Shown here piece after piece: positions 1 to 64,000 of a stretch of 64,000 nt of DNA. A model generated the notes under the pieces. The model saw only the letters and a list, made by a program, of their open reading frames with translations. It ran no database searches and was not told where the DNA came from. The position numbers and the translations under genes are program-made. This DNA comes from a virus (taxonomy: Duplodnaviria; Caudoviricetes). The stretch lies in the IMG/VR virus record IMGVR_UViG_641736227_000002. One strand, given 5' to 3'. How positions within the stretch are numbered: the first letter of the stretch is position 1; every line of letters begins with the position of its first letter.

Positions 1-243
1 TTATATCAGTTCTATGTCCGTGATCCTGATTACAGTCTTGAGTGGATCACTGTTTTTCTCTACGATCTCAAAGCAGTAATTGATCCAATCACTGTCCGTG
101 ATCTGGATGCTCCAAGACTCCTGCGGCACGTCTCCTGTGCCGTCCCAGATCTCACCAAGCTCTATTTGCCCCCCCTGCTCTACATCGGGAAGGTTGTTGC
201 CAAACTGGTCCATTGCCTGTGCTTTTTCTATTATATTATTCAT
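1..243 (-). CDS. Small acidic hypothetical protein (candidate anti-defence protein)
   Basis: 80 aa, D/E-rich, GGAGG RBS upstream; last visible gene of the leftward operon. Confidence 0.75.
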   Translation of the reverse strand: MNNIIEKAQAMDQFGNNLPDVEQGGQIELGEIWDGTGDVPQESWSIQITDSDWINYCFEIVEKNSDPLKTVIRITDIELI

Positions 244-259
244 ATTTATTACCTCCGTT

Positions 260-700
260 TTATTTTTGTTTTTCGCCTAACAATAAGTGTCCAAGGCATC
301 TTGTGAAATCGCCTGTCCATGATAAAATATCTTGGTGCAGTAATGCGCCAGGGAAAAGAAGATCTAGGATAAAAGGTGGCTGAACCGGGAATGGCTCTAC
401 TTTGTCAGGAAGGGCCGGTTCAGCAATTTTCAGCATCGTCTTCCATATTTTTTTCGCTTGTAGTTTGTTACAAGCACCTGCGGTGGCTAATACAACATCA
501 CCACCGACTTTAATTGTCGCGACATAACCGCCTTGCTCAGTTGTCAATTCCATCGTTGCTCCGTCTAGCAACTCGATAGGATCTCCCTCATTAGTGTTTC
601 TGATCAAGTTTGTTAGGTATTCGATTGTTTCATTTCGCACATCTTCCGTACCTGATACTCTATTATGTTGCGTGTTTATCGTATAATGATTAATTTCCAT
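260..700 (-). CDS. Hypothetical protein (146 aa, start MEINHY)
   Basis: Start re-called at 700 behind a GAGG RBS that overlaps the end of the upstream gene. Confidence 0.7.
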   Translation of the reverse strand: MEINHYTINTQHNRVSGTEDVRNETIEYLTNLIRNTNEGDPIELLDGATMELTTEQGGYVATIKVGGDVVLATAGACNKLQAKKIWKTMLKIAEPALPDKVEPFPVQPPFILDLLFPGALLHQDILSWTGDFTRCLGHLLLGEKQK

Positions 701-995
701 TTTTATCGCCTCTTTCTTCTCCGAGCTCAATGTTAAAAAATCTTCCATCCTTGTCCGTTCCGAGAAAACAAGGTGCTCCGTCGTTATCATACAATAGCTC
801 GTTCGGGGTGTATACCCAACCCCATGGCGCAGTAATGACTATGTCAGTTTCGTTTTTTTCGACTTCCCATCCATCCGGTATTTTTACTTCTATTTTTTCG
901 CTAAAATCTGCCTGTTCAGATTTGTTTCCGTATGTATAAATCGTTCTTTTTTCTGCGGATAAAACACCATAATTTTTATATAATTCTATTGTCAT
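690..995 (-). CDS. Small acidic hypothetical protein (101 aa, start MTIELY)
   Basis: AAGGGAG RBS before ATG at 995; tight operon spacing. Confidence 0.75.
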   Translation of the reverse strand: MTIELYKNYGVLSAEKRTIYTYGNKSEQADFSEKIEVKIPDGWEVEKNETDIVITAPWGWVYTPNELLYDNDGAPCFLGTDKDGRFFNIELGEERGDKNGN

Positions 996-1019
996 GTTAT
1001 CTTCTCCCTTCATTAATTG

Positions 1020-1433
1020 CTATCTTCCAAAAACTTCCTTCTTTAATCTCATGCAAAGAGCATTTCCGCTAATTCTCATTTGTGTGTAAAAAGATCTGTA
1101 ATACTCGTCAGAGGCTTTGTTATTTTTGCTTAAAAGCTCAATCACATCACCTGCATAGGATTCCTTTGTGATTTCAACGATTTTGTTTAAAATTTCTTCC
1201 GCTTTTTCTTTTTGTTCTTTCGGTACCATGTTTAAGTAAGATGTAAATTCTGTGCTCATTTTTTCGATAAGTTCTTTTGCCCAGGCAATCTGTTTTTCGC
1301 TGCCTTTGAGTTTTGTTATTTTCATTTTCGCTTCCCTCCATGCTTTCTTCAATGCGGAGGAAATCGTTTCTTTAAATCTTTTTACCAGCTCCCATGCTCT
1401 TTTCATGATTTTTGATAAGTTATATTTTTTCAT
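1020..1433 (-). CDS. Hypothetical protein with MKKYNLSKIMKRAW leader and KGSEKQIAWA motif
   Basis: AAGGAGG RBS; first gene after the leftward promoter; paralogous N-terminus at 1894-2051. Confidence 0.85.
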   Translation of the reverse strand: MKKYNLSKIMKRAWELVKRFKETISSALKKAWREAKMKITKLKGSEKQIAWAKELIEKMSTEFTSYLNMVPKEQKEKAEEILNKIVEITKESYAGDVIELLSKNNKASDEYYRSFYTQMRISGNALCMRLKKEVFGR

Positions 1434-1487
1434 CTTCGTTTCCTCCTTATTAACTCGTTTCCTTTACTGTAATTATAGTATAAACCA
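1330..1487. repeat. Left arm of perfect 158-bp inverted repeat
   Basis: Reverse complement of 1840-1997. An extra ~24-bp inverted match pairs 1513-1536 with 1790-1813. Confidence 0.95.
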
Positions 1488-1505
1488 TTTTTGGTTTATT
1501 GTCAA
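1477..1505 (-). promoter_or_regulatory. Sigma-A promoter TTGACA-17-TATACT with palindromic operator ATAAACCA-N4-TGGTTTAT (1480-1499)
   Basis: Read directly; 17-nt spacer. Confidence 0.85.
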
Positions 1506-1537
1506 TTCTTTTTTAAACTTTTTTCAGTTTATTTTTG

Positions 1538-1566
1538 TTGACCATTTTTATTGTGTACTATATACT
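1538..1566 (+). promoter_or_regulatory. Sigma-A promoter TTGACC-17-TATACT for the HTH gene
   Basis: Read directly. Confidence 0.75.
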
Positions 1567-1587
1567 TATATAAAAGGAGGGAAAAAG

Positions 1588-1797
1588 ATGATTGTATATA
1601 AAATTGATGTAATCGAATCTTTGAAAGAGGCAGGATATAATAGTACGAGGATTTTAAAAGAAAACATTATAGGCCAGTCCGCAATGACGAAAATCAGAAA
1701 CGGTGAGCCAGTTGGAATTAAAACGTTAGATAAGATTTGTGAATTGCTAGATATGCAGCCTGGTAACATTATCAAATATGTAGAAACGAAAAAATAA
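1588..1797 (+). CDS. Small Cro/C1 (Xre, HTH_26-like) transcriptional regulator; Aca-like candidate
   Basis: AAGGAGG RBS; 69 aa MIVYK...TLDKICELLDMQPGNIIKYV, a typical HTH_26 signature. Confidence 0.9.
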   Translation: MIVYKIDVIESLKEAGYNSTRILKENIIGQSAMTKIRNGEPVGIKTLDKICELLDMQPGNIIKYVETKK

Positions 1798-1821
1798 ACT
1801 GAAAAAAGTTTAATTCTCCTG

Positions 1822-1850
1822 TTGACTTTAGACCGTTTTTGGTTTATACT
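1822..1850 (+). promoter_or_regulatory. Sigma-A promoter TTGACT-17-TATACT with operator variant TAGACCG-N4-TGGTTTA
   Basis: Read directly. Confidence 0.85.
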
Positions 1851-1997
1851 ATAATTACAGTAAAGGAAACGAGTTAATAAGGAGGAAACGAAGATGAAAA
1901 AATATAACTTATCAAAAATCATGAAAAGAGCATGGGAGCTGGTAAAAAGATTTAAAGAAACGATTTCCTCCGCATTGAAGAAAGCATGGAGGGAAGC
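1840..1997. repeat. Right arm of perfect 158-bp inverted repeat
   Basis: Reverse complement of 1330-1487. Confidence 0.95.
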
Positions 1998-2055
1998 AAA
2001 AAATGAAAATGGCAGAACTCAAAGGAACCGAAAAACAGGTTGCTTGGGCAAATGA
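1894..2055 (+). CDS. 53-aa leader ORF whose first 36 aa match 1020..1433; out of frame with 2003..2404 because of one extra A
   Basis: MKKYNLSKIMKRAWELVKRFKETISSALKKAWREAK, then a shift at the A6 run 1998-2003. Confidence 0.65.
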   Translation: MKKYNLSKIMKRAWELVKRFKETISSALKKAWREAKNENGRTQRNRKTGCLGK

Positions 2056-2404
2056 CATCAGAAACAAAGGAATCGAATTTTGTGAAAAATATGATTTTTC
2101 TTTTGCAAAACAAAAGTTTTGTGATATGGATTCATCAAAATGGTTTATTGATGAATGGAGGGGTCTCACTAGTAGAGGAAATAAATTCGGTATGGTAGCA
2201 AACCTGATGGAACTTAACATTCAAGAAGAAACTAGGATCATTAGAGAAAAGAATGGCCGTGCAATTAAACATAAGGAGCGAGTACAGATACTTGACTCAT
2301 ATGAAAAATACCGTAACATTGATTCAGAAGTCGATTATAAAATAAACGAATTTTGGAGCGATGGTCAATATTTATGGGGTGGAAGTATTTCCGGTCAGAA
2401 TTGA
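2003..2404 (+). CDS. Hypothetical protein with KGTEKQVAWA motif (paralogue of 1020..1433)
   Basis: GGAGG upstream of ATG; ELKGTEKQVAWA versus KLKGSEKQIAWA. Confidence 0.75.
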   Translation: MKMAELKGTEKQVAWANDIRNKGIEFCEKYDFSFAKQKFCDMDSSKWFIDEWRGLTSRGNKFGMVANLMELNIQEETRIIREKNGRAIKHKERVQILDSYEKYRNIDSEVDYKINEFWSDGQYLWGGSISGQN

Positions 2405-2415
2405 GGAGGATTAAT

Positions 2416-2898
2416 ATGAAATTTGTAGATTTAAATTCGGAAATAGAAATCATGGAAAAGTCTATTGCTCGACAAATTAAAGATAGTGGTCTCACTAAAG
2501 AGCAACTAATTCAGGCCAATAATTTTAATCATATTTATGACAAGCATTTTAGTAGTAAAGACAAGCGTGAAGAAGATAATAAGGCCAAAATTGTTTTCTG
2601 GGACCTTGCAGAATCTGCTATGAAATTTGATTTCAGGACAGCCATGAGCATAGAGAGACAAAAAGATGTTCTTGACGTACTCAAAGAAGCGCAGGAAGTC
2701 CATGGTTTTCTAGTATGTGCAAACTATACCTATTACGCTTTTTCCTCCTGTTTATTTAAAGATGGAAAACAAGTAATAGCTTACTCCTGGGATGCTGTTG
2801 CAAATTGCATTGAGGATGGCGGTCTGGAAATAGTTCCTGACTACATCAAAGAAAACGAGAGTTTCAAAAAAACGGTTGAAAATTTATTGAAAGATTAG
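2416..2898 (+). CDS. Hypothetical protein (160 aa, start MKFVDL)
   Basis: GAGGAGG RBS just upstream of ATG 2416. Confidence 0.8.
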   Translation: MKFVDLNSEIEIMEKSIARQIKDSGLTKEQLIQANNFNHIYDKHFSSKDKREEDNKAKIVFWDLAESAMKFDFRTAMSIERQKDVLDVLKEAQEVHGFLVCANYTYYAFSSCLFKDGKQVIAYSWDAVANCIEDGGLEIVPDYIKENESFKKTVENLLKD

Positions 2899-2915
2899 AA
2901 TAAAATAGTTATAAT
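2887..2915 (+). promoter_or_regulatory. Sigma-A promoter TTGAAA-17-TATAAT
   Basis: Near-consensus, with no credible ORF before the terminator at ~3017. Confidence 0.7.
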
Positions 2916-2920
2916 AAAGT

Positions 2921-3020
2921 AAACGGCAGACCCATATTGGGATTTAAAATATATGATAATGCTATAGTCATGCTAATTCTGCCACTAAAAAAAGCCCCGG
3001 ATTGCTCCGAGGCTTTTCTT
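2921..3020 (+). ncRNA. Putative ~100-nt small RNA resembling a solitary CRISPR repeat (crRNA mimic candidate)
   Basis: Own promoter and terminator; CCCA-TAT-TGGG hairpin followed by ATTTAAAAT; GGCAGA (2925) and TCTGCC (2978) can pair. Confidence 0.45.
2987..3020. terminator. Intrinsic terminator, possibly bidirectional
   Basis: AAAAAAAGCCCCGG-attgct-CCGAGGCTTTTCTT. Confidence 0.8.
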
Positions 3021-3048
3021 CTGCTTATTATACATCATTTCAGAGCAC

Positions 3049-3076
3049 AAAAAAGACCGGGATTTCTCCCGGCCCT
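3049..3076 (-). terminator. Intrinsic terminator after rha
   Basis: GGCCGGGA-gaaa-TCCCGGTC-TTTTTT on the minus strand. Confidence 0.8.
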
Positions 3077-3083
3077 GAAACTA

Positions 3084-3731
3084 TTAAGCTGCAATCTTTG
3101 CACTATTATTCTGCTGTATAAACTCTTTGATCTGGTCATATCCCCAGCCGCAGTCAACCAATCCGCTCACTAAACACTCCATAGACTGCACAGCTCTCAA
3201 GTCCTCCTCTAATAAGTAATCCCTAAGATTCTCCTTTTTATCTATTCCATACTTTTCACGGAGTTGTCTTGCGTTCATCCCGAATAGTACTTTGTAAATA
3301 CAATTCGTATATGTGGAATAGGCATGACCATGCATCCTCTCATTTTCTGTAGACTGCTGTAATGCCTTTGTGAGAGATTGCCGAACCGCAATACCTTTTT
3401 CCCTTTCGATTAGTTTCCCTTGTAAAGTACGTTCCATTGCATTGAACTGTTTTATATACGCCTCTTTAAATTTCATTGCTGTTTCGCCGGTGTAACCCAT
3501 AACCAAAAGAGTGAACCCATCTCGTGTCAAATAGTACATCGGCTGCTTATGCTTCTGTTCGTTTAGATATTTTGACTCCTCAAAATTTAGGAGTCGGAAC
3601 TCTTCACTACAACCAAGTTCTCGAATATCTTTTAATACATTGTCATGCCTTTTTCCAAAAGTATTTGCAACGTCCAAACTACTAACTACTGTTTTTTCCT
3701 GTTTGTCAATTCTTTTTACTTCAACTAACAT
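3084..3731 (-). CDS. Rha-family phage regulatory protein
   Basis: SSLDVANTFGKRHDNVLKDI...YYLTRDGFTLLVMGYTG..AMKFKEAYIKQFNAME; RBS AAGGA before ATG 3731. Confidence 0.9.
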   Translation of the reverse strand: MLVEVKRIDKQEKTVVSSLDVANTFGKRHDNVLKDIRELGCSEEFRLLNFEESKYLNEQKHKQPMYYLTRDGFTLLVMGYTGETAMKFKEAYIKQFNAMERTLQGKLIEREKGIAVRQSLTKALQQSTENERMHGHAYSTYTNCIYKVLFGMNARQLREKYGIDKKENLRDYLLEEDLRAVQSMECLVSGLVDCGWGYDQIKEFIQQNNSAKIAA

Positions 3732-3813
3732 TTTATAATTCCTTTCCTTGATTATTATTTGCATGTAAGGTAGTTAAAAAAATAAGCATACCGGAGGATT
3801 CCAGATGCCCATT

Positions 3814-4554
3814 CTATTTCTTTCTATTTTTGTAAAGAGCCGTGCAGGTCTTTTTCCCGGCATAGCTGCCTTTCTTCCATCCGAGCTGCTTCCAGTATCT
3901 TTCCAACTTTTTCTGTGTTGCTGGTCCCCATTCTCCGTCTACCGCAATGTCTGCACCAGATGCTAGTGAATTTAGTTTTCCCTGCATCCACCGTATTGCA
4001 TTTTTAGAGGATGTCTTTTTTACGGTTGTGTATTTTACACTTTGCCCTCCGATAGCATTTTTAAAAGTTTTCCAACCATTGTTGTCTGCTCCGATCCATG
4101 GCATAGGGCAATTCTTCCCGTTTACGTCCCAGTGCCGGATCACGTGGGATGCTGGAACGCCATATTTCTGCATTAGGAATTTTACCAGTTCGATTGTCTG
4201 GTCCCTAACATTTGCTGGCACTTTCCTAGTAACGTTGCACATCTCTACAGATAAGCTGTTTGCATTCGTGCACTTCTTATAGTAGTTTCCCGCAGCTCCC
4301 ACGGTGGAATAACAGCCGCCGACTGCCCAGGCCACCCGGTTTACTGCCACGGACTTATAGACGTATTTCCCGCCGTCTACAAAGTAGTGTGCGGACGCTC
4401 CCTTGGATGCTCCCTGGAAGTATTTACAGTTATTCAAGGCCGTATCTTTAGAGTTTCCGGTATAATGCACAACGATATAATCTATATCCTTTGTGCTTCT
4501 TTTGCCGCCGTAGTTGCTTTTATGGGCAAACTTCTTTTTAAATTTTAATGCCAT
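3814..4554 (-). CDS. Endolysin, N-acetylmuramoyl-L-alanine amidase (Amidase_2) with C-terminal peptidoglycan-binding domain
   Basis: IVVHYT, SAHYFVD, VIRHWDVNGKNCP; C-terminal VDGEWGPAT. Confidence 0.92.
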   Translation of the reverse strand: MALKFKKKFAHKSNYGGKRSTKDIDYIVVHYTGNSKDTALNNCKYFQGASKGASAHYFVDGGKYVYKSVAVNRVAWAVGGCYSTVGAAGNYYKKCTNANSLSVEMCNVTRKVPANVRDQTIELVKFLMQKYGVPASHVIRHWDVNGKNCPMPWIGADNNGWKTFKNAIGGQSVKYTTVKKTSSKNAIRWMQGKLNSLASGADIAVDGEWGPATQKKLERYWKQLGWKKGSYAGKKTCTALYKNRKK

Positions 4555-4587
4555 ATTTTTTCTCCTTCCTGAAAAAAAAGAGGACGA

Positions 4588-4791
4588 TTACTCGCCCTCC
4601 TCCGGTAACCCTGCTACGGATGTAAGTACAGATACAATCCCGGCCAATACCGCCGTGGACAATACCATTTTCCAGTCCACAGAGGACATTACAGCCGTGG
4701 TTCCTATCGTTGCTACTGCAGTCTGTGCCATCGTCTTAACAGCCCTGATTCCTGCGGCTCTGCCCCACTTCTTCCAATCTCTCATATTCAT
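4588..4791 (-). CDS. Holin (r1t family)
   Basis: RAVKTMAQTAVA...LTSVAGLPE. Confidence 0.9.
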   Translation of the reverse strand: MNMRDWKKWGRAAGIRAVKTMAQTAVATIGTTAVMSSVDWKMVLSTAVLAGIVSVLTSVAGLPEEGE

Positions 4792-4802
4792 ACCTTCCTT
4801 TC

Positions 4803-5087
4803 TTATTGGTCGATGATACTTTCTAATAGTTCATCTCTTATCTTTTTCATGTTTTCGATACCATTTCCTGTGATCTGGTGGTTTAGCAATGCAGCCAGGC
4901 TCTTTGATTGCTGCCGCTGCATCTCCTCTATCGCCACGATCCTTTTGTAATCCTTTTCCGAGTGATCCTCCAACTTTTCCACCCGGTTCTTAAATTTAAA
5001 GGCCGGGTGAATGACCTTGTAGATCACCGCCCCGGCCCCGCCGATTATACTAATTGCTCCGCACGCTGCTAAAATTTGTTGTAACAC
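4803..5087 (-). CDS. Membrane-anchored lysis-cassette protein
   Basis: N-terminal TM segment plus coiled coil; adjacent to the holin. Confidence 0.7.
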   Translation of the reverse strand: MLQQILAACGAISIIGGAGAVIYKVIHPAFKFKNRVEKLEDHSEKDYKRIVAIEEMQRQQSKSLAALLNHQITGNGIENMKKIRDELLESIIDQ

Positions 5088-5123
5088 TTCGCTCTCCTTA
5101 TGTCTGCAAAAGGCCCTGCGGCC

Positions 5124-5372
5124 TTACTGCTGTTCTGGTGTCTCTGTTGCCCTGGCGTCCTGCGCTTCGTAGAACTGCTGTGTAAACTCTGCGATTTCCC
5201 GCCGCACGCTGTCTTTGTTTGCTTCGTAGAGTTTTGAATCCTGAATGTTCTGGTTTATGTTGTCCCCGTCTCCGTTTTCTGCGACTGTGGCGTTCAGATA
5301 GACTACGGTGCGATCGGAATCCTTGACTTTGATTTCTCCGGTGAGCGTGATTGATCTTTTAGTTTCTAACAT
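5124..5372 (-). CDS. Small phage protein downstream of the receptor-binding protein
   Basis: AGGAG RBS; position in the tail module. Confidence 0.7.
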   Translation of the reverse strand: MLETKRSITLTGEIKVKDSDRTVVYLNATVAENGDGDNINQNIQDSKLYEANKDSVRREIAEFTQQFYEAQDARATETPEQQ

Positions 5373-5385
5373 CTTATCTCCTTTC

Positions 5386-6276
5386 TTATTTTGCTATATA
5401 CATAATGTTGATTGGTAACCATACATTGTTCGGCAGGGTCGAAGGATATGTGTTTCCTTCTCTATATCTACCGATTTTAATTGTTCCATCCGGGCTAACT
5501 TGGGTCATAAAAATTGCTTTCCCGCTGCCTTGGTGAATAGTAACAACTCCGATTTTAGGTCTATAATTTTCTGGAAGTTCCATGCCCTGAAGTAGAAGCA
5601 CTGCTTCTTCTCCATTATCTATCACGGTTTTATTTCCCACCAAACTTTTTGTCGTAAGAGTTCCCACAATATTTACAATTTTCCCAACATTACGAATTAC
5701 AAGCCCTGAACCACTGCTATATTCTGTGAAAGCCAGCATATTTACAGCTAAACCTTTCCATCCACTATCATTTTCTAAGTTTGTCAGCCTGTTATTTGTT
5801 GTTGTTTTGTAACTGTTTACGTCATTTCTTAAATTTGTCAGGTTAGTATCCATGGTAGAAATTCTAGTCTGATTTTGTGAAATTAAAGCCTGATTTGCTT
5901 CAATTCTCATATCCAGATCAGCTCTTGTATTATTTATCTCTGTAGACAACTCGGCACTACTATTTGTCTGCTTCTGGTCTGCATCATTTAGTCTCTCTCT
6001 TAAATTCGTAAATACAGTCCCGGCCTCATTTTGTCGAGCGTCGACCACCTCCGCAAGAGAAGGATTCGCCTGTGACATTTCGTCTAATAGACGGTCATAT
6101 TTTTCGTCAAGTGCATCCTGTTTTGCTGTATATGTGTCTATGACTGCTTGCTTCGCCTCCATATCAGCCTTGCTTTCGTCATTAATGCCTTTGATCCCGT
6201 CATGGATGCTCTGCCGAACATCCCTGCCAAGTACAGCATTTTTAATATTTTCTAAACATTCTTGTAAACTTAACAT
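5386..6276 (-). CDS. Tail fibre / receptor-binding protein
   Basis: EVVDAR..LRERL coiled stalk and a DSGW..GKIVNIVG..LPENYRP head typical of siphophage RBPs. Confidence 0.7.
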   Translation of the reverse strand: MLSLQECLENIKNAVLGRDVRQSIHDGIKGINDESKADMEAKQAVIDTYTAKQDALDEKYDRLLDEMSQANPSLAEVVDARQNEAGTVFTNLRERLNDADQKQTNSSAELSTEINNTRADLDMRIEANQALISQNQTRISTMDTNLTNLRNDVNSYKTTTNNRLTNLENDSGWKGLAVNMLAFTEYSSGSGLVIRNVGKIVNIVGTLTTKSLVGNKTVIDNGEEAVLLLQGMELPENYRPKIGVVTIHQGSGKAIFMTQVSPDGTIKIGRYREGNTYPSTLPNNVWLPINIMYIAK

Positions 6277-6291
6277 AATTCTCCTTTCTTA

Positions 6292-8040
6292 TCACCCTGT
6301 CCTTTTCCACATATAGACAGTTATATATGGTTGTAAGTTTCCTGCATTACCACCGCCTGCGGAAGTTGTATTCCCGCTGTTTCCGCCTGTGTTTCCACTA
6401 TTTCCTCCCGTGGTACATGTCCCGGAAGAGTTCATTGTATGTGCGTGATTGCCTGTTGTGTTTGACTTATATGATGTACTGCCGCTTTCAAAATTGTTCG
6501 GCTTATTGTAAGACGTTCCTTTTTGTACAGCATCTTTGTTAATTCCGAGATAATGATAATGATTTCCAGCCCCCTGCATCGTATGAACATGATTCGGAAC
6601 AGTATGTGTATGGTTATTTAGGCTATGCACATGATTATTCATCCCATGTGCATGGCTTTGCAATTCCTTATGCCCACCTGATTTCTCCACGGCATTAAAC
6701 TCTCCTTGCCCGGTATCTACTCCCACGATTGTTTTTCCAGTAGCGAATTGTACCCAGCTGCCGCCGAAAAACGACGCTGGATTCGCATTGTTTACGGAAA
6801 TGTAGATACTGCCAACAGGCCACAACTTGTTTGTTACTGCATCCATCTCTACCCGGATCTGTTCCACAGTGTTTGCGGCGTTGTTTGCTGTGTTTACAGC
6901 GGTGTTCACGCTCCCGGCCATTCCCTGCACGATGTTCGTCAAATTGGAAGTTCCTGCCACCTTATCGGTCAGGCTACTGATCGTCCGCCCCAGCACAATC
7001 TTATTATTAGCCGGGTTTTCCAGATCAATTTCATACTTGCTGACCAAGTAATATGTAGAGACATCCCCCATAGTGCTCAACAATCCGTGCTGCTGTGACA
7101 CGCAGGGAACCAGATCTCCCAGCCTGATAGCATTTATATCCACGTCAATCATGTGTAAATCTACCGCTGTGAGTTCTATTGTGATTGCTAGATTCACACA
7201 GGTTTTAAGATACTCCTGCCCTTTTGCAAGCAAGTCTTTCGGATCAACGGCATCCGGAAAATCCACCTTTTCGTAGATCCATCCATAGAGATCAACCGCC
7301 TCCTGGTTATAGATATAATCTTTCCCGCCGTTTGCAGAAGCAATGTTTGTAACACCATTTCCACCAACCGGAATGATTGCAGTCTTTATGTTTTCTGCCT
7401 TAGTGTACTTTTTAAGGTCCAGCAAATTTTCTCCGAACCGGATCACCTGATTGCTCACTTTTCCATACTGCTTCACATAATCCAGATAGCGGATGCCGTT
7501 TTCATGCCGCACACGCAAATATCCAGGATATTTCCCTATAAAATTTGTATTTATAAAATCCCATGTTATTTCATAATTCGTAGATAATTTTGTAATCGGG
7601 ACACTATCAATATCTATGGTCCCAATCGTGAATTGCTTTTCTGCTCCCATCTGTGAATTATGTTCTGCAATAAGGGCTTTGAAAATATCTATATTGTTAT
7701 CTGCCTTATGCACTTCCGAAGATTCGCTTCCGTATGTGTGCGCCCGCTGTACGGAATCTAACAAAAAAGCAAGCTCCCCCTCACAGGAAACTTGCCCGGT
7801 CCTCTGAAAATCTATTTCATCCGTTAAGGATCTGCCCGAAAACAATAGTTCTGAATCCTCATAGACTTCAATTTTTGATTTCAGCTTATTGATAACATCT
7901 ACATTCGGATGCCGTGGGAGAATTGAAAAATCAAAGTTCCCGGTTTTGTTAAGCTCTAAAGCCACTTTTGGCCCCAGTAGCATATAGTCTTCGTCCCGCA
8001 CATCGTGCAGCACCTTTCCATCACATAGAACTCTATACAT
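6292..8040 (-). CDS. Tal / tail-spike protein with C-terminal HxH-repeat tip domain
   Basis: Follows Dit. PVGSIYISV..NP..FGG.W, repeated HxH, and NLQPYITVYMWKR. Confidence 0.85.
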   Translation of the reverse strand: MYRVLCDGKVLHDVRDEDYMLLGPKVALELNKTGNFDFSILPRHPNVDVINKLKSKIEVYEDSELLFSGRSLTDEIDFQRTGQVSCEGELAFLLDSVQRAHTYGSESSEVHKADNNIDIFKALIAEHNSQMGAEKQFTIGTIDIDSVPITKLSTNYEITWDFINTNFIGKYPGYLRVRHENGIRYLDYVKQYGKVSNQVIRFGENLLDLKKYTKAENIKTAIIPVGGNGVTNIASANGGKDYIYNQEAVDLYGWIYEKVDFPDAVDPKDLLAKGQEYLKTCVNLAITIELTAVDLHMIDVDINAIRLGDLVPCVSQQHGLLSTMGDVSTYYLVSKYEIDLENPANNKIVLGRTISSLTDKVAGTSNLTNIVQGMAGSVNTAVNTANNAANTVEQIRVEMDAVTNKLWPVGSIYISVNNANPASFFGGSWVQFATGKTIVGVDTGQGEFNAVEKSGGHKELQSHAHGMNNHVHSLNNHTHTVPNHVHTMQGAGNHYHYLGINKDAVQKGTSYNKPNNFESGSTSYKSNTTGNHAHTMNSSGTCTTGGNSGNTGGNSGNTTSAGGGNAGNLQPYITVYMWKRTG

Positions 8041-8757
8041 TTATAAGCTCCCTCCTCTGTAATCTACACTCACTGTTCCAGTGCCTGTGAAAACAAGATA
8101 GTTATCTCCTTCACTAAGCCATATGTCAAATACCTTGCTCCTTCCCAAAGGAAGGCTATATATCTTCTCGTTGTATGTCACCTGCATAGCTGCGCTGCAC
8201 TCGATCACGGGCACGATCTTCTTTCTGCGCCCAGGAATATAGAGTTTATAGCTGCCGTTTATCTTCAAATCCTTATACTCTCTCACAATCCCTGTTTCAA
8301 AATTGAAGTCGTCCCAGGTCCAGTCTTCCAGACTGCTATATTTTTCATACTTATATGGGTCAACCTCGCCTGACAGTGTGATCTTGCTCTCTGCCTTCTC
8401 CGACTTCTCAGAATCCAGTTTGAGGCGTCCTATGTAGTAGAACGCAGGATCACTGTCCAGGAAGATTTTAAACTTCTGGCCTACCAAATAATTTGCAATC
8501 TCGGAGACTTTAGAGTTCCAATCAAAGTAATCTTTGTCCAGCTGGTCAAACTCCATGGTGAGGGATCTTTGCTTGTATTTTACATCTCCCGGAGTCATTG
8601 CCTCAGTGAGATCCAGTGAGCCATCAGCTCCTGGTATGTCCTGCTCATACGTCTTTGCCTCCGGGAATCCAAGGGTGATCGACAACCACCCCAGATTCCA
8701 ATCTCTAAGCGTATGCTTGCCACCAATTAATACGCCTAATGTTCCTCTATCTTCCAT
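8041..8757 (-). CDS. Distal tail protein (Dit)
   Basis: Directly after TMP; IPGADGSLDL and DPAFYYIGR; ends YRGGSL. Confidence 0.85.
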   Translation of the reverse strand: MEDRGTLGVLIGGKHTLRDWNLGWLSITLGFPEAKTYEQDIPGADGSLDLTEAMTPGDVKYKQRSLTMEFDQLDKDYFDWNSKVSEIANYLVGQKFKIFLDSDPAFYYIGRLKLDSEKSEKAESKITLSGEVDPYKYEKYSSLEDWTWDDFNFETGIVREYKDLKINGSYKLYIPGRRKKIVPVIECSAAMQVTYNEKIYSLPLGRSKVFDIWLSEGDNYLVFTGTGTVSVDYRGGSL

Positions 8758-11700
8758 TACACGCCTCCTCTTGCTTTTCTATCTGCCATGCTGTTCAATC
8801 GGCTATCCATAAATGGGGCCAGCGTCCTTGCCGCCTCTCGGCCCTCTATGTTTGTTACAACTTCTATCTTTTCTGGCCCTGTGTATACCGTCTTCTCTAT
8901 TGTCGTTGTACCTCCTCCGGCATAAACAACCTGTGGCTGCACACTGGCTGTGATCTTTCCCATCTGCTTTGATACCGCTGTCTGCATCCGACTTTGCAAC
9001 TCCGGTATATTTAGCTTTGCTTTTGCAAAACGTGCCGCCATGGTATCCGCAACAGTTTCAACCTGCCGATACAGTCTCGGTGCCTCTTTCTCCTGCCCCT
9101 TTTCCGCTCCCTGGATCGTAAACTTTCCGATCTGGGCGAATACACGAGATGGGGATTTTATTTTCAGTTCTTTTTTTGCGGCTTTTACAATATCTTTGCA
9201 AAGCTTTTTCATGGCTTTGCTCAGATTCCGGGTTTCTCCGGTTATTCCAGCTGCCAAACCTTTAGCAACGTTAGCCCCGGCCTTTTTCATCTCGGCATTC
9301 AGATTATCTGTTTCTTTTTTTATTGCTGCTTGATATTCCTTATTAATCTTCTCAAAGTCGTCTTTAAAGAAGGACTCTGAAAAGCTTTCTGCCATGGATT
9401 GCTGTTTGTTCCACTTGTCCGTATAAGCTTTCTGCTCTGCCGCCGTAAGGGACTGGAACCAGGCCATATACTGTCGCCCTTCTTCCACATCCATGCCAAG
9501 GATACGCTGCATCATGGAATCAGGAATTTTGTTTTCCAAGGCTTTCAGGCGTTTCTGGTAGTCTTCTATGTCATAGAGGTTCTGGTCCAGATCATAAAGA
9601 CTGCCGTAACTCTGTTGCTTGCTTGTAAGATTGTCCCGCAGGCTCTTGATCTCGTTGTACTGTTCCTGGTACTTCTCTGAAAGCTCCTGGATCTTCTCCT
9701 CGGCAATCTTGGTCAGGCGGTCCGCTTCTTTCTCAAAGGCGGTATTATAGGCGTTTGCGGCCTTTTCTCCGGCCTCTTTTAGCTGCTTCTCCTTCTTTGC
9801 ATTCGCAGCTTTAAGATCCTTTAACTCCTGTTTAAGCTTGGCTTTCTTTTTCTTATTTTCCTTTTTGTTGCCAAGCTTATCTATTCTTTTCTGCAGCTTT
9901 GCTTCGGCCTTTTCGCTTGCCTTTACCTGCTTGTTGTATGCCTGGTCAATGATCTGCTGCACTGTCTCGCTTGACCGCTGTTTTGCGATGCTTAGGGAGT
10001 CGCTCAGACCACTCAAGAGATTACTTCCGATCTCGGAGTAATTGCCTTTATATGTAGCATTCTTTGCCGCAGACAGTGCTGTAGAAATGACTCCTTGCAT
10101 TTCTGCTACAAGCTCACTCTGCCCCTCTCTGACACCCTTTGCAATGCCTTTCGGGATCGTTTCACCTTTTAGGATTTTGAACATCTTCCCTGGTGACGGG
10201 ATGCCTTTCTTCGCAGCGCCTATTGTTACATTTATCACCTTCATGGCTGCTTTTGCTGCTTTCCCGGCATTATCCGTCATTCCGGATGCTATACCAAGAG
10301 TAAGGAATTTTCCGATTGCATTTTTAAACAGAGTAGATGGAGAATGGATGCCAGCCTCTGCTTCTGCCGCTGCCTTGGCCTGCTGAATTACCTTCCGTGC
10401 CGCAGAAGAAACAACGCCGGAGTTCGCATTGATTCCGGAGGCGATTCCAGAGGAAATGTTCTTTCCGACACTATTGAATCCACCTGTGCTTACTTTCTTC
10501 GCTCCATTCACAGCACTCTGCGCCGCCGTCTTGATCTTTCCTTTGTTTGCAATCACGCCGCTGGCAGTTTTGCTTGAAAGCTCTTTTCCTTTTGCGGTAG
10601 CCTGCCCGTTCTTGGAAGAAATGCCAGAGACATATGCGCTGCTTAGCTTCGCTCCTGCCGCCTTGGCCTTAGAGGCACCGCCAGAAAATCCGCTTGCTGC
10701 AGAACTACTCACTTTTGCAGTTGCCGCCTTGGCCTTCCCTGCGCCCTTTGAAAGTTCATTCGTAAAAGAACTCTCTGTTTTTTTTCCCGCGCCTGAGTTA
10801 TTCGTCGCTGGAATTTTTGAATTTTTCTTGATTGAATCGGTATTTTTCTTTGTTTCTCCGACTGCCTTAGCCGATTCTGTTTTAAAAGGTTTAAAAGAAG
10901 ATGAAGCCGCACCACTGTTGTCTACAGGCTTCACCTTCATATTTGTTTCTATTTTCTTTGCAGAGTCTCCTGTGCTTTTTGCTACGCCGTCAATAACGTT
11001 CTTTACACCAAAGGTGTCTGTTGATAATCCCTGACCGCTCATCATTTGAGTGACTGCATTGTCTACGCTGGTCTTTCCTTGCGCTACCTTTGTAGCCAAC
11101 TCTGTAGGGATCTGTGCCCCTTGTAGTCCTGCCTTATCAACCGCTGCCTGGAAATCCATCAGATTTGCTAATGCTTTTGCTGCTTCTGCTGGCTTCATAC
11201 TTCCAGAAGTAATTCCATTAGCCAAATATTCCGGTACCTGAATACCACCATTTTGTGCCTTTGCCTTTAAATCCTCAAAATTCACGAGATTCTTTACTGC
11301 TGATACCGAGGTCGGTACCGCATACTCACCCGACTGGATTCCCTCTGCAATACTGTTCGGAACTTGCACACCCTCAGATTTTGCCTTTTCAATCATGTCA
11401 GACCAGTTGATTCCATTTTTCAACTGTTGTGCTGCTGCCTTAAAGGAAATAGACCCGTCTGCCATACCCTGTGACAGATACTCCGGTATCTTCATTCCAG
11501 CTTCTTGCATCTTTGCAAGATCTTCGCTGTTTACCAGATCATCCAGCTTTATTAGCTGTTTTAGTTCTTTTCCGGTCGTCGGATTAGCATAGATACCATC
11601 CTGAATCCCTTTCCCAATGGATTCCGGTATTTTAGATGCTTTTATTCCTGCCTCTTTAGCAAGATTATCCAGGTTCGCCTTGAAATCATTGAAGTTTGTT

Positions 11701-14246
11701 TGCGCGGTAAATTTATCCGTCCATGTTCCCAACTCACCATATGCGGACTCCATGTTCTTTTTACTTTTATCTACAGCATCGTCTGCATCATCTAAAGCTT
11801 GATTATATCTATCCAGAGCAGCTCCTGCCTTCTGAAGTTCCAGATTCCCAGACCCAAGACCATATTTATCCTTCAGTTTGTTAAACTTCTCTTGCGCTTT
11901 ATCGCGCCTTCGCAACGCTTCTGTTTGATTATTGATTGCTTTTTCATGCTCTATTTCTGCCTCGGCAACCTTTTTCGCTGATTTTTCCATTCCAGCCTGA
12001 TAAGCCTTTGCCATTGCTTGTTCTTTCAGAGCATCAATATTATTTTTTATTGCTTCTGTGGACTTATTTAACTTATCTCTCTCTGCGTCATACTTTAGCC
12101 CAAGTTCTGGCATGAGATCGTTCAGTTCTTTTACAACACTTTTTATCCTTGCCTTTGTCCCTGCGCTCTTATTTTCTACCTTTATTAACCTTTGTAGCTG
12201 GTTAAACAGGTTATCCGCTTCTACTCCCTGTGCTCTGGTAGATTCCACAGTTTTTTCATTCTCTTTGTGAAGTGACTTTATGGATGCTCCCATATCATCC
12301 TGTGCTTTCTTCACTCTTTCACAAGTCTTTCCAAACTTATCGGCTTCTGTCTCTGCCCGTGGAACAGTCAAGGCATATGCTGCAATCCCTGCTGTCAAGG
12401 CCCCTGCTGCCAGTACGACCATGCCGATGGGTCCACCAAGGGCAGTACATGCAGCATTAAAGGCTCCCGTTGCCGCTGTAGCAAGTGTAATCTTCCCCGT
12501 AAAAATTCCAACCACAGTCTGTAATGCTGTAAGTCCTCCCTGCTGTGCCACAAGAGTGATTGCGTTCGCTTTTTCCAGAGCATTGAGTGCTTTTAATGCT
12601 GTCCCCAGTGCGCTTACACTTCCAGAAACGGCCTGTGCAGCTTTGTAGCCTTTAAGCACAACCAAAAGACTTGTTGCTAACGGAAGTGCCGTCTGCATGT
12701 TCTCTCCTAGGAACTTCGCCGCAGATCCCAATACTTTCAGACCGCCACCTGCGACTGTCTTTGCCGCAGAGCCAAGATTTTTGACCGTGGTAATCGTCTC
12801 TTTCGGAATGATGGATTTAAGCCCGTGCGCTTCTATCTGGTCCGCCAGTCCTCCGATCGCATCCGATGCCGCTGCCACTCCATCCGCAAGCGGTCCTTTG
12901 AGTTCATCTCCCACTGCAATTCCGAGCGCAGTAAACTTATTTCCAAGTATTTTGATCCGACTTTCTAGCGTCTTGTACCGCTGCCCAGCTTCGTTCGTAA
13001 GGGCCTTATTTTCGTTCCACGCATTATTGCCGATCTTTAAGGCTTCTGTAAATGTCCCAGATGCTCCCGCTGCTCTTAACAGTGCATCCCTCATACGGAT
13101 ATCGGAAAGCCCCATATCGTCCAGGACTTTTATTGCACTGCCGCCACTCTTATTTACCTTATCCAAGCCTTGGATGAAGGAAATAATAGCTCCTGCTGCA
13201 TCTTCTTTAAATGCCTTTTTGAACTGATCCGCCGTCATGCCAGACACTTTCGCAAAGTCGTTTAATTCGTCACCGCCCTTGGTAGTTGCAAGATTCATTT
13301 TCGACATTAGGGTAGAAAATGCCGTTCCACCAGCTTCTGCCTCGATCCCTACAGAAGATAACGCCCCAGCAAAGGAAAGTATATCTGCTTCTGACATTCC
13401 AACCTGATGTCCAGCTCCTGCAAGTCTAAGAGCCATATCCGTAATCTCTTGCTCTGTTGTGGCCAGATTATTTCCTAAATCTACAATTACAGATCCCAGC
13501 CGTCCAAACTGCGTCTGTGGCATCCGTGTGATGTTTGCCAGCCTTGCCAGAGAGGTTGCCGCCGTATCTGCGGACATGTTCGTAGAATCTCCAAGCATAA
13601 CCATGGTTTTAGAGAATCCTGCGATATTCTTCGTCTTAATGCCAAGCTGTCCGGCTGCCTCTGCTACCCCTGCGATCTCATTTGCAGAGGTTGGCATCTC
13701 TTTCGACATATTTAAAATGTCTTTTCGCATGATATTCAGTTCTTTATCCGTGGCATTTACTGTCTTTTTTACACCAGCAAAAGCACTTTCAAACGAAATA
13801 CTTGCTTTCAAAGATGCCGCACCGCCCGCAATAACTGCGGCTCCGGTTGCTTTCATTCCGGTAGATACCGCAGGTTTTATCTTGCTGGCAGCACCAGACC
13901 AATATTTCTCTGCATTTTCCGCACTTTTCTTCGCTTGTGCCTCCGTTTGCTTATAAGACCGCTTCTGTTCCTCTCCGGCCTTTTTCGTGCTCTGCGAGGC
14001 TTTCTCTCCGGCTTGCTTTGCGGCTGTTTCCGCTGTCTTCCCGGCTTTTTTTGCCGCCTGTTCTGTTGTTTTGCTTGCTTGTTTTACAGAGGTTTCTGCG
14101 GACTTTGCCGCCTGCTTGGTCGCAGTTTCTGCGGATTTCGCCGCTTTTTTCGTCTCTGTGTCCAGTGTTCTCGATAGTTGTTTGAGTTCTTTTTCGGCTT
14201 TTTCCGAATTTAACTCAACTTCGATTTCAATACTTCCGTCAGGCAT
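8757..14246 (-). CDS. Tape measure protein (TP901 family), 1829 aa
   Basis: FESAFAGVKKT, AEAGGTAFS, IHSPS and IKSPSRVF motifs; Ala/Lys-rich helical repeats. Confidence 0.95.
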   Translation of the reverse strand: MPDGSIEIEVELNSEKAEKELKQLSRTLDTETKKAAKSAETATKQAAKSAETSVKQASKTTEQAAKKAGKTAETAAKQAGEKASQSTKKAGEEQKRSYKQTEAQAKKSAENAEKYWSGAASKIKPAVSTGMKATGAAVIAGGAASLKASISFESAFAGVKKTVNATDKELNIMRKDILNMSKEMPTSANEIAGVAEAAGQLGIKTKNIAGFSKTMVMLGDSTNMSADTAATSLARLANITRMPQTQFGRLGSVIVDLGNNLATTEQEITDMALRLAGAGHQVGMSEADILSFAGALSSVGIEAEAGGTAFSTLMSKMNLATTKGGDELNDFAKVSGMTADQFKKAFKEDAAGAIISFIQGLDKVNKSGGSAIKVLDDMGLSDIRMRDALLRAAGASGTFTEALKIGNNAWNENKALTNEAGQRYKTLESRIKILGNKFTALGIAVGDELKGPLADGVAAASDAIGGLADQIEAHGLKSIIPKETITTVKNLGSAAKTVAGGGLKVLGSAAKFLGENMQTALPLATSLLVVLKGYKAAQAVSGSVSALGTALKALNALEKANAITLVAQQGGLTALQTVVGIFTGKITLATAATGAFNAACTALGGPIGMVVLAAGALTAGIAAYALTVPRAETEADKFGKTCERVKKAQDDMGASIKSLHKENEKTVESTRAQGVEADNLFNQLQRLIKVENKSAGTKARIKSVVKELNDLMPELGLKYDAERDKLNKSTEAIKNNIDALKEQAMAKAYQAGMEKSAKKVAEAEIEHEKAINNQTEALRRRDKAQEKFNKLKDKYGLGSGNLELQKAGAALDRYNQALDDADDAVDKSKKNMESAYGELGTWTDKFTAQTNFNDFKANLDNLAKEAGIKASKIPESIGKGIQDGIYANPTTGKELKQLIKLDDLVNSEDLAKMQEAGMKIPEYLSQGMADGSISFKAAAQQLKNGINWSDMIEKAKSEGVQVPNSIAEGIQSGEYAVPTSVSAVKNLVNFEDLKAKAQNGGIQVPEYLANGITSGSMKPAEAAKALANLMDFQAAVDKAGLQGAQIPTELATKVAQGKTSVDNAVTQMMSGQGLSTDTFGVKNVIDGVAKSTGDSAKKIETNMKVKPVDNSGAASSSFKPFKTESAKAVGETKKNTDSIKKNSKIPATNNSGAGKKTESSFTNELSKGAGKAKAATAKVSSSAASGFSGGASKAKAAGAKLSSAYVSGISSKNGQATAKGKELSSKTASGVIANKGKIKTAAQSAVNGAKKVSTGGFNSVGKNISSGIASGINANSGVVSSAARKVIQQAKAAAEAEAGIHSPSTLFKNAIGKFLTLGIASGMTDNAGKAAKAAMKVINVTIGAAKKGIPSPGKMFKILKGETIPKGIAKGVREGQSELVAEMQGVISTALSAAKNATYKGNYSEIGSNLLSGLSDSLSIAKQRSSETVQQIIDQAYNKQVKASEKAEAKLQKRIDKLGNKKENKKKKAKLKQELKDLKAANAKKEKQLKEAGEKAANAYNTAFEKEADRLTKIAEEKIQELSEKYQEQYNEIKSLRDNLTSKQQSYGSLYDLDQNLYDIEDYQKRLKALENKIPDSMMQRILGMDVEEGRQYMAWFQSLTAAEQKAYTDKWNKQQSMAESFSESFFKDDFEKINKEYQAAIKKETDNLNAEMKKAGANVAKGLAAGITGETRNLSKAMKKLCKDIVKAAKKELKIKSPSRVFAQIGKFTIQGAEKGQEKEAPRLYRQVETVADTMAARFAKAKLNIPELQSRMQTAVSKQMGKITASVQPQVVYAGGGTTTIEKTVYTGPEKIEVVTNIEGREAARTLAPFMDSRLNSMADRKARGGV

Positions 14247-14353
14247 ATATTCTCCTTTCTTTTTTGCCTGCGTCTGTCTTCTATGTTCACGTCTCTATCT
14301 TCCTGGGCGTAGAGTTCCGCTCCCCTGCAACCTCTGTGTTACAGTGTTTTTAT

Positions 14354-15019
14354 TTATAAAATATTGCTTAGGTCCCCACCGCTCAAAAGGGCCTGCGTAA
14401 CCTCTTCTTCCAACATCCTGTCTTCTTCGGACACATTCTCCGGTAGCTTATATATTTCTTTCATCTTCTTATAGAACTTTTTCTGTTCCTTATCCATACC
14501 TGCGGTATCTGCTGCCCGGTATCCCATCACTTTCGATATTAAGCAGTCTTCTTTTAATCCGGCGAACATGGCCGAGAACTTCCACCAGTGCAATTCGACA
14601 GCGTTCAGATCTATGCCGTACTGTTCCATAAATGCAGCATAGATATAATCCGCATCATGAGTAAAGCTATAAATCTGATCCTGTTTCTTTCCTTTTCCGG
14701 ACTGCTTCTGTTCTTCTGTTTTCCCGCACTGATAAAACCACAACATTTGTGAAATGGCTCCGTCAAGGTCCTCCGGTATCTCTGGATAATACAAAACCAG
14801 GCCGCTATTGTATTTCGCAAGCAGCCTGGCTTTTTTCTCGTCTCCATCAAACTCCGGGATATTCAGAATATCTTCCACAAAAAACCGCTGTTCTTCCGTG
14901 ATGTTTTTATCCTGTATCATCTCCTCAAAACGGATCGACACTCGGAAGTCTGTATTGATCTTATGTTCCTGACCAGCCACCAGAACGGTTTCCGGCAGCT
15001 GATCCGTCAGAATATTCAT
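14354..15019 (-). CDS. Gp15-family (A118-like) tail assembly protein
   Basis: INTDFR, YSFTHDADYIYAAFMEQYGIDL, LHWWKFSAMF. Confidence 0.88.
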   Translation of the reverse strand: MNILTDQLPETVLVAGQEHKINTDFRVSIRFEEMIQDKNITEEQRFFVEDILNIPEFDGDEKKARLLAKYNSGLVLYYPEIPEDLDGAISQMLWFYQCGKTEEQKQSGKGKKQDQIYSFTHDADYIYAAFMEQYGIDLNAVELHWWKFSAMFAGLKEDCLISKVMGYRAADTAGMDKEQKKFYKKMKEIYKLPENVSEEDRMLEEEVTQALLSGGDLSNIL

Positions 15020-15081
15020 TAGTCACCTGCCATGGACTGGACAAGTTTATTATAAGATTCCACCTGTGCCTCTCGCAGGTT
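15019..15081 (-). pseudogene. 3' remnant of the tail-chaperone gene upstream of gp15
   Basis: NLREAQVESYNKLVQSMAGD*, with its stop overlapping the gp15 ATG (TAATG). The frame is closed by TAG at 15082-15084 and the sequence character changes there. Confidence 0.6.
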
Positions 15082-15124
15082 CTATTGCCCTTACAAAATT
15101 GATACAATCGAACCATTGCACCAA

Positions 15125-15193
15125 TGAACGGTATGCATAGGGTGCATTTGAAACCCCTTGAACGATTTGCACAGGGTGCATTATTGAACGATT
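15125..15193. repeat. Imperfect 24-bp direct repeats at the element end
   Basis: TGAACGGTATGCATAGGGTGCATT (15125) and TGAACGATTTGCACAGGGTGCATT (15159), plus a partial TTGAACGATT at 15184. Confidence 0.8.
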
Positions 15194-15232
15194 AACTTGT
15201 GCGACCATACAAGAGGCCTCCTTTTCCAAAAA

Positions 15233-15430
15233 TTATTTTTTAATAATTTTCAAAGCTGCTTTGGCCATTTTAGGACCAAACTTTTTGATGGCAAATCCTA
15301 AACCAGCTAGCCCAACTGCAGCAGCTCCCGTATTTGCAGCTTTTTGGTGCTTAGGGCACAAACCAGTTACGTTATTTTTATCAGTGATTGTTCTACCACA
15401 TACTTTACATTTTTTTAGATTCTCACTCAT
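15233..15430 (-). CDS. Small CxxC..CxxH protein with C-terminal hydrophobic helix
   Basis: CKVC...GLCPKH then AAAVGLAGLGFAI; GGAGG RBS. Confidence 0.8.
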   Translation of the reverse strand: MSENLKKCKVCGRTITDKNNVTGLCPKHQKAANTGAAAVGLAGLGFAIKKFGPKMAKAALKIIKK

Positions 15431-16553
15431 TATTTCCATCCTCCACGGATACTACATATATCTCTTGATTGTTATAATCCTTCGTTTCAAGTTCCAATTG
15501 CTTCATGCTTGATTCTATTGCTGGTTTCATCTCTTTAGAAAACTTATACCAACAATCAACATTCTCATTGTTATACGGAAAATAGTCCTGCATTAGAGTT
15601 GCTGCAGATAATCCCTTTCTGGTTATTGGTTTTTCTATAAAATCAAGCATTGTATGGTTGAATTGCTGTAAAATAGTTTTGGCTGTTTTGCTTTCCCCCA
15701 AATACTCTAATATTTGCATCCTCACTCCTACATATTTGGTTGCAATCTGTAAGTCATCAGAAATATAACTCATATATGTATTAATTTGTTTTCCAAATCC
15801 TAAGAATGGTATATTAACTCTTTTAGCAAAGCTTTTTGATGTTGTTTCAATATCACGATAAACAGAATTCAAAGCTGAACGAATTTTGCCATCAGCCTCT
15901 TTAAGCATTTGTACTCTTTCAGTTTCAGACTCTTTAGTAGCTGCCTCAAGGACAAGAGATCGAGCATCTAAAAATGGAACAATAATATCTCTGTCACGAT
16001 CTCTTTCAATTTGATATGTCTGAAATTCTTCGATATCTGACAACTTGGCATAAATCTGCCTCATCTGTAGCTGATTACCTATACTGCGCATAGTTTCGAT
16101 ATTAGCAGGACTATTAAGTGCCTTTTTTAGTGTAATATCTTTTACTCGAACTCCATTCTCGTCAAGTATTACTGCTCTCATGTTTCCATCTACTTGCTTT
16201 GATTCACCAACAGAGTATACTCCTTTTTTCAATTTACTTCGTACATCTGAAGGCAAGCTCTCGAAATCCGGCAACAATGTAACATTTCCGTTTATAATAA
16301 TATCTGCTTTATTTATTGCCTCGCCTATTAAATTTAAATCTGAAAAGGGTAAATCCGTTATTACTTGTAGTCCATCTGACTCACGAATAGCAAGGGACAT
16401 TTTTTGAACATATCCATCAAAGAAATTACTCATCTCTGATATGTTTCTACCATAAATATCTGCGTCAGTTTTAAATATTACAAGCGGCTTTCTTTCAGCT
16501 ATAATCTTATGTGGAATATTTTCCAATTCATCTTTTTTATCATTTTCATTCAT
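15423..16553 (-). CDS. Hypothetical helical protein (~376 aa)
   Basis: Long ORF with a GTGGAG RBS, overlapping the small downstream gene. Confidence 0.85.
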   Translation of the reverse strand: MNENDKKDELENIPHKIIAERKPLVIFKTDADIYGRNISEMSNFFDGYVQKMSLAIRESDGLQVITDLPFSDLNLIGEAINKADIIINGNVTLLPDFESLPSDVRSKLKKGVYSVGESKQVDGNMRAVILDENGVRVKDITLKKALNSPANIETMRSIGNQLQMRQIYAKLSDIEEFQTYQIERDRDRDIIVPFLDARSLVLEAATKESETERVQMLKEADGKIRSALNSVYRDIETTSKSFAKRVNIPFLGFGKQINTYMSYISDDLQIATKYVGVRMQILEYLGESKTAKTILQQFNHTMLDFIEKPITRKGLSAATLMQDYFPYNNENVDCWYKFSKEMKPAIESSMKQLELETKDYNNQEIYVVSVEDGNNE

Positions 16554-16569
16554 AGAATATTTCTCCACA

Positions 16570-16974
16570 TTAATTAAGTTCATTTAGTCTTTTGAGCCAT
16601 TTTGCAATAGTTCCGTCTTTAAAAAGAGATAATAAAGCACCGTCACAAAATCTTTCTGCTCTTACAGCTCCTACAAGTAATGCCATTACACATTTTCCAT
16701 CCAAATCATCTACTAATGCATCAGTCATAGATTTTGATTCCCATTTGATTCCATTCTCATTAAGAATATCTGAATAATGATTCAATTTCATTTCTGGATG
16801 CTTATCAATAAATGAATAAAGATCGTCAATAAACTGATGCACCATTTTTGAGTAATTCACATATGGCATTTGGATAGGATGCTCAGATGTTCCATCATTT
16901 TCTTTATCAATTACCCAGTCACCTATACCATCACTTGATAACAACGGTAAGTACTTTATTAAACTCTCATACAC
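16570..16974 (-). CDS. DUF6508-like protein
   Basis: VRAERFCDGALLSLFKDG..KWLKRL motif. Confidence 0.7.
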   Translation of the reverse strand: MYESLIKYLPLLSSDGIGDWVIDKENDGTSEHPIQMPYVNYSKMVHQFIDDLYSFIDKHPEMKLNHYSDILNENGIKWESKSMTDALVDDLDGKCVMALLVGAVRAERFCDGALLSLFKDGTIAKWLKRLNELN

Positions 16975-16991
16975 AATTTATCACCCTTTCA

Positions 16992-18737
16992 TTAAAGCAA
17001 TTCTGTTTCCAATTGTTTCCTCAATAATTTTTTTCTCTCTTCCATAAACTTAATGAAGTTTCCGTAAGTATAATCCATCTCCGGCAGATAATTTATTTTT
17101 CTATATTGGATTTTATCTGTATCAGTTAGGTAATTGGATTCAAACCAGTCAGAAAAATCTTTATCTTGTTTTTCTATATTCGGAATGGCTGCAAGCATCT
17201 GAAGATTACTTAAATCATTTACTTGATTTATATATTCATCAATTTGATTAGTTGGCACATCTCTTTTCCCTAGAGCTGTTCTTGTAAATTTACTCTTTGG
17301 ATATATATGATCAATATGAAACTTATTATTGTAATCCAAAGAAGGATATAACATCATCAAAACCATCAAGGTATCTGCTCTTCCATATTGAAGTTCTAAC
17401 AAGTTTTCAATATCATCATCCGTAAATACAATAGTTTTACTTGTTCCCCTCAGCTTGTTAATAATCTCATCCAGTGGGAATTCTTTGTTTCCATTTGATT
17501 TTATAATTTCACGCAAAGGTCTAAGAACATTATCTGGTTGACCACTGAAGGTTCGTTTTATTAAGGACATTGTGAGCCATTTCTTTATTTTCTTTCTATT
17601 GCTTACAGTTGTTGATGAAACCTCAAAATTATTTGGATTACCTATCGTCATAAGGTAGTATGCAATTGGAATAACCGCATTATTGGATTTCAAACTATCT
17701 CTTGAAAATCCAAAACTTGATACAAGCAGAAATGCTTGAGTGATTGATGTCTTAATTGTATGCCAATTCTGCTCTATCATGAGCATGTTCTGCTTGTTAA
17801 AGTTGTCTACCTTGAATGCAATATTACTGAATCCGGTAAGAACTAACGCTGCTTTCAAAATAAAATCCTTATTTACATTGAACCCTGAACCAATAGCGTT
17901 AATATAATCAACAAACTCTGTAATTTCTTTTCTGGCATCTAAAGTTTCCCACTGTGCAGTAGCAATGGATAACAAAAGATCAGAATAACTAAGCACTGTG
18001 CCACCACTATTTACTCGTATAAAAATTTGGAGTACTTTATCCAACTCATTAGATCTAACCTTATAATAGCTGATACTTGGTTGTGTATGTATTACCTTAA
18101 ATAGCTGCGACAATGTGGCATTTGCAAAAACACTCTGTTCCTTTGTATAAATACCTGAAAATGCAATATTTTGCATAAGGAAATCCATGACATCACCTAA
18201 TTCGGTCATATTTAGAATATCTCCTACTTCAAACCAATAGTGACTATTGTCATTCTCCACTTCTTCTGCTGTAAGAAATGAAAATTCATATTTATCTGTT
18301 TCACTGTCTGCAGGTTCCACTATATTTAAATACAGTTTTCTTTCCGGAAATGCAGATTCATTTTTCCATTGTTTGAATGGCATTTTATATGCATATGTGC
18401 CTTTTAATCCAATAAATATAGATGTCAGCCTCTGTTGTCCATCTAAAACCGCCATCACATTATCGTTTCCTGTAAGATTCACTTTTGGATTATGTCTAGC
18501 ATTTTTTTCATGATAATTTTGTAAAAAAGAGTAAAATTCATAAAGAGTATTCTGTTCTCTATCAAGTTCCCAAAACAAGAATGCACCAAACGGATAATCT
18601 TGCATTACACTATCAAAAAGTCTCTCTATCTGTGAAGTATTCCATACAAATTCTCTTTGAATCGATGGGAGTACATACTTATTAGCTGATATATCCCTTA
18701 CAACCTCTGCTATAGTTAATGGTGACTCATAAGCCAT
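16992..18737 (-). CDS. DUF262/DUF1524 (GmrSD-type) modification-dependent restriction nuclease
   Basis: LPSIQREFVW, DGQQRLTS, FIRVNSGG; C-terminal HIDHIYP..NL..N HNH-like motif. Confidence 0.85.
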   Translation of the reverse strand: MAYESPLTIAEVVRDISANKYVLPSIQREFVWNTSQIERLFDSVMQDYPFGAFLFWELDREQNTLYEFYSFLQNYHEKNARHNPKVNLTGNDNVMAVLDGQQRLTSIFIGLKGTYAYKMPFKQWKNESAFPERKLYLNIVEPADSETDKYEFSFLTAEEVENDNSHYWFEVGDILNMTELGDVMDFLMQNIAFSGIYTKEQSVFANATLSQLFKVIHTQPSISYYKVRSNELDKVLQIFIRVNSGGTVLSYSDLLLSIATAQWETLDARKEITEFVDYINAIGSGFNVNKDFILKAALVLTGFSNIAFKVDNFNKQNMLMIEQNWHTIKTSITQAFLLVSSFGFSRDSLKSNNAVIPIAYYLMTIGNPNNFEVSSTTVSNRKKIKKWLTMSLIKRTFSGQPDNVLRPLREIIKSNGNKEFPLDEIINKLRGTSKTIVFTDDDIENLLELQYGRADTLMVLMMLYPSLDYNNKFHIDHIYPKSKFTRTALGKRDVPTNQIDEYINQVNDLSNLQMLAAIPNIEKQDKDFSDWFESNYLTDTDKIQYRKINYLPEMDYTYGNFIKFMEERKKLLRKQLETELL

Positions 18738-18740
18738 TAT

Positions 18741-18956
18741 TTATTCCTCCTTTTTCCTCACATAAGTAAGCTCAACATCATATCCAAGTTCTTCCATCAT
18801 ACGAATGAATGTCTTGTTAACAACACCATCATTCTTTTTGATAATTCGATTAACATATGGACTTGATGTATCGGATTTCTCTGCAAGCTGAGCCTGTGTA
18901 ATTCCGTTTTCTATACATTTAACTTTTACATCTACTTCTATATTGTTCTTTAGCAT
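18741..18956 (-). CDS. Xre HTH regulator heading the defence operon
   Basis: ITQAQLAEKSDTSSPYVNRII; GAGGAG RBS before ATG 18956. Confidence 0.85.
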   Translation of the reverse strand: MLKNNIEVDVKVKCIENGITQAQLAEKSDTSSPYVNRIIKKNDGVVNKTFIRMMEELGYDVELTYVRKKEE

Positions 18957-18969
18957 ATTCACTCTCCTC

Positions 18970-19033
18970 GTGCTTATGAATTTATTGCACAAATAAGATA
19001 ATTTATTCTAACATATAATGCGTAATTTTTCAA
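18970..19033 (-). promoter_or_regulatory. Promoter TTGAAA-17-TAGAAT with downstream GTGC..GCAC imperfect palindrome
   Basis: -35 at 19028-19033, -10 at 19005-19010, palindrome at 18970-18990. Confidence 0.65.
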
Positions 19034-19061
19034 TTGCTGAAATGTTACATTTCCGTAAACA

Positions 19062-19094
19062 GAAAAAGCACCCAGACCAACAGGTCTGAGTGCA
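19062..19094 (-). terminator. Terminator after the recombinases
   Basis: GCACTCAGACC-tgtt-GGTCTGGGTGC-TTTTT. Confidence 0.8.
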
Positions 19095-19106
19095 ACTCTA
19101 CTGTAT

Positions 19107-20690
19107 TTATTCAACTTTAATTTCTGTCCCGTCCTTGAAAACTACTGTTACTTCTTCCTTGCTTTTTACGACAATCTTTTCCACAAGGCTGCTCCAAAGT
19201 GCCTCGTCAAATTCGGTTATCAGTTCCGATTGTCCGTTGAGAACTGTGATGAATCTACCCATCTGCTCGTACTTAGCATCTTTTTCAGATATTGTAGTAC
19301 AGACAGTATCGTATTCTTCTTTTAGCTTATTGTATCGCTCTACCAAGGAATTATACTTTTTGTTGTACTCGTCCTGGTTCTGAGCCACTCTCGCATTCTC
19401 CGCTACAATATTCTGCGTCATTTCCACCGCAATAGCTATCTCTTCTTCCAAGGATTCTTTCTTTTTAACAAGGTCTGCCTTGTCACAAAGTGTAGTTCGT
19501 ATCAGTTGAAGATTATCAAGGATTTCTGCTTTTTCTGTAATAAGCTGATTCATCGCCTTTACAAAATATTCTTTGATTTCAAACTCCGTCAAATGTGGAG
19601 TTGAGCATCCGGTCTTGTGCCTGAACTTGTTATTGCACTGATAAATAATTCTCCTGTATTTATCGTTAGAATGCCAAACCTTGCTGCCATACCAACCACC
19701 ACACTCAGCACACTGCACCTTGGAAGAAAAGATTGACACTCCGCTGTACCTTGTACTTCCTTTGCCTCTTCGCTGAATTTCAGCTTGTACTAAGTCGAAT
19801 AACTCCGGTTCAATAATTGCCGGATGATTGTTTTCTACATAATACTGTGGGACTTCACCCTCATTGGTTTTAGTCTTTTTCGTAAGAAAGTCCACTGTGT
19901 ACGACTTCTGCAAAAGTGCATCACCCTTATACTTTTCGTTAGTTAGAATACTGCGAACTGTTGACTGGCTCCAGTTATCTTTACTTGCAGGAGTTTTCAA
20001 TCCTCTCTTTGTCAATTCATTTGCTATGGAATGCATTGTAAGTCCATCTAAGAATAGCTTATAAATCAGTTTTACCGTTTGTGCCTGTTCCTCATTGATT
20101 ACAAGACTGCCATCTGGGGCTTTATCATAGCCGAGAAATCTGCTGTAGGCAAAGCTGACTTTTCCATCTGCAAAACGCTTTCTGTGTCCCCATGTGACAT
20201 TCTCCGAAATGGATCTACTTTCTTCCTGTGCAAGAGAACTCATAATGGTAAGTAGTAGTTCTCCCTTGCTGTCAAACGTCCATATGTTCTCTTTTTCAAA
20301 GTAGCATTCAATATTGTGTTCTTTTAGTTTTCTGATGGTAGAAAGGGAATCAACAGTATTTCTTGCAAATCGGCTGACTGACTTTGTAATAATAAGGTCA
20401 ATCTTTCCGGCAAGCGCATCAGCAATCATAGTATTGAAGCCATCTCTATGCTTCGTATTTGTTGCACTGATTCCTTCATCAGAATATAGTCCAGCAAATT
20501 CCCAATCATCTCTGCCTTTTATATAATTTGTATAATAGTCTACCTGTGCAACATAACTTGTAGTTTGATCCTCATGGTCTGTACTTACACGGGCATATCC
20601 TGCAACCTTTCGTTTTTTCTTACTGTCCACAGGCTTGGCAGTAAATTTATTGATGGTTGCAGGTATTTGCGTTACTTTTCTTTTCGCCAA
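19107..20690 (-). CDS. Large serine recombinase
   Basis: YARVST, KSVSRFARN, recombinase domain, Zn ribbon and coiled coil. Confidence 0.95.
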   Translation of the reverse strand: MAKRKVTQIPATINKFTAKPVDSKKKRKVAGYARVSTDHEDQTTSYVAQVDYYTNYIKGRDDWEFAGLYSDEGISATNTKHRDGFNTMIADALAGKIDLIITKSVSRFARNTVDSLSTIRKLKEHNIECYFEKENIWTFDSKGELLLTIMSSLAQEESRSISENVTWGHRKRFADGKVSFAYSRFLGYDKAPDGSLVINEEQAQTVKLIYKLFLDGLTMHSIANELTKRGLKTPASKDNWSQSTVRSILTNEKYKGDALLQKSYTVDFLTKKTKTNEGEVPQYYVENNHPAIIEPELFDLVQAEIQRRGKGSTRYSGVSIFSSKVQCAECGGWYGSKVWHSNDKYRRIIYQCNNKFRHKTGCSTPHLTEFEIKEYFVKAMNQLITEKAEILDNLQLIRTTLCDKADLVKKKESLEEEIAIAVEMTQNIVAENARVAQNQDEYNKKYNSLVERYNKLKEEYDTVCTTISEKDAKYEQMGRFITVLNGQSELITEFDEALWSSLVEKIVVKSKEEVTVVFKDGTEIKVE

Positions 20691-22465
20691 TTTCTGCCAC
20701 GCTCCTTCCTCATATTTTTCATACGCTGACTCATCTCGGCCTTACGCTCCGGTGTCCATTTTTCTTTCATAATCTGTCGCATATGTTCTTTTTGTTCTTC
20801 TGAGCAATGCCTGCCGCCACGCTTCGGTGGTTCAAAGGTCATCGGTGTTACTATTCCATCTTTTCCAACAACTTCTAGCTGATAGCCGTCAATGTTTATT
20901 TGCTCTACTTTTTCTGCAAAAACCTTCTCGTCCCATTCTGCCATTCCGAGAACTTCTGCAAGCTGAGATTTCAAAAAATCTTCTCTTAGTCCTTGTGCCT
21001 TACAAGCGGTTCTTTCAGCACATCGCCAATAATAAAATTTGCCATCTTCCGATGAAGTTGATGGCTGAGTGCATCGCCTATAATTGCAGCCACAATGCTT
21101 GCATTTTAATTTACTTGTAAATACCGATGCACCTTTTGGATTTGTATTCTTCTTTCTTCTTTGCTTAGACACCTTATCTCGATATTCTTTAGTCCAACAA
21201 TCTTGATGACCCGTATTCTCGCAAGGCCTAGTAACAATAGTTCCATCTTGCAAATGAATCTCCAGAGTATACCTCTTTGGAACATTGATAAAGTCTACCT
21301 TATCAAGGAAAACTTCATCATCAAATTCATCAATATCTAGAACCTCGGCAAGAACCTTTTTCATATTATCCTGGTTAATACTTGCTCCTACTTCGCAGTG
21401 TCCGCCTTTTTTCTTTCTTGAACCACATACCCAAAACTCTAATCTTTTTCCGTTTGGAGTTCGTGGCTTTCTGGTGTTATGCATATAGCTGACACCACAG
21501 TAAGGGCATTTAATCTTTCCCGTAAAACAAGAAATGTTAAGGCTCTTATTTGCCAACGCTCCCAGCTGTCTGCGTCTTGCCATTTCATCTTGTATATACT
21601 GAAATGTCTCAAGGTCAATAATTGCCTCGTGGGTATCTTCCACCCAATACTGTGGCAATTCTCCACGATTTTGCTTACGCTTTTTATTGATGGGGTCTGA
21701 TATAAATTCCTTCTGAAAAAGCATGTTACCCGTATAAGTAATGTTGGTTAATATCTTCTTGATATTAGAATCTCTCATCACGCAGCCTTGCCTAGTACGA
21801 ATACCCTCAGCTTCAAGTTCTCTTTCCGTTTCCAGTCTTGATTTTCCATCAAGAAAATTTTGATAAATTCTCTTTACCACCTCTGCTTCTTTCGGAACAA
21901 TGATTAACTCATCTCCTTGCCATTCATATCCGTAGATGTTGAAGTGTCCACTTGCATTTAGCATACCTTCCTGCATCCTTTTACGAATGCCCCACTTCAC
22001 ATTATCCGATATAGAACGGCTCTCTTCTTGAGCAAAAGAAGCAAGTATGGAAAGCATCAACTCTCCATTACCACTTAAAGAATTGATATTCTCTTTTTCA
22101 AATCTGACCTCAATTCCTAAATTTTTTAGATGTCTTACTGTTTCAAGCAAATCCACTGTATTTCTTGCAAATCGCTGTATTGACTTTGTAAGAATAATAT
22201 CAATTTTTCCTTGCTCAGCATCTGCAATCATTCGTCTGAACTCATCACGCTTGACTGTACTTGTTCCGCTGATACCATTATCGGCATATACTCCAGCAAA
22301 TTCCCAGTCCGGATTCTTTTGAATGAAATCATTGTAGTAACTTATCTGTGCAGAAAGCGAGTGATTCATTCGCTCTGATTCCATTGAAATTCTAGCGTAT
22401 GCAGCAACCTTTTTTCTTTTCTTTATAGTTGGTATCGTACTCTCAATCTTGGTAATTGTACGCAT
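20672..22465 (-). CDS. Large serine recombinase with two Zn-ribbon domains
   Basis: YARISM, KSIQRFARN; CPYC and CKHC ribbons. Confidence 0.95.
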   Translation of the reverse strand: MRTITKIESTIPTIKKRKKVAAYARISMESERMNHSLSAQISYYNDFIQKNPDWEFAGVYADNGISGTSTVKRDEFRRMIADAEQGKIDIILTKSIQRFARNTVDLLETVRHLKNLGIEVRFEKENINSLSGNGELMLSILASFAQEESRSISDNVKWGIRKRMQEGMLNASGHFNIYGYEWQGDELIIVPKEAEVVKRIYQNFLDGKSRLETERELEAEGIRTRQGCVMRDSNIKKILTNITYTGNMLFQKEFISDPINKKRKQNRGELPQYWVEDTHEAIIDLETFQYIQDEMARRRQLGALANKSLNISCFTGKIKCPYCGVSYMHNTRKPRTPNGKRLEFWVCGSRKKKGGHCEVGASINQDNMKKVLAEVLDIDEFDDEVFLDKVDFINVPKRYTLEIHLQDGTIVTRPCENTGHQDCWTKEYRDKVSKQRRKKNTNPKGASVFTSKLKCKHCGCNYRRCTQPSTSSEDGKFYYWRCAERTACKAQGLREDFLKSQLAEVLGMAEWDEKVFAEKVEQINIDGYQLEVVGKDGIVTPMTFEPPKRGGRHCSEEQKEHMRQIMKEKWTPERKAEMSQRMKNMRKERGRNWRKEK

Positions 22466-22489
22466 GAAATCAACCTCCTTCCTTACACA

Positions 22490-22523
22490 TATATCACTCT
22501 AAAGCCCACTTATATCAAGTCAA
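22490..22523 (-). promoter_or_regulatory. Motif II copy 1 (CTTG-N12-TTTAGAGTGAT)
   Basis: Also at 42437-42470 and 43640-43667 with identical spacing. Confidence 0.75.
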
Positions 22524-22686
22524 TATCGGCAAATAATGTACCCAAAGTTGGCTGATATTTTTCCTGCATTTTTGTATCAATTATGGTGTACTCTTCCTTA
22601 GTTATAAGTCCATCATCAAGCATCTTTTTTGCTATACTCATGGTTATCTGATACAGCTTTTCCTGTTTCATCTGCTCCTTACTCAT
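22510..22686 (-). CDS. Small SHOCT-like recombinase-associated protein
   Basis: MLDDGLITKEEY motif; GGAGG RBS. Confidence 0.8.
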   Translation of the reverse strand: MSKEQMKQEKLYQITMSIAKKMLDDGLITKEEYTIIDTKMQEKYQPTLGTLFADIDLI

Positions 22687-23107
22687 TGCTTCCACCTCCG
22701 AATCTGTCGGTGATGTAGCAAGCATGGGAACAGTACTTTCTATCAACCTTTCCATACACTTGAAACTTCCTATGACAACCTGGGCATACCTTTGTCGTTA
22801 TATTTTTATGATGAACTTCTTCACGATGAGAGTTCCACCACGTCATACGGCATTTATCTGAGCAGAACTGTTTTTTCTTTCTCTTATCATTCTGTGGCAC
22901 CGCCTTTCCACAATTCTTGCAATAGACTTTCTCTGATGAGCAATTAGGAATTGTTGCTGGCACAACTGTTTCTGACTTAGCAAGGTTGTTTCTACGGCAG
23001 AAAGACTTGATGGTGTTTTCTGAAATATTAAGTTCCTTTGCAATTACTCTATATCCAAGACCTTCTGCCCTCATATTTATAATTTGTGATTTTTTCATAT
23101 CGTTCAT
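22679..23107 (-). CDS. HTH plus Cys-rich Zn-finger protein in the recombinase operon
   Basis: GLGYRVIAKELNISENTIKSFCRR; CKNC, FCSDKC, CPGC, YCSHAC. Confidence 0.8.
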   Translation of the reverse strand: MNDMKKSQIINMRAEGLGYRVIAKELNISENTIKSFCRRNNLAKSETVVPATIPNCSSEKVYCKNCGKAVPQNDKRKKKQFCSDKCRMTWWNSHREEVHHKNITTKVCPGCHRKFQVYGKVDRKYCSHACYITDRFGGGSNE

Positions 23108-23124
23108 AAGTAGAACCACCTCCT

Positions 23125-23160
23125 AAGTAACAGGCAAAGAAAATGGCTCAAATTTTAACT
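23125..23160 (-). promoter_or_regulatory. Motif I copy 1 (AGTTAAAA-N13-CTTTGCCTGTTACTT), putative phage-sigma promoter
   Basis: Identical boxes and spacing at 54557 and 59122. Confidence 0.8.
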
Positions 23161-23168
23161 TTTCACGC

Positions 23169-23208
23169 AAAAAAATGCCCGTCAGAGAAATTAATCTCCA
23201 ACGGGCAT
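23169..23208 (-). terminator. Terminator after the endolysin
   Basis: ATGCCCGT..ACGGGCAT stem plus T tract. Confidence 0.8.
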
Positions 23209-23229
23209 AATGATTGCTGAGTTATTCAG

Positions 23230-24093
23230 TTATCTCAAGAGTTCATTCACTCTCTTCTGCACGGCATCGTAGTTATATCCGGCTTTGGTAAGTCTGTTCT
23301 TTCTATCTGCTCCGTTACCCCATTTGCCTTGAATGACCTCTCTTGCAAGCTCGTCTACCGTTTTGGTACTTGAGGCAGAAGTTCCATATACTACTTTTCC
23401 ATTTGTATCAAATACAGAATATCCAGGATTTGCCTTTGCACATCTCTTTGCATTTTCCAATGACTTAAATGCGCCCTTCTGTGATTTGACATCTGCCCAA
23501 GTCTTTCTTACTCGGTACAATCCTGTCGCTGTAGTTCCACCGGAAGATGAACCGCCTAGTTCCGCAGTAACCTTTGCAGCAAGATCACCAAGTCTTGAAT
23601 AAAGCCAGTCTCCCGGACAGGACTTATTCGCAAACCATCTGTGAACTGTAAGTACCATCTCATCAGATTTTGGCGAATAGTTCAGTGACTTGTTTTTATC
23701 TCCAAACCACAAAAGTTTCTTTTTGCCATTTCTTCTGCAGATATCTGTGCAAAGTTTGATAAGAGTTGCATATACCGTGCTGTTCATCGTATATGGATGT
23801 TTTGTATCGGATGCACACTCAATCGTGACGGCTCTCTGATCATTGGCATTAGAAGATGAACACCAAGAGCGGTTCTTCTCTTCTACATACATTCCGACTC
23901 TGCCATCAGGTCCGATACCATAGTTGCAGCTTGCCTGTCTTGAAGTAGGTGCAAAAATATTTCCTAAAGTTTCTACACTGCACTGACCAACCACACAATG
24001 CGGTGTGATTCTATCAATGGAATGTGTTCTCTGTCCGGAATGGTTCGGACTAAGTTTGGTGTAGGACACCATTTTGCTGTTTGTATAAGCCAT
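23230..24093 (-). CDS. Endolysin: amidase plus Cpl-7 (CW_7) cell-wall-binding repeat
   Basis: ITPHCVVG, ASCNYGI, HRWFANKSCPG; DELAREVIQGKWGNGADRKNRL. Confidence 0.92.
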   Translation of the reverse strand: MAYTNSKMVSYTKLSPNHSGQRTHSIDRITPHCVVGQCSVETLGNIFAPTSRQASCNYGIGPDGRVGMYVEEKNRSWCSSSNANDQRAVTIECASDTKHPYTMNSTVYATLIKLCTDICRRNGKKKLLWFGDKNKSLNYSPKSDEMVLTVHRWFANKSCPGDWLYSRLGDLAAKVTAELGGSSSGGTTATGLYRVRKTWADVKSQKGAFKSLENAKRCAKANPGYSVFDTNGKVVYGTSASSTKTVDELAREVIQGKWGNGADRKNRLTKAGYNYDAVQKRVNELLR

Positions 24094-24094
24094 A

Positions 24095-24508
24095 TTATTT
24101 TTCCTCACTTTCTGCTCTGTCATGGAGCTGTTCCAATACTGATTTGATTTTTACCGGGATAGGAAGTCCCAAATGTCCTGCATTTTCAAGAAGGCTCACA
24201 CCTTCATTGGAAATGTAAAAGAAGATTACTGCTGTTCTAAGGACACTGCCTGTACCAATCACCTGCACATCAAGAATGTTTGCAATCCCGACAAGCAGGA
24301 AAATCAGCACCTTTCTGCAGATTCCCTTAAAGCCAACTGCACTTGACAGTTTCTTATCTGAGATGGCACACATCACTCCCGTGATATAGTCCGTGACTGC
24401 AAATAAAATGAGAGCGATAAGTAAGCCATCACATCCTCCTAAGAAGTAGCCAAGCCACCCTCCGATTCCGGCAAATACAAACTGAATCATGTTCCAAAAT
24501 TCCTTCAT
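24095..24508 (-). CDS. Holin (toxin secretion/phage lysis family)
   Basis: DYITG..SAVGFKGI..FFYISNEGVSLLENA. Confidence 0.92.
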   Translation of the reverse strand: MKEFWNMIQFVFAGIGGWLGYFLGGCDGLLIALILFAVTDYITGVMCAISDKKLSSAVGFKGICRKVLIFLLVGIANILDVQVIGTGSVLRTAVIFFYISNEGVSLLENAGHLGLPIPVKIKSVLEQLHDRAESEEK

Positions 24509-24590
24509 TAATAATTCCTCCGTTTCTAAAAATTTGTATAGAAAAAGCGACTGCCCCCATTTGAGCAATCGCTTGATCTAGCAATAAATA

Positions 24591-26480
24591 TTAAGCTGTG
24601 CGTTTCCACATATAACAGGTGATATATGGCTGTAAGTTGTTATGAGCACTTCCGCTTCCGGCAGACGCTGTTGAACCGGAAATTGTATGAGAGTGAGCCC
24701 CCGCACTGGTTGTTGCCTTGTTTGTAATGGCTGTATAACCGGATGTTGCATCAATAATTACTTTATTTCCACTGCTTGCACCCCAAGTTGTCTTTTGATT
24801 CTTAAGGTTATGTGTATGTGAACCTGTTTCATTTGTTGCAAGCGTACCTTTTGCATGGGTATGTGATGGCATTTGTGCTGTCGTAAGTATTACGGTTGCT
24901 GCACCTCCGGTCTTTTCAACTGTAGCGAAATTTGTATCATTTGCATTGACACCAACAGGCACTCTTCCGGTTCCCCAGGCAGTCCATGTTCCTCCAAAAT
25001 AAGTGGACGGATTTGTGGAACTGACGCTCATATAAATACTTCCAACTGGATACATCTGTTCCATAATGAATTTTTTAAGCAGCTTTCCATAAACCTTTAC
25101 ATCCCACTTTTCAGATACTTCAAAACAGTTGTCTGTTTCAGACACCTTGCCAACGGCTACGCCTTTTCCTCCGCTTTTGAAGTCCATTACTACAGCGGCC
25201 GTTGAAACCACATCAACAACAGATATGGATGAGAAAGCATCGGTAATGGTATATCTGATTTCATATGACGTTTCTGTTGAAATACTGCCTCCGCCAAAGG
25301 TAAAGGCAGTACCGCTGCTAAATGAAACATTTGCATTCGTCCATTCTGCAGTGCCGGATTTACGGTATTCTGTTTTTCTTGTCACTGTATTCTTGCTGCT
25401 GCATGATGCAAAGCTGTAAGATAGAAGACCTCTGACATATGTTCCATCATCATTTGCAGTTCCATTGCTGGTCGCTCTCTGTGATTGATAGCTTGAAAAA
25501 CTAGGGGCAGAATAGGCAATTACTGATATCGACACGGTTTTTGCATCAGATACTCTTCCCCTTGAATCAGTGACCGTTGCCGTGAAAGTAATCGTCCCGG
25601 ACGAATTTAAAAAGCCCGTTGTAAGCGATGAAGCTGTTCCAGAATATCCACCACCACTGATGTTATAAGATTTTACCGTTGAACCATAACTTCCGGCTGC
25701 TCCTTCAATTTTTAATGTTGCCCTGGATTTTGTCTGCACATAGATTCCCCATGCTGACGGAACACTTCCATCTACTCTTGTTGCTGACAAATTGTCAATA
25801 ACAGGCTTTACCGATGCCGGAACTGTCAAAGTATGCGTACAGGTCTTTGACCCAACTTTCGTTGAGCCGCTATAGGTATCGCAAGTGATTGTGCAGGTAC
25901 CGGATATGGCAGAAGGTATTTGATTTGCTAGCGATATAGGTGGTGTCCACGATACCGATGTTGATGAAGTCTTGCTTGCAATCGTACCTGTTGCACTTCC
26001 AAATTTATAGGTCAATGTATGCGTAAAAGAAGATGATGCTCTGCTTATCGTAATTGTTGCAGCACTACCCATATTTACATTAGTCGCTGATGCCGAAGAT
26101 GCTCTGGGAATTGTATTGAGCGTATGTGTACCGCTTGCAGACACACTGACCGCATAGGAATAAACGCCCGCCTCACAGCTTAAGCTAAAGGATTTTGTAC
26201 CATCAGCGTTATGGGTAATCGTAGTTGAACCGGATGCGACTACCGTTCCGTTATACAATTTAATACGATTATCCGTTGAAGTCGAATATACCGTTGTACC
26301 ATTAATAACAGCTTTGAACCCGCCTGCCATAACCCAAGAAGTAGTACTTCCTCCCGAACCTTTTAGTGTCCAGGCAATGGTAGATGTATTCTTTTCTATA
26401 TTCTGACTGGAAAGCGTCCACGATAATGTAATGGAACGGCCTTCTTTTTGTCCTGTTGTGATACTTCCGCTTGAAGCCAT
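24591..26480 (-). CDS. DUF859-like minor tail protein with C-terminal HxH tip domain
   Basis: TIPRAS, VTDSRGR; YPVGSIYMSV..MPSHTH..HNNLQPYITCYMWKR. Confidence 0.8.
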   Translation of the reverse strand: MASSGSITTGQKEGRSITLSWTLSSQNIEKNTSTIAWTLKGSGGSTTSWVMAGGFKAVINGTTVYSTSTDNRIKLYNGTVVASGSTTITHNADGTKSFSLSCEAGVYSYAVSVSASGTHTLNTIPRASSASATNVNMGSAATITISRASSSFTHTLTYKFGSATGTIASKTSSTSVSWTPPISLANQIPSAISGTCTITCDTYSGSTKVGSKTCTHTLTVPASVKPVIDNLSATRVDGSVPSAWGIYVQTKSRATLKIEGAAGSYGSTVKSYNISGGGYSGTASSLTTGFLNSSGTITFTATVTDSRGRVSDAKTVSISVIAYSAPSFSSYQSQRATSNGTANDDGTYVRGLLSYSFASCSSKNTVTRKTEYRKSGTAEWTNANVSFSSGTAFTFGGGSISTETSYEIRYTITDAFSSISVVDVVSTAAVVMDFKSGGKGVAVGKVSETDNCFEVSEKWDVKVYGKLLKKFIMEQMYPVGSIYMSVSSTNPSTYFGGTWTAWGTGRVPVGVNANDTNFATVEKTGGAATVILTTAQMPSHTHAKGTLATNETGSHTHNLKNQKTTWGASSGNKVIIDATSGYTAITNKATTSAGAHSHTISGSTASAGSGSAHNNLQPYITCYMWKRTA

Positions 26481-26494
26481 GAATTAATCCTCCT

Positions 26495-27052
26495 TTATGA
26501 TGCCGGCCCTCTCCACTTGATTGAAAGGTTTCCGTTAGTTCTTGGTATAAAATCAAACCATCCCCTAGAGTCATTTCCAAGAGACAGCTTATTTCTAATT
26601 TCTGCATTCGTAATAACAAGACTCTGATTCGAAATGTAAGCAATCTTCTGTCCGTTCTCCTTAAAGGCAAGTTCATTATTAGAAAGCTCTGCTGTAAATG
26701 CATTACCGACTTTTCCAAGTTCAATAAGTGCTCCTTTAAATCTGATGTACTCTTCTAAAAGTTCTTGGTTTGAAGCCACGTTATTTTTAATTTCATCAGT
26801 AACAGCAGTGAAGTCCATACGAATCTCACTGCTGTTTTGTGTAATGCTTGTCTGAAAGTCCTGCTGAATTTTCTCCATATCAGATTTTTCTATATAGGTA
26901 TCCTTTACAGAACTTAATATTTCATTGGATGTTTTGGTAATCTCAGAGTAGCACTCATGCACTTGAACTTTCAGTGTTTCTACATCACCCAAGGCATCCT
27001 CATAAGCCGCAACACTCTGAAATGTATGTTGACATGATGTAAGAAGTGCCAT
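26495..27052 (-). CDS. Minor tail protein
   Basis: Coiled coil plus beta-rich C-terminus (LSNNELAF, NGNLS); lies in the tail module. Confidence 0.75.
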   Translation of the reverse strand: MALLTSCQHTFQSVAAYEDALGDVETLKVQVHECYSEITKTSNEILSSVKDTYIEKSDMEKIQQDFQTSITQNSSEIRMDFTAVTDEIKNNVASNQELLEEYIRFKGALIELGKVGNAFTAELSNNELAFKENGQKIAYISNQSLVITNAEIRNKLSLGNDSRGWFDFIPRTNGNLSIKWRGPAS

Positions 27053-27067
27053 TCAGACCACCTCCCA

Positions 27068-28882
27068 TCATTTTGAAACATCGCACTGCAATGTAAGTAA
27101 GCTGTCGATATCTTCTGCCGAAAGATAGATGACCTTACCCGTCTTGGAAAAGGTCACTTCTTTACCGTCTTTATCCTGTGCGTACCAGGTGTAAGTAAGG
27201 CTCTGCTTTTCTGTCGCATTCACCCACGTTGTTCCGTTATATTTTATCAAGGTTACTGTCTTTGCCGTATGGTCGACCTTATACCAGAACATTCCGCTTG
27301 TCGGAGTAGATGGTGCAGTTTCACTGATATTTCCGAGCAATGGATCCACTTCTTTCTGATTGGTACGAACGATAATATACGGTACTAAACCACCAAGATT
27401 ATTCTTAACTGTATACCCTCCGATAGAGAGCATCTCCGATACATAAGGGTCTGACTTATCTTCCACTGTAATAACATCAACATAATTCTTTCCGCTATAG
27501 GTCATCGTGCATCGGTAGGACTGAATATTAACGATGTCTGCTCCGCTGACAGTCAGCGTACCCACTGTTGCTCCGCTGATATTCGTCCATGAACCACCAG
27601 AGTATTTTGCCCATTGATATGTGGCACTTGTAATAACAGATGAACCCACATAGGCAGATGTTGCAAGCTGAATAGTTCCAGATTGATTCTGTACGATTGT
27701 TCCATTGGGTGCATAAACAGAAAATACAACTGCAGATGCACCATTGCTTCCTGCTTTGGATTTTGTCCATGTAAACACCTTTGTGATGGTTTTACCGGAA
27801 ATAGTGAATGTAAGTGTAATATCACCTGAAAGTACTGATGCATTTCCAAGGTCGGAGGATGCCGCTACTGATAGTTCTAACTTTCCTGCCGCACTTGCTG
27901 TAGATGCTGTATTGGTTTTGACTGTGATGCCTGCAGGAAGTGTTCCCACAGCACAAGTACAAGCCGTCTGTGTAATACCGACATATCCTGTAAAAGGAAT
28001 GGAAATCGTACTTGCAGCTGCTGTCTTTCCAGCAGAGGTACAGGCAATCGACTGTGTTTCATTTCCAAGAACAACAGATAGACCTCCTGTTCCGGCAGAA
28101 CCCGGATTACCCTTATCACCTTTAGCACCATCATAGATTTTCGTAATTGTGATAGTATCGAATACATCACTCTCTGAAGTTGTTACTCTAATCTGTGCCA
28201 CATTGTTTACAAAAATATTATGGGCAGGCTTTACTACCAATGTTCCGCCTGTAATGGAAGTATTATCGGAAGTTGTCGGATAATCCGTCCATGTTCCACT
28301 ATTGTTTTTATACTGCCATTTGGCAACAGTTACACCTTGCACCTGTGCAGTAAGTGTTGCCTGCGATGCACCAACAAGAGCCTGTGAAGTATCATACTTA
28401 AAGACATAAGTGTCACTGCTTACGGTACATAATTTTGCATTTGCCGCATTCTTCACCAAGGTATAGGTAATATCGGCAGTAATGTTTATCGTATTCTTGG
28501 TTTCAGAATCATAGTAGCTGATATAGCAGATGTAGGTAATCATGCCGGAGCTTGATGCTGACAGCTTATTCTGATTGACCGTCAATACTCCATTTTTCAC
28601 TGTTTCACCACTTGTCAATGCTGTTTCAGAAGATACACCATCTTTTCTCTTCCATGAAATCGTTACGCCGCTTGCTGTCGGAGATACATTTGTCTGGTCA
28701 AGGAACAGCACAGGTGTCAGTACAAGATTCGTGCTTGCCCAGCTAGGAGCGTAAGTATGCGGCAGTACATTTGGATCTTCACTTTGCGTCTTCGGAAGAT
28801 TGGATGTAATATATGCCGATAATTTTCTCTGATCCGTAATGTCAACAAAGGTCTGCTGACTGGATGTTAAAATGGTTGCCAT
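27068..28882 (-). CDS. Tail / host-specificity protein (Ig-like, S/T-rich)
   Basis: DGAKGDKG linker, VVLGNETQSI and YQW repeats. Confidence 0.75.
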   Translation of the reverse strand: MATILTSSQQTFVDITDQRKLSAYITSNLPKTQSEDPNVLPHTYAPSWASTNLVLTPVLFLDQTNVSPTASGVTISWKRKDGVSSETALTSGETVKNGVLTVNQNKLSASSSGMITYICYISYYDSETKNTINITADITYTLVKNAANAKLCTVSSDTYVFKYDTSQALVGASQATLTAQVQGVTVAKWQYKNNSGTWTDYPTTSDNTSITGGTLVVKPAHNIFVNNVAQIRVTTSESDVFDTITITKIYDGAKGDKGNPGSAGTGGLSVVLGNETQSIACTSAGKTAAASTISIPFTGYVGITQTACTCAVGTLPAGITVKTNTASTASAAGKLELSVAASSDLGNASVLSGDITLTFTISGKTITKVFTWTKSKAGSNGASAVVFSVYAPNGTIVQNQSGTIQLATSAYVGSSVITSATYQWAKYSGGSWTNISGATVGTLTVSGADIVNIQSYRCTMTYSGKNYVDVITVEDKSDPYVSEMLSIGGYTVKNNLGGLVPYIIVRTNQKEVDPLLGNISETAPSTPTSGMFWYKVDHTAKTVTLIKYNGTTWVNATEKQSLTYTWYAQDKDGKEVTFSKTGKVIYLSAEDIDSLLTLQCDVSK

Positions 28883-28896
28883 TTGAAAATTCCTCC

Positions 28897-30354
28897 TTAA
28901 ATTTTTACTTCACAATAAAAGGACGCATTGTCATATACGTCCTCGGTAGTAATCGTTATTTGTTTCATACCGATATGGTTCTTATCCCACTCGGCATCTG
29001 CCTCTTCATCGGAGGACTTTCTATGCCAGATAAAGCATTCTGCCGATAAAGTATCCGTTATGTCTTTATCCCAGGAATAGACCTTACACAGCATCGTGCT
29101 TTTCTGACCTTTGTTTTTGAAGATGTTTACTCCATTCACAACAAGTTCAGTTCTGTACATCTTATTTGCATTGATGGAATCAATCTCCCCATGAATGCTT
29201 TCTATCTGATAGGTCTTGCCAAGGAGGTCATCTTCCAGTGCTGAGATGTTTTTATCCTGCTTTACTGTCTGCGATGTCAATGTAATGCCGCTTGCACCAA
29301 TCGTTATTGTATTCCCAGCAGGATTTAGATAATCTCTTGTTTTGCTGACAACAAGATATGTTCCGTTTATGCCATGTGGCTTTGAGATGCATTCCACATA
29401 CATCCTTGCCCGTATATCTCCGATATCCGCACCTGCATCAGATTCATCTACAATGACAAGTTCAATGCTTGTGACTCCCTGAGTCATATCGGAAAGGCGG
29501 CTCTTTGCTTTCCTTAGAAGATTTCCGGGAAGTGTTACATCATCCCAGACTTCCGTAACCCATATCCAGCCGATTTCTTTAACGGATAGTTCATCATAGA
29601 TATAGTTCCTGCCATCATTGACAGAAGTAATATCTACCCGTTCATCTAATTCCGTTTCATTGCCTTCTTCGTCAACAACTGATTTCTTTGCTCCAAGAGG
29701 AATCAGTGCAGTCGCTCTTTCCGTATGGTCTTTGGTAATCTTGACATCAATGATGTTCTTGCCAAATTCTACGGTCTGCAGTGACTTTAATTTGAAGTCC
29801 TCAAGATAGTCAATGTACTTTCCGTCTTTTTCATATCGCACCTGCAGATAACCTCCATGTGTACCTATCAGCTTATTCTTGATAGCATCCAATGTAACGG
29901 TATAATCGGAACTGCTGTAAGAAACATAGTCATTATCATCGGTTACAGTGACATTCCCGATTTTGAACTGTTTCTGCTTTTCCACACTATTATTATGAAC
30001 GGAAATAAACTGTTCAAATAATCCTCTCAGCGTACCTTTATATGAAAAAGGTGGCTGCAAGGTATCCTTCAGATAAGCAAGTGCTGATTCACAAGTCCAG
30101 GTATGAGTGTTATAAAAATCTGAACCATCATCAAGTGCCCTTCCTTCAAATACCACCTCGTCATCCTTTTTGCACTGAATCACAGACGCCATCGGTTTAA
30201 TGGAATCAATGTACGGATGATTAAATGGGGCAGAGAGTGTAAAGCTGTCGATGTTTTCTGCATCTTCACTGACTACTGCCTGCGTAATAGCAAGTTTTGA
30301 TAAATTAGGATGATAAAAAATCTGACCGTCCACATATACTTTGAATACACTCAT
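28897..30354 (-). CDS. Tal / tail-spike protein
   Basis: Homologous to the N-terminal part of 6292..8040 (GYLQVRYE, FGKNIID, TALIPLG). Confidence 0.85.
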   Translation of the reverse strand: MSVFKVYVDGQIFYHPNLSKLAITQAVVSEDAENIDSFTLSAPFNHPYIDSIKPMASVIQCKKDDEVVFEGRALDDGSDFYNTHTWTCESALAYLKDTLQPPFSYKGTLRGLFEQFISVHNNSVEKQKQFKIGNVTVTDDNDYVSYSSSDYTVTLDAIKNKLIGTHGGYLQVRYEKDGKYIDYLEDFKLKSLQTVEFGKNIIDVKITKDHTERATALIPLGAKKSVVDEEGNETELDERVDITSVNDGRNYIYDELSVKEIGWIWVTEVWDDVTLPGNLLRKAKSRLSDMTQGVTSIELVIVDESDAGADIGDIRARMYVECISKPHGINGTYLVVSKTRDYLNPAGNTITIGASGITLTSQTVKQDKNISALEDDLLGKTYQIESIHGEIDSINANKMYRTELVVNGVNIFKNKGQKSTMLCKVYSWDKDITDTLSAECFIWHRKSSDEEADAEWDKNHIGMKQITITTEDVYDNASFYCEVKI

Positions 30355-31001
30355 AGGCATCCCTCCCTATAGCGGAATGTGGTATTGCCACTGCTTTCAA
30401 CCTTGATGCTGTTATTTCCGCGAGTTAGCTGCAGCTCCGGAATCACCCATGTACCGCTGCTCAGTGTCTTATGAAAAGTATCTGTTCCTATCTTCCATGA
30501 AAGTGCTGTATCAGCTGTTGTTATCACAGTAGGAACTACAGGCATATAATCACTTACAAGCACCACTGTTCCGCTTCCAGAAAAAACAACCTCCGTCATA
30601 TCCACATGGTATCTATAGGAATCTGCATCACTGCTTTCCATCACAAGCTGACCTTTTCCGGTAAGCGGATCATAGGAAGATGACAGCTGCAAAGTTCCCA
30701 CTGCATAAAGATTTGGTTCTTCGCTCGTCCTTACTCTACACAGTCTTCCGGCATAGCGATTACTCATCTTGGCAGTAAGTTCATCAAACTTTACTCTTGT
30801 TCCAAGCATAGAGAATGTCAAAGTAAAGGCTCTCGGTTTGAAAGATACCAAGCCAAGAGCCTCGTTAAATCGGATAGGAGAATTGCGTCCTGGTACAGTA
30901 ACCGTTTCTGCCTGTGACTGCGGTATCGGAAAATCGACCGTTTCTCTTACCCATCCATTCTTAAGCATGGATTCATCATCAATATAAATATCCGGTATCA
31001 T
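30351..31001 (-). CDS. Distal tail protein (Dit)
   Basis: Follows TMP; VPGRNS; ends YREGCL. Confidence 0.85.
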   Translation of the reverse strand: MIPDIYIDDESMLKNGWVRETVDFPIPQSQAETVTVPGRNSPIRFNEALGLVSFKPRAFTLTFSMLGTRVKFDELTAKMSNRYAGRLCRVRTSEEPNLYAVGTLQLSSSYDPLTGKGQLVMESSDADSYRYHVDMTEVVFSGSGTVVLVSDYMPVVPTVITTADTALSWKIGTDTFHKTLSSGTWVIPELQLTRGNNSIKVESSGNTTFRYREGCL

Positions 31002-34000
31002 AGTGCAAGCCTCCTTGTTATCTTCTGCTGTTTTCCAAGTCCGTCATCAATGGCCGGAAGCAAATGTCCTACAAGCGTTCCATCTTCCAGATAAATTCCC
31101 TTAGAACTATTGTCTGCAATAATGGCCAGATACTTTTCCATACCGCTCATATTCAGTTTGCTGTCAAGCATTGACTCAAGCTGTTTATAGAATCCGGAAA
31201 GCGGAAGTATCGCCTCTGCTCCTGCTTCTCCTCCCATCATAAGAGAAGAACCGTTCATGCCAAACGCAGTCGGTTTTGTCATGATACCGCCTTCCTTATA
31301 CCAATCAATTGAAAGATGCGGTACGGACGGAGGTGCAATAGAAAGCTTGCCTGTCACTTTGAAATGCGGCAGCTTAATCTTAGGAAGTGACAGTTTCATG
31401 CCGGAGAAGAATCCCTTAATGGCATCAACCACACTCTTGACTTTATTTTTTACCGCCTCAATCGGTGTAATAATAGCCGACTTGATTCCATTCCATACAG
31501 AGGTGGCAGTACTCTTGATGCTGTTAAACACAGAGGATACCGTACTTTTCACAGCATTAAATACTGTGCTGACCGTATTCTTAATAGCATTAACCGGAGT
31601 CGTAACGGCAGTCTTTATCGCATTCCATACTGTAGTCGCTGTGTTTTTGATTGCATTAAATACTGTGGTTACAACTGTTTTGATAGCATTCACCACCGTT
31701 GTCACAACCGACTTTATGGCATTCCAAACCGTAGTAAATACTGTCTTGATAGCATTCATCACGGTGCTGACAACGGACGAAACTGCATTGATTACGGTTG
31801 TAACCTTTTCTTTGATTGCATCCCAAACAGCAATAACAATTTCCTTACAGTTCTCCCAAATAAATCGGAATGGCAAAGTGATGATGTCAAATGCCGCCTC
31901 AAGGATAGATGCAATAAACATAATCCCTGTTTGGACGGTATTCTTGATGCCTTCCCATAGGTTTGTAAAAAAGGTGGAAATACCCGTCCAGATGCCGACA
32001 AAGAAATCCTTAATGCCTGTCCATACTTCATTCCACGATGTGCCAAACCATCCAAGCACTACATCTGCAATATTTCTTATTGCATTCATATAGTTGGTAA
32101 AGGTATTCTTGATGAAATCCCAAACCGAACCGAAGATGCCTTTGACACCTTCCCATACCTGCGACCAGTTGCCGGTAAAGATACCGATAAATACATCAAG
32201 GATTCCAGTGATAACTCCAAGAACACCCTCCAGAATATTGGCAATCTGCGTAAACACGCCTTCAAACACCGGAGCAAGGAAACTGCATAATGCGTTCCAA
32301 ATGGCAGATACAACTTCCTTGAAGTTCTGGAAATCAAAGCCTAATGCATTGAGTCTGTCTGTGATGCCTTTTGCAAATCCGCTGAAGATTTCTTTGATGC
32401 GATTCCAGATAGCAATAATACTGTCACGGAACTCCTCATTCGTTTTCCATAGATGGATAAAAGCTGCAACTAATGTTCCGATAATCGCCACAACTGCAAC
32501 GACAGGTGCGGAGATGCCGCCAATTGCCGCACCAACCTTTCCCATAACACCGGATAGTCCTCCGGCATTAGAAATAAGGCTTGTTATCTTCAAACCAAAC
32601 TTACTGAACGCCTGCATGGCCACACCGACTTTTGATATGACCGTTCCAAGAATTACAAGTACCGGTCCCAGTGCAGCTACAAAAAGACCAATCTTTACAA
32701 TGACCTGCCTTGTACCTTCATCAAGGTTATTCAGCCAATCTACGAAAGACTGAACCTTTGCCACGATATTCTTTATCATCGGCATGAGTGCTTCACCGAT
32801 AGAAATGGCAAATCCCTCAACTGCCGACTTTAAAATGGTAAGCTGACCTTTTAAGTTATCAAGCTGCGTATCAGCCATTTGCTGTGCCGCTCCGCCACTG
32901 TTTTCAATAGCAGTCTGCAAATCCGTCCAGGTATCCCCTGTATTGGCAAGCAGTGCATTTACTGATGAAAGATCGGTCTTATTAAAAATCTTGCTGATGA
33001 TGTTTGCTTTTTCTTCGGAGGTCATGCCATCCATTGAAGAATTCAAATCTCCAAGAATATCATTCAGACTCCTCATATTTCCTTCGGAATCATAGACAGA
33101 TACACCTAATTGATTCATGAGTTTCGATGCACCGTCAGTAGGATTTTGAAGTGAAAGAATAACGTTTCTTAAATGCGTACCACCCTCTGCACCTTTAATA
33201 CCGTTGTTTGCAAGAATACCAAGTGCAGTGTTAAGTTCTGCTGTTCCGCCTTTAACGGATTTTGCTGTAGCACCGATTGTAAGAATACCTTCACCAAGCT
33301 GACCAACGGAGGTGTTGGTAGTTGATGCAGTTTTTGCCATCTGGTCAACCATCTTGTCGGCATCTTTCACTTCCATACCAAGAGCAGACATCGCATCCGT
33401 TACCATATCCGATGCAGATGCAAGATCAATATTACCTGCTGCCGCTAAGTTAAGAACGATCGGAAGCGTGTCACACATCTGCTGTGTATCATATCCGGCA
33501 AGTGCTAAATAATTTAAAGCCTCAGCACACTCACTTGCAGAATATGCTGTTTTTGCACCCATCGTCTTTGCAAGGTCGGACAATGTATCCATTGTATTAA
33601 CAGACTGACCATTTACCTTGGACATGGAATCTTTGGTAATTCCCATCGTAGCCTGTACCTGGCTCATGGAAGATTCAAAATCAGCGGCAGTCTTTACTGC
33701 AGCACCGCCCATCGCAGTTACCGCTGCCGATGCAACAGATACTTTCTTGCCGACATTCGTAACTCCATTACCGAAAGACTCAACCTTTGAACCGACCTCA
33801 CCTATTTTTGTAAGAGTCTGATTAGTCTTAGATGCCTGGGATTCCAGTCGTTTGAGTTCTGCCTCAGTTTCTGCAATCTCTCTTTGAAGGGCATCGTACT
33901 GTTCCTGTGAAATCTCGCCTTTTTGCAGCTGTTCGTTTGCTTGCTCTGCGGCAGTTTTTAATGTAGCAAGTTTCTCTTTGGTTTCACCAATAGCCTGCGT

Positions 34001-34183
34001 TAACAGTTTCTGTTTCTGAGCAAGCAGATTTGTATTTGTAGGATCTAGTTTTAGAAGTCTTTCAACATCCTTTAATGCAGACTGCGTATTTTTAATCTGT
34101 CCGTTGACTCCCTTAAGGGCAGTCTGCAGCTTGGTAGTATCACCGCCAATTTCGACAGTGATACCTTTGATTCTGTTTGCCAT
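30998..34183 (-). CDS. Tape measure protein (TP901 family), 1061 aa
   Basis: MANRIKGITVEIGGDT, FESSMSQV, and 11-aa W/F-periodic repeats. Confidence 0.95.
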   Translation of the reverse strand: MANRIKGITVEIGGDTTKLQTALKGVNGQIKNTQSALKDVERLLKLDPTNTNLLAQKQKLLTQAIGETKEKLATLKTAAEQANEQLQKGEISQEQYDALQREIAETEAELKRLESQASKTNQTLTKIGEVGSKVESFGNGVTNVGKKVSVASAAVTAMGGAAVKTAADFESSMSQVQATMGITKDSMSKVNGQSVNTMDTLSDLAKTMGAKTAYSASECAEALNYLALAGYDTQQMCDTLPIVLNLAAAGNIDLASASDMVTDAMSALGMEVKDADKMVDQMAKTASTTNTSVGQLGEGILTIGATAKSVKGGTAELNTALGILANNGIKGAEGGTHLRNVILSLQNPTDGASKLMNQLGVSVYDSEGNMRSLNDILGDLNSSMDGMTSEEKANIISKIFNKTDLSSVNALLANTGDTWTDLQTAIENSGGAAQQMADTQLDNLKGQLTILKSAVEGFAISIGEALMPMIKNIVAKVQSFVDWLNNLDEGTRQVIVKIGLFVAALGPVLVILGTVISKVGVAMQAFSKFGLKITSLISNAGGLSGVMGKVGAAIGGISAPVVAVVAIIGTLVAAFIHLWKTNEEFRDSIIAIWNRIKEIFSGFAKGITDRLNALGFDFQNFKEVVSAIWNALCSFLAPVFEGVFTQIANILEGVLGVITGILDVFIGIFTGNWSQVWEGVKGIFGSVWDFIKNTFTNYMNAIRNIADVVLGWFGTSWNEVWTGIKDFFVGIWTGISTFFTNLWEGIKNTVQTGIMFIASILEAAFDIITLPFRFIWENCKEIVIAVWDAIKEKVTTVINAVSSVVSTVMNAIKTVFTTVWNAIKSVVTTVVNAIKTVVTTVFNAIKNTATTVWNAIKTAVTTPVNAIKNTVSTVFNAVKSTVSSVFNSIKSTATSVWNGIKSAIITPIEAVKNKVKSVVDAIKGFFSGMKLSLPKIKLPHFKVTGKLSIAPPSVPHLSIDWYKEGGIMTKPTAFGMNGSSLMMGGEAGAEAILPLSGFYKQLESMLDSKLNMSGMEKYLAIIADNSSKGIYLEDGTLVGHLLPAIDDGLGKQQKITRRLAL

Positions 34184-34291
34184 TGGCGTCTACCTCCTTA
34201 AAAATTTGCAAAATAAAAGCCCGGTATCTTCCGAGCATAAGAAGAGCACCAACCATTTCTGATTGATGCTCTTTTCGTTCATATTTAATGA

Positions 34292-34540
34292 TTAGTCAAA
34301 ATCATAAGGATTGCTATAGCACATCCAATCAAGCGGATACATAACACCATGCTCAGCTTCAAATTCTGCTTGACGCTTGGCTTGACGTTTAGCATCCTGC
34401 TTACGAGAGACTTTCTTTGTCATCTTATCATTTGACATTCTGGCCTTGTAAGCTTTGTTGTTTGGATTGTTCTGATTTGCATAATCATCAAGTTGTTGTT
34501 TTGTATGTGTCTTTGCAGACACTCCTTTTTTCTTTGCCAT
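34292..34540 (-). CDS. Moron: basic 82-aa hypothetical protein (ANQNNPNNKAY motif)
   Basis: AAAGGAG RBS, own promoter (34705-34733) and a downstream hairpin (34242-34275). Confidence 0.75.
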   Translation of the reverse strand: MAKKKGVSAKTHTKQQLDDYANQNNPNNKAYKARMSNDKMTKKVSRKQDAKRQAKRQAEFEAEHGVMYPLDWMCYSNPYDFD

Positions 34541-34704
34541 GAACGTTTCTCCTTTCTCCTTGACTCCTAATATATGATTACGCACAAGATAGCGGACACT
34601 ACGTCACCTTCTTAGCTGAATCCTGAAAAGGATTATCTCTGCATTTAATCAAAATGCAAGGTTGGAGAACAATTTTTACATCTAGTGTAAAAATCTTCGC
34701 TAAT

Positions 34705-34733
34705 ATTATATCTCCATAAGCCAAAAAATTCAA
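34705..34733 (-). promoter_or_regulatory. Promoter TTGAAT-17-TATAAT of the moron
   Basis: Read directly. Confidence 0.75.
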
Positions 34734-34737
34734 TGTA

Positions 34738-34902
34738 TTAGAACTTATCAAAATCCTCCTGCGTAGCTAAACTGTCATACTTCACGGAGTCATTTGCTTT
34801 CTCCGTCCAAATGTCCATCACCATCCCGATAGTCAGATAATCAAGGTCTGTAATCGAAATGCCAATTTCAAGGCATCTTAGCAGGAACAGGGGAGTTGTC
34901 AT
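34738..34902 (-). CDS. Tail assembly chaperone 'T' segment (not in the ORF track), reached by -1 frameshift
   Basis: MTTPLFLLRCLEIGISITDLDYLTIGMVMDIWTEKANDSVKYDSLATQEDFDKF; frame is open back to the slippery site. Confidence 0.8.
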   Translation of the reverse strand: MTTPLFLLRCLEIGISITDLDYLTIGMVMDIWTEKANDSVKYDSLATQEDFDKF

Positions 34903-35273
34903 CTCACGGCTTGAGCGTTTAAGTTTTTTTTAGAGTCAATATCAGTAATAAGATTCGTTCCCCACAAAGCAAGAATCTCCGGCAGTACCTCATAAATTGA
35001 GAACATCTCAAACTGGTCAAGCCAGTCATCAATATTATCCGGAATGGTATTATCCGCATGATATGCCATGATATATGCCACATTCTCGAAAATCTCCAAA
35101 TCGTCAATGGCAAATTCCTCTCCATCATCCTTGCTGCCTTTATATGATTTTTCAAGTTTTGCTAAGTCCTTAAAGATATCTCGTTTAAACTTTGCACGAT
35201 AAAGACGAGGCACCGTTGCAGAAGAGCGGAAAGCCACATCTTTATCTCCGATTTTAATTACTTTCTTCAGCAT
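34899..35273 (-). CDS. Tail assembly chaperone 'G'
   Basis: Between major tail and TMP; ends SKKN with TCT AAA AAA AAC. Confidence 0.85.
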   Translation of the reverse strand: MLKKVIKIGDKDVAFRSSATVPRLYRAKFKRDIFKDLAKLEKSYKGSKDDGEEFAIDDLEIFENVAYIMAYHADNTIPDNIDDWLDQFEMFSIYEVLPEILALWGTNLITDIDSKKNLNAQAVR

Positions 35274-35275
35274 GA

Positions 35276-35863
35276 TTATTTACCTCCGTTTGCAGCTTCA
35301 GTTTTTGCTACTGGAACATATACAGACTTGTACCAATCGTTATAGGTTGCATCAGTAGTGGTATCCCCAGTTCTTGATTTTACAAGACCATCTTCTCTAG
35401 GATCTGCCGTAAGAGATAATGTTTCTGTTCCTGGTTCAATCGTATCCTCTTTTGTTTCTGACTCGATAGAAGGACGAGATGCAGAGCAATTATATAAAAC
35501 GTGACGGATGCACTTCACATCTCCGTCAAATTCAAATAGCAGTGCAAATTTCTCTGTTTCTGCAATATTAGAGTTCTCAACAAGAACACCATTCTTATCA
35601 AGTTCTTCTTTCAAGATTTCCGTTCTGAACCATTCCGGGATAAGTGCAATTTCCAAATCACCGCTGTATCCGTTATTAGATACAGAACGGAAATATACAA
35701 TGCCATCCGCATAGAACGGAGAAGAATCACCCTCCGCATCCAAACTGATGCTTACAGCACCGGGGATTGCCTTTGGTGTTTCATACGAATAACTTCCATC
35801 TTCACCTTTTGTCAGCTTTGCGGCATGAACATTTTTTAGATTGTATTTTACTTTATTAGCCAT
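35276..35863 (-). CDS. Major tail protein (phi13 family)
   Basis: NKVKYNLKNVH, IPGAVSISLD, FYADG, NNGYSGDLE. Confidence 0.92.
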   Translation of the reverse strand: MANKVKYNLKNVHAAKLTKGEDGSYSYETPKAIPGAVSISLDAEGDSSPFYADGIVYFRSVSNNGYSGDLEIALIPEWFRTEILKEELDKNGVLVENSNIAETEKFALLFEFDGDVKCIRHVLYNCSASRPSIESETKEDTIEPGTETLSLTADPREDGLVKSRTGDTTTDATYNDWYKSVYVPVAKTEAANGGK

Positions 35864-35867
35864 AGCT

Positions 35868-36185
35868 TTATGCCTCCATTTCAAATGAATATAGGACTTC
35901 GTACATCTTTTCACTTTCTATCCACGTTTCTGTGTGGTCATAAAAAATGCCATACTTATCAAGCACGGATTCTACTTTACTTTCTACCGACAAGTCCTTG
36001 AAATCAGTATAAAGTTCAATATGAATTTCATTTATTTTTTGATACACTCTTCCATCAGCTGAAAAATTATCAGAGCCGGGAATGAGGTAACAAATAAACG
36101 GTGGATCCGGACTTTCGCCTTCTGCAAAGTGGTCATAGGCAAAAGGAATGTCCATCTCCTTAAGCATCTGTAATATTTTATTCAT
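35868..36185 (-). CDS. Tail completion protein
   Basis: PPFICY, ELYT, WIESEKMYEVLY. Confidence 0.8.
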   Translation of the reverse strand: MNKILQMLKEMDIPFAYDHFAEGESPDPPFICYLIPGSDNFSADGRVYQKINEIHIELYTDFKDLSVESKVESVLDKYGIFYDHTETWIESEKMYEVLYSFEMEA

Positions 36186-36565
36186 CAGTGACCTCCCAGT
36201 GCTTTCGCTATTTCAGACTCCAGTGTTTCCACGGCAGACTGTTCTGTCTGTGCGATATGGGGTCTTGCCGCAACTCTGCCTCCGCCACGTTTTGCATGAC
36301 CATGCTCCAGAAGATGAGCAAGCTGATATCTGTTCTTTGAATGAACTGTTACTTCCAAAGAATTTGATGTTTCCTTGGTTTTCTTCACACTCCATGACTT
36401 CGCATACTTTCCGGTATCAATGGGAGCAGATGCAGCAATTTCTTTTCTGACGGTATTGCCTGCCTTTCTGACTGCCTTTTTCACATCATCAGAAGCGAGG
36501 TCAGCATATTCTTTCAAGCCTTCCATAATCTCATTGGCAAGGTTATCAATCTTTGTATTTGCCAT
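36185..36565 (-). CDS. HK97 gp10-family protein
   Basis: APIDTGKYAKSW, HLLEHGH, ARPHI. Confidence 0.9.
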   Translation of the reverse strand: MANTKIDNLANEIMEGLKEYADLASDDVKKAVRKAGNTVRKEIAASAPIDTGKYAKSWSVKKTKETSNSLEVTVHSKNRYQLAHLLEHGHAKRGGGRVAARPHIAQTEQSAVETLESEIAKALGGH

Positions 36566-36900
36566 TACTTCTGCCTCTCTTTCTCGCACTTGAATTTCAG
36601 AGATTTCCTCTTAAAATTCATATGGTCAATTGATACGATGTTATAGACATTACTGTCAAAGATGATTCTGCATTTGGTGGAATCGACATCAGACAGCTTT
36701 TTGCAGTATCTGACCGTAAAGGAAATATCCGAATCATCTACAATAAGTCCTGCAACTGCTTTTTCTGAACCACCCTCACCGCTAACTGTAGCAAAGCAAG
36801 AATAAAAGTCAGTCCATACATTCTTGTGATTGCCGATGGAATCAGTAATGACTTCACTTTTCTGTATTGTGATTTTTACATTTAGAAGTGCTATATCCAT
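36565..36900 (-). CDS. Head closure (head-tail adaptor) protein
   Basis: DSIGN..W, FTVRY, YNIVSID. Confidence 0.85.
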   Translation of the reverse strand: MDIALLNVKITIQKSEVITDSIGNHKNVWTDFYSCFATVSGEGGSEKAVAGLIVDDSDISFTVRYCKKLSDVDSTKCRIIFDSNVYNIVSIDHMNFKRKSLKFKCEKERQK

Positions 36901-37184
36901 CAGAACACGCTCCTTCTTACACCCTCAAGCAGTGAGCGAAGGGAGATTGTAAGCTGATGGTGGTCTGCATCTTCTCGATGTTCATATAAATAAGCAACAG
37001 CATACATAACTGCAATCTTTGACGATGGTATCTCGGATAATTCTTCCACTGATAATCTGGCAATATCTGCACAGAGATTTTCACCTGTTACAATAAAATG
37101 TCCAATCAACTCATCATCGTCATCAAAGTCAACTCGAAGATATCCCTTCATCTCATCAATTCCTACAATCAATTCAATCACCAC
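36900..37184 (-). CDS. Head-tail connector (gp6-like)
   Basis: MKGYLRVDFDDDDELI, YLYEHRE; start codon uncertain. Confidence 0.88.
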   Translation of the reverse strand: MVIELIVGIDEMKGYLRVDFDDDDELIGHFIVTGENLCADIARLSVEELSEIPSSKIAVMYAVAYLYEHREDADHHQLTISLRSLLEGVRRSVF

Positions 37185-37243
37185 CTCTAATTACATCCAA
37201 GGCAGTACCGTTCTATAAACAGCACTGCCTTGATTTATTTACG

Positions 37244-38434
37244 TTACGCTCCTGCCTTAGAAGCAGCCTTTCCGGTTACTTTAAGAATCTGAACAGCCTC
37301 CGGAAGGATAAGCTTACCATCGACTCTTTCCTTTGCTACAAAACCAATCATGCCATTTCCGGCAAAAAGTTCTGTAAGCTGTTTGAAAGAACGAGTACCT
37401 CTGTCACCGATGTTGTAATATTGATAATCACCAAAAGCGATACCATCGACAGGGCAGAACGGAGATGTATAAACGGCATAGCCAAGAAGTCTGTCCGGCT
37501 CTCCCTGTGTAAGTGCAGGTTGCCACATAAATGCACCATTGTTGTCCTTAAGAGTACGAATGGATGCAACTGTCTGATCGTTCATTATGAAAGATGCATT
37601 TTTTCTATATGGGCGTTTCAACGAATACACGAGACTGATGATATCTTCCGCCTTGAGTGTTGTCGTACTTCCTGCTACAGTACCACCGCCCTTATCAGCG
37701 AAAAGTCCAAGCGGTTGACCGACACCACTACCATTAAGGAATGCATCTTCTTCGGCATTTGCAAGTGCCTTACCGAACTGAGTGATAATGTAATTTTCAA
37801 GACCGAATGCATTATCATATAACAACTCTTCTGTTACTTTGATGGCAACATGGAGTTTGTGAGCATCGAGCAAAATCTGATCAAATGTTGCCTCGCCAAA
37901 CTGCAATGCGCCGCCTTCTTCGATCCATGCAGCTGCAGGCTTTGTAGCTGCAATGTTGATCTTGTGTTCACCGGAAGTTGTAATCTTATGACCAAGTTTT
38001 CTCATAATGTTTTCTTCATCAAGTACATCAATCAATCTATTGTCATATTCTTCCGGTACTAAATATCCGCCGTCAGCATCTACGCCTTCCTGCAAAATAT
38101 TTGTAATCTGCTTGAAGTTGGAACGAAGTGCCTTAAGCATTCCTTCCTTATACTCATCAGATGCACGTCCTGTTCTTACATCTTTTGGTTTATCAGTTGC
38201 CGGCTTTGTAACGATTGGAGTATTGATAGGCTTACGCATCTCGTTTTCGAGCGCATCCATCTGCTCCATTCTTTCGATTTCAAGGCTGTAATCCTTGACC
38301 TTCTTTTCCATTTCGGCATAGGTCTTTGCATCTTCTTCAGAAAGCAATCCGTCTTTATCACGCTTGCTTTCTACAAATGCTTTAGCACCTTCCCATGCCT
38401 TGTTTCTTGCTTCTCTTAATTCCTGAATAGTCAT
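37244..38434 (-). CDS. Major capsid protein (HK97 family)
   Basis: DGGYLVPEE, AAWIEEG, AFGDY. Confidence 0.95.
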   Translation of the reverse strand: MTIQELREARNKAWEGAKAFVESKRDKDGLLSEEDAKTYAEMEKKVKDYSLEIERMEQMDALENEMRKPINTPIVTKPATDKPKDVRTGRASDEYKEGMLKALRSNFKQITNILQEGVDADGGYLVPEEYDNRLIDVLDEENIMRKLGHKITTSGEHKINIAATKPAAAWIEEGGALQFGEATFDQILLDAHKLHVAIKVTEELLYDNAFGLENYIITQFGKALANAEEDAFLNGSGVGQPLGLFADKGGGTVAGSTTTLKAEDIISLVYSLKRPYRKNASFIMNDQTVASIRTLKDNNGAFMWQPALTQGEPDRLLGYAVYTSPFCPVDGIAFGDYQYYNIGDRGTRSFKQLTELFAGNGMIGFVAKERVDGKLILPEAVQILKVTGKAASKAGA

Positions 38435-38441
38435 AGTATAA

Positions 38442-39173
38442 TTACCTCCAATTTTTCATTAAATTTAGGCGATCCATAAGTGAATCGGCTTTTGTTTTTG
38501 TTTCTTCTGCTTTTGGTTCAATCCTGCATTTCTTTGCAATCTTGCTCATAAGTGAGTTCGTAACTGCAACCTGCGAATAAACCATGTTGACCTGTGGAAT
38601 TTCGATTTCATCTGTCACACTTCTCTGTAAGATTTCATCTGCAAATCCCATCTCAACGGCACTGTTGGCATCCATCCAGGTTTCTGCATCCATAAGGTGA
38701 GAAATCTTGGCTCTGCTCATGCCGGTCTTAATTTCATAGGCATTGACAATTGACTCTTTTACTTCATCCAGCATTTCAATTGCCTTTTGCATTACCGCTG
38801 TATTTCCATAAATTCCTGCTGATGGATTATGGATCATCAGCATTGAAACAGGGGATACACAAACCTTTGTACCTGCCATAGCAATAACAGAGGCTGCACT
38901 TGCTGCAATGCCGTCAATCTTAACTATGACATTTCCTTTGTATTCCATCAGCATGTTGTAAATTTGTGCTGCCGCAATACAGTCACCGCCCGGAGAGTTG
39001 ATCCAAACCGTGATATCACCACTTCCTGCATTCAGTTCATCTCTGAATAGCTGAGGTGTCACATCATCATCAAACCAGCTTTCCTCTGCGATTGTCCCGT
39101 TGAGAAACAACGTCCTCTCCGTTGTCTGTTCCTTCTGATTCGTCTGGTTCTTCCACTTCCAGAACTTCTTCAT
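38442..39173 (-). CDS. ClpP-type head maturation protease
   Basis: INSPGGD, AASAASVI, MIHNP, ETWM. Confidence 0.93.
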   Translation of the reverse strand: MKKFWKWKNQTNQKEQTTERTLFLNGTIAEESWFDDDVTPQLFRDELNAGSGDITVWINSPGGDCIAAAQIYNMLMEYKGNVIVKIDGIAASAASVIAMAGTKVCVSPVSMLMIHNPSAGIYGNTAVMQKAIEMLDEVKESIVNAYEIKTGMSRAKISHLMDAETWMDANSAVEMGFADEILQRSVTDEIEIPQVNMVYSQVAVTNSLMSKIAKKCRIEPKAEETKTKADSLMDRLNLMKNWR

Positions 39174-40416
39174 CTGATTGCTCCTTTCCGCCTTTTGCAA
39201 AGATTCCCGCATCGGCAAGTTTTGTCATGTTTCCATTGATGAGGTATAAATTTCCACCCTCCTCGACCGGAATCAAGTCGAGGTTTTCAAGTTCACGGAT
39301 ATCATTTGCTGACATCCAGCCATTCTGTCTTGCAGTGGCATATCCGCTCATACGGCTCTGATAATCACCACGAAGAAGTCCGTCCACATTGAACTTGACA
39401 AAGTATGTGGATTTTTCATTTGGTGAGAGAAGTGCTCGGTTGATGCTCTGCTCCCATCTCATCAGCCACGGCTCAAGCGTGTATTTCACAAACTCCAGTG
39501 ACTGCTGCTCAATATTAGAAAAGCTCGACTTTTCAAGGTCACCTACCATATGGGGAGGAATCCTAAAAATTCGAGCTATCTCATCAATCTGAAATTTTCT
39601 TGTTTCTAAAAACTGTGCTTCATTTGGAGAAATGGAAATCGGAGTATATTTCATTCCTTCCTCCAAGATGGCAACCTTGTGAGAATTTCTTCCGCTGAAC
39701 CCCTTATTCCAACTTTCCCTTACTCTGTCCGGGTCTTTTACTGTTCCAGGATACTCTAAGATTCCTCCGGGTGTTGCACCATTAGCAAAGAACTTAGCAC
39801 CATATTCTTCTGTGGCAATGGAAAGTCCAATCGCATTCTTAGCCATTGCAATTGGTGAATATCCAACAAGACCATCAAATCCAAGACCGGGAATATGAAG
39901 TACATCTTCCTTTTTAAGATTAACCGTTCCTTCTTTCATAGTCGGCGCATCTGAATCGGATACTAGGTACTGATAATAAATCTGACCTTTATCATCTCGA
40001 TCCACCGTCATTCTATTTGGCATGAGCGGATATAAACCGATAACTTCACCTTTGCCGTTACGAATAATTTGTGAGTAGGCATTTCCATAAAGGAGAAGAT
40101 GTGTCATCATCGTTTCTCTGAATACAAATGATGTCATCTCCGGATTTGGCTCATCATGAAGTAAAAAATACAACGGATGTTTGATTGCCTTTTCCTTACT
40201 ACCTGTTTCTGTGTAGTGATAAAGGTGTAACGGAAGTCCTGCGATTGCCTCGGATAAAATTCTCACGCAGGCATATACTGCTGTCATCTGCATTGCAGAT
40301 TGTTCGGTCACACGATTGCCGGAGGTTGTTCCACCGAATAAGAATCGATAATTGCTGCCATTTGTACTGTCCTTCGGCTTATCCCTTGAATGAAATAATC
40401 CGCTTAAAATACCCAT
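39070..40416 (-). CDS. Portal protein (HK97 family)
   Basis: EPNPEMT, LLYGNAY, IARIFRIPPH, FSNIEQQ. Confidence 0.95.
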   Translation of the reverse strand: MGILSGLFHSRDKPKDSTNGSNYRFLFGGTTSGNRVTEQSAMQMTAVYACVRILSEAIAGLPLHLYHYTETGSKEKAIKHPLYFLLHDEPNPEMTSFVFRETMMTHLLLYGNAYSQIIRNGKGEVIGLYPLMPNRMTVDRDDKGQIYYQYLVSDSDAPTMKEGTVNLKKEDVLHIPGLGFDGLVGYSPIAMAKNAIGLSIATEEYGAKFFANGATPGGILEYPGTVKDPDRVRESWNKGFSGRNSHKVAILEEGMKYTPISISPNEAQFLETRKFQIDEIARIFRIPPHMVGDLEKSSFSNIEQQSLEFVKYTLEPWLMRWEQSINRALLSPNEKSTYFVKFNVDGLLRGDYQSRMSGYATARQNGWMSANDIRELENLDLIPVEEGGNLYLINGNMTKLADAGIFAKGGKEQSDEEVLEVEEPDESEGTDNGEDVVSQRDNRRGKLV

Positions 40417-40434
40417 ATCTGCTCACGCTCCTTC

Positions 40435-42036
40435 TTAAATAAAAAGAATGCCTCGGTTATCGTATACAGATTCCGTATTGACATTCCCATTTCTGATTGC
40501 TCTATCCAGTGCCATAATCGTTGCAATAGCACCGTCTATCTTTTCTGTTGATTTTTCTTTATCTGCCTTGATGTTTCCGGCAGGGTCTGTCCGTATAAAG
40601 ATGTTATCCATATTCCATCTAAGTACAGGATGTCCGCCATGTGCGATTTTTTCTTCAAGCACTAACTTCATCAGTTCTTTGGTCGGCGGACTCATATCTT
40701 TAAATCCCTGTCCGAACGGAACAACTGTAAATCCCATGCCTTCAAGGTTCTGTACCATTTGAACAGCACCCCAACGGTCAAAAGCAATCTCTCGGATATT
40801 AAATCGTTCACCTAACGATTCAATGAACTGCTCAATATACCCATAATGAACTACATTTCCCTCTGTAGTTTGCAGATAGCCTTTTCTCTCCCACAAATCA
40901 TACGGCACATGATCTCGTCTGACTCTTAGGTCAAGCGTATCTTCCGGCACCCAAAAGTAAGGCAAAATGATGTACTTATCTTCTTCATTCGTAGGCGGGA
41001 ATACCAATACAAATGCCGTGATATCGGTTGTAGATGATAGGTCAAGACCACCATAGCAGACACGACCTTCCAGTTCATCTTCATCAACCTTAAAATCACA
41101 AGCATCCCACTTTTCCATTGGCATCCATCGTACCGATTGTTTCACCCACTGATTCAATCTCAGCTGTCTAAAAGAGTTCTCCTCTCCCGGATTCTGCCTT
41201 GCTGAATCACATGCCGCCTGAACCTTATCAATTCCTACTGTAATGCCAAGTGATGGATTGGCTTTTTCCCAAACTTTTGGATCCGTCCAATCTTCCGATT
41301 CATCTGCTCCATATATGACAGAATAAAAGGTAGGGTCAATCTTTCGCCCTGCCTGTATATCCAGTGCCTTTTGATGAATTTCGTAACAGATAGAATTTGT
41401 ATCATTTCCAGCTGTAGTAATCAGAAAATACAGTGGCTGCATTCTGGCATCACCACTACCTTGTGTCATAACATCATACAGTTTTCTGTTTGGCTGCGTA
41501 TGAAGTTCATCAAAGATAACACCGTGTGTGTTAAATCCATGCTTATTGGCCACATCGGCAGAAAGCACTTGATAAGAACTATTGGTTGGCTTAAAAATAA
41601 TCTTTTTCTGTGATTCAAGGATTTTCACCCTCTTCATCAGTGCAGGGGAGAATTTAACCATATCAACCGCCACATCAAATACAATCTTTGCTTGGTTTCT
41701 GTCTGCTGCACATCCGTAAACCTCTGCTCTTTCTTCTCCGTCACCACAGAGAAGAAGCAGTGCTACGGCAGCTGCAAGCTCACTCTTACCTTGTTTCTTA
41801 GGTATTTCAATATAGGCTGTATTAAACTGACGATATCCGTTTGGCTTAAGTACCCCAAACAAATCTCTTATAATCTGCTCTTGCCAATCAATCAGTTCAA
41901 ACTTCTTTCCCGCCCATGTTCCTTTGGTATGACAAAGCTGTTCAATAAAGCTGACAGCATAATCTGCCATTGTTTCATCATAGTGGGAGATCTTTGCCAT
42001 GAACTCTGTCGGTTTGTAATTCTTTAGTTTTCGCAA
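40435..42036 (-). CDS. Terminase large subunit
   Basis: IPKKQGKS Walker A, FDELH, GLDLS, KIDG. Confidence 0.95.
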   Translation of the reverse strand: MRKLKNYKPTEFMAKISHYDETMADYAVSFIEQLCHTKGTWAGKKFELIDWQEQIIRDLFGVLKPNGYRQFNTAYIEIPKKQGKSELAAAVALLLLCGDGEERAEVYGCAADRNQAKIVFDVAVDMVKFSPALMKRVKILESQKKIIFKPTNSSYQVLSADVANKHGFNTHGVIFDELHTQPNRKLYDVMTQGSGDARMQPLYFLITTAGNDTNSICYEIHQKALDIQAGRKIDPTFYSVIYGADESEDWTDPKVWEKANPSLGITVGIDKVQAACDSARQNPGEENSFRQLRLNQWVKQSVRWMPMEKWDACDFKVDEDELEGRVCYGGLDLSSTTDITAFVLVFPPTNEEDKYIILPYFWVPEDTLDLRVRRDHVPYDLWERKGYLQTTEGNVVHYGYIEQFIESLGERFNIREIAFDRWGAVQMVQNLEGMGFTVVPFGQGFKDMSPPTKELMKLVLEEKIAHGGHPVLRWNMDNIFIRTDPAGNIKADKEKSTEKIDGAIATIMALDRAIRNGNVNTESVYDNRGILFI

Positions 42037-42152
42037 TCACACCACCTCCGTAAATAAAAATAGCCACCATCATTGGTGACAACAATAAATATTCCTATAC
42101 GAGATACAGAAGCCTTTCAGCTTCCGTTCCCGATAACATTTCGTTATTCACT

Positions 42153-42395
42153 TTAATTAAAATCGTTCAGCAAAATGCAAAGGGCAAGTTCTGCTTCTTC
42201 GCAGGTCGGCTTGATATCCCATCCTCTGTCGTAGTTGGCAATCCACACGCCATCCATCTTAAGGCTGAGTTTTGAAATCTTGCCACCGTTGATGCCGTAG
42301 TCTTCGCTAGGCTCTTCAAAATGTTTCACCCAGTATTTGACGCTCTTGTATCCGCCGTCCTTCTTAGGAATTCCGATTGTTCCTTCTTTCCACAT
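42153..42395 (-). CDS. Hypothetical moron protein
   Basis: Own RBS and promoter motif II; YGINGGKISKL, NYDRGWD. Confidence 0.8.
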   Translation of the reverse strand: MWKEGTIGIPKKDGGYKSVKYWVKHFEEPSEDYGINGGKISKLSLKMDGVWIANYDRGWDIKPTCEEAELALCILLNDFN

Positions 42396-42436
42396 ATTCG
42401 TGTACCTCCTTGCTTTCTTTCCTTTTGGTAGTACTA

Positions 42437-42470
42437 TATATCACTCTAAAAGCACATAATAGCAAGTCAA
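42437..42470 (-). promoter_or_regulatory. Motif II copy 2
   Basis: TATATCACTCTAAA-N12-CAAGTCAA on the + strand. Confidence 0.75.
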
Positions 42471-42516
42471 TTACTGGCATATATGTAACAATTATTTCAG
42501 AAAAAATCTGTGTATT

Positions 42517-42693
42517 TTAGTCATCACCGTAAAGGATAAAATGGACATAATCCGCACGATTATCTTCCAGAAATACCACAAGTTCATAGAAACCATATTC
42601 ATTCGCAAGTCTCTGCACCATAGGAACATCAAACATATTGGTAAGGCCGGTGGATCTGATATATAAAATCTGTTCTTTTATCTTCTTATCCAT
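42517..42693 (-). CDS. DUF5049-like protein
   Basis: IKEQILYIRSTGLTNMFDV..YVHFILYG. Confidence 0.75.
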   Translation of the reverse strand: MDKKIKEQILYIRSTGLTNMFDVPMVQRLANEYGFYELVVFLEDNRADYVHFILYGDD

Positions 42694-42697
42694 AGGC

Positions 42698-42922
42698 TTA
42701 TTCCTCAATCCTTCTGCATCTGTCTTCTCCATAAACCACATTCAAGCCGGAACCGTTATCCCAAGCGACCATAATGCTTGCTGTATCATCAACACCAATA
42801 ACTGTTCCTTTTGTTCCAATCGGTGGTGCCTGCACATCATCCATATGGGTAAGTTCTACTCGGCAACCGACCGGATATTCTTGAAGTACCTTTGCCACAA
42901 TCTCTTTACTCGGAAATCTCAT
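42698..42922 (-). CDS. DUF4314-like protein
   Basis: YPVGCRVEL..PPIGTKGTV.GVDD..WDNGSGL. Confidence 0.8.
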   Translation of the reverse strand: MRFPSKEIVAKVLQEYPVGCRVELTHMDDVQAPPIGTKGTVIGVDDTASIMVAWDNGSGLNVVYGEDRCRRIEE

Positions 42923-43604
42923 CGCCTGCTGCCTCCTTCTTTGCACCATTTTTAAATGCGGATGAGCCTTCAAGGTTCTGCAACAGAATCTTTCTATCCA
43001 ACTTGTACTCCGCTCCAATAAATCCAAGTCTTAAAAGGAAACATCTGAATGCGTATTTTTCATTATCGGCTTTCTTTTCCGTGGCATTGATTCTCTTCTG
43101 TTCCTTGCTCATTTTACAAAGTGCAGAAATGAAATCGGTGTAGGCTTTTGCAGTATCGCAGTCTGGCAGAGTTTCAAACCAAGGAAATGAAATTGTTTCT
43201 TCTGTAATTTCGATAGGAGTATCTTTGATGCCAAGTGCCTTTTTAATGAGATCACCTTTTGCATCCAGAAGGTTTGTAAGGTTACCGACTCCAACATGCT
43301 CAATTGGAATCGCCACCGTAAGCCCCACATCTTCGCCCTGTGGCGTTTCTTCCTGCTCTTCAGATACTTCATTATCCTCTGCGGCAAAGCCTCTGTCGGC
43401 AAGTTTCTGCAAAAGATCTTTGATATCCTTTGGAAAAACGTTCTCGTCAAACTCTAATGCTCCGGTCTTATCAACGATAAGACCTCCAAAGTCATATGCC
43501 GCAGTTGGCATTCCCATGTACTTTGCCTTTGTTCCAAGAATTTCAGAAATGGTTGTAACTAGCACTTTCCTTTCTGCACCTGTTCTGTTAAATTCTACTC
43601 TCAT
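42906..43604 (-). CDS. Conserved phage hypothetical protein (often labelled 'virulence protein')
   Basis: YMGMPTAAY, NEKYAFRCFLLRLGFIG..RKILLQNLEGSSAF. Confidence 0.8.
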   Translation of the reverse strand: MRVEFNRTGAERKVLVTTISEILGTKAKYMGMPTAAYDFGGLIVDKTGALEFDENVFPKDIKDLLQKLADRGFAAEDNEVSEEQEETPQGEDVGLTVAIPIEHVGVGNLTNLLDAKGDLIKKALGIKDTPIEITEETISFPWFETLPDCDTAKAYTDFISALCKMSKEQKRINATEKKADNEKYAFRCFLLRLGFIGAEYKLDRKILLQNLEGSSAFKNGAKKEAAGDEISE

Positions 43605-43639
43605 GCTGAGTACCTCCTTTATTTTTCGGTACTGTATTA

Positions 43640-43667
43640 ATCACTCTAAACCACATATATATCAAGC
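43640..43667 (-). promoter_or_regulatory. Motif II copy 3
   Basis: ATCACTCTAAA-N12-CAAG on the + strand. Confidence 0.7.
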
Positions 43668-43703
43668 GATATCTGTGAATATCGAAGTAGAATATTGACC
43701 GAT

Positions 43704-45551
43704 TTATTCTGCTTCCTTTTGTGCATAATAGGCTATGCCGGAAAGCACAAATACAACATTAGGAAGTGCCACACCATTGCCCCACATCTTATATTCCGCT
43801 GAATCCGAATGTGAATTCTTAAGCCATTTTCTGATTTGATTATCAGACTTAGGCTTTGTCTTCTTTCCGAGTGCGTCAGCGTGTGTCTGAAAGATTTCTC
43901 TCCACATAGAAATATCCTCATCTGTAGGATTTTCTATTTCAAGACCGTCACACCACCAATCCGGAAACCCTTGCAGTCTTGCACATTCCGTAGGCGTGAG
44001 TCTTCTTACGATGTACCTTGGCTCGTTTACAATCGGAGGATCTTTGTAATCCGTTGCCACCAGTGTTCCGGCTAGGTTCTCCTCTGCAATCGTATGGAAA
44101 GATGCTTTGCTTGTGCAGTACACCGGATGCGCCACTCCACTTGCACCTGCAGCAACAATAGTCGGCTCAACTTCCTCTTCAATCTGAAAACTGAACTTTG
44201 CATTGTAGCCTTGGTTCATAGCAGGTCTGCCGATACCATAGGCAGGTTCTCCGACAAAGTTTTCTTCCGGAGTTCCTAACATCTGAGAAGATGGTCCTTT
44301 AGGTCCGTCATTAGCAGATAAGGTTGCATGAACATCTGCAAATGCCACTGCGTGCTGTTCTGTCGCATTCAGCGTGTACATGACATCCGATTCCTTGTAC
44401 CCGTCACCCTTATGAGAAGGACGAGTACCGTTTCCTTCAATTACAGCAATACCGCCCTGATTGCAGACAGGATTTCCGCCATTGCCATCAATCGTTCTGC
44501 TTGTATCTGCTTCATAAAATCCGCTGTTCGGATTATCTGATTTCATGGAATTGCTGTCCTTGGAACAGATGCCATAAGCAACTACTGCCACTCCGCCTTG
44601 ATTGGAGTCCGGAAAATTACCGCCGGTATCAATGGTTCTTGATGTATCTGTTTCATATACATTATTTCTTGCATTTCTTGTACCTTCGGAGGTTAGTCTT
44701 ACATCAAAACTTTTCACATCTTCCACAATAAACGGCTGATTATTGCCACCAGTTCCATAGGTTGATAAAACTGTCTGTGATACATCAAGTGGCCCTGTGT
44801 ATCTGCTGTCTTGTCCGTGGTTTTCAAACATTAAGCCGATGCCTGCATCTCCAGTGCTTTCTGAAGAAGTGGCGGCAGAACTTTGCCACGAACGGATGCT
44901 CTTCGGAGAATACCCAGACAAGCCTTCTGACTCAAATAATATTTTTCCGGCACACCAATCTGCAAAATCTGCGACAAGGTAGATACGTTTTCTTCTCTGG
45001 GGTACTCCCCAAAACTGAGCATCAAACTGTCTCCAGGCAACGGAGTAACCATCTCCCATGATCTTTCCTGCGCTGTTCCACTTTGTAGGTTTAGGCACTG
45101 ACACTGATTCGTCTTTGATTTTGCAGACCTCTTCGAGAACCGCACGGAAGTCTTCGCCTTTGTTGGAGCTAAATGCTCCGGGGACATTTTCCCAGACGAT
45201 AAATCTTGGTTTTTGTCCATTTGTCTTACACCTCATTTCTTTTATGATTCTGACTGCCTCATAAAACAGGGAAGAACGGGAACCGGATAAGCCGTCACGC
45301 TTGCCCGCAATACTCATATCCTGGCATGGACTGCCAAAGGTAATGATATCGACAGGTTTCAAATCTGCTCCGTTCATCTTAGAGATATCTCCATAGTGTT
45401 TTACCTGCGGCAGTCTTTTCGTTGTTACACGAATAGGAAAAGGCTCAATCTCCGATGCCCACAAAGGGGTAATACCGGAAATCAAGCCTCCTAAAGGAAA
45501 TCCACCTGAACCATCAAACAGACTCCCAAGTGTTAAATTGTTATTCTCCAT
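43704..45551 (-). CDS. C5 DNA cytosine methyltransferase with very long multi-TRD region
   Basis: LFDGSGG (I), GSPCQD (IV), ENVPG (VI), QRRKR (VIII), RRLTPTECARLQGFP (IX), GNGV (X). Confidence 0.95.
   Translation of the reverse strand: MENNNLTLGSLFDGSGGFPLGGLISGITPLWASEIEPFPIRVTTKRLPQVKHYGDISKMNGADLKPVDIITFGSPCQDMSIAGKRDGLSGSRSSLFYEAVRIIKEMRCKTNGQKPRFIVWENVPGAFSSNKGEDFRAVLEEVCKIKDESVSVPKPTKWNSAGKIMGDGYSVAWRQFDAQFWGVPQRRKRIYLVADFADWCAGKILFESEGLSGYSPKSIRSWQSSAATSSESTGDAGIGLMFENHGQDSRYTGPLDVSQTVLSTYGTGGNNQPFIVEDVKSFDVRLTSEGTRNARNNVYETDTSRTIDTGGNFPDSNQGGVAVVAYGICSKDSNSMKSDNPNSGFYEADTSRTIDGNGGNPVCNQGGIAVIEGNGTRPSHKGDGYKESDVMYTLNATEQHAVAFADVHATLSANDGPKGPSSQMLGTPEENFVGEPAYGIGRPAMNQGYNAKFSFQIEEEVEPTIVAAGASGVAHPVYCTSKASFHTIAEENLAGTLVATDYKDPPIVNEPRYIVRRLTPTECARLQGFPDWWCDGLEIENPTDEDISMWREIFQTHADALGKKTKPKSDNQIRKWLKNSHSDSAEYKMWGNGVALPNVVFVLSGIAYYAQKEAE
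44831..45220 (-). CDS. Nested out-of-frame gene, probable M.EcoHK31I-beta-like methyltransferase subunit
   Basis: GAGGTG RBS 8 nt before ATG; STLSQIL..VPEKYYLS..ILRRA..GKVLPPLL. Confidence 0.7.
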   Translation of the reverse strand: MDKNQDLSSGKMSPEHLAPTKAKTSVRFSKRSAKSKTNQCQCLNLQSGTAQERSWEMVTPLPGDSLMLSFGEYPREENVSTLSQILQIGVPEKYYLSQKACLGILRRASVRGKVLPPLLQKALEMQASA

Positions 45552-46809
45552 CCGCTCCCTCCACCTCTTTTACAAGGTCGGAGTAAGCAAGTTTCTCTCC
45601 GTTTCTAATAACGAATACATTCTCTGCATCACCCGTATCTTCCACATATCTTCGTAAGATAACCGATGCGTACTTTTCATCAAGTTCCATCGTATAACAG
45701 ATACGGTTTGTTTTTTCACAGGTCATAAGGGTTGAGCCACTACCACCAAAAGTATCGATAATAATAGCATTCTCTCGACTTGAATTGCCCACAGGATAAG
45801 CAAGTAAATCTAATGGCTTAGAAGTCGGATGATTTTTGTTTTTCTTTGGCTTATCGAAGTTCCAAATCGTAGTCTGACTTCTGCCTGCCGCCTTGCTCCA
45901 GTAATGTTTACCGGGTAAGAATCCATATAGCACAGGTTCGTGCTGCCACTGATAATCACTTCTTCCAAGAACAAGCGAGTTCTTTACCCAAATACAACAT
46001 CCACTTAAATGAAATCCAGCGTCAATGAAGGCTCTTCTGAAATTCAAACCTTCTGTATCTGCATGAAATACATAAGCAGAGCCACCGCTTTCAAGATGGT
46101 TTGCCATATTCTTAAATGCAGACAGCAAAAACTCATAGAACTTATCATTTGCCATTTTATCGTTCTTGATGGAAAGTCCATCTGAACTTTCAAAGGCAAC
46201 ATTGTATGGAGGATCTGTAATCACAAGATTGGCTTTCTTACCGTCCATAAGTGCATCCACATCTTCAATTGATGTAGCATCTCCGCACATAAGTCTATGC
46301 CTGCCAACCGTCCAGATATCTCCCTTTTCTACAAAAGCAGCTTTTTCAAGTGCGACAGACAAATCATACTCATCATCTTTTACATCGGATGTATCATCAT
46401 TTCCAAATAAATCAGCAAGGTCATTTTCATCAAATCCTGTGAGTCCAATATCAAAATCAGCATCTTGCAAAGCCTCGATTTCAACTCTTAATAGTTCTTC
46501 ATCCCAGCCTGCATCCATTGCCATTCGGTTATCTGCAAGAATGTAGGCTTTCTTTTGTGCCTCGGTAAGGTAATCTACAAATACACATGGTACTTCTTTG
46601 ATTCCTTCTTCTTTGGCAGCCATGATTCTTCCATGTCCGGCAATCACGTTATAGTCTCTGTCGATAATGACCGGATTGATAAAACCAAACTCACGTAAAG
46701 AGGAGCGAAGCTTCATAATCTGTTCTGCAGAGTGAGTTCTTGCATTATTTACATAAGGAATAAGTTTTGTTACAGCTACAAGCTGCATTTCTGTTGTTGT
46801 CTTGCTCAT
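45541..46809 (-). CDS. ParB-like domain plus N6/N4 DNA methyltransferase
   Basis: IAGHGR, LADNR; DPPY, HPTSKP, DTFGGSGST. Confidence 0.93.
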   Translation of the reverse strand: MSKTTTEMQLVAVTKLIPYVNNARTHSAEQIMKLRSSLREFGFINPVIIDRDYNVIAGHGRIMAAKEEGIKEVPCVFVDYLTEAQKKAYILADNRMAMDAGWDEELLRVEIEALQDADFDIGLTGFDENDLADLFGNDDTSDVKDDEYDLSVALEKAAFVEKGDIWTVGRHRLMCGDATSIEDVDALMDGKKANLVITDPPYNVAFESSDGLSIKNDKMANDKFYEFLLSAFKNMANHLESGGSAYVFHADTEGLNFRRAFIDAGFHLSGCCIWVKNSLVLGRSDYQWQHEPVLYGFLPGKHYWSKAAGRSQTTIWNFDKPKKNKNHPTSKPLDLLAYPVGNSSRENAIIIDTFGGSGSTLMTCEKTNRICYTMELDEKYASVILRRYVEDTGDAENVFVIRNGEKLAYSDLVKEVEGADGE

Positions 46810-46818
46810 AGCTGCCTC

Positions 46819-47610
46819 CTAAAACAATCCCCACTCAGCGAACTTTTCAAATCCACCGATGGAATGAATATATTCTCTTGCGATTTCCACGATTTCAGAA
46901 TAAGGTCTGCCGTCAATAAACTCATCACCAATCGCACAGGCAAGCTGCACAGGTTTACCTGTAATCTGTGCTTTTAAGAAAGCATAGATATTAACGGACA
47001 CATCAGCCTTGGATAGGTCTTTCCCATGAAGGCCACCGCCTGTAATTGAATCAGCCATATCAGAACCAAGTTTTCTGTTTGTTGCTCCGGTATCTACATT
47101 TGTGCCGCCAGTCCAATCGCCAAGTGGATTTACTTCAGCGTTTGGATATGTGCATTTCAAATCTGTAGTTTTTGCATTGCTCTGGCAGATGATAAGACGG
47201 TCACCATCAAGAATGTACTTTCCATCAAACGGATAAGAAGTGTAGATTTCTCTTGCAATCTTAGACAATTCTTTCTGTTCATCCGTTAGCGGCATTCCCT
47301 TAAAGATGCCATTATCACCACAGCGTATTTTGTCCTCTTGATTTTTTGAAAGATGCTCGTCCTGCGGATAAATTCGTATATCACAGCGAATCTCATTCTT
47401 ACCGCCTGCGATACGTTCAAATATCATTGCAATATCTTCTTTTTCAAAATCTACATTTGTTTCAATAATGATGTGTCCGTACCCATGTCCGATAAGTACT
47501 TCCACAGCAATCTTTGGATTATCATGTAATTTATATGCCATGTCAACAATCGCACCGGCTACTCTGTCACAAATTTTATCTGGGTGCATTGGATTTACTT
47601 TTTCTATCAT
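46819..47610 (-). CDS. metK: Compact S-adenosylmethionine synthetase
   Basis: HPDKICD, GDNG, DTGATNRK, GGGLHGKDLSKAD. Confidence 0.85.
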   Translation of the reverse strand: MIEKVNPMHPDKICDRVAGAIVDMAYKLHDNPKIAVEVLIGHGYGHIIIETNVDFEKEDIAMIFERIAGGKNEIRCDIRIYPQDEHLSKNQEDKIRCGDNGIFKGMPLTDEQKELSKIAREIYTSYPFDGKYILDGDRLIICQSNAKTTDLKCTYPNAEVNPLGDWTGGTNVDTGATNRKLGSDMADSITGGGLHGKDLSKADVSVNIYAFLKAQITGKPVQLACAIGDEFIDGRPYSEIVEIAREYIHSIGGFEKFAEWGLF

Positions 47611-47612
47611 CT

Positions 47613-48164
47613 TTACCTTCCTTCCCTTGCCCTGAGCAAACGTTCCATCAAATCGTCTTGTGGAGCTGCATCGTCATAATCGGTACTGCAGTTCTCTTTG
47701 ACAATCTGAAATATTTCATTCCACAGCCTTACGGCTTGGTTCATATAGTTGATGCCGATATTGATAAACGGAGATGGGATTGGTTTCTGTGTGGTCGGAT
47801 GCTTGGAAAGAAATCCCAGCTTATTTGTCATCTCTTCACACTGAATCCAACGAGCAGAACACATTGCATATCGCTCAATCAGCTGTGTCGATACCTTGCT
47901 TGCACATCCTATTTTCTTAAGCCACTGCCATGTTTCTTCATAAATCTCGGATGCCTGCAGCTGCGAACCGTCACGCTGTTCGGCCGATAAGAAATCATGT
48001 GGCTTTGGCATCTCCACACCTTCTACTTCCGGGATATCCAGAACTTCTAATTTTCTTCCGCCCGGATTTCCGTTATTTGCTTTTTCTTTGACAGCCGATT
48101 TCTTACGTCCGGCACCAGGTCTGGCACCGCCACGGCCACCTATGTTATTTGATTTTGTAGGCAC
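47613..48164 (-). CDS. Terminase small subunit (P27 family)
   Basis: GGARPGAGRK, GNPGGR, HPTT..IPSPF. Confidence 0.88.
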   Translation of the reverse strand: MPTKSNNIGGRGGARPGAGRKKSAVKEKANNGNPGGRKLEVLDIPEVEGVEMPKPHDFLSAEQRDGSQLQASEIYEETWQWLKKIGCASKVSTQLIERYAMCSARWIQCEEMTNKLGFLSKHPTTQKPIPSPFINIGINYMNQAVRLWNEIFQIVKENCSTDYDDAAPQDDLMERLLRAREGR

Positions 48165-48189
48165 GTCTCATGTCCCTCCTTTATTACCC

Positions 48190-48275
48190 TTTTGATTTCG
48201 CCTTTTTTACACGCAAGACCCCACGCCGTTCCCCGGTGGTCCCGGTGTCAGAGATTTTGACCGCCCCTGGGGTCA
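48190..48275. other. Putative cos / packaging region
   Basis: GC-rich intergenic tract between the HNH gene and terS, the usual cos position in HK97-like phages. Confidence 0.5.
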
Positions 48276-48659
48276 GTCATCATATCCGTAAACTCGATGT
48301 TTTTTGCCACCTTGATAATCACCACGCTCGGCATGAATCTTTGCATGACATGATTTGCAAAGAGAGATCAGATTATCTTTGTTATGATTGCCACCCTCTG
48401 ACAGCGGCAGCTTGTGATGAACTTCATCCACCGGAACAATGATTCCTTTTTCAAAACAAATCTCACAGAAAGGATGTTCCTTAACATAACTGTCACGGAT
48501 TCGTTTCCATGCTCTTCCGTACCTACGGCGTACAGCTTTATCTCTGCCATACTTCTCGTAGGATTGGTTCATTAGTTTCTCATGCTCCTTGCAATATCTA
48601 CCCTCTGTTAAATTAGGACAGCCAGGATAACTGCAGGGACTCTTTGGTCTTCTTGGCAC
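48273..48659 (-). CDS. HNH endonuclease (packaging-associated)
   Basis: GGAGG RBS plus GTG; CEIC..VHHK..NLISLCKSCH. Confidence 0.9.
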   Translation of the reverse strand: MPRRPKSPCSYPGCPNLTEGRYCKEHEKLMNQSYEKYGRDKAVRRRYGRAWKRIRDSYVKEHPFCEICFEKGIIVPVDEVHHKLPLSEGGNHNKDNLISLCKSCHAKIHAERGDYQGGKKHRVYGYDD

Positions 48660-48771
48660 ACCTGCACCTCCTTCCAGACATAACAAAAGCCTCTGCGGGA
48701 TTGCTCCTACAAAGGCTCTGTCGTTTTTATATAATTTTCTACAATACCATTTTACTGCATTTTCACTGGAA

Positions 48772-49206
48772 CTAACAGTGGCCTGAGGGTGAACTAGGGT
48801 GGCTTTTTTCAAAATGCACCAATGCTCTGGCATGTACACGTTTAATCCATCTGACTGAATACTGCATTTCTCTTGCGATGTCATCAATCTTCATAAGTTT
48901 GGAATACCTATATCGAAGTACGAGTTCTTCCATCGGATCTTCCATGCCATCAATTGCTACATCTACCATATGCTTTAAATCTTCTAACTTTAAATAATCT
49001 TTTATCAGTTCTTCTTCCAAAACATTAATCTTTTCAAGATATCTCACAAATGGTGCTTTTGTATTTCTGGTAGCTGAATAATGTGGTTCCAAACTTGGGG
49101 AAGACGGACTGCTTGCCAGTTCTCGATAGCACTGTATCCTTTTTTCTTTTATTCTAATTACCCTTTGCAATTCAAACGGCTGGTTTAAAAATTCTCTTGC
49201 TGTCAT
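48772..49206 (-). CDS. DUF1492/RinA-like late transcriptional activator
   Basis: MTAREFL; VLRYRY..IAREMQYS.RW..RVH.RAL; upstream of HNH/terS. Confidence 0.75.
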   Translation of the reverse strand: MTAREFLNQPFELQRVIRIKEKRIQCYRELASSPSSPSLEPHYSATRNTKAPFVRYLEKINVLEEELIKDYLKLEDLKHMVDVAIDGMEDPMEELVLRYRYSKLMKIDDIAREMQYSVRWIKRVHARALVHFEKSHPSSPSGHC

Positions 49207-49262
49207 AAGCCTAACCTCCGAAGATTTAAATTTCCCTCGGATTGACTCTGATTGTCTTTGAT

Positions 49263-50621
49263 TTACAATTCTGCTTTTACTGCATCGATCAGTGCCGATT
49301 GTGTGCTGTCTTTATCAGCCAGTGCTTTCATGATTTTCTCATCAACCGTACCTTGAGTTAGGATATGAATTATGGTTACTGTTCTGCTCTCTTGACCTTG
49401 CCGATAAAGTCTTGCTACGGTCTGCTGATAAAGTTCTAGGCTCCAGGTGATTCCAAACCATACAAGTGTAGAACCGCCACTTTGAAGATTAAGTCCATGT
49501 CCCGCTGATGCCGGATGAATCAGTGCCACAGGAAGTTCTCCCTTATTCCATCTTTTCATACTGGCATCTGTATCAAGTTTTTGAAACGGAATCTTCTTTT
49601 CATTCAAACGTTGCTCGATTCTCATAAGGTCATGCTTAAACCAATATGCAACCAGCAGAGGTTTTCCATTGGCAGATTCAATAATGTCCTCCAAAGCGTC
49701 CAGCTTTCTTTCATGGACGGACAGAATGCTCTCATCATCTGCATAGACTGCACCGTTTGCCATCTGTGAAAGCTTATTTGAAAGAGATGCTGCATTTGCT
49801 GCTGTAATCTCACCTTCCGGAAGTGCAAGAACAAGTTCTGCTTTCATATCTTCATACTTTTTCTTTTCCTTATCTGACAGATGCACCATATATTTTGTAT
49901 TTATGAGTTCCGGCATTTTCAAATGATCTGCTGCCTTCATGGAAATCGTGATGTCAGATATCTTTTGATAAATCGCATCTTCTGCTCCGGGAAGAGGCTT
50001 ATAGCTGTAAACAATAGGACCGTTCACCTTATCCGGTTTAAAATATGAGTTGCGATATTGACCGATGAATCGTCCAAGCCTTGCTCCCATATCTAAGATT
50101 TTGAATTCTGCAAACAAATCCATAAGACCGTTGCTGCTTGGTGTTCCTGTAAGTCCCACGATTCTTTTGACCTTGGGTCTTACTTTCATCAGTGCCTTAA
50201 ATCGCTTTGCTTGATGATTCTTAAAGGAACTCAGTTCATCAATTACCACCATGTCATACTCAAAGGGTTGTCCACTCTTTTCTATCAGCCACTGCAGATT
50301 TTCACGGTTGATCATTGTGATATCCGATTTTTGCGTTAGTGCTGCAATTCTTTCTTTTTCTGTTCCAACTGCAATCGCAAAGGTAAGATTATGAAGATGA
50401 TCCCATTTTTCAATTTCATCCGACCATGTATTTCTTGCCACACGAAGCGGTGCTACTACTAAGATGCGATGCACATCAAAATAATCAAACAGCAGATTGT
50501 TAAGTGCAGTCAGCGTGATGCTTGTTTTTCCTAAACCCATATCAAGAAAGACTGCAGCTGCCGGATGTGATTCAATATATTCTGTCGCATACCTTTGATA
50601 ATCATGTGGATTGTATTTCAC
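49263..50621 (-). CDS. SNF2-family helicase
   Basis: DMGLGKT, DELS, LTGTP, GHGLNLQ, ARLYRQGQ. Confidence 0.93.
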   Translation of the reverse strand: MKYNPHDYQRYATEYIESHPAAAVFLDMGLGKTSITLTALNNLLFDYFDVHRILVVAPLRVARNTWSDEIEKWDHLHNLTFAIAVGTEKERIAALTQKSDITMINRENLQWLIEKSGQPFEYDMVVIDELSSFKNHQAKRFKALMKVRPKVKRIVGLTGTPSSNGLMDLFAEFKILDMGARLGRFIGQYRNSYFKPDKVNGPIVYSYKPLPGAEDAIYQKISDITISMKAADHLKMPELINTKYMVHLSDKEKKKYEDMKAELVLALPEGEITAANAASLSNKLSQMANGAVYADDESILSVHERKLDALEDIIESANGKPLLVAYWFKHDLMRIEQRLNEKKIPFQKLDTDASMKRWNKGELPVALIHPASAGHGLNLQSGGSTLVWFGITWSLELYQQTVARLYRQGQESRTVTIIHILTQGTVDEKIMKALADKDSTQSALIDAVKAEL

Positions 50622-50883
50622 GAATCACACCTCCAATCTGTTCCGTTCCATCAATGACATATACTCTAAACCCTAGTCCCATCAAAATTTTATGCCTTGC
50701 GGCCTGCAAAGGTCTCGGTTTCTGCCCCGGTGCCTTAAGTTCTGCAAAAGCAATCTTGCCTTTCGGAAGCAGAATGATTCTGTCCGGCATACCTGCATAT
50801 CCAGGAGATACAAACTTAGGACAAATACCGCCATTCTTTTTAACTTCTGCCACAAGTCTTTTTTCTATTTCTTTTTCTCGCAT
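50602..50883 (-). CDS. VRR-NUC nuclease
   Basis: GMPDR..FAELK..PRPLQ. Confidence 0.9.
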   Translation of the reverse strand: MREKEIEKRLVAEVKKNGGICPKFVSPGYAGMPDRIILLPKGKIAFAELKAPGQKPRPLQAARHKILMGLGFRVYVIDGTEQIGGVIREIQST

Positions 50884-50905
50884 AAGTACCTCCAATTTCT
50901 TTTAT

Positions 50906-51009
50906 GGTGGAGGTCGATGAAGTCATTTCTAAAACTTTATATAGAGAGATTTTTGCCAAAAATTCTGCCCTAAAGGGGTTTTATACATAGACCTCCTACG
51001 ACCTCCACC
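50906..51009. other. Putative replication origin
   Basis: Inverted GGTGGAGGTCG / CGACCTCCACC around an AT-rich core, right after the primase gene. Confidence 0.5.
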
Positions 51010-51019
51010 CTTAAAAACA

Positions 51020-53263
51020 TTAATCTTCTAAAAAGTCTGATTTTAAGCGTATTCCAAGCACATAGTTGCAGCCTTTTGTTTTCTTTCGGTTAAAGCCTGC
51101 ATTCTCAAGTGCCGTATAGAAATCAGTGGTACTTCTCGTATATTCACCCGTCCTTGCACAGTAAGAACGATACTCCTGGTAGAACTCGCCCGACTTCTGC
51201 GTATAAGTGGCATCCACCTCACAGCATTCCTCAACAAACGTAGAAAACCAGTCATTATTCTCACGATATTTATTGATGGCATCTTCCACCACCTTCGGAG
51301 TCTTCAGCTTATACTTATTTTTGATGGCTTTCGCAGCACCATCAATAATCCATGTAAGTACGGCACCTCCTGCATTTTCATAAAGGTAATCAGCATAATT
51401 TTTTCTGTCACTGCTGCCAGTGATTTTAGCATTGAACGGTATCACAATAAGCCTTCGCCATATGCCATCATCATTGGCTCCCACCCTTGGGAGATGATTG
51501 GTATATAACACGAGGGTGTGTGTCGGCACATATTTGAATGGATCCTTATATTTCTTTTCAGCTGTCACTTCATCTGTGGAGCATAGCTGTTTTACAATAG
51601 AAGTATTCAGACGCATTCCTTCTTCCAGTTCGGCAGCAATGACTAATCTCTTACCTTTCAGTTCTGCCATCTCCGGCTTTACATTACGCTTACATCCCAC
51701 GGTCAAAGCATCTGCGGAAATAGTTCCGCTGTATGTTCCTAGTACTCTGGCAATGGTATTCCAGAAAGTGCTCTTACCGTTGCTTCCTTCGCCATAGGCA
51801 ATTACCAATGCCTCCACATACACTTTTCCAATAGCTGAAAGTCCCACAATCTGCTGCACATAATCGATCAGTTCCTTATCACAGCAGAAAAAGCTGTCCA
51901 GGGCATCCTTCCATAAATCCATGCCCTCTGTACTTGGAGAAACTGCAGTCATCTTCGTGATCAGATCTGCTGCCGCATGCTCCTTACTGCTTCCGTCCTG
52001 CAAATCGTAAGTAGCATCGGGAGCATTTAAGAGGAACTCCTGGCTGTCAAAATCTGCGATTTTCTTAAGGAGCATTGGCTTTGCTGCCTGAAGTGCAGAA
52101 GTTACAAACTTCATATCCCTTCGTTTCATAACAAAGGCATAATATTTTGATGCAATCACAAATTCCTTGAATGCTTTTTCACTTCCTTCATCAATAGCTT
52201 TTTCCAGTGCCTTGCCGCCTGCCATAACAGTATCTTTATCGATGCCCGCATCAAGGAGCATTTTCTTTGCTTTCTCCACTGCGGCTATTGCTTCCTTTAG
52301 CTGTTCATCCAGGAACTCCTCACAGGCACCCACAGCCATCTGCTTTGACTCTGCCCAATGCGTACCGTCATATCGCATATAATCTGTGGAATCGGTAAAT
52401 ACAAGTTCACCCGCATATTCACGAGACAACACTTTTGCCTGTCCAATATCTGAGTAATCATCCGGCTTTAGACTAAATCCCTTATTAAACTCTTCCGGTG
52501 ACACATAGCCAACCTGTGACTGCACCTTCTTTCCGAACTTAACAGCACTGCTCCAAATCAGAGCAAGTTCACTGTCTTCAAGCGGTGGATTGCAAAGCTG
52601 CGCCTTTTCCAGATAAATATCATGTGCCTTTTCTGTATTGCCATATCTCTTAATCAATCTTCCGGCAATATGGCTCATGGTACTGTTTCTGGAACCTTCG
52701 GTAATGCCCTGCGTAGCTTTGTCATATTCGGCAAAGTCCAGTTCATCCAAAAATTCCTCTATGGTCCTGCTTCCTTCATGCCAAACAATATCGTCCGGAG
52801 CATGACCAAAGATAAACCTTGCTGCATCGAGTGCATTGTCATCAAAAAATGGAGCATACTCTTGAAGTTTTGTTTTAATGCCTACTACTTCATCGGCAGA
52901 TGTAATTTTGCCATGAGGAAAGTAAATATGATGTCTTGGTCTTGCAGACCTATTGCCTTTTACCTTTCCATCATTTCTGCTTGGAACTAAGATGAACGAT
53001 ACATCCGGGAAGAGTTCTTCATATTTTTCTGCAGTAATCCAGTCCTTTGGATTATCACTATGGTCATTATCACAATCCATCACTTCAACATCTGAATAAA
53101 TAAAATCATCCACAGAACGATGAAACCTTTTAAATTCGGCGCACACATGATCTCTGGCAATAACCGCTATCATGTCATCTGCATTTGAAATTTCTGCTTT
53201 ATTCGGATATAGTGCATTTGCCGCATTTCCTACGCAGTTTGCACTAAAAATAGTCAACTTCAT
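51020..53263 (-). CDS. Primase-helicase (P4/D5 family)
   Basis: DCD and HIYFP primase motifs, EGSRN PriCT, GEGSNGKST, WRRLIVIPF. Confidence 0.93.
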   Translation of the reverse strand: MKLTIFSANCVGNAANALYPNKAEISNADDMIAVIARDHVCAEFKRFHRSVDDFIYSDVEVMDCDNDHSDNPKDWITAEKYEELFPDVSFILVPSRNDGKVKGNRSARPRHHIYFPHGKITSADEVVGIKTKLQEYAPFFDDNALDAARFIFGHAPDDIVWHEGSRTIEEFLDELDFAEYDKATQGITEGSRNSTMSHIAGRLIKRYGNTEKAHDIYLEKAQLCNPPLEDSELALIWSSAVKFGKKVQSQVGYVSPEEFNKGFSLKPDDYSDIGQAKVLSREYAGELVFTDSTDYMRYDGTHWAESKQMAVGACEEFLDEQLKEAIAAVEKAKKMLLDAGIDKDTVMAGGKALEKAIDEGSEKAFKEFVIASKYYAFVMKRRDMKFVTSALQAAKPMLLKKIADFDSQEFLLNAPDATYDLQDGSSKEHAAADLITKMTAVSPSTEGMDLWKDALDSFFCCDKELIDYVQQIVGLSAIGKVYVEALVIAYGEGSNGKSTFWNTIARVLGTYSGTISADALTVGCKRNVKPEMAELKGKRLVIAAELEEGMRLNTSIVKQLCSTDEVTAEKKYKDPFKYVPTHTLVLYTNHLPRVGANDDGIWRRLIVIPFNAKITGSSDRKNYADYLYENAGGAVLTWIIDGAAKAIKNKYKLKTPKVVEDAINKYRENNDWFSTFVEECCEVDATYTQKSGEFYQEYRSYCARTGEYTRSTTDFYTALENAGFNRKKTKGCNYVLGIRLKSDFLED

Positions 53264-53715
53264 CTTGTTACCTCCTTCATCGTTTCTGTAAAATATCTGA
53301 TTTTCATTCTGCGTTTTTCTGCTAATGCTATCTCACGAGCCATTCCTTCCGATATATCTTCTCCAAACACCCACACTTCACTGCATTTGCCTAGAAGGAC
53401 ATAATTAATTGTGTGAGTGACTAGGTATCTCTCTTCCGGATTACTATCATCCATAAACTGTGGATACAGAAGATGCGGAGTCATAGGAATTGCTTTATTT
53501 TCAATGGCAAAGCGTGAATACTTTCTTGCTTTTTCGACATTCTTCGTAATGTCTCCACGATACGGACTGCAGATATATACAAGTGGTCTATACCCGTCAT
53601 ACAAGCAGAAGTTGGCAGCCTTTTGGACCGCCTTTTCTTTCTTTTTGATATTTGAAATTGCCCCGAAGGATGTCATATCTATGTATCCCTCTAAATTTTT
53701 CTTATCGATATTCAT
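53260..53715 (-). CDS. DUF4406-like protein
   Basis: VYICSPYRG, PHLLYPQF, CSEVWVFG..SEGM..E. Confidence 0.75.
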   Translation of the reverse strand: MNIDKKNLEGYIDMTSFGAISNIKKKEKAVQKAANFCLYDGYRPLVYICSPYRGDITKNVEKARKYSRFAIENKAIPMTPHLLYPQFMDDSNPEERYLVTHTINYVLLGKCSEVWVFGEDISEGMAREIALAEKRRMKIRYFTETMKEVTR

Positions 53716-53718
53716 CCG

Positions 53719-54516
53719 TTAATCCTCCTGTTCCATGATTGGTAATATTCCATCTTTCTTTAAAAGGTCATAAATGAATAAGCGACCCTTTTGTGTCCAA
53801 TAAGTATGAGGCTTGGAATGAGCTGAACCGTCAGAACCACTGTAAGTATGTGTCTTAGTTGATGTAAGTCCCATTTCCGCATATTCCTTATACAAGAGCC
53901 AAATTTTCTTACCTTGCTTAAACTGAATGCCTTTTTCGTGCAAATACTGGTTCATGTGATTTGCTGTCCAACCATAATCTTTTGCAATAACCGAGATTGC
54001 TACTAAATCCTTACAATTAAGAACCACATCGTAATAACTGGCTTTCGGCTTCATTTCTATAATCTGCTGATTCTGAATCGCAACAATCTGCTGCAATGCT
54101 GATTTTTCCTCTCGTTCTTTCTTAAGTTCCATAAGAGCATTAATAAGAACATCCGGATTTGCAAGCACCTCATCAACTGCAAATACTCCGTGTTTTCGGA
54201 TTGCCGGAAGAACTTCTGATGTCACCCAGTGTTTGAACTTCTTAGCATTAGGCATTTTGCTTGAAAGAATCAAACTGTAAAGACCGCTTTCGTTTATAAC
54301 CGTTAATCCTCTATTGGGAATTTCTAAGGTCGTGTTTTCCGACCTTTGGATTACAGTTCTGTCTTCCTCATCTACATGGGTTGAAATTGCGTCCTTGGTA
54401 TTGCTATAGCCGAGAATCTCTGCAATATCACGTCCTACAAAATATGGCTCCCCATTGATTGTTGTTGTGCGGATTGAGCCAAACTCCGCATTCTTAAAAA
54501 TTTGTAATTCGTTCAT
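53719..54516 (-). CDS. BRO-N / KilAC antirepressor
   Basis: INESGLYSLI, WVTSEVLPAIRK, WTQKGRLFIY. Confidence 0.92.
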   Translation of the reverse strand: MNELQIFKNAEFGSIRTTTINGEPYFVGRDIAEILGYSNTKDAISTHVDEEDRTVIQRSENTTLEIPNRGLTVINESGLYSLILSSKMPNAKKFKHWVTSEVLPAIRKHGVFAVDEVLANPDVLINALMELKKEREEKSALQQIVAIQNQQIIEMKPKASYYDVVLNCKDLVAISVIAKDYGWTANHMNQYLHEKGIQFKQGKKIWLLYKEYAEMGLTSTKTHTYSGSDGSAHSKPHTYWTQKGRLFIYDLLKKDGILPIMEQED

Positions 54517-54556
54517 ATGAATTACCTCCTGTTAGATATTCGAGGTGTATCCCTCT

Positions 54557-54592
54557 AAGTAACAGGCAAAGAAAAAGGGCGAGATTTTAACT
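54557..54592 (-). promoter_or_regulatory. Motif I copy 2
   Basis: AAGTAACAGGCAAAG-N13-TTTTAACT on the + strand. Confidence 0.8.
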
Positions 54593-54607
54593 TCGCCCAG
54601 AAAAAAA

Positions 54608-56599
54608 TTAATCTTTTTTATAAAATTCTGTTTCGTACCCATCAGCACGAAGTAAAATGCCCTCAATCCAAGGTGGTGTTCTACCCATCTGTTCACAGAT
54701 AACATCTAATGACACGCTTTTACTGCACTCAATAATCAATTCATCATGGACATGACCGCAGATAAAGCAATGTGATAATGTTCTGATAGCATACATCAAA
54801 ATATCACGGCTGATTGCTTGTACGATATTTTCAACAAACTTAGGTCCGTAGCTTTCAATTCGCTCCCATTTCTTTGTACCTCCGACTCCTTCATAAGTAA
54901 CAGATTCAGAACCGAATTGATTAATTCCCATTTTAGGTTTTACATATGAAAGGCATCTGCCGCTGGGAAGTCCAATGAATAGCATTCCACTTTTGTATGA
55001 AAATGTGATAGAACCAATGCTTGATGGTTCTCTTTGCTTTACTGCTTTTTTAACGGCTCTGTCAACATCCCACCACAACTTTACGATATTGGGGTTTGCC
55101 TCACGCCACATATCTACAAGCGGTTTTAATTCATCCTCTTCAAGTCCCATATCCAGAGCCCCCATTGACTTTAAGGCTCCAACAGATCCGCCATAACCAA
55201 GTGCAAGTTCTGCAATTTTTCCTTTTTGCCTTAAGTGACCGTTCACACCATGCTTTTCAACCGGTACCTTAAACATCTGGCTTGCCGATGCACAGTAAAT
55301 ATCACCGCCACTAGCAAAGACATCTGTTCTCCATTTTTCTCCTGCAAGGTGTGAAAGAACTCTTGCTTCAATTGCAGAAAAGTCCGATACAATAAATTCC
55401 ATCCCTTTTCGCGGCACAAAAGCAGTACGAATAAGCTGTGATAATGTATCCGGAACATCGTCATAAAGCATATTCATTGCCTCGTAATTTCCCTGTTTAA
55501 CAAGAGAACGAGCCTCTTCTAAATCAGACATATGGTTTTGAGGCAGATTTTGTAACTGAATGAGCCTTCCGGCCCATCTTCCACTTCTATTTGCACCATA
55601 AAACATAAACATTCCTCTTGCTCTCCCGTCAGAACACACTGCATTTGCCATAGCTTGATATTTCTTGACGGATGATTTTGCAAGCTGCTGACGAAGTGTT
55701 AATACAGTCTTTAATGGTTCCGGTGCAGTATTTAATACTGCTGCCACTTCCTTTTTGCCAAGGCTGTCCATTTCCAAGCCGTTACAGCTGAGCCACTGTT
55801 TCATCTGCTGTACCGAGTTTGGATTTTCAAGACCGGTCATTTCCTGCATTTTATCCGCCAGAACGGCCTTTGATTTTTCGTCAAAAGCGATTGCGTTCGT
55901 TACTACATCCATATCAAGTGTAATGCCTCGGTCATTGATTTCTTGGTCAAGGTGATATTCTTCCCAAACAAAATTTGGAACAGGGAAGTGACGTAGTTTG
56001 TCTTGGATGGACATCTCCACCTCTACGTCTCGCTTGTTATATTTCTTAAACATCTCCCACTTAATCATATCGTGCTGCGGTAGATTTCTGGTTCTTCCGC
56101 CATTGACCTTAGTAGGTTTACATGGAACACAGAAGTATCTGATGAGTTCTTTGCCCTCTGTCAGTTTTTGTTCCTCAAGTCCTAAAACAGCACCCGCTCC
56201 TGCAAGTAACAAAGGAAGTCCCATATATGCAGACCACACCATAGAACATTTCCATGATGATGGATCAAGATAATTACCAACCGAATCTTCTGGGATGCTG
56301 TAGCTTACAAACTTTTTAGGATAAAAGCGTCTGAGGTATTCTGACAAACACACCCTCTCGAAATTAGCATTAAATGCCCATTTTGTTATATTCTCATCGG
56401 TCAATGCCATTATGATTTCCATAGGTATTTTTTCACCTTGTTTCAAATCTACAACACTAACCTCACCACCGTCCACGGAATATCCGAATAATAATATTTC
56501 AAAGCTGTCAGACTGAACATATTTATATACGCCACACTTCTGTAAATCCACATCCGAATAAGTTTCTATATCAATTGATATTGTCTTAATTTGACTCAT
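54608..56599 (-). CDS. Phage DNA polymerase, family A
   Basis: DIET exonuclease motif, DFSAIEAR, RQKGK..LALGYG, HVHDE. Confidence 0.93.
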   Translation of the reverse strand: MSQIKTISIDIETYSDVDLQKCGVYKYVQSDSFEILLFGYSVDGGEVSVVDLKQGEKIPMEIIMALTDENITKWAFNANFERVCLSEYLRRFYPKKFVSYSIPEDSVGNYLDPSSWKCSMVWSAYMGLPLLLAGAGAVLGLEEQKLTEGKELIRYFCVPCKPTKVNGGRTRNLPQHDMIKWEMFKKYNKRDVEVEMSIQDKLRHFPVPNFVWEEYHLDQEINDRGITLDMDVVTNAIAFDEKSKAVLADKMQEMTGLENPNSVQQMKQWLSCNGLEMDSLGKKEVAAVLNTAPEPLKTVLTLRQQLAKSSVKKYQAMANAVCSDGRARGMFMFYGANRSGRWAGRLIQLQNLPQNHMSDLEEARSLVKQGNYEAMNMLYDDVPDTLSQLIRTAFVPRKGMEFIVSDFSAIEARVLSHLAGEKWRTDVFASGGDIYCASASQMFKVPVEKHGVNGHLRQKGKIAELALGYGGSVGALKSMGALDMGLEEDELKPLVDMWREANPNIVKLWWDVDRAVKKAVKQREPSSIGSITFSYKSGMLFIGLPSGRCLSYVKPKMGINQFGSESVTYEGVGGTKKWERIESYGPKFVENIVQAISRDILMYAIRTLSHCFICGHVHDELIIECSKSVSLDVICEQMGRTPPWIEGILLRADGYETEFYKKD

Positions 56600-56658
56600 A
56601 ATATTCCTCCATAGCAGACAAAGGCGGCAAAGGAATTCTCTGCCGCCACGTCAATGTG

Positions 56659-56841
56659 TTACTTCAAGTTCTTCATTCGTTCCTCGTGGTATTCACGGTT
56701 TCTTGCATCTCTTTCCAGTTCACGCTTTTCACGTCTTTTGTCATAGATGAAACCTTGAATGGTTGAAATAAGCATCGAAATACCAAAACAACCCCAAATC
56801 ACCACCAACAATGTCATAAAAATCCATTCACTTGTTGTCAT
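56659..56841 (-). CDS. Small single-TM membrane protein
   Basis: Hydrophobic N-terminus, charged tail, AAGGA RBS. Confidence 0.7.
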   Translation of the reverse strand: MTTSEWIFMTLLVVIWGCFGISMLISTIQGFIYDKRREKRELERDARNREYHEERMKNLK

Positions 56842-56862
56842 AACTTGTCACCGTTCCTTTCC

Positions 56863-57426
56863 TTAAGCCAAGAAATCATCATCGTCTTCAGTTGCAAAAT
56901 CGTCCTCTGCTCTAGACTTGCCGCCAAGAGGTTCTCCGTCCTTAATCTTCTGAAGATTGTTAAGCCCGCAGGCGATACCCTTATTGCCATTGGAATTGAA
57001 TGCGTAAAGATTGATAGATGCTCTGCCGTATACACCGCTGTAAACCTCACTACGATCAATGATGGTATTTCTGTCTGCATCTACAATGCCCGGTGCTGTT
57101 GCAGAATTTGCATTGATAAAGTAGCTATTTGCATATGTCTCATCATCCGGACGCTCCAAATCTCCGTCACGAAGAGGAGTCTTAAGTACTGAAAGTGCCG
57201 GTACTGTCTTGCCGTTTCCTTTTAATTTCGATTGACCTTCCTCATATGCAGCCTGAATTGCTTTCTTGATTTTCTCCACGGTTACCTTATCTGACTTCGG
57301 AATGATAAGGCTGACACTGTACTTCGGTGTACTGCCATTAATTGATTTAGGTTCCCACACATTTGCATAACTCCATCTTGTGTTAGGTCCTGTTATTACT
57401 TTCATTGGATTATTAAACTTTGCCAT
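56863..57426 (-). CDS. DUF2815 single-stranded DNA-binding protein
   Basis: PLRDGD, YSGVY, GLNNLQK, acidic C-terminal tail. Confidence 0.88.
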   Translation of the reverse strand: MAKFNNPMKVITGPNTRWSYANVWEPKSINGSTPKYSVSLIIPKSDKVTVEKIKKAIQAAYEEGQSKLKGNGKTVPALSVLKTPLRDGDLERPDDETYANSYFINANSATAPGIVDADRNTIIDRSEVYSGVYGRASINLYAFNSNGNKGIACGLNNLQKIKDGEPLGGKSRAEDDFATEDDDDFLA

Positions 57427-57440
57427 AATATAAATTCCTC

Positions 57441-58562
57441 CTAATTTTCACTAAAATCGTCTTTTGCTGTATTCATTTCTGGACGCTTGTCACTCTCCGG
57501 AACGAGTGTTGGTTTGCCCTGTGGCTTATAAACCAAATTGCCTAAAAGTTCATTGAACTTTGTCTTGCCGAGAAGAGAAGTCATTGCTGTAATCCCTAAC
57601 AGCCTTTGTTCATATGGATTGTGTCCTGCCTTTGTTACAGTTTCTGCCACTTTCTCTTCATCGGTGTATTTGCGGTTGGAACGTCCCTCGACTATTTTGA
57701 AGCCATCGTAGTGTGTTCCGTTCATTGCCTGTGCAAGAGCATATTCTTTAATATCTGTTACCCATGCAACAAGCTCATCTGCCTTTTCCAAAATGACTGA
57801 GATTTCTGTGTCATCTAAAGTGGATGGCATCTCAAAGTCATATTTTGCAAGTTCCATGTTGTACTCAGCACGCTTTCTGCAGGTTGCTTTGGCCTTACAG
57901 AACTGACAGTGATTTCCTGCTTTAAATTCACCTTCGCCCTTAAATGCAAGTTGTGCGGTCGGAGCAAGAATGGTATCTGCCCAGGAATATAAATCTTCTT
58001 TCTTCATAACGAAGGTACTCACATTTTCCCTGCGCGGCTGAAAGATTGTCATGGATACTTCCGTGATGTCATAAATTCCATCAAAGAGATTCAAAGTACC
58101 AAGTGCATAGCACATCATCTGTGGGTTGTTTTGTGCTGAAACTTCCACACCCTTTCCGTGCTTATAATCAATCACATACAGAGTACCGTCACCGATAATG
58201 ACACAGTCACCGGTTCCGAACCCCTCTGGAACATACTTGGAAAAATCAAGTTTCTGTTCTATCAGCACCACCGGATCTTTGCAGATTTTCTTTGCATCTT
58301 CTACTACAGAGGAACAATACTGTGCATATTCTTCAGCACACTGTTCCATCTCTTCATCGTAGTAAGTAAGGTTGTTTGTCGGATTTCTGCTTTTCATACC
58401 GATTGCTTTTTTCAGCTTATGTTCGCAAAGCGTATGGGCATCGGTACCCTGCAGTGCATACTCGCTTGCCGGATCTTCCTTATCTGCACAAAGCCTTGCT
58501 GAAGGCGGACAGTTTAACCACCTGTGGCTTGCTGATGCAGAAAGTATTGCGTGTGCCGCCAT
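57441..58562 (-). CDS. DUF2800 Cas4-like PD-(D/E)xK nuclease
   Basis: SAS..RWLNCP, GFGTGD, IDYKHG, QMMCYALG, CQFC. Confidence 0.88.
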   Translation of the reverse strand: MAAHAILSASASHRWLNCPPSARLCADKEDPASEYALQGTDAHTLCEHKLKKAIGMKSRNPTNNLTYYDEEMEQCAEEYAQYCSSVVEDAKKICKDPVVLIEQKLDFSKYVPEGFGTGDCVIIGDGTLYVIDYKHGKGVEVSAQNNPQMMCYALGTLNLFDGIYDITEVSMTIFQPRRENVSTFVMKKEDLYSWADTILAPTAQLAFKGEGEFKAGNHCQFCKAKATCRKRAEYNMELAKYDFEMPSTLDDTEISVILEKADELVAWVTDIKEYALAQAMNGTHYDGFKIVEGRSNRKYTDEEKVAETVTKAGHNPYEQRLLGITAMTSLLGKTKFNELLGNLVYKPQGKPTLVPESDKRPEMNTAKDDFSEN

Positions 58563-58882
58563 CAGATCATCTCCACCTTTTTAAGTAATTCTTCGTACTG
58601 TGAAGGGTCAATCGCAGATAGCTTATCTGCACCAAAGCTAGAAATAACCGCTTTTACTTCCTCCGTATGTCCATCTCTTGACCTACGAGCGAGTACTGCT
58701 CTAACTTCTTCTAATGTCAGTGGTCTTTTCTCTGCTGATTCCGGCTTAGGTTCATCTTTTATTGGCTTTTCTATATCTGCTGCCGAGAACATCTCAGTCA
58801 GTGTTTCTGAAATACCAATAAGAATTTCACCACATTTTTTAAGTTCTGTTACCTGTTCAGCTAACTCTTTCATTTTTCCCAT
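58562..58882 (-). CDS. Conserved phage protein of the replication module
   Basis: LEEVRAVLA..GADKLSAIDP. Confidence 0.8.
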   Translation of the reverse strand: MGKMKELAEQVTELKKCGEILIGISETLTEMFSAADIEKPIKDEPKPESAEKRPLTLEEVRAVLARRSRDGHTEEVKAVISSFGADKLSAIDPSQYEELLKKVEMI

Positions 58883-59084
58883 TAGACTTACCTCCTTCCT
58901 TGATTTCTCTTACATCCACGGATTCAACCGTCTGTCCGGGAGCAAGCAAATATACCTGTGTGAAGTCACCGAATAAGAATCTTGCAATTCTTGACGGCAA
59001 TCGCATATCCGCTGCTCTGAGGACGTTGGCTTTCTTACCGTTGGAGTCTGAAACATTGATTGTGATTTTGTGTTTCAATGCCAT
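58857..59084 (-). CDS. Hypothetical protein
   Basis: MALKHKITINV..PGQTV; RBS present; follows motif I. Confidence 0.75.
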   Translation of the reverse strand: MALKHKITINVSDSNGKKANVLRAADMRLPSRIARFLFGDFTQVYLLAPGQTVESVDVREIKEGGKSNGKNERVS

Positions 59085-59121
59085 ATCTGCACCATCCTTT
59101 CTGTAAGGCGTTCTCCCTTAC

Positions 59122-59157
59122 AAGTAACAGGCAAAGGAAAATAACGCTTTTTTAACT
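59122..59157 (-). promoter_or_regulatory. Motif I copy 3
   Basis: Lies immediately downstream of the sigma-like gene. Confidence 0.8.
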
Positions 59158-59173
59158 TTTACCGAAAAATTTT

Positions 59174-59788
59174 TTAAAAGTTTTTTCGGATGAACTCAAT
59201 GGCTCTGTCATATGTCTGTTTAATATTGGCCGGAGATGTCCCTTTTTCCTTAGCAACATCAGTAAATGACATTTCTTCAAACCACACCTTTTGAACAACA
59301 TCTCTTTGTTTCGGTGTCAGCTGACTGATAAGTTCTCGAACACGCAATGTTTCTGGACTTTCTTCCTTTTCTTCTATAGTTGTCGCTACCTCTAATAAGA
59401 TTTTGCTTTTACTCATATCTGTATCCGATTCATCATCACCAAACCGATAATCAAGTGAAAGATTGTAATTGCTCGGAAATGCCTCTTTGACTGCTGCCTT
59501 AACTTCATCATCGCATGGTGCATATCCACGATAGGCTGTTTCTTTTTTTATGTACTCTTCTGTCCAAGCCTTAATAGTTGCTTTTTCTTCTGCAGTTCTT
59601 TCCGGTCTAAGATTTTTGAGATTGTAGTAAACCTCGCTGTCATCTAAGGAATGAAGCATTTTAATATCTGCCTCTGTTATTCCGTTTTCACCGGGACGAA
59701 GTGTCACCTTTTCTTCGTTTCCATCTACGTTTGTAAATGTGTAAGTGTAAGTTCCTCTTTTTGTGGTATTTGTCTTAAAAATTTTCAT
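59174..59788 (-). CDS. Phage sigma-70-like factor (region 4 HTH)
   Basis: LTPKQRDVV..EEMSFTDVAKEKGTS; GGAGG RBS before ATG 59788. Confidence 0.8.
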   Translation of the reverse strand: MKIFKTNTTKRGTYTYTFTNVDGNEEKVTLRPGENGITEADIKMLHSLDDSEVYYNLKNLRPERTAEEKATIKAWTEEYIKKETAYRGYAPCDDEVKAAVKEAFPSNYNLSLDYRFGDDESDTDMSKSKILLEVATTIEEKEESPETLRVRELISQLTPKQRDVVQKVWFEEMSFTDVAKEKGTSPANIKQTYDRAIEFIRKNF

Positions 59789-59789
59789 A

Positions 59790-59975
59790 AATTGCCTCCT
59801 AACTCGGAAGGCAATCATGACAAGATATAAAAATAGGTCTGTTGTAGAGATACACACAGACCCGTTAAGCCTAAAAAGAGCGCAACAAAGTAAGGGTATC
59901 TCTGCACGGCTCGTCCACTGTCTTTATCACAGTGAATCGAAACCTATGAGATATCCTGTCTGATTGCGCACTCCG
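59790..59975 (-). promoter_or_regulatory. Structured RNA leader / attenuator upstream of the sigma gene
   Basis: Nested stems, a terminator-like hairpin and an RBS-sequestering hairpin (see findings). Confidence 0.6.
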
Positions 59976-60189
59976 ACACGATTTTCTATTTCTTATTTGT
60001 GGGGTTCTCCCCTAAAGGGAAGACTTTAATTTGTAGTCTTATACAAAGAAGCCTTTAATTTCGAACCGTATGGTTCAAGATTGGTTGTCCAAATCATATT
60101 CCTCTACTTAGTAGCCACGAAAAAACGTAAAAAGGACGTCCTCGTTATATATAACGATTGTGATAATTAAAAAAGATTGGGCAGTATTC

Positions 60190-60384
60190 CTATCGAAGAT
60201 CGGCTTCGATTGCGTAAAGCTCCGAAAATACATCTGGCAGGTAGGTTGGGTTTAAGTCATAAACGCTATTAGCCCCATATTTCTCAAACACAGACTCAGC
60301 TACTCGACTATCAAGTTCAGAGCTAATAACAGAAACTGACTGCATGATGCTTGCAATGTAATCGGAATCACGGATATTTGCCAT
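60190..60384 (-). CDS. Small hypothetical protein
   Basis: GAGGTG RBS before MANIRD; VFEKYGA..DL.P..VFSELYAI. Confidence 0.7.
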   Translation of the reverse strand: MANIRDSDYIASIMQSVSVISSELDSRVAESVFEKYGANSVYDLNPTYLPDVFSELYAIEADLR

Positions 60385-60612
60385 TGAAATCACCTCGTTT
60401 TTGTTTTGCTTATGCCCTTATTTTAGTCATTTCATATAAGTAAGTAAATTTCTAACATTATCACTTACTTTTGAGGGTTTACACTTGTATTTCTGCAAAT
60501 AAGATATATAATAGTAAGTAGTAAAAACTATATTTCAATTATTTTTCACTTACTATTACACATAAAAAAGCTCCCCCTTTATGCAGGAGAGCTTAATTAA
60601 GGAGCATATTAT

Positions 60613-61818
60613 ATGATAGATGCTGAAAATTTTTTTAATTTAGGAACAGATTATTTTTCATTTATTGGACAAAAATGTCATTTTGAGATCCAAAAAAATG
60701 ACAATCCACATTTCGTTTCAAAAAATATTCTTACCGTCGTCTCTGATAGTGATGAACAACTATTTTTTTCCTTTAGCGGAAACGATGGGCTATGTTTAAC
60801 TACTGAATTTGGATCAATCATTCATAAAAATATATTAGGAAAATTTCTATCATTACCCTCAAACAATGCAAAAGCCTTATTGGAGTTTTTTGAAAACTAC
60901 GGCTACTTTTTCAAAATGCCACCTAATGAAACTAATATTGTAGATTTTAGCCATCTTATACAAGTAACCTACCACATCAAAGCTGCATTATTACTCATGA
61001 ATGAATTACAAAATGTCACAATCAATTATGATGAGATCCTTCGTTTAACCCTATTTTTATTACTAGCACCACCAATAGAAATGAAAATTACTGAAAAACA
61101 AACATATACCGGATATCATGATTCTGTATTTAAAACTTTAGATTCTGTAATTACAATAAATGATAGTTCTGACTATATCACAATAGATAATGAAGATTAT
61201 TATAGTATTCCGGACATCATATATGGGAAATCGTTTAACTTGCGTGTTGATGAATATGAAGACATTTCAACTGGAGAAAAATTTATGTATTCTTATCCAG
61301 GCATTGATGACTCAAGATACAGGAAGATTACAGTAGCCTATAAGAATTGCCATCATGTATCCAAAATTCAAAGGTTGCTAATTGATTTTCTTTTTCATTT
61401 TATGAATTCTAATGGGGTTATTAAGAATGTCTCATTTGATTTGGGCATAGAATTCTATGGAACATCAAATTTAGATCTTGATGATAAAATGAAAAAAGCA
61501 CTGTTAATTATTGCTAAACATGTGCTGTCACAAGAAATCAATCACCATGTTTCTCGAATGAAACCAATATATAATCCAGTAACATTAGAACCTTCATGGA
61601 AGGCTCCTAATCTCTTGACTGCTTTATATTTTTCTCTCTTCTACATGAAACCAAAATCGGAAATATATAGAAAATGTGCAAACCCTTCTTGCACCAATTT
61701 CTTCCTTGTCAAAACATCAAATAGCAGAAAAAAGTATTGCTGTGATGCTTGTAGGAATGCAAGTAATCAGCGAGACTATCGCTCTAGACAAAAAAAAATA
61801 ACCAAGGCAGGCGGATAA
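60613..61818 (+). CDS. CGNR zinc-finger domain protein, putative regulator
   Basis: C-terminal CANPSC..F..RKKYCCDACRN; AAGGAG RBS. Confidence 0.75.
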   Translation: MIDAENFFNLGTDYFSFIGQKCHFEIQKNDNPHFVSKNILTVVSDSDEQLFFSFSGNDGLCLTTEFGSIIHKNILGKFLSLPSNNAKALLEFFENYGYFFKMPPNETNIVDFSHLIQVTYHIKAALLLMNELQNVTINYDEILRLTLFLLLAPPIEMKITEKQTYTGYHDSVFKTLDSVITINDSSDYITIDNEDYYSIPDIIYGKSFNLRVDEYEDISTGEKFMYSYPGIDDSRYRKITVAYKNCHHVSKIQRLLIDFLFHFMNSNGVIKNVSFDLGIEFYGTSNLDLDDKMKKALLIIAKHVLSQEINHHVSRMKPIYNPVTLEPSWKAPNLLTALYFSLFYMKPKSEIYRKCANPSCTNFFLVKTSNSRKKYCCDACRNASNQRDYRSRQKKITKAGG

Positions 61819-61836
61819 TTCCACTTGTCTTGGTTT
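61800..61836. terminator. Hairpin between convergent genes
   Basis: AACCAAGGCAGG..CTTGTCTTGGTT. Confidence 0.6.
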
Positions 61837-61841
61837 CTAGA

Positions 61842-63116
61842 TTAATCTACCTCTGGCAAAGAACCATTATTTTTAGCCAACTCTTCATCTATGACCTTGG
61901 CCAATTTTCTAATTTTGCTTTTATGCGACCCCGTATAATTATTCATTAAAAATCGTATATCAATAACAACACCTTGAACATGCTCATATAATTTAGCATC
62001 ATTTTTCCATTCACCTGTTGCTTCACCGATATTCAAGAAATAATCATCAGATACATTAAAAGGATTCTCGCCTCTATTAAATGGCATTAAAAAAGCATTG
62101 TATATAGGCAAATCTCCATACTTGGTTTTAAGTTCTTGGCAATTATCAATGTATTCGCCATATGTAATTTGCTTATTTATTGATGACGATTCTGGAAGAT
62201 GCCTTGGCTCACCAGTCACACCATATCTATAATACTTTGCATCAAGAACATAAATTTTATCATCACATATCATGATACTATCCGGCTCTAATGCGTGATT
62301 GTCTTTATTTGCATTAAATTTGAGATTCCATTTGGTTCTTGGGAAGAATTCTTCTTTTCCCCGGATTCCAAAAACTTCATCTATGAGTTTTTCCCAGACA
62401 TACTCAAATCTATCTGTTCCAAAATAATACTGTTTATTATCATTCTCTGTATCTAAGTATTCCAGCATCTGAATCATCGCTTGAAATAACAACTTATCCT
62501 TGTCGTTATGAGTAACGCTAAGTTTTTTTCTCAAAGCAAATAAAAAGCGTTCTGATTCTAATGTAATATGAGGATCTGGAGGAAGATGCGGTGTAAACAA
62601 CCACCCCAATGTACTAAAAGCCTCATATACGCAGTACTTATGGATTTGAGTAATCAGATTTTTCTCATTTGGACTGGAGCCCTTTACAGTATATCTATCA
62701 AAGAAAGGCGAGCCATCTTCTTGAAAAAACTTCACATTTTTTCTAAGAGATGCAGGAAAATCTATTTTCCCTCGGTCAGCAGTTTTCCTTACCTGTTCTC
62801 TCTCCTTGTAGTAATCACTCTGTTCCAAAAAGTATCGGATAATATTCATATATGCATTTACAGGAAAGTTTACAGACTGTGGTGCTGCAAACTCATCCAT
62901 AGCTAAAAGTCTATCTTTCGAATCATTAAAAGTAGATATTACCTCTATAAGTTTTAGAATATCTTCTCTTATATCTTCTTCACTATCTGGCAAACGATAA
63001 CCCATTGGGAAGAAAACCATAGCATTATTTGTGTCAGCTTTTACTCCAACAAAGCGGTCGCCATCACCATTTTTATTAACATGACATCTGACTTTCAAAT
63101 TCAATCCTAAGTCCAT
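61842..63116 (-). CDS. LlaJI-family (McrC-like) restriction endonuclease subunit
   Basis: FVG, FPMGY, FEYVWEKLID, EPD..VLDAKYY, INKQITY. Confidence 0.85.
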   Translation of the reverse strand: MDLGLNLKVRCHVNKNGDGDRFVGVKADTNNAMVFFPMGYRLPDSEEDIREDILKLIEVISTFNDSKDRLLAMDEFAAPQSVNFPVNAYMNIIRYFLEQSDYYKEREQVRKTADRGKIDFPASLRKNVKFFQEDGSPFFDRYTVKGSSPNEKNLITQIHKYCVYEAFSTLGWLFTPHLPPDPHITLESERFLFALRKKLSVTHNDKDKLLFQAMIQMLEYLDTENDNKQYYFGTDRFEYVWEKLIDEVFGIRGKEEFFPRTKWNLKFNANKDNHALEPDSIMICDDKIYVLDAKYYRYGVTGEPRHLPESSSINKQITYGEYIDNCQELKTKYGDLPIYNAFLMPFNRGENPFNVSDDYFLNIGEATGEWKNDAKLYEHVQGVVIDIRFLMNNYTGSHKSKIRKLAKVIDEELAKNNGSLPEVD

Positions 63117-63136
63117 CGGTTTTCCTCCTTTCGTAA

Positions 63137-64000
63137 TTATTCGTTATCTTCATCAGAAACTGAATTATTCTCATCTACACCTTCAATAATCAGCTTTCTT
63201 AAATTCTCATGATATACCTTAAATCTATCATTGCCTTTTGAAGCATTAAATGTTTCAATTACCGTTTCAAGACTCTTATATCTGCGAGTATCAAATGTAT
63301 CCGGATGAGAAAATTTGAATGCATCATCCCAAAGATATTTAATTACCTTTTCTGCAAATCGAGCATTCTTATGTTCAGCCTCTATGATTTGTTTCTCAGA
63401 ATCCCCATCTTGTGTTTCAACATAAGCTAAGTCATCTGCAGATACAAAGTAAGCACCTAAACGCTTATCTTCAGAAGACGTCACATTATTTCTACGCAGG
63501 ATTTCTTCATTAATTGCCTCACAGAACTGTTTCCAAGATACAGTAGTATCAAGAATCGGTTTGTCAGCATATTCATGCTTAACAAAAGAATTCTTTATCA
63601 TTCTCATAATCCATCTGCGTTGGAAAGCTGTATCAAGAGTAAAAACATTTTGGTCAGATGTATTCATTGTACCAAGAATAGAGAGGTTAGCAGGTATACG
63701 AACCTTTCTTTCTGAATCACCATATACCTCTAAAGCAATATTTTCATTAGTAATTCCGTATTCACTTGTACCTTTTTTAAAGCCATCCTTATCTTTATCC
63801 ATTCTATCAAGCAGCTGGAATATCTCACCAAAGATAGCCGGTGCGTTACCTCTATTAATTTCTTCGATGACAAGATAATATGACCTTTGTGGGTCTTCAT
63901 ATGCCTTCTTTAAAATCTTGGTAAATGGTCCCGGTTTGAACTCGTATCGCACCTTTTCCTTGCCTTCGTCATCTTTTTTTACAACAGGAAGAATTTGACC
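63137..64000 (-). CDS. McrB-like AAA+ GTPase (LlaJI R1 type), 5'-truncated by the window edge
   Basis: IEEINRGN, FGEIFQLLDR, TMNTSDQN, DTAFQRRW; frame is open to base 64000. Confidence 0.9.
   Translation of the reverse strand, partial: GQILPVVKKDDEGKEKVRYEFKPGPFTKILKKAYEDPQRSYYLVIEEINRGNAPAIFGEIFQLLDRMDKDKDGFKKGTSEYGITNENIALEVYGDSERKVRIPANLSILGTMNTSDQNVFTLDTAFQRRWIMRMIKNSFVKHEYADKPILDTTVSWKQFCEAINEEILRRNNVTSSEDKRLGAYFVSADDLAYVETQDGDSEKQIIEAEHKNARFAEKVIKYLWDDAFKFSHPDTFDTRRYKSLETVIETFNASKGNDRFKVYHENLRKLIIEGVDENNSVSDEDNE

What the first reader, a model, noticed from the sequence alone, without database searches (positions are those of the whole stretch)
1..3020. Candidate bidirectional anti-defence (Acr/Aca-like) island: six or more small unknown proteins, one HTH repressor and a small RNA
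Seen: just past the lysis module are two divergent operons of small, mostly acidic proteins with no recognisable family. Each is driven by a near-consensus sigma-A promoter with a palindrome in its spacer, and a lone small HTH gene sits between them. Established: Firmicute siphophage anti-CRISPR loci commonly lie next to the lysis module, have strong promoters, and are repressed by Aca HTH proteins binding promoter palindromes. Inference: these are new anti-CRISPR/anti-defence proteins co-located with an RNA-based inhibitor (2921-3020). I could not match any protein to a named Acr from memory.
Basis: partly seen in the sequence, partly recalled or inferred. Interest (0 to 1): 0.8.

Follow-up and report, generated by a model that had tools for sequence, protein, structure and literature searches.

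The report
Repressor-controlled two-way accessory gene island
At the end of an Anaerostipes caccae prophage, just past the lysis genes, a small repressor gene sits between two outward-facing promoters that drive six small proteins of unknown function; the layout resembles an anti-CRISPR locus, no cargo protein matches a known inhibitor, and the repressor cassette lies within a long inverted repeat and is assembled in both orientations.

Summary
Window 1-3020 is the terminal accessory island of an Anaerostipes caccae prophage. It has a leftward operon D-C-B-A, a 69-aa Cro/C1 HTH gene, and a rightward operon F-G, then a promoter-terminator unit, Rha, endolysin and holin.

It duplicates the promoter, two operators, the RBS and about 55 codons of the paralogues D and F. 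The operator AAAC[CT]-N6-[AG]GTTT occurs four times here. It recurs at fixed offsets beside HTH homologues in about 60 of 81 related loci.

The identical HTH occurs with many different cargo sets. Two metagenome scaffolds carry this island with the HTH cassette flipped; the crossover lies in the identical core. Short-read mis-orientation is not excluded.

F is split only by one extra A, which is absent from other assemblies.

No cargo protein matches any Pfam, PHROG-function, PADLOC, NCBIfam or PDB entry. C folds confidently into an unmatched beta fold. One homologous cassette carries a borderline AcrIC5-family gene; others carry HicAB or antirepressors.

The "small RNA" is a conserved near-consensus promoter plus bidirectional terminator. 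An inhibitory role is unsupported.

Verdict: Aca-like regulation is well supported by sequence. Anti-defence cargo is plausible but unproven.

The parts
1..243 (-). Gene A: 80 aa, pI 4.05, last gene of the leftward operon and outermost prophage gene.
   Evidence: ORF; pI. Three different host contexts follow it in L164, L166 and L167. Homologues at 42-99% identity in related loci. No family hit.
260..700 (-). Gene B: 146 aa, pI 5.1, unknown function.
   Evidence: Matches phrog_28365 (unknown function), E 3.3e-6. 26 homologue clusters, some named Anaerostipes or Caudoviricetes hypothetical protein. No PDB sequence match. No protein-atlas hit.
690..995 (-). Gene C: 101 aa, pI 4.4, small beta-rich protein from a wide family.
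   Evidence: 132 representative clusters at E<=1e-3. AlphaFold model with pLDDT 92.6 and pTM 0.80. No fold match: Foldseek PDB best E 0.29; VIA-align best Z 2.7; BFVD best E 0.029, to an uncharacterised protein.
1020..1433 (-). Gene D: 137 aa, basic, all-helical, first gene of the leftward operon. Its N-terminal 36 residues are nearly invariant across phages.
   Evidence: Alignment A3. DNA alignment shows synonymous changes, so the constraint is on the protein. Model pLDDT 69.6, no fold match.
1273..1536 (.). Left arm of the inverted repeat. Its identical core is 1330-1487.
   Evidence: about 90% over 263-266 aligned nt. The 158-nt core forms one double-depth contig in isolate runs (table 8). 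Arm alignment.
1477..1505 (-). Leftward promoter P_L: TTGACA-17-TATACT.
   Evidence: 11 of 12. The same promoter layout precedes D-family genes in other phages.
1481..1498 (.). Operator O1, TAAACCATTTTTGGTTTA, in the P_L spacer.
   Evidence: A conserved site at -105 or -119 from the HTH start in related loci.
1514..1531 (.). Operator O2, just upstream of the -35 boxes of both P_L and the HTH promoter.
   Evidence: Found at -72 in some relatives.
1538..1566 (+). Promoter of the HTH gene: TTGACC-17-TATACT.
   Evidence: 10 of 12. RBS AAAGGAGGG lies before the ATG at 1588.
1588..1797 (+). HTH repressor gene: 69 aa, Cro/C1-type.
   Evidence: Pfam HTH_26, 35.8 bits against a cutoff of 22. The identical protein is listed in 203 index blocks. 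Homologues in at least 80 GTDB species, nearly all Lachnospiraceae.
1795..1812 (.). Operator O3, overlapping the HTH stop codon.
   Evidence: Found at +2 to +4 in relatives.
1829..1846 (.). Operator O4, TAGACCGTTTTTGGTTTA (one mismatch), in the P_R spacer.
   Evidence: Found at +30 to +44 in relatives.
1822..1850 (+). Rightward promoter P_R: TTGACT-17-TATACT.
   Evidence: 10 of 12.
1790..2055 (.). Right arm of the inverted repeat. Its identical core is 1840-1997.
1894..2404 (+). Gene F, paralogue of D. It reads as 53 + 133 aa in the window because of one extra A at 1998-2003; it is intact at 169 aa elsewhere.
   Evidence: one gap in 3100 nt against CP102254.1. table 4: one letter is left out at 1998 in runs X1 and X13.
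2416..2898 (+). Gene G: 160 aa, pI 5.1, narrow family.
   Evidence: Only 5 clusters found. The exact protein is listed in 163 index blocks. No family or PDB match. The atlas model is poor.
2887..3020 (+). Promoter-terminator unit, a candidate RNA of about 100 nt. Promoter TTGAAA-17-TATAAT at 2887-2915; stem GGCAGA/TCTGCC; bidirectional terminator at 2993-3015.
   Evidence: 11 of 12. Fold z-score -3.96. Conserved at 88-100% downstream of either G or B in relatives, where the promoter is TTGACA-17-TATAAT. No Rfam family. No compensatory changes.
3053..3076 (-). Terminator of the Rha / late operon.
3084..3764 (-). Rha-family regulatory protein (context; present only in some relatives).
   Evidence: Pfam Phage_pRha 3.7e-34. 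TIGR02681 1.2e-42. Absent in L175, L173 and L269.
3814..4554 (-). Amidase_2 endolysin (context).

Best explanation
This is a self-contained, repressor-governed accessory-gene cassette at the outer end of an Anaerostipes caccae siphovirus prophage.

Proposed mechanism:
- A 69-aa Cro/C1-type HTH protein is made from its own promoter.
- By inference it binds as a dimer to four 16-18-bp palindromes (AAAC[CT]-N6-[AG]GTTT).
- One palindrome lies in the spacer of each of two strong outward-facing promoters. One lies about three helical turns away, just upstream of each -35 box.
- With no repressor present (fresh infection or induction), both promoters fire and give a burst of D-C-B-A leftward and F-G rightward.
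- As the HTH accumulates it throttles both operons. This is the logic of an Aca repressor, or of a miniature lambda immunity region.

Cassette design:
- The repressor-plus-operator unit is a conserved, portable module of Lachnospiraceae phages. Cargo genes are exchanged by recombination at the shared promoter and 5' gene sequence.
- In this phage two cargo sets have been joined head to head. This creates a 264-nt inverted repeat across which the repressor cassette has inverted at least once.
- Inversion swaps the -35/operator variants between the two operons. It also changes which operon lies downstream of the unterminated HTH transcript.

Cargo function is not established. My best guess is host-takeover or counter-defence proteins: about 35% that at least one is anti-defence, about 20% anti-CRISPR specifically.

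Shown by sequence: genes, promoters, operators, the repeat, conservation, cargo turnover, and both orientations in assemblies.
Inferred: DNA binding, repression, timing, and any function of the cargo.
For: - HTH_26 domain.
- Four palindromes confined to the island.
- The same motif sits at fixed offsets (-105/-119, -72, +2, +35) from HTH homologues in about 60 of 81 IMG/VR loci, and is nearly absent elsewhere in those loci.
- Inverted repeats of 42-111 nt flank the HTH gene in 11 other loci.
- Promoters score 10-11 of 12 consensus positions.
- No terminator lies between the HTH gene and F.
- The identical HTH occurs with at least six different cargo layouts.
- D-family genes in other phages sit behind the same promoter design but with lineage-specific palindromes.
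- Gene A is followed by three different host contexts, so the island is the prophage terminus.
- L166 and L167 carry a 99%-identical island with the HTH cassette mirrored. Inner arm differences travel with the cassette and outer ones stay with their genes. The island is identical in two different phage backbones and host sites.
- The exact 158-nt core is shown by isolate contigs.
- Position past the lysis genes matches acrIB2 of phiCD38-2.
- One AcrIC5-family hit lies in a homologous cassette.
Against: - No binding or expression data were available.
- The HTH has no significant match to any solved Aca, AcrIIA1 or other regulator chain.
- In a large group of ~55-kb phages the homologous HTH precedes ordinary early genes (MazG, DUF3310). 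The family is therefore not tied to accessory cargo.
- Orientation B rests on short-read metagenome scaffolds. Both orientations contain exactly the same k-mers, so an assembler could mis-orient the segment. In one sample the scaffolds simply break at the repeat.
- The AcrIC5 hit is borderline: 29.9 bits against a cutoff of 27, covering profile positions 11-42 of 53. The PDB sequence search found no AcrIC5 chain.
Confidence: 0.6

Rival explanations
1. One reading: a true acr-aca type anti-defence island. One or more of A, B, C, D, F or G inhibit CRISPR-Cas (type I-B is present in related hosts) or another defence system, and the HTH is their Aca.
For: - Aca-like architecture, and position past the lysis genes.
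- A constant HTH with variable small cargo.
- Four acidic small proteins.
- An AcrIC5-family gene downstream of a 78%-identical HTH with the same operators, in L005.
- AcrIC5 homologues are reported to pair with many different Aca families.
- Related hosts carry a type I-B cas operon with a mini-array.
Against: - No cargo protein of the window matches a known Acr or anti-defence family or solved structure.
- The other named hits among 150 neighbour cluster representatives are regulators, antirepressors, HicAB, Phd, HNH, acetyltransferase or lysis genes; most representatives have no named hit.
- D and F are basic helical proteins, unlike typical Acrs.
- No self-targeting spacer could be tested, because the host genome is not held.
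Confidence: 0.3
2. A secondary immunity or antirepressor control region, like immI of phage P22 (mnt-arc-ant with the small sar RNA; from my own knowledge). The HTH would keep lysogeny-destabilising or superinfection-related genes silent. D/F or other cargo would act on the phage's own or rival repressors. The small transcript would be a regulatory RNA.
For: - Antirepressor families (PHROG 373, 4608, 7755, 1726, 63 and others) are the most frequent named families among neighbours of HTH homologues.
- A Rha-family gene adjoins the island.
- A conserved promoter-terminator unit lies beside it.
- The location at the end of the late region matches P22 immI.
Against: - Rha is on the late-operon strand, has no operator, and is absent from several relatives.
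- No cargo protein matches an Ant, KilAC or ORF6N domain.
- The small transcript is not antisense to any island gene and shows no convincing complementarity in the window.
Confidence: 0.15
3. A programmed DNA switch. The inverted repeat exists so that the repressor cassette flips at useful frequency. This would toggle which cargo operon gets the stronger -35/operator set and the read-through from the HTH promoter, giving phase-variable expression within a lysogen or phage population.
For: - Both orientations are on record, with a reciprocal exchange inside a 158-nt perfectly identical core.
- The -35 boxes and operator centres lie inside the flipping part, and the -10 boxes lie in the core.
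- Shorter inverted repeats flank the HTH gene in 11 other loci.
- An earlier scan note on another genome describes the same bracket design.
- Two large serine recombinase / invertase-family genes lie at 19.1-22.5 kb.
Against: - Each orientation is fixed within a lineage: A in two assemblies of what is probably one strain (one base apart over 3100 nt), B in one variant. No mixed sample has been seen.
- No recombinase is adjacent. The serine recombinases belong to a second prophage.
- 158 nt of identity is enough for RecA-type recombination.
- The two promoter variants differ by only one -35 base and one operator base, so the regulatory effect would be small.
- Within-sample heterogeneity could not be tested, because the runs are held only as k=31 contigs.
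Confidence: 0.12
4. Lysogenic-conversion or superinfection-exclusion cargo (morons) that benefits the lysogen, for example by blocking other phages or through toxin-antitoxin-like functions, rather than counter-defence for the phage.
For: - Terminal position next to the host junction.
- Homologous cassettes carry HicA/HicB and Phd-type genes.
- Own promoters independent of the late operon.
Against: - No PADLOC or Pfam defence or TA hit for any window protein.
- No membrane or secretion features are evident in the translations.
- Strong repressible promoters fit burst expression better than steady lysogenic expression.
Confidence: 0.2

Closest known systems
acr-aca loci of Firmicute phages (Listeria acrIIA1 loci, from my own knowledge; C. 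difficile phiCD38-2 acrIB2 locus, bioRxiv 10.1101/2023.05.22.541795)
   Same: - Sits immediately past the lysis genes, near the prophage end.
- Small unknown, often acidic proteins.
- An HTH regulator with palindromic sites in a strong promoter.
- A constant regulator with changing cargo.
   Different: - No cargo protein here is homologous to a validated Acr.
- The HTH is an HTH_26 protein with no detected likeness to solved Aca or AcrIIA1 chains.
- The regulator lies between two outward promoters rather than at the end of a single operon.
- The cassette sits inside a 264-nt inverted repeat.
Lambda-type immunity region (repressor gene between OL/PL and OR/PR; established knowledge)
   Same: One repressor gene is flanked by two outward-firing early promoters. 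Each promoter carries several copies of one palindromic operator in mirror arrangement.
   Different: - Much smaller: a 69-aa single-domain protein.
- Located at the late end of the genome, not the lysogeny switch.
- The repressor has its own co-directional promoter.
- Flanking genes are accessory, not N/cro-type.
- The arms extend into paralogous coding sequence.
P22 immI region (mnt, arc, ant, sar RNA; from my own knowledge)
   Same: Small repressor-controlled divergent promoters beside the late genes. A small RNA unit and an antirepressor-family gene lie nearby.
   Different: - The repressor is an HTH, not a ribbon-helix-helix protein.
- The Rha gene is not under the operators.
- The small transcript is not antisense to the regulated genes.
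Gene units flanked by long inverted repeats that invert by recombination (for example R-M units, Furuta et al. 2010, PMC2853133; I know this paper only from an earlier scan note and did not read it) and invertons (PhaseFinder-type)
   Same: A segment bracketed by inverted repeats is found in both orientations in related genomes. Promoter parts lie inside the segment.
   Different: - The repeat is long (158 nt identical) and includes coding sequence.
- No dedicated invertase is adjacent.
- No within-population switching has been shown.

Membership tests
Cro/C1-type HTH (Pfam HTH_26, PF13443) | Domain match above the curated threshold | tested here: met
   35.8 bits against a cutoff of 22, E 9.5e-9, residues 12-65.
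acr-aca operon | An HTH regulator is encoded with the operon | tested here: met
   HTH gene 1588-1797 lies between the two operons.
acr-aca operon | Inverted-repeat operator(s) in the acr promoter, bound by the Aca | tested here: inconclusive
   Palindromes lie in both promoter spacers and are conserved at fixed offsets in relatives. Binding itself cannot be tested here.
acr-aca operon | At least one cargo protein is a known Acr or a homologue of one | tested here: not met
   No hit for A, B, C, D, F or G in Pfam, PHROGs, NCBIfam, PADLOC or PDB sequences. The fold searches for C and D found nothing and count only as inconclusive.
acr-aca operon | Cargo inhibits a CRISPR-Cas system | not testable with these tools
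   Needs interference assays.
acr-aca operon | Homologues of the HTH lie next to known acr genes (guilt by association) | tested here: inconclusive
   One of 150 neighbour cluster representatives passes Pfam AcrIC5: L005:3969-4166, 29.9 bits against a cutoff of 27. The PDB sequence search gave no support. The other named hits are regulators, TA or antirepressor genes.
Named Aca families (Aca1-13) | Sequence homology of the HTH to a named Aca | tested here: inconclusive
   Only the solved chains could be compared. The best regulator hit is an XRE protein at E 0.04. No Aca HMM set was available.
RNA anti-CRISPR (Racr, solitary CRISPR-repeat mimic; PMC10651486) | The RNA resembles the CRISPR repeat of the host | tested here: inconclusive
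   No match within 3 mismatches to the type I-B repeat of a related host. No Rfam hit of any kind, CRISPR-DR included, at E<=1. The arrays of A. caccae itself were not available.
Programmed invertible element (inverton) | Inverted repeats bracket the segment, and both orientations exist | tested here: met
   Caveat: orientation B comes only from short-read scaffolds.
Programmed invertible element (inverton) | A dedicated recombinase is encoded at or next to the segment | tested here: not met
   No recombinase lies within the island or its flanks. The nearest serine recombinases are at 19.1-22.5 kb, beside a second prophage's lysis gene.
Programmed invertible element (inverton) | Both orientations occur within one clonal population | not testable with these tools
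   All runs are held as k=31 contigs, which break at the 158-nt core.

The most novel reading that the evidence does not exclude
The inverted-repeat-bracketed repressor cassette is a recurrent, selected DNA switch of Lachnospiraceae phages. By flipping, a phage population would hedge between two counter-defence cargo operons, changing which one is co-transcribed with the repressor and which gets the stronger promoter and tighter operator. The invariant 36-residue head of the D/F proteins, together with the shared promoter, would double as the recombination site that lets cargo be swapped between phages. That would be phase-variable, modular anti-defence in gut phages.
Probability: 0.1. Interest if true: 0.8.

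Novelty: new variant of a known kind. Interest (0 to 1): 0.5.

Why it matters
Lachnospiraceae are dominant human gut bacteria, and almost nothing is known about how their phages handle host defence.

- **A search anchor.** This HTH with its operator signature is present in at least 80 species and in hundreds of viral contigs. It marks slots filled with small genes of unknown function. If some are anti-defence proteins, it opens a large reservoir of new inhibitors, including candidates against type I-B systems.
- **A candidate new fold.** Protein C has a confident predicted fold with no solved relative, and a family of more than 130 clusters.
- **A possible mechanism for cargo exchange.** The natural inversion across a repeat that joins promoter and coding sequence suggests how cargo is exchanged between phages. 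It may also show how cargo expression is rebalanced.
- **If the cargo is ordinary.** The locus would still be a compact, portable two-promoter, one-repressor module that could be useful for genetics in gut Firmicutes.

Tried and rejected
- **DNA similarity to deposited phages:** only three short hits in unannotated fecal phage records.
- **PADLOC, NCBIfam, Pfam and PHROG scans of all island proteins:** nothing beyond HTH_26, Rha and one unknown-function PHROG.
- **PDB sequence searches for HTH, B, G, D, the C-family profile and the L005 AcrIC5-like protein:** nothing significant.
- **Protein atlas for B and G:** no usable hit.
- **Search for longer proteins carrying the D N-terminal module:** one unannotated 308-aa protein only.
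- **Fold searches for D (Foldseek PDB) and C (Foldseek PDB, VIA-align wide, BFVD):** no meaningful match.
- **Large proteins that hit C weakly:** these are repetitive Ig-like surface proteins and probably share only a strand motif.
- **Genome-contig scan with G:** found nothing; the window's own species appears to be left out. I could therefore not read the A. caccae CRISPR arrays or test self-targeting.
- **Spacers of the mini-array of a related host:** no match in the window.
- **Search for the D-side junction:** none in viral contigs, and one 1.5-kb contig in metagenome contigs. That contig and L168 contain only one full arm, so they may be single-cargo relatives and do not prove inversion.
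- **Read laying:** all runs are Logan contigs. They cannot give orientation, strand or expression. X19/X20 contigs with an 'opposite strands' joint at 1328/1998 are canonical HTH->D relatives with other left-hand genes, not flipped copies.
- **Complementarity search of the candidate RNA against the window:** best hit 13 nt at 37.8 kb, unconvincing.
- **Consensus folding of six variants:** no compensatory pair.
- **Inverton survey paper of a defined gut community:** no mention of Anaerostipes in the text or the held supplements.

Full report
**Where the window lies**

- The window is bases 1-64000 of a 98,269-nt IMG/VR provirus record.
- It is 100% identical to Anaerostipes caccae draft scaffold DS499731.1. 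It differs by one base in 3100 from the finished genome CP102254.1.
- Homologues of protein B are named from Anaerostipes and from uncultured Caudoviricetes.
- Position 1 is the stop codon of gene A. Beyond A, three assemblies continue into three different host contexts: PTS regulators, LRR/DUF2201/AAA, and DUF3783/EAL.
- A is therefore the outermost phage gene, and the island is the prophage terminus.

**Anatomy**

Reading the + strand:
- A (80 aa), B (146), C (101) and D (137) lie on the minus strand and form one leftward operon.
- A 154-nt control region follows.
- Next comes a 69-aa gene with a Pfam HTH_26 Cro/C1 domain (E 9.5e-9).
- F and G (160 aa) lie on the plus strand.
- A promoter-like site and two terminators follow.
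- Then come a Rha-family gene, an Amidase_2 endolysin and an r1t-type holin on the minus strand.

- Four of the six cargo proteins are acidic (A 4.05, C 4.39, G 5.07, B 5.14). D and F are basic.
- F reads as 53 + 133 aa only because the A-run 1998-2003 has six A's. CP102254.1 and the contigs of two other isolate runs have five, giving an intact 169-aa F.
- The two promoter regions are not merely similar. They are arms of one inverted repeat.

**The inverted repeat and operators**

- Arms 1273-1536 and 1790-2055 are about 90% complementary.
- A 158-nt core, 1330-1487 / 1840-1997, is perfectly identical. Isolate k=31 contigs break exactly at its edges, and the core forms one contig at double depth.
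- Each arm carries one operator upstream of the -35 box, the -35 box, an operator in the spacer, the -10 box, the 5' UTR, the RBS and the first ~55 codons of D or F. D and F are thus paralogues that share their heads.
- The unique centre (1537-1789) is the HTH promoter and gene.
- The operator TAAAC[CT]-N6-[AG]GTTTA occurs at 1481, 1514, 1795 and 1829. It occurs only once more, with a mismatch, in 64 kb; 0.74 are expected by chance.
- Operator centres within an arm are 33-34 nt apart.

**Conservation**

- HTH homologues (57-88% identity) occur in hundreds of IMG/VR contigs and in at least 80 GTDB species, nearly all Lachnospiraceae.
- In about 60 of 81 viral loci the same palindrome lies at fixed offsets from the gene (-105 or -119, -72, +2 to +4, +30 to +44). 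It is almost absent from the remaining ~10 kb of each locus.
- Eleven other loci have blastn-detectable inverted repeats of 42-111 nt bracketing the gene.
- A more distant HTH group (68% identity) lacks the motif and presumably has another specificity.
- The repressor with its mirrored operator/promoter set is therefore a conserved module.
- An earlier scan note on another genome (e1-3475015) independently describes a 16-bp inverted repeat bracketing a 67-aa HTH cassette, with the -35 box inside and the -10 box outside.

**Cargo turnover**

The identical 69-aa protein is listed in 203 index blocks. The usual layout is: host | one or two small leftward genes | HTH -> cargo -> | candidate RNA unit | <- endolysin.

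Cargo sets seen downstream of the HTH include:
- D-C-B
- a 128-aa D relative, then C and B
- a 140-aa and a 148-aa protein
- F-G

L265 has the order HTH-B on one side and F-G-A on the other.

The window's phage carries both main cargo sets, one on each side of a single HTH.

Elsewhere the HTH family sits next to serine integrases, endolysins and terminases, or at the head of early operons with MazG and DUF3310. It is a general small regulator at module junctions, not a marker of one function.

**Both orientations**

- In scaffolds L166 and L167 the island is 99% identical to the window, but the HTH gene is mirrored about the centre of the repeat: 8505-8714(+) instead of 8447-8656(-).
- Aligning the arms shows that the outer differences, in D and F coding sequence, stay with their genes. 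The inner differences (operator spacer, -35 box, adjoining bases) move with the HTH gene. This places a reciprocal crossover inside the identical core.
- L166 and L167 have identical islands but different tail modules and different host insertion sites. The flipped form is therefore a circulating haplotype.
- Caveat: the two orientations contain exactly the same k-mers. Short-read assemblers must rely on read pairs, and in one sample the scaffolds stop at the repeat.
- L168 and L263 contain only one complete arm and may be single-cargo relatives.
- I could not test for mixed populations, because every run is held only as k=31 contigs.
- Flipping would exchange TTGACA plus a perfect operator for TTGACT plus an imperfect one between the two operons. 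It would also redirect read-through from the HTH promoter, since no terminator follows the HTH gene. The predicted effect is modest.
- No recombinase is adjacent. Two large serine recombinases at 19.1-22.5 kb belong with a second prophage.
- Ordinary homologous recombination is the simplest cause. Earlier scan reports on other genomes reached similar conclusions for comparable brackets (e1-1070778 and e1-3485874).

**Cargo proteins**

- None of A, B, C, D, F or G hits a curated family, a defence model or a solved-structure sequence.
- B belongs to an unknown-function PHROG and to a narrow Anaerostipes-phage family.
- G has only five related clusters.
- C belongs to a family of 132 representative clusters. 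It gives a confident model (pLDDT 92.6) with no match in PDB or BFVD.
- D and F share a 36-residue head (MKKYNLSKIMKRAWELVK...LKKAWxEAK) that is essentially invariant across proteins whose tails are 41-55% identical. Synonymous changes show the constraint is on the protein.
- In other phages D-family genes follow the same promoter design, but with different palindromes in the spacer. This implies other cognate repressors.
- The D model is helical, of moderate confidence, and unmatched.

**Guilt by association**

I clustered all ORFs within 2 kb of 170 HTH homologues and scanned 150 cluster representatives.
- Named hits were mainly antirepressors and regulators, plus HicA/HicB, Phd, HNH, an acetyltransferase and lysis genes.
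- One protein, L005:3969-4166 (65 aa, acidic), passes the Pfam AcrIC5 threshold (29.9 against 27 bits). It is the second gene downstream of a 78%-identical HTH with the same operators, just before the endolysin.
- The match is partial and is not echoed in the PDB sequence search.
- AcrIC5 homologues are known to pair with many regulator families.
- The validated clostridial acrIB2 also lies just past the lysis genes.
- Related Anaerostipes-type hosts carry a type I-B cas operon with a four-repeat array. Related prophages even integrate right beside that array.
- Together this keeps the anti-CRISPR idea alive at roughly one in five, and any anti-defence role at about one in three.

**The 'small RNA'**

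- At 2887-2915 lies TTGAAA-17-TATAAT. In relatives it is TTGACA-17-TATAAT.
- About 75 nt downstream lies a hairpin (2993-3015) with an A-run before it and a T-run after it, so it can terminate in both directions. In relatives that lack Rha it is the endolysin terminator.
- The unit is 88-100% conserved whether G or B precedes it. It belongs with the lysis side rather than with the cargo.
- It folds better than shuffles (z -3.96). There is no compensatory change, no Rfam family, no likeness to the one CRISPR repeat available and no clear target.
- A ~100-nt transcript is likely. Its role is unknown, and calling it an inhibitor is unsupported.

**Verdict**

- The best-supported mechanism is a portable repressor/operator cassette giving Aca-like or lambda-like control of two divergent accessory operons. 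The inverted repeat is a by-product of joining two cargo sets, and it has recombined at least once.
- The function of the cargo remains open.
- I rate it a new variant of a known kind, of moderate interest.

Noticed in passing
window 19107-24123 and 30998-42036: The 98-kb 'provirus' is composite. Two adjacent large serine recombinases (527 and 597 aa; PHROG integrase / DNA invertase) sit at 19.1-22.5 kb. They are followed by a second endolysin (23230-24123), a second set of tail genes, a second tape-measure gene (30998-34183) and a large terminase (40435-42036). This is either two tandem prophages or one nested in the other.
   Followed up: partly
window 16000-20000: A low-GC stretch (0.32-0.36, against 0.40-0.47 around it) holds a 581-aa protein of an unknown-function PHROG (phrog_17051, E 6e-262) and a 386-aa protein with no PHROG hit.
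   Followed up: no
L173:1300-2500; L262:8966-10001; L260:9599-9831: In related hosts a prophage carrying this HTH island is integrated directly beside a four-repeat CRISPR mini-array (repeat GATAAACAAAAACAAGAGTTGTATTGAAAT). The adjacent type I-B cas6-cas8b-cas7-cas5-cas3 operon has no cas1/cas2 nearby. The island is the part of the prophage closest to the array.
   Followed up: partly
window 1326-1433 and 1894-2002; alignment A3: The first 36 residues of D and F are almost invariant across many phage proteins with divergent tails. An internal GGAGGG plus ATG at codon 37 could allow a second, shorter product. In the window's frameshifted F this ATG is the start of the 133-aa ORF.
   Followed up: partly
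window 690-995: Protein C gives a very confident predicted beta fold (pLDDT 92.6) with no match in PDB or BFVD. In other phages its relatives are often the first gene after the HTH. One representative (P0034, 169 aa) has a C-like part followed by an HTH_3 domain.
   Followed up: partly
window 2866-2872: A second homopolymer difference: contigs of one isolate run (X1) lack one base at 2866 in the A-run near the 3' end of G. This would change the last ~10 codons of G. Another isolate run agrees with the window.
   Followed up: no
window 60613-63116: A low-GC region (0.32-0.35) holds a 424-aa protein matching a restriction-endonuclease PHROG and a divergent 401-aa unknown. This may be a defence cargo of the second prophage.
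   Followed up: no
L005:2837-4888: A cassette with a 78%-identical HTH carries, downstream, a 64-aa acidic ORF, the 65-aa AcrIC5-family ORF and a 241-aa Cys-rich protein whose cluster (family 7) may be the member that matched the HNH-endonuclease PHROG in the pooled scan (not assigned to a member). A 132-aa protein of pI 4.05 lies on the other side. This makes it a better anti-CRISPR candidate locus than the window itself.
   Followed up: partly

Follow-up and report, generated by a model that had tools for sequence, protein, structure and literature searches.

Enterobacterial prophages encode trans-acting small RNAs, among them DicF and IsrK. In Listeria prophages, anti-CRISPR loci consist of an HTH gene and small genes beside the endolysin. 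Another group of phage RNAs is built on the CRISPR repeat itself. Racrs, the solitary repeat units of phages, have high sequence identity to the repeat, and the published screen for them rests on that similarity (Camara-Wilpert et al. 2023, PMC10651486). Such a unit is recognized by a promoter at most 250 bp upstream and by the absence of cas genes or an array beside it in the mobile element. The CreA, CreR, and Cracr RNAs carry recognizable degenerate repeats, and the screen for viral Cracrs requires at least 9 PAM-proximal pairs; in the same work, some candidates have predicted I-B targets (Liu et al., bioRxiv 10.1101/2024.10.29.618823). Both Racrs and crRNA-like regulators of phages are kinds of RNA already in the literature.

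The locus discussed here lies at positions 2887-3017 of the window, the whole stretch of 64,000 nucleotides that was analyzed, which makes up the opening 64 kb of a provirus record 98,269 bp long. A first-pass annotation had read it as a stand-alone RNA of about 100 nt, shaped like a single type I-B crRNA and perhaps acting on the Cascade of the host. Like the Racrs, it is a small-RNA unit of a cas-less phage, with a strong promoter and a possibly repeat-like hairpin, in a phage that is targeted by host CRISPR; the promoter ends 6 nt from the predicted start of the RNA, and the 98-kb record is free of arrays. Unlike the Racrs, it reaches 12/20 identity to the repeat in the hairpin and tail, lacks the host handle ATTGAAAT, and has a tail that varies and pairs internally. 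With CreA, CreR, and Cracr it shares the concept of Cas proteins being reprogrammed by an RNA from a phage. Those RNAs have repeat-derived flanks and at least 9 pairs with their target, whereas this one has a single, weakly repeat-shaped hairpin, a structured "spacer," and a non-significant best match of 8 nt in the 190-nt region upstream of cas6. In layout it also resembles DicF and IsrK: the predicted transcript is short and independent, has a promoter and an intrinsic terminator to itself, and is encoded in an accessory region of the prophage with probable expression in the lysogen. It differs from them in having no sequence or Rfam relationship to either and in belonging to a Lachnospiraceae anaerobe.

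A conserved promoter-to-terminator unit

The unit opens with a sigma-70-type promoter on the plus strand (2887-2915) that is made up of a -35 box TTGAAA (2887-2892), a 17-nt spacer, and a -10 box TATAAT (2910-2915), as the first-pass annotation had described. In a promoter scan it is an 11/12 match and the top site within 2000-4000, while the count of promoter sites alone is no better than chance (6 found versus 6.0 expected). The -35 box overlaps the end of an upstream ORF of 160 aa (2416-2898, plus strand), which is outside the RNA unit and has its stop codon at 2896-2898. The RNA is predicted to begin 6 nt past the end of the promoter, at about 2921-2923, and a plus-strand transcript of about 97 nt (2921-3017) would end at a bidirectional intrinsic terminator. 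The terminator, earlier placed at 2987-3020, is found at 2987-3017 and acts on both strands by prediction; an A-run (2987-2993) is followed by the hairpin GCCCCGGA-TTGC-TCCGAGGC (2994-3013) and a T-run (3014-3017). It looks stronger on the minus strand, and a simple terminator scan missed it because the stem has one mismatch.

The earlier statement that the unit holds no credible ORF is upheld. The sole ORF of at least 30 aa is a TTG-started frame of 78 aa that reads through both terminators, and short ATG frames on either strand are without conservation in the homologue alignments. A type I antitoxin or another known small RNA had been named as an alternative identity for the element. There is no conserved small hydrophobic ORF on either strand, an Rfam scan of the window gave no match at gathering score and only sub-threshold matches driven by the terminator, and ARAGORN called no tRNA or tmRNA.

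Homologues were collected by exact and degenerate pattern scans of IMG/VR and metagenome contigs, and from contigs encoding a neighboring protein family, one member of which has Anaerostipes caccae given as its source. The module recurs from promoter to terminator in 11 sequence variants, with one copy per prophage and differing flanking genes. Because the whole module recurs in this number of variants and in different gene contexts, it is beyond chance, and the unit does stand alone as had been proposed. The prophage of the window is also present in a 3.59-Mb sequence (L055, CP102254.1), where the gene order is kept and the RNA element is identical. Among the aligned variants the -10 box is invariant or nearly so, and the -35 box, at a fixed spacing, is TTGACA in most and otherwise TTCGCA or TTTGCA. 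Almost no change is seen in the terminator or in the 5' 20 nt of the RNA, and the 65 nt between promoter and terminator are conserved like the promoter, with a mean column identity of 89%. Searched with a covariance model (R1), the 98-kb record yields a single full copy (98.9 bits, E = 3.5e-19) and each related prophage locus one full-length match, with no paralogue elsewhere. Pattern scans of genome contigs returned no copies, and a search of GenBank phages returned nothing beyond one terminator-like match of 35 nt. A pattern in which the loop was left free produced 38 matches in marine phage contigs, all of which belong to one conserved and unrelated coding stretch, and these were set aside. 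As judged from its sequence and its recurrence, we take 2887-3017 to be a genuine, previously unannotated small-RNA gene of temperate Anaerostipes phages.

The RNA is predicted to be well folded, at -28.7 kcal/mol for 2922-3022 (z = -3.1). The first helix, P1, would be formed by GGCAGA (2925-2930) and TCTGCC (2978-2983), both read on the plus strand, and encloses the mini-hairpin P2, CCCATATTGGG (CCCA-TAT-TGGG, 2931-2941, plus strand), which is the stem formerly described as repeat-like. The first-pass annotation had pointed to both pairings, and both belong to the minimum-energy fold of the window RNA and of 10/10 variants folded (z-scores -1.3 to -5.3). P1 pairs are invariant save for one G-C to G-U change. 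In P2 the three inner pairs are invariant, and the outer C-G pair is lost through a G to A change in the four variants of the L053 type. The A/U-rich tail that follows, ATTTAAAAT (2942-2950, plus strand), forms the 5' side of a weak hairpin, P3. Among homologues the tail also occurs as ATTTAAAGT, ATCTTAAAT, and ATCTTCAAT, and the third pair of P3 (alignment columns 24-35) is C-G in four cases, U-A in three, U-G in two, and U-U in one.

The internal region, or "pseudo-spacer" of the earlier reading (2951-2977, plus strand), has nearly invariant blocks, ATAATGC(T/C)AT and TAATTCTGC, and between the former and TAAT lie 8-9 nt that are free to vary. It is predicted to fold into one or two small hairpins, with a single hairpin in the window variant. 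A further hairpin that starts from AAUGC stays paired with 3' arms that differ between variants, and in the L053, L067, and L068 variants the whole takes on a four-helix, cloverleaf-like fold. A tRNA-like reading of this cloverleaf was rejected, as the loops are too small and neither ARAGORN nor Rfam supports it. In the internal hairpins 90% of cells are paired, versus 38-53% when the 3' partners are slid, and two pairs have changed on both sides. Support from covariation is thin, with the observed score reached by 26 of 500 shuffles, since the variants are close relatives and P1 and P2 hardly vary.

The RNA gene is found in an accessory island that has the lysis genes on one side and the end of the prophage on the other. 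The 160-aa ORF upstream of it has no match in Pfam, PHROG, NCBIfam, or PDB and is unrelated to the upstream gene of L052 and L001. Other prophages carry an unrelated gene of 147-149 aa at this position, and in most of them the RNA lies 3' of that gene, with the endolysin gene facing it directly; the window has its member of the 147-aa gene family 2.2 kb from the RNA, on the other strand. On the far side of the RNA, the window has a convergent Rha-like regulator (3084-3764, minus strand; PF09669, E = 3.7e-34) with its own terminator (3076-3053), beyond which come the endolysin (3814-4554) and then tail genes. The Rha-like gene is missing between RNA and endolysin in L001 and L052, where the terminator hairpin of the RNA directly follows the convergent endolysin gene and serves as a common terminator. 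Contigs assembled from RNA libraries of two studies, made from samples containing this sequence, cover the upstream same-strand genes (2000-2927), which suggests that the accessory island is transcribed. These contigs stop at 2916 and 2927, others span 3006-3474, and none spans 2928-3005. The uncovered stretch is neutral on the existence of the RNA because such libraries usually lose small RNAs; from its promoter, the RNA would be expected to be transcribed. The island itself (window 1-2900) holds an HTH_26 gene and six small ORFs, which belong to no family in Pfam, PHROGs, NCBIfam, or PDB. Its placement between endolysin and prophage end is typical for anti-defense or lysogenic-conversion genes.

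Host CRISPR repeats and candidate targets

Host repeats were read from the arrays that abut prophages in sister loci, where three repeat types and four repeat variants were recovered. One type, GATAAACA(AT/AA/GT)AACAAGAGTTGTATTGAAAT, adjoins cas6 (in L101 at 11840-12631), a Cas7-family gene, cas3, and two unassigned genes, which together make a type I-B-like operon. Another, GATTAATAAAAACATTAGATGTATTGAAAT, adjoins a Cmr (type III-B) operon, and the third ends in ATATTTAC. The first-pass annotation had started from the general rule that repeats of this kind end in a short stem and an 8-nt handle, and the rule is true of both the I-B and the III-B repeats of this host. They are 30 nt long and end in a 4-bp stem, a 3-nt loop, and the handle ATTGAAAT, in the form ACAA-GAG-TTGT-ATTGAAAT or ACAT-TAG-ATGT-ATTGAAAT. 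The stem geometry is held by compensatory changes between these two types, and the handle is constant in the repeat types that adjoin cas or cmr genes.

The crRNA-like shape that had been noted by eye survives in part. The window RNA has the same hairpin geometry as the host repeat, with a 4-bp stem, a 3-nt loop, and an A/U tail, and when the two are anchored on the hairpin, 12 of 20 positions are identical, with no identity upstream. This anchored score is equalled at 25 of 196,498 positions of the 98-kb record (about 1.3e-4), in a test that was post hoc. A global alignment of the 5' 33 nt of the RNA to a host repeat gives p = 0.015. The resemblance in sequence does not hold up, as local alignments of five RNA variants to the four repeat variants, with either strand, do not improve on those of shuffled sequences (smallest p = 0.088 in 40 tests). 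The high identity that marks a Racr is thus lacking against all four host repeat variants, for which p is at least 0.088 and the anchored identity over the variants compared is 8-12 of 20. The P2 hairpin is also tiny and generic, and is down to 3 bp in four variants.

A Cas6-type handle had been proposed to begin at 2942. This is not supported, on three counts: the exact host handle ATTGAAAT is in none of the 11 RNA variants, the tail varies, and it co-varies with downstream bases as one side of a hairpin. Arrays with a repeat containing the motif of the RNA were found in none of the genome, metagenome, or viral collections scanned, the Rfam CRISPR-DR models do not match the element, and the 98-kb record contains neither an array nor a copy of the host repeat. 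Between the array leader and the RNA there is neither significant similarity nor significant complementarity. Pairing of the RNA in antisense to the repeat was considered and rejected, as a 10-nt near-complement occurs in the L062 variant alone (p ~0.09) and is unconserved. The phage has no cas genes, and the crRNA-mimic reading as a whole is weakly supported.

The pseudo-spacer had been suggested to steer host Cascade onto a promoter, for example that of the cas genes, through partial matches. It is mostly conserved and folded, and its 3' end is clamped to the 5' end of the RNA by GGCAGA/UCUGCC in 10/10 variants folded. The best match in the cas6 upstream region (190 nt, same contig, L062) is 8 nt long with p = 0.28, so the suggested targeting of a cas promoter is not borne out in this region. 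Within the 98-kb record, a lone 13-mer at 37821 is the only protospacer-like match; it is a chance match and on the wrong strand for pairing. Exact matches of at least 12 nt number 2 in the record, versus 1.5 expected. With 161 translation-start regions of the record as candidate partners, the RNA gives duplex energies that do not improve on those of shuffled RNA, and no second repeat is present downstream of the pseudo-spacer.

Possible roles of the RNA

The reading that we favor, with a probability of roughly one half, is a structured, trans-acting prophage sRNA with a regulatory or decoy function. In the lysogen, transcription from a near-consensus sigma-A promoter would give an RNA of about 97 nt, ending at the bidirectional intrinsic terminator. 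The P1 clamp of 6-7 bp would tie the 5' end to the sequence that immediately precedes the terminator, giving a closed, compact body in which P2 and one or two small, fast-evolving hairpins are enclosed. Such an RNA would act in trans through its invariant P1-P2 module. A protein partner would be somewhat likelier than pairing to an mRNA, because the invariant bases are mostly in helices. The RNA would be neither cut by Cas6 nor loaded into Cascade as a guide, and it is probably an ordinary phage regulatory RNA, not a CRISPR decoy or guide. On this reading it is a useful but ordinary addition, a hitherto unannotated family of small RNAs from the accessory islands of Lachnospiraceae prophages that are common in the human gut.

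A CRISPR-related role may be kept alive by the shared hairpin geometry, by the anti-defense-like position, and by the conflict of the phage family with host CRISPR, discussed below. One form of it is a Racr-like decoy that copies the shape and not the sequence of the host I-B/III-B repeat. By binding or being cut by host Cas6, such an RNA could titrate Cas6 or seed aberrant complexes, so that CRISPR stays silent in the lysogen. The hairpin starts about 10 nt from the 5' end, as in the 30-nt repeat, and the match in geometry, the rarity of its anchored score, and the global alignment of the 5' 33 nt all point this way, although the anchored test was picked after the resemblance had been seen and 24 other sites in the record score equally. 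Host repeats themselves keep their stem geometry through compensatory changes. The outer stem pair is lost in four RNA variants. An island with an HTH gene, small ORFs, and an endolysin neighbor resembles known anti-CRISPR loci, and the phage family is targeted by host spacers. The strong promoter directly upstream in a cas-less phage is as in described solitary repeat units (PMC10651486), for which high repeat identity is expected; local alignments at the level of shuffles, the absence of ATTGAAAT from the 11 variants, and the co-variation of the tail with downstream bases all argue against a decoy of this type, and we consider it unlikely. If the RNA were nevertheless a shape-only repeat mimic, screens that rely on repeat similarity would miss such RNAs. 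The fuller proposal, in which a phage inserted at the junction of leader and first repeat makes a shape-only Cas6-decoy RNA that silences the CRISPR system of its lysogen, is quite unlikely. Least probable of all, and only barely credible, is a guide of the CreR, CreA, or Cracr kind, in which a handle and pseudo-spacer cut out by Cas6 would take Cascade to a promoter by partial pairing. Phage crRNA-like regulators have been described, I-B candidates included (bioRxiv 10.1101/2024.10.29.618823), and on the surface the order of elements, with promoter, hairpin, about 37 nt, and terminator, would fit. The 8-nt match upstream of cas6 falls short of the 9 or more PAM-proximal pairs of the published screen, and the pseudo-spacer is folded with its 3' end paired to the 5' end. 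The guide would also have no second repeat, a handle that differs from that of the host, and one chance 13-mer as its sole protospacer-like match in the 98-kb record.

Alternatively, the transcript may be a by-product, with promoter and bidirectional terminator acting at the level of DNA and transcription to insulate lysogen-expressed accessory genes from the convergent late (lysis) operon. The terminator is common to the RNA and the convergent endolysin gene in L001 and L052 and is stronger on the minus strand, as an insulator might have it. An insulator would not need 65 conserved nt, however, and here they are conserved like the promoter (89%), with a near-invariant 5' 20 nt and maintained pairing, which weakens this reading and makes it very unlikely. 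An RNA antitoxin of a type I or type III toxin-antitoxin pair is improbable to a further degree. Type I modules adjoin CRISPR arrays and lie in prophages of Clostridioides difficile, according to one report (PMC5961336), and the RNA is 3' of the conserved 147-149-aa gene in most prophages. In the window that gene family is 2.2 kb off on the opposite strand, no conserved small hydrophobic ORF overlaps the RNA, a 20-codon minus-strand frame of the window shrinks to 1-6 codons in other variants, and there are no tandem repeats of the kind found in type III antitoxins. The trans-acting prophage sRNA thus remains the reading that we prefer.

Apparent prophage attachment at CRISPR arrays and other features

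At its right end the prophage carries an 80-aa gene, a terminator, and a leader-like stretch of about 110 nt ending in GTTTCAT. This leader-like arm lies just outside window position 1, and the first repeat of an array is always next to it, in at least six genomic contexts. The arrays are accompanied by the type I-B-like operon, the type III-B operon, PTS regulator genes, DUF3783 and PTS_EIIC genes, or LRR_5 and DUF2201 genes, or are made up of the third repeat type; orphan arrays are among them. The junction of prophage end and array is found in L055 (4700-5070), L057, L058, L060-L063, L101, L104, and L105. Where three loci share the same prophage sequence, they part from one another precisely at the first spacer, and spacers and host flanks are wholly unlike between identical prophages. 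Two contigs, each about 38 kb long, have no more than the initial 10-17 nt of a repeat after the leader-like arm (L001 7000-7140 and L103 11290-11560), and then a tyrosine integrase and early genes. We read these two contigs as a putative free-phage form, and the leader-like arm with its half repeat would therefore be attP.

The flanking arrays look like those of the host, and the junction like the attachment site, because spacers and flanks differ between identical prophages and the putative free form has half a repeat; from these junctions, integration appears to occur where the leader of a host array meets its first repeat. No copy of leader or repeat is present inside the 98-kb record, and the other prophage end was not found in it. 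A full-text literature search returned no report of a leader/repeat junction as an attachment site, which is weak evidence of novelty. In Clostridioides difficile, type I-B CRISPR arrays are located in prophages, as two reports describe (PMC4173771, PMC4556805). The present loci are like these in joining I-B-type arrays to prophages of gut Clostridia and unlike them in that identical prophages have wholly different spacers and host flanks and that the putative free-phage form has half a repeat.

Spacers of the flanking arrays match phages of the same family at 100% identity (L001 468-501, L103 20308-20341) and the 98-kb record at 89-97% (82252-82286 and 84039-84071, beyond the window). Because the array spacers match the phage family, the hosts are actively targeting this phage group. 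With arrays abutting the prophage and spacers matching its family, these phages are, as read from the matches, in direct conflict with host type I-B and III-B CRISPR. Attachment at the junction would put 38 kb of phage between the leader region of the host and its array, and hosts with such split arrays hold spacers against the same phage family. This attachment-site lead may be more testable than the RNA finding.

Several other features of the record deserve mention. Two adjacent large serine recombinases are found amid structural genes (window 19107-22465, minus strand), tail genes of the tape-measure type occur twice (8757-14246 and 30998-34183), and the last gene, at the record end (97448-98269), resembles by eye a Mrp/ParA-type ATPase of the host. 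As recombinases stand in the middle of structural genes, tape-measure genes are doubled, and the last gene is host-like, the provirus record, labeled "100% complete," is probably two tandem elements plus host DNA. Dispersed direct repeats, 36-54 nt in length, also occur as two families, CTAAGTAACAGGCAAAGAAAA... and ATATATCACTCTAAA..., which are intergenic at operon starts and may be shared promoter or regulator sites. They are found at 23123-23176, 54555-54608, and 59120-59173, and further at 22489-22524, 42436-42471, and 43636-43671. Finally, a gene for a LlaJI-type restriction endonuclease (PF09563; window 61842-63116, minus strand) adjoins that of a 401-aa CGNR zinc-finger protein.
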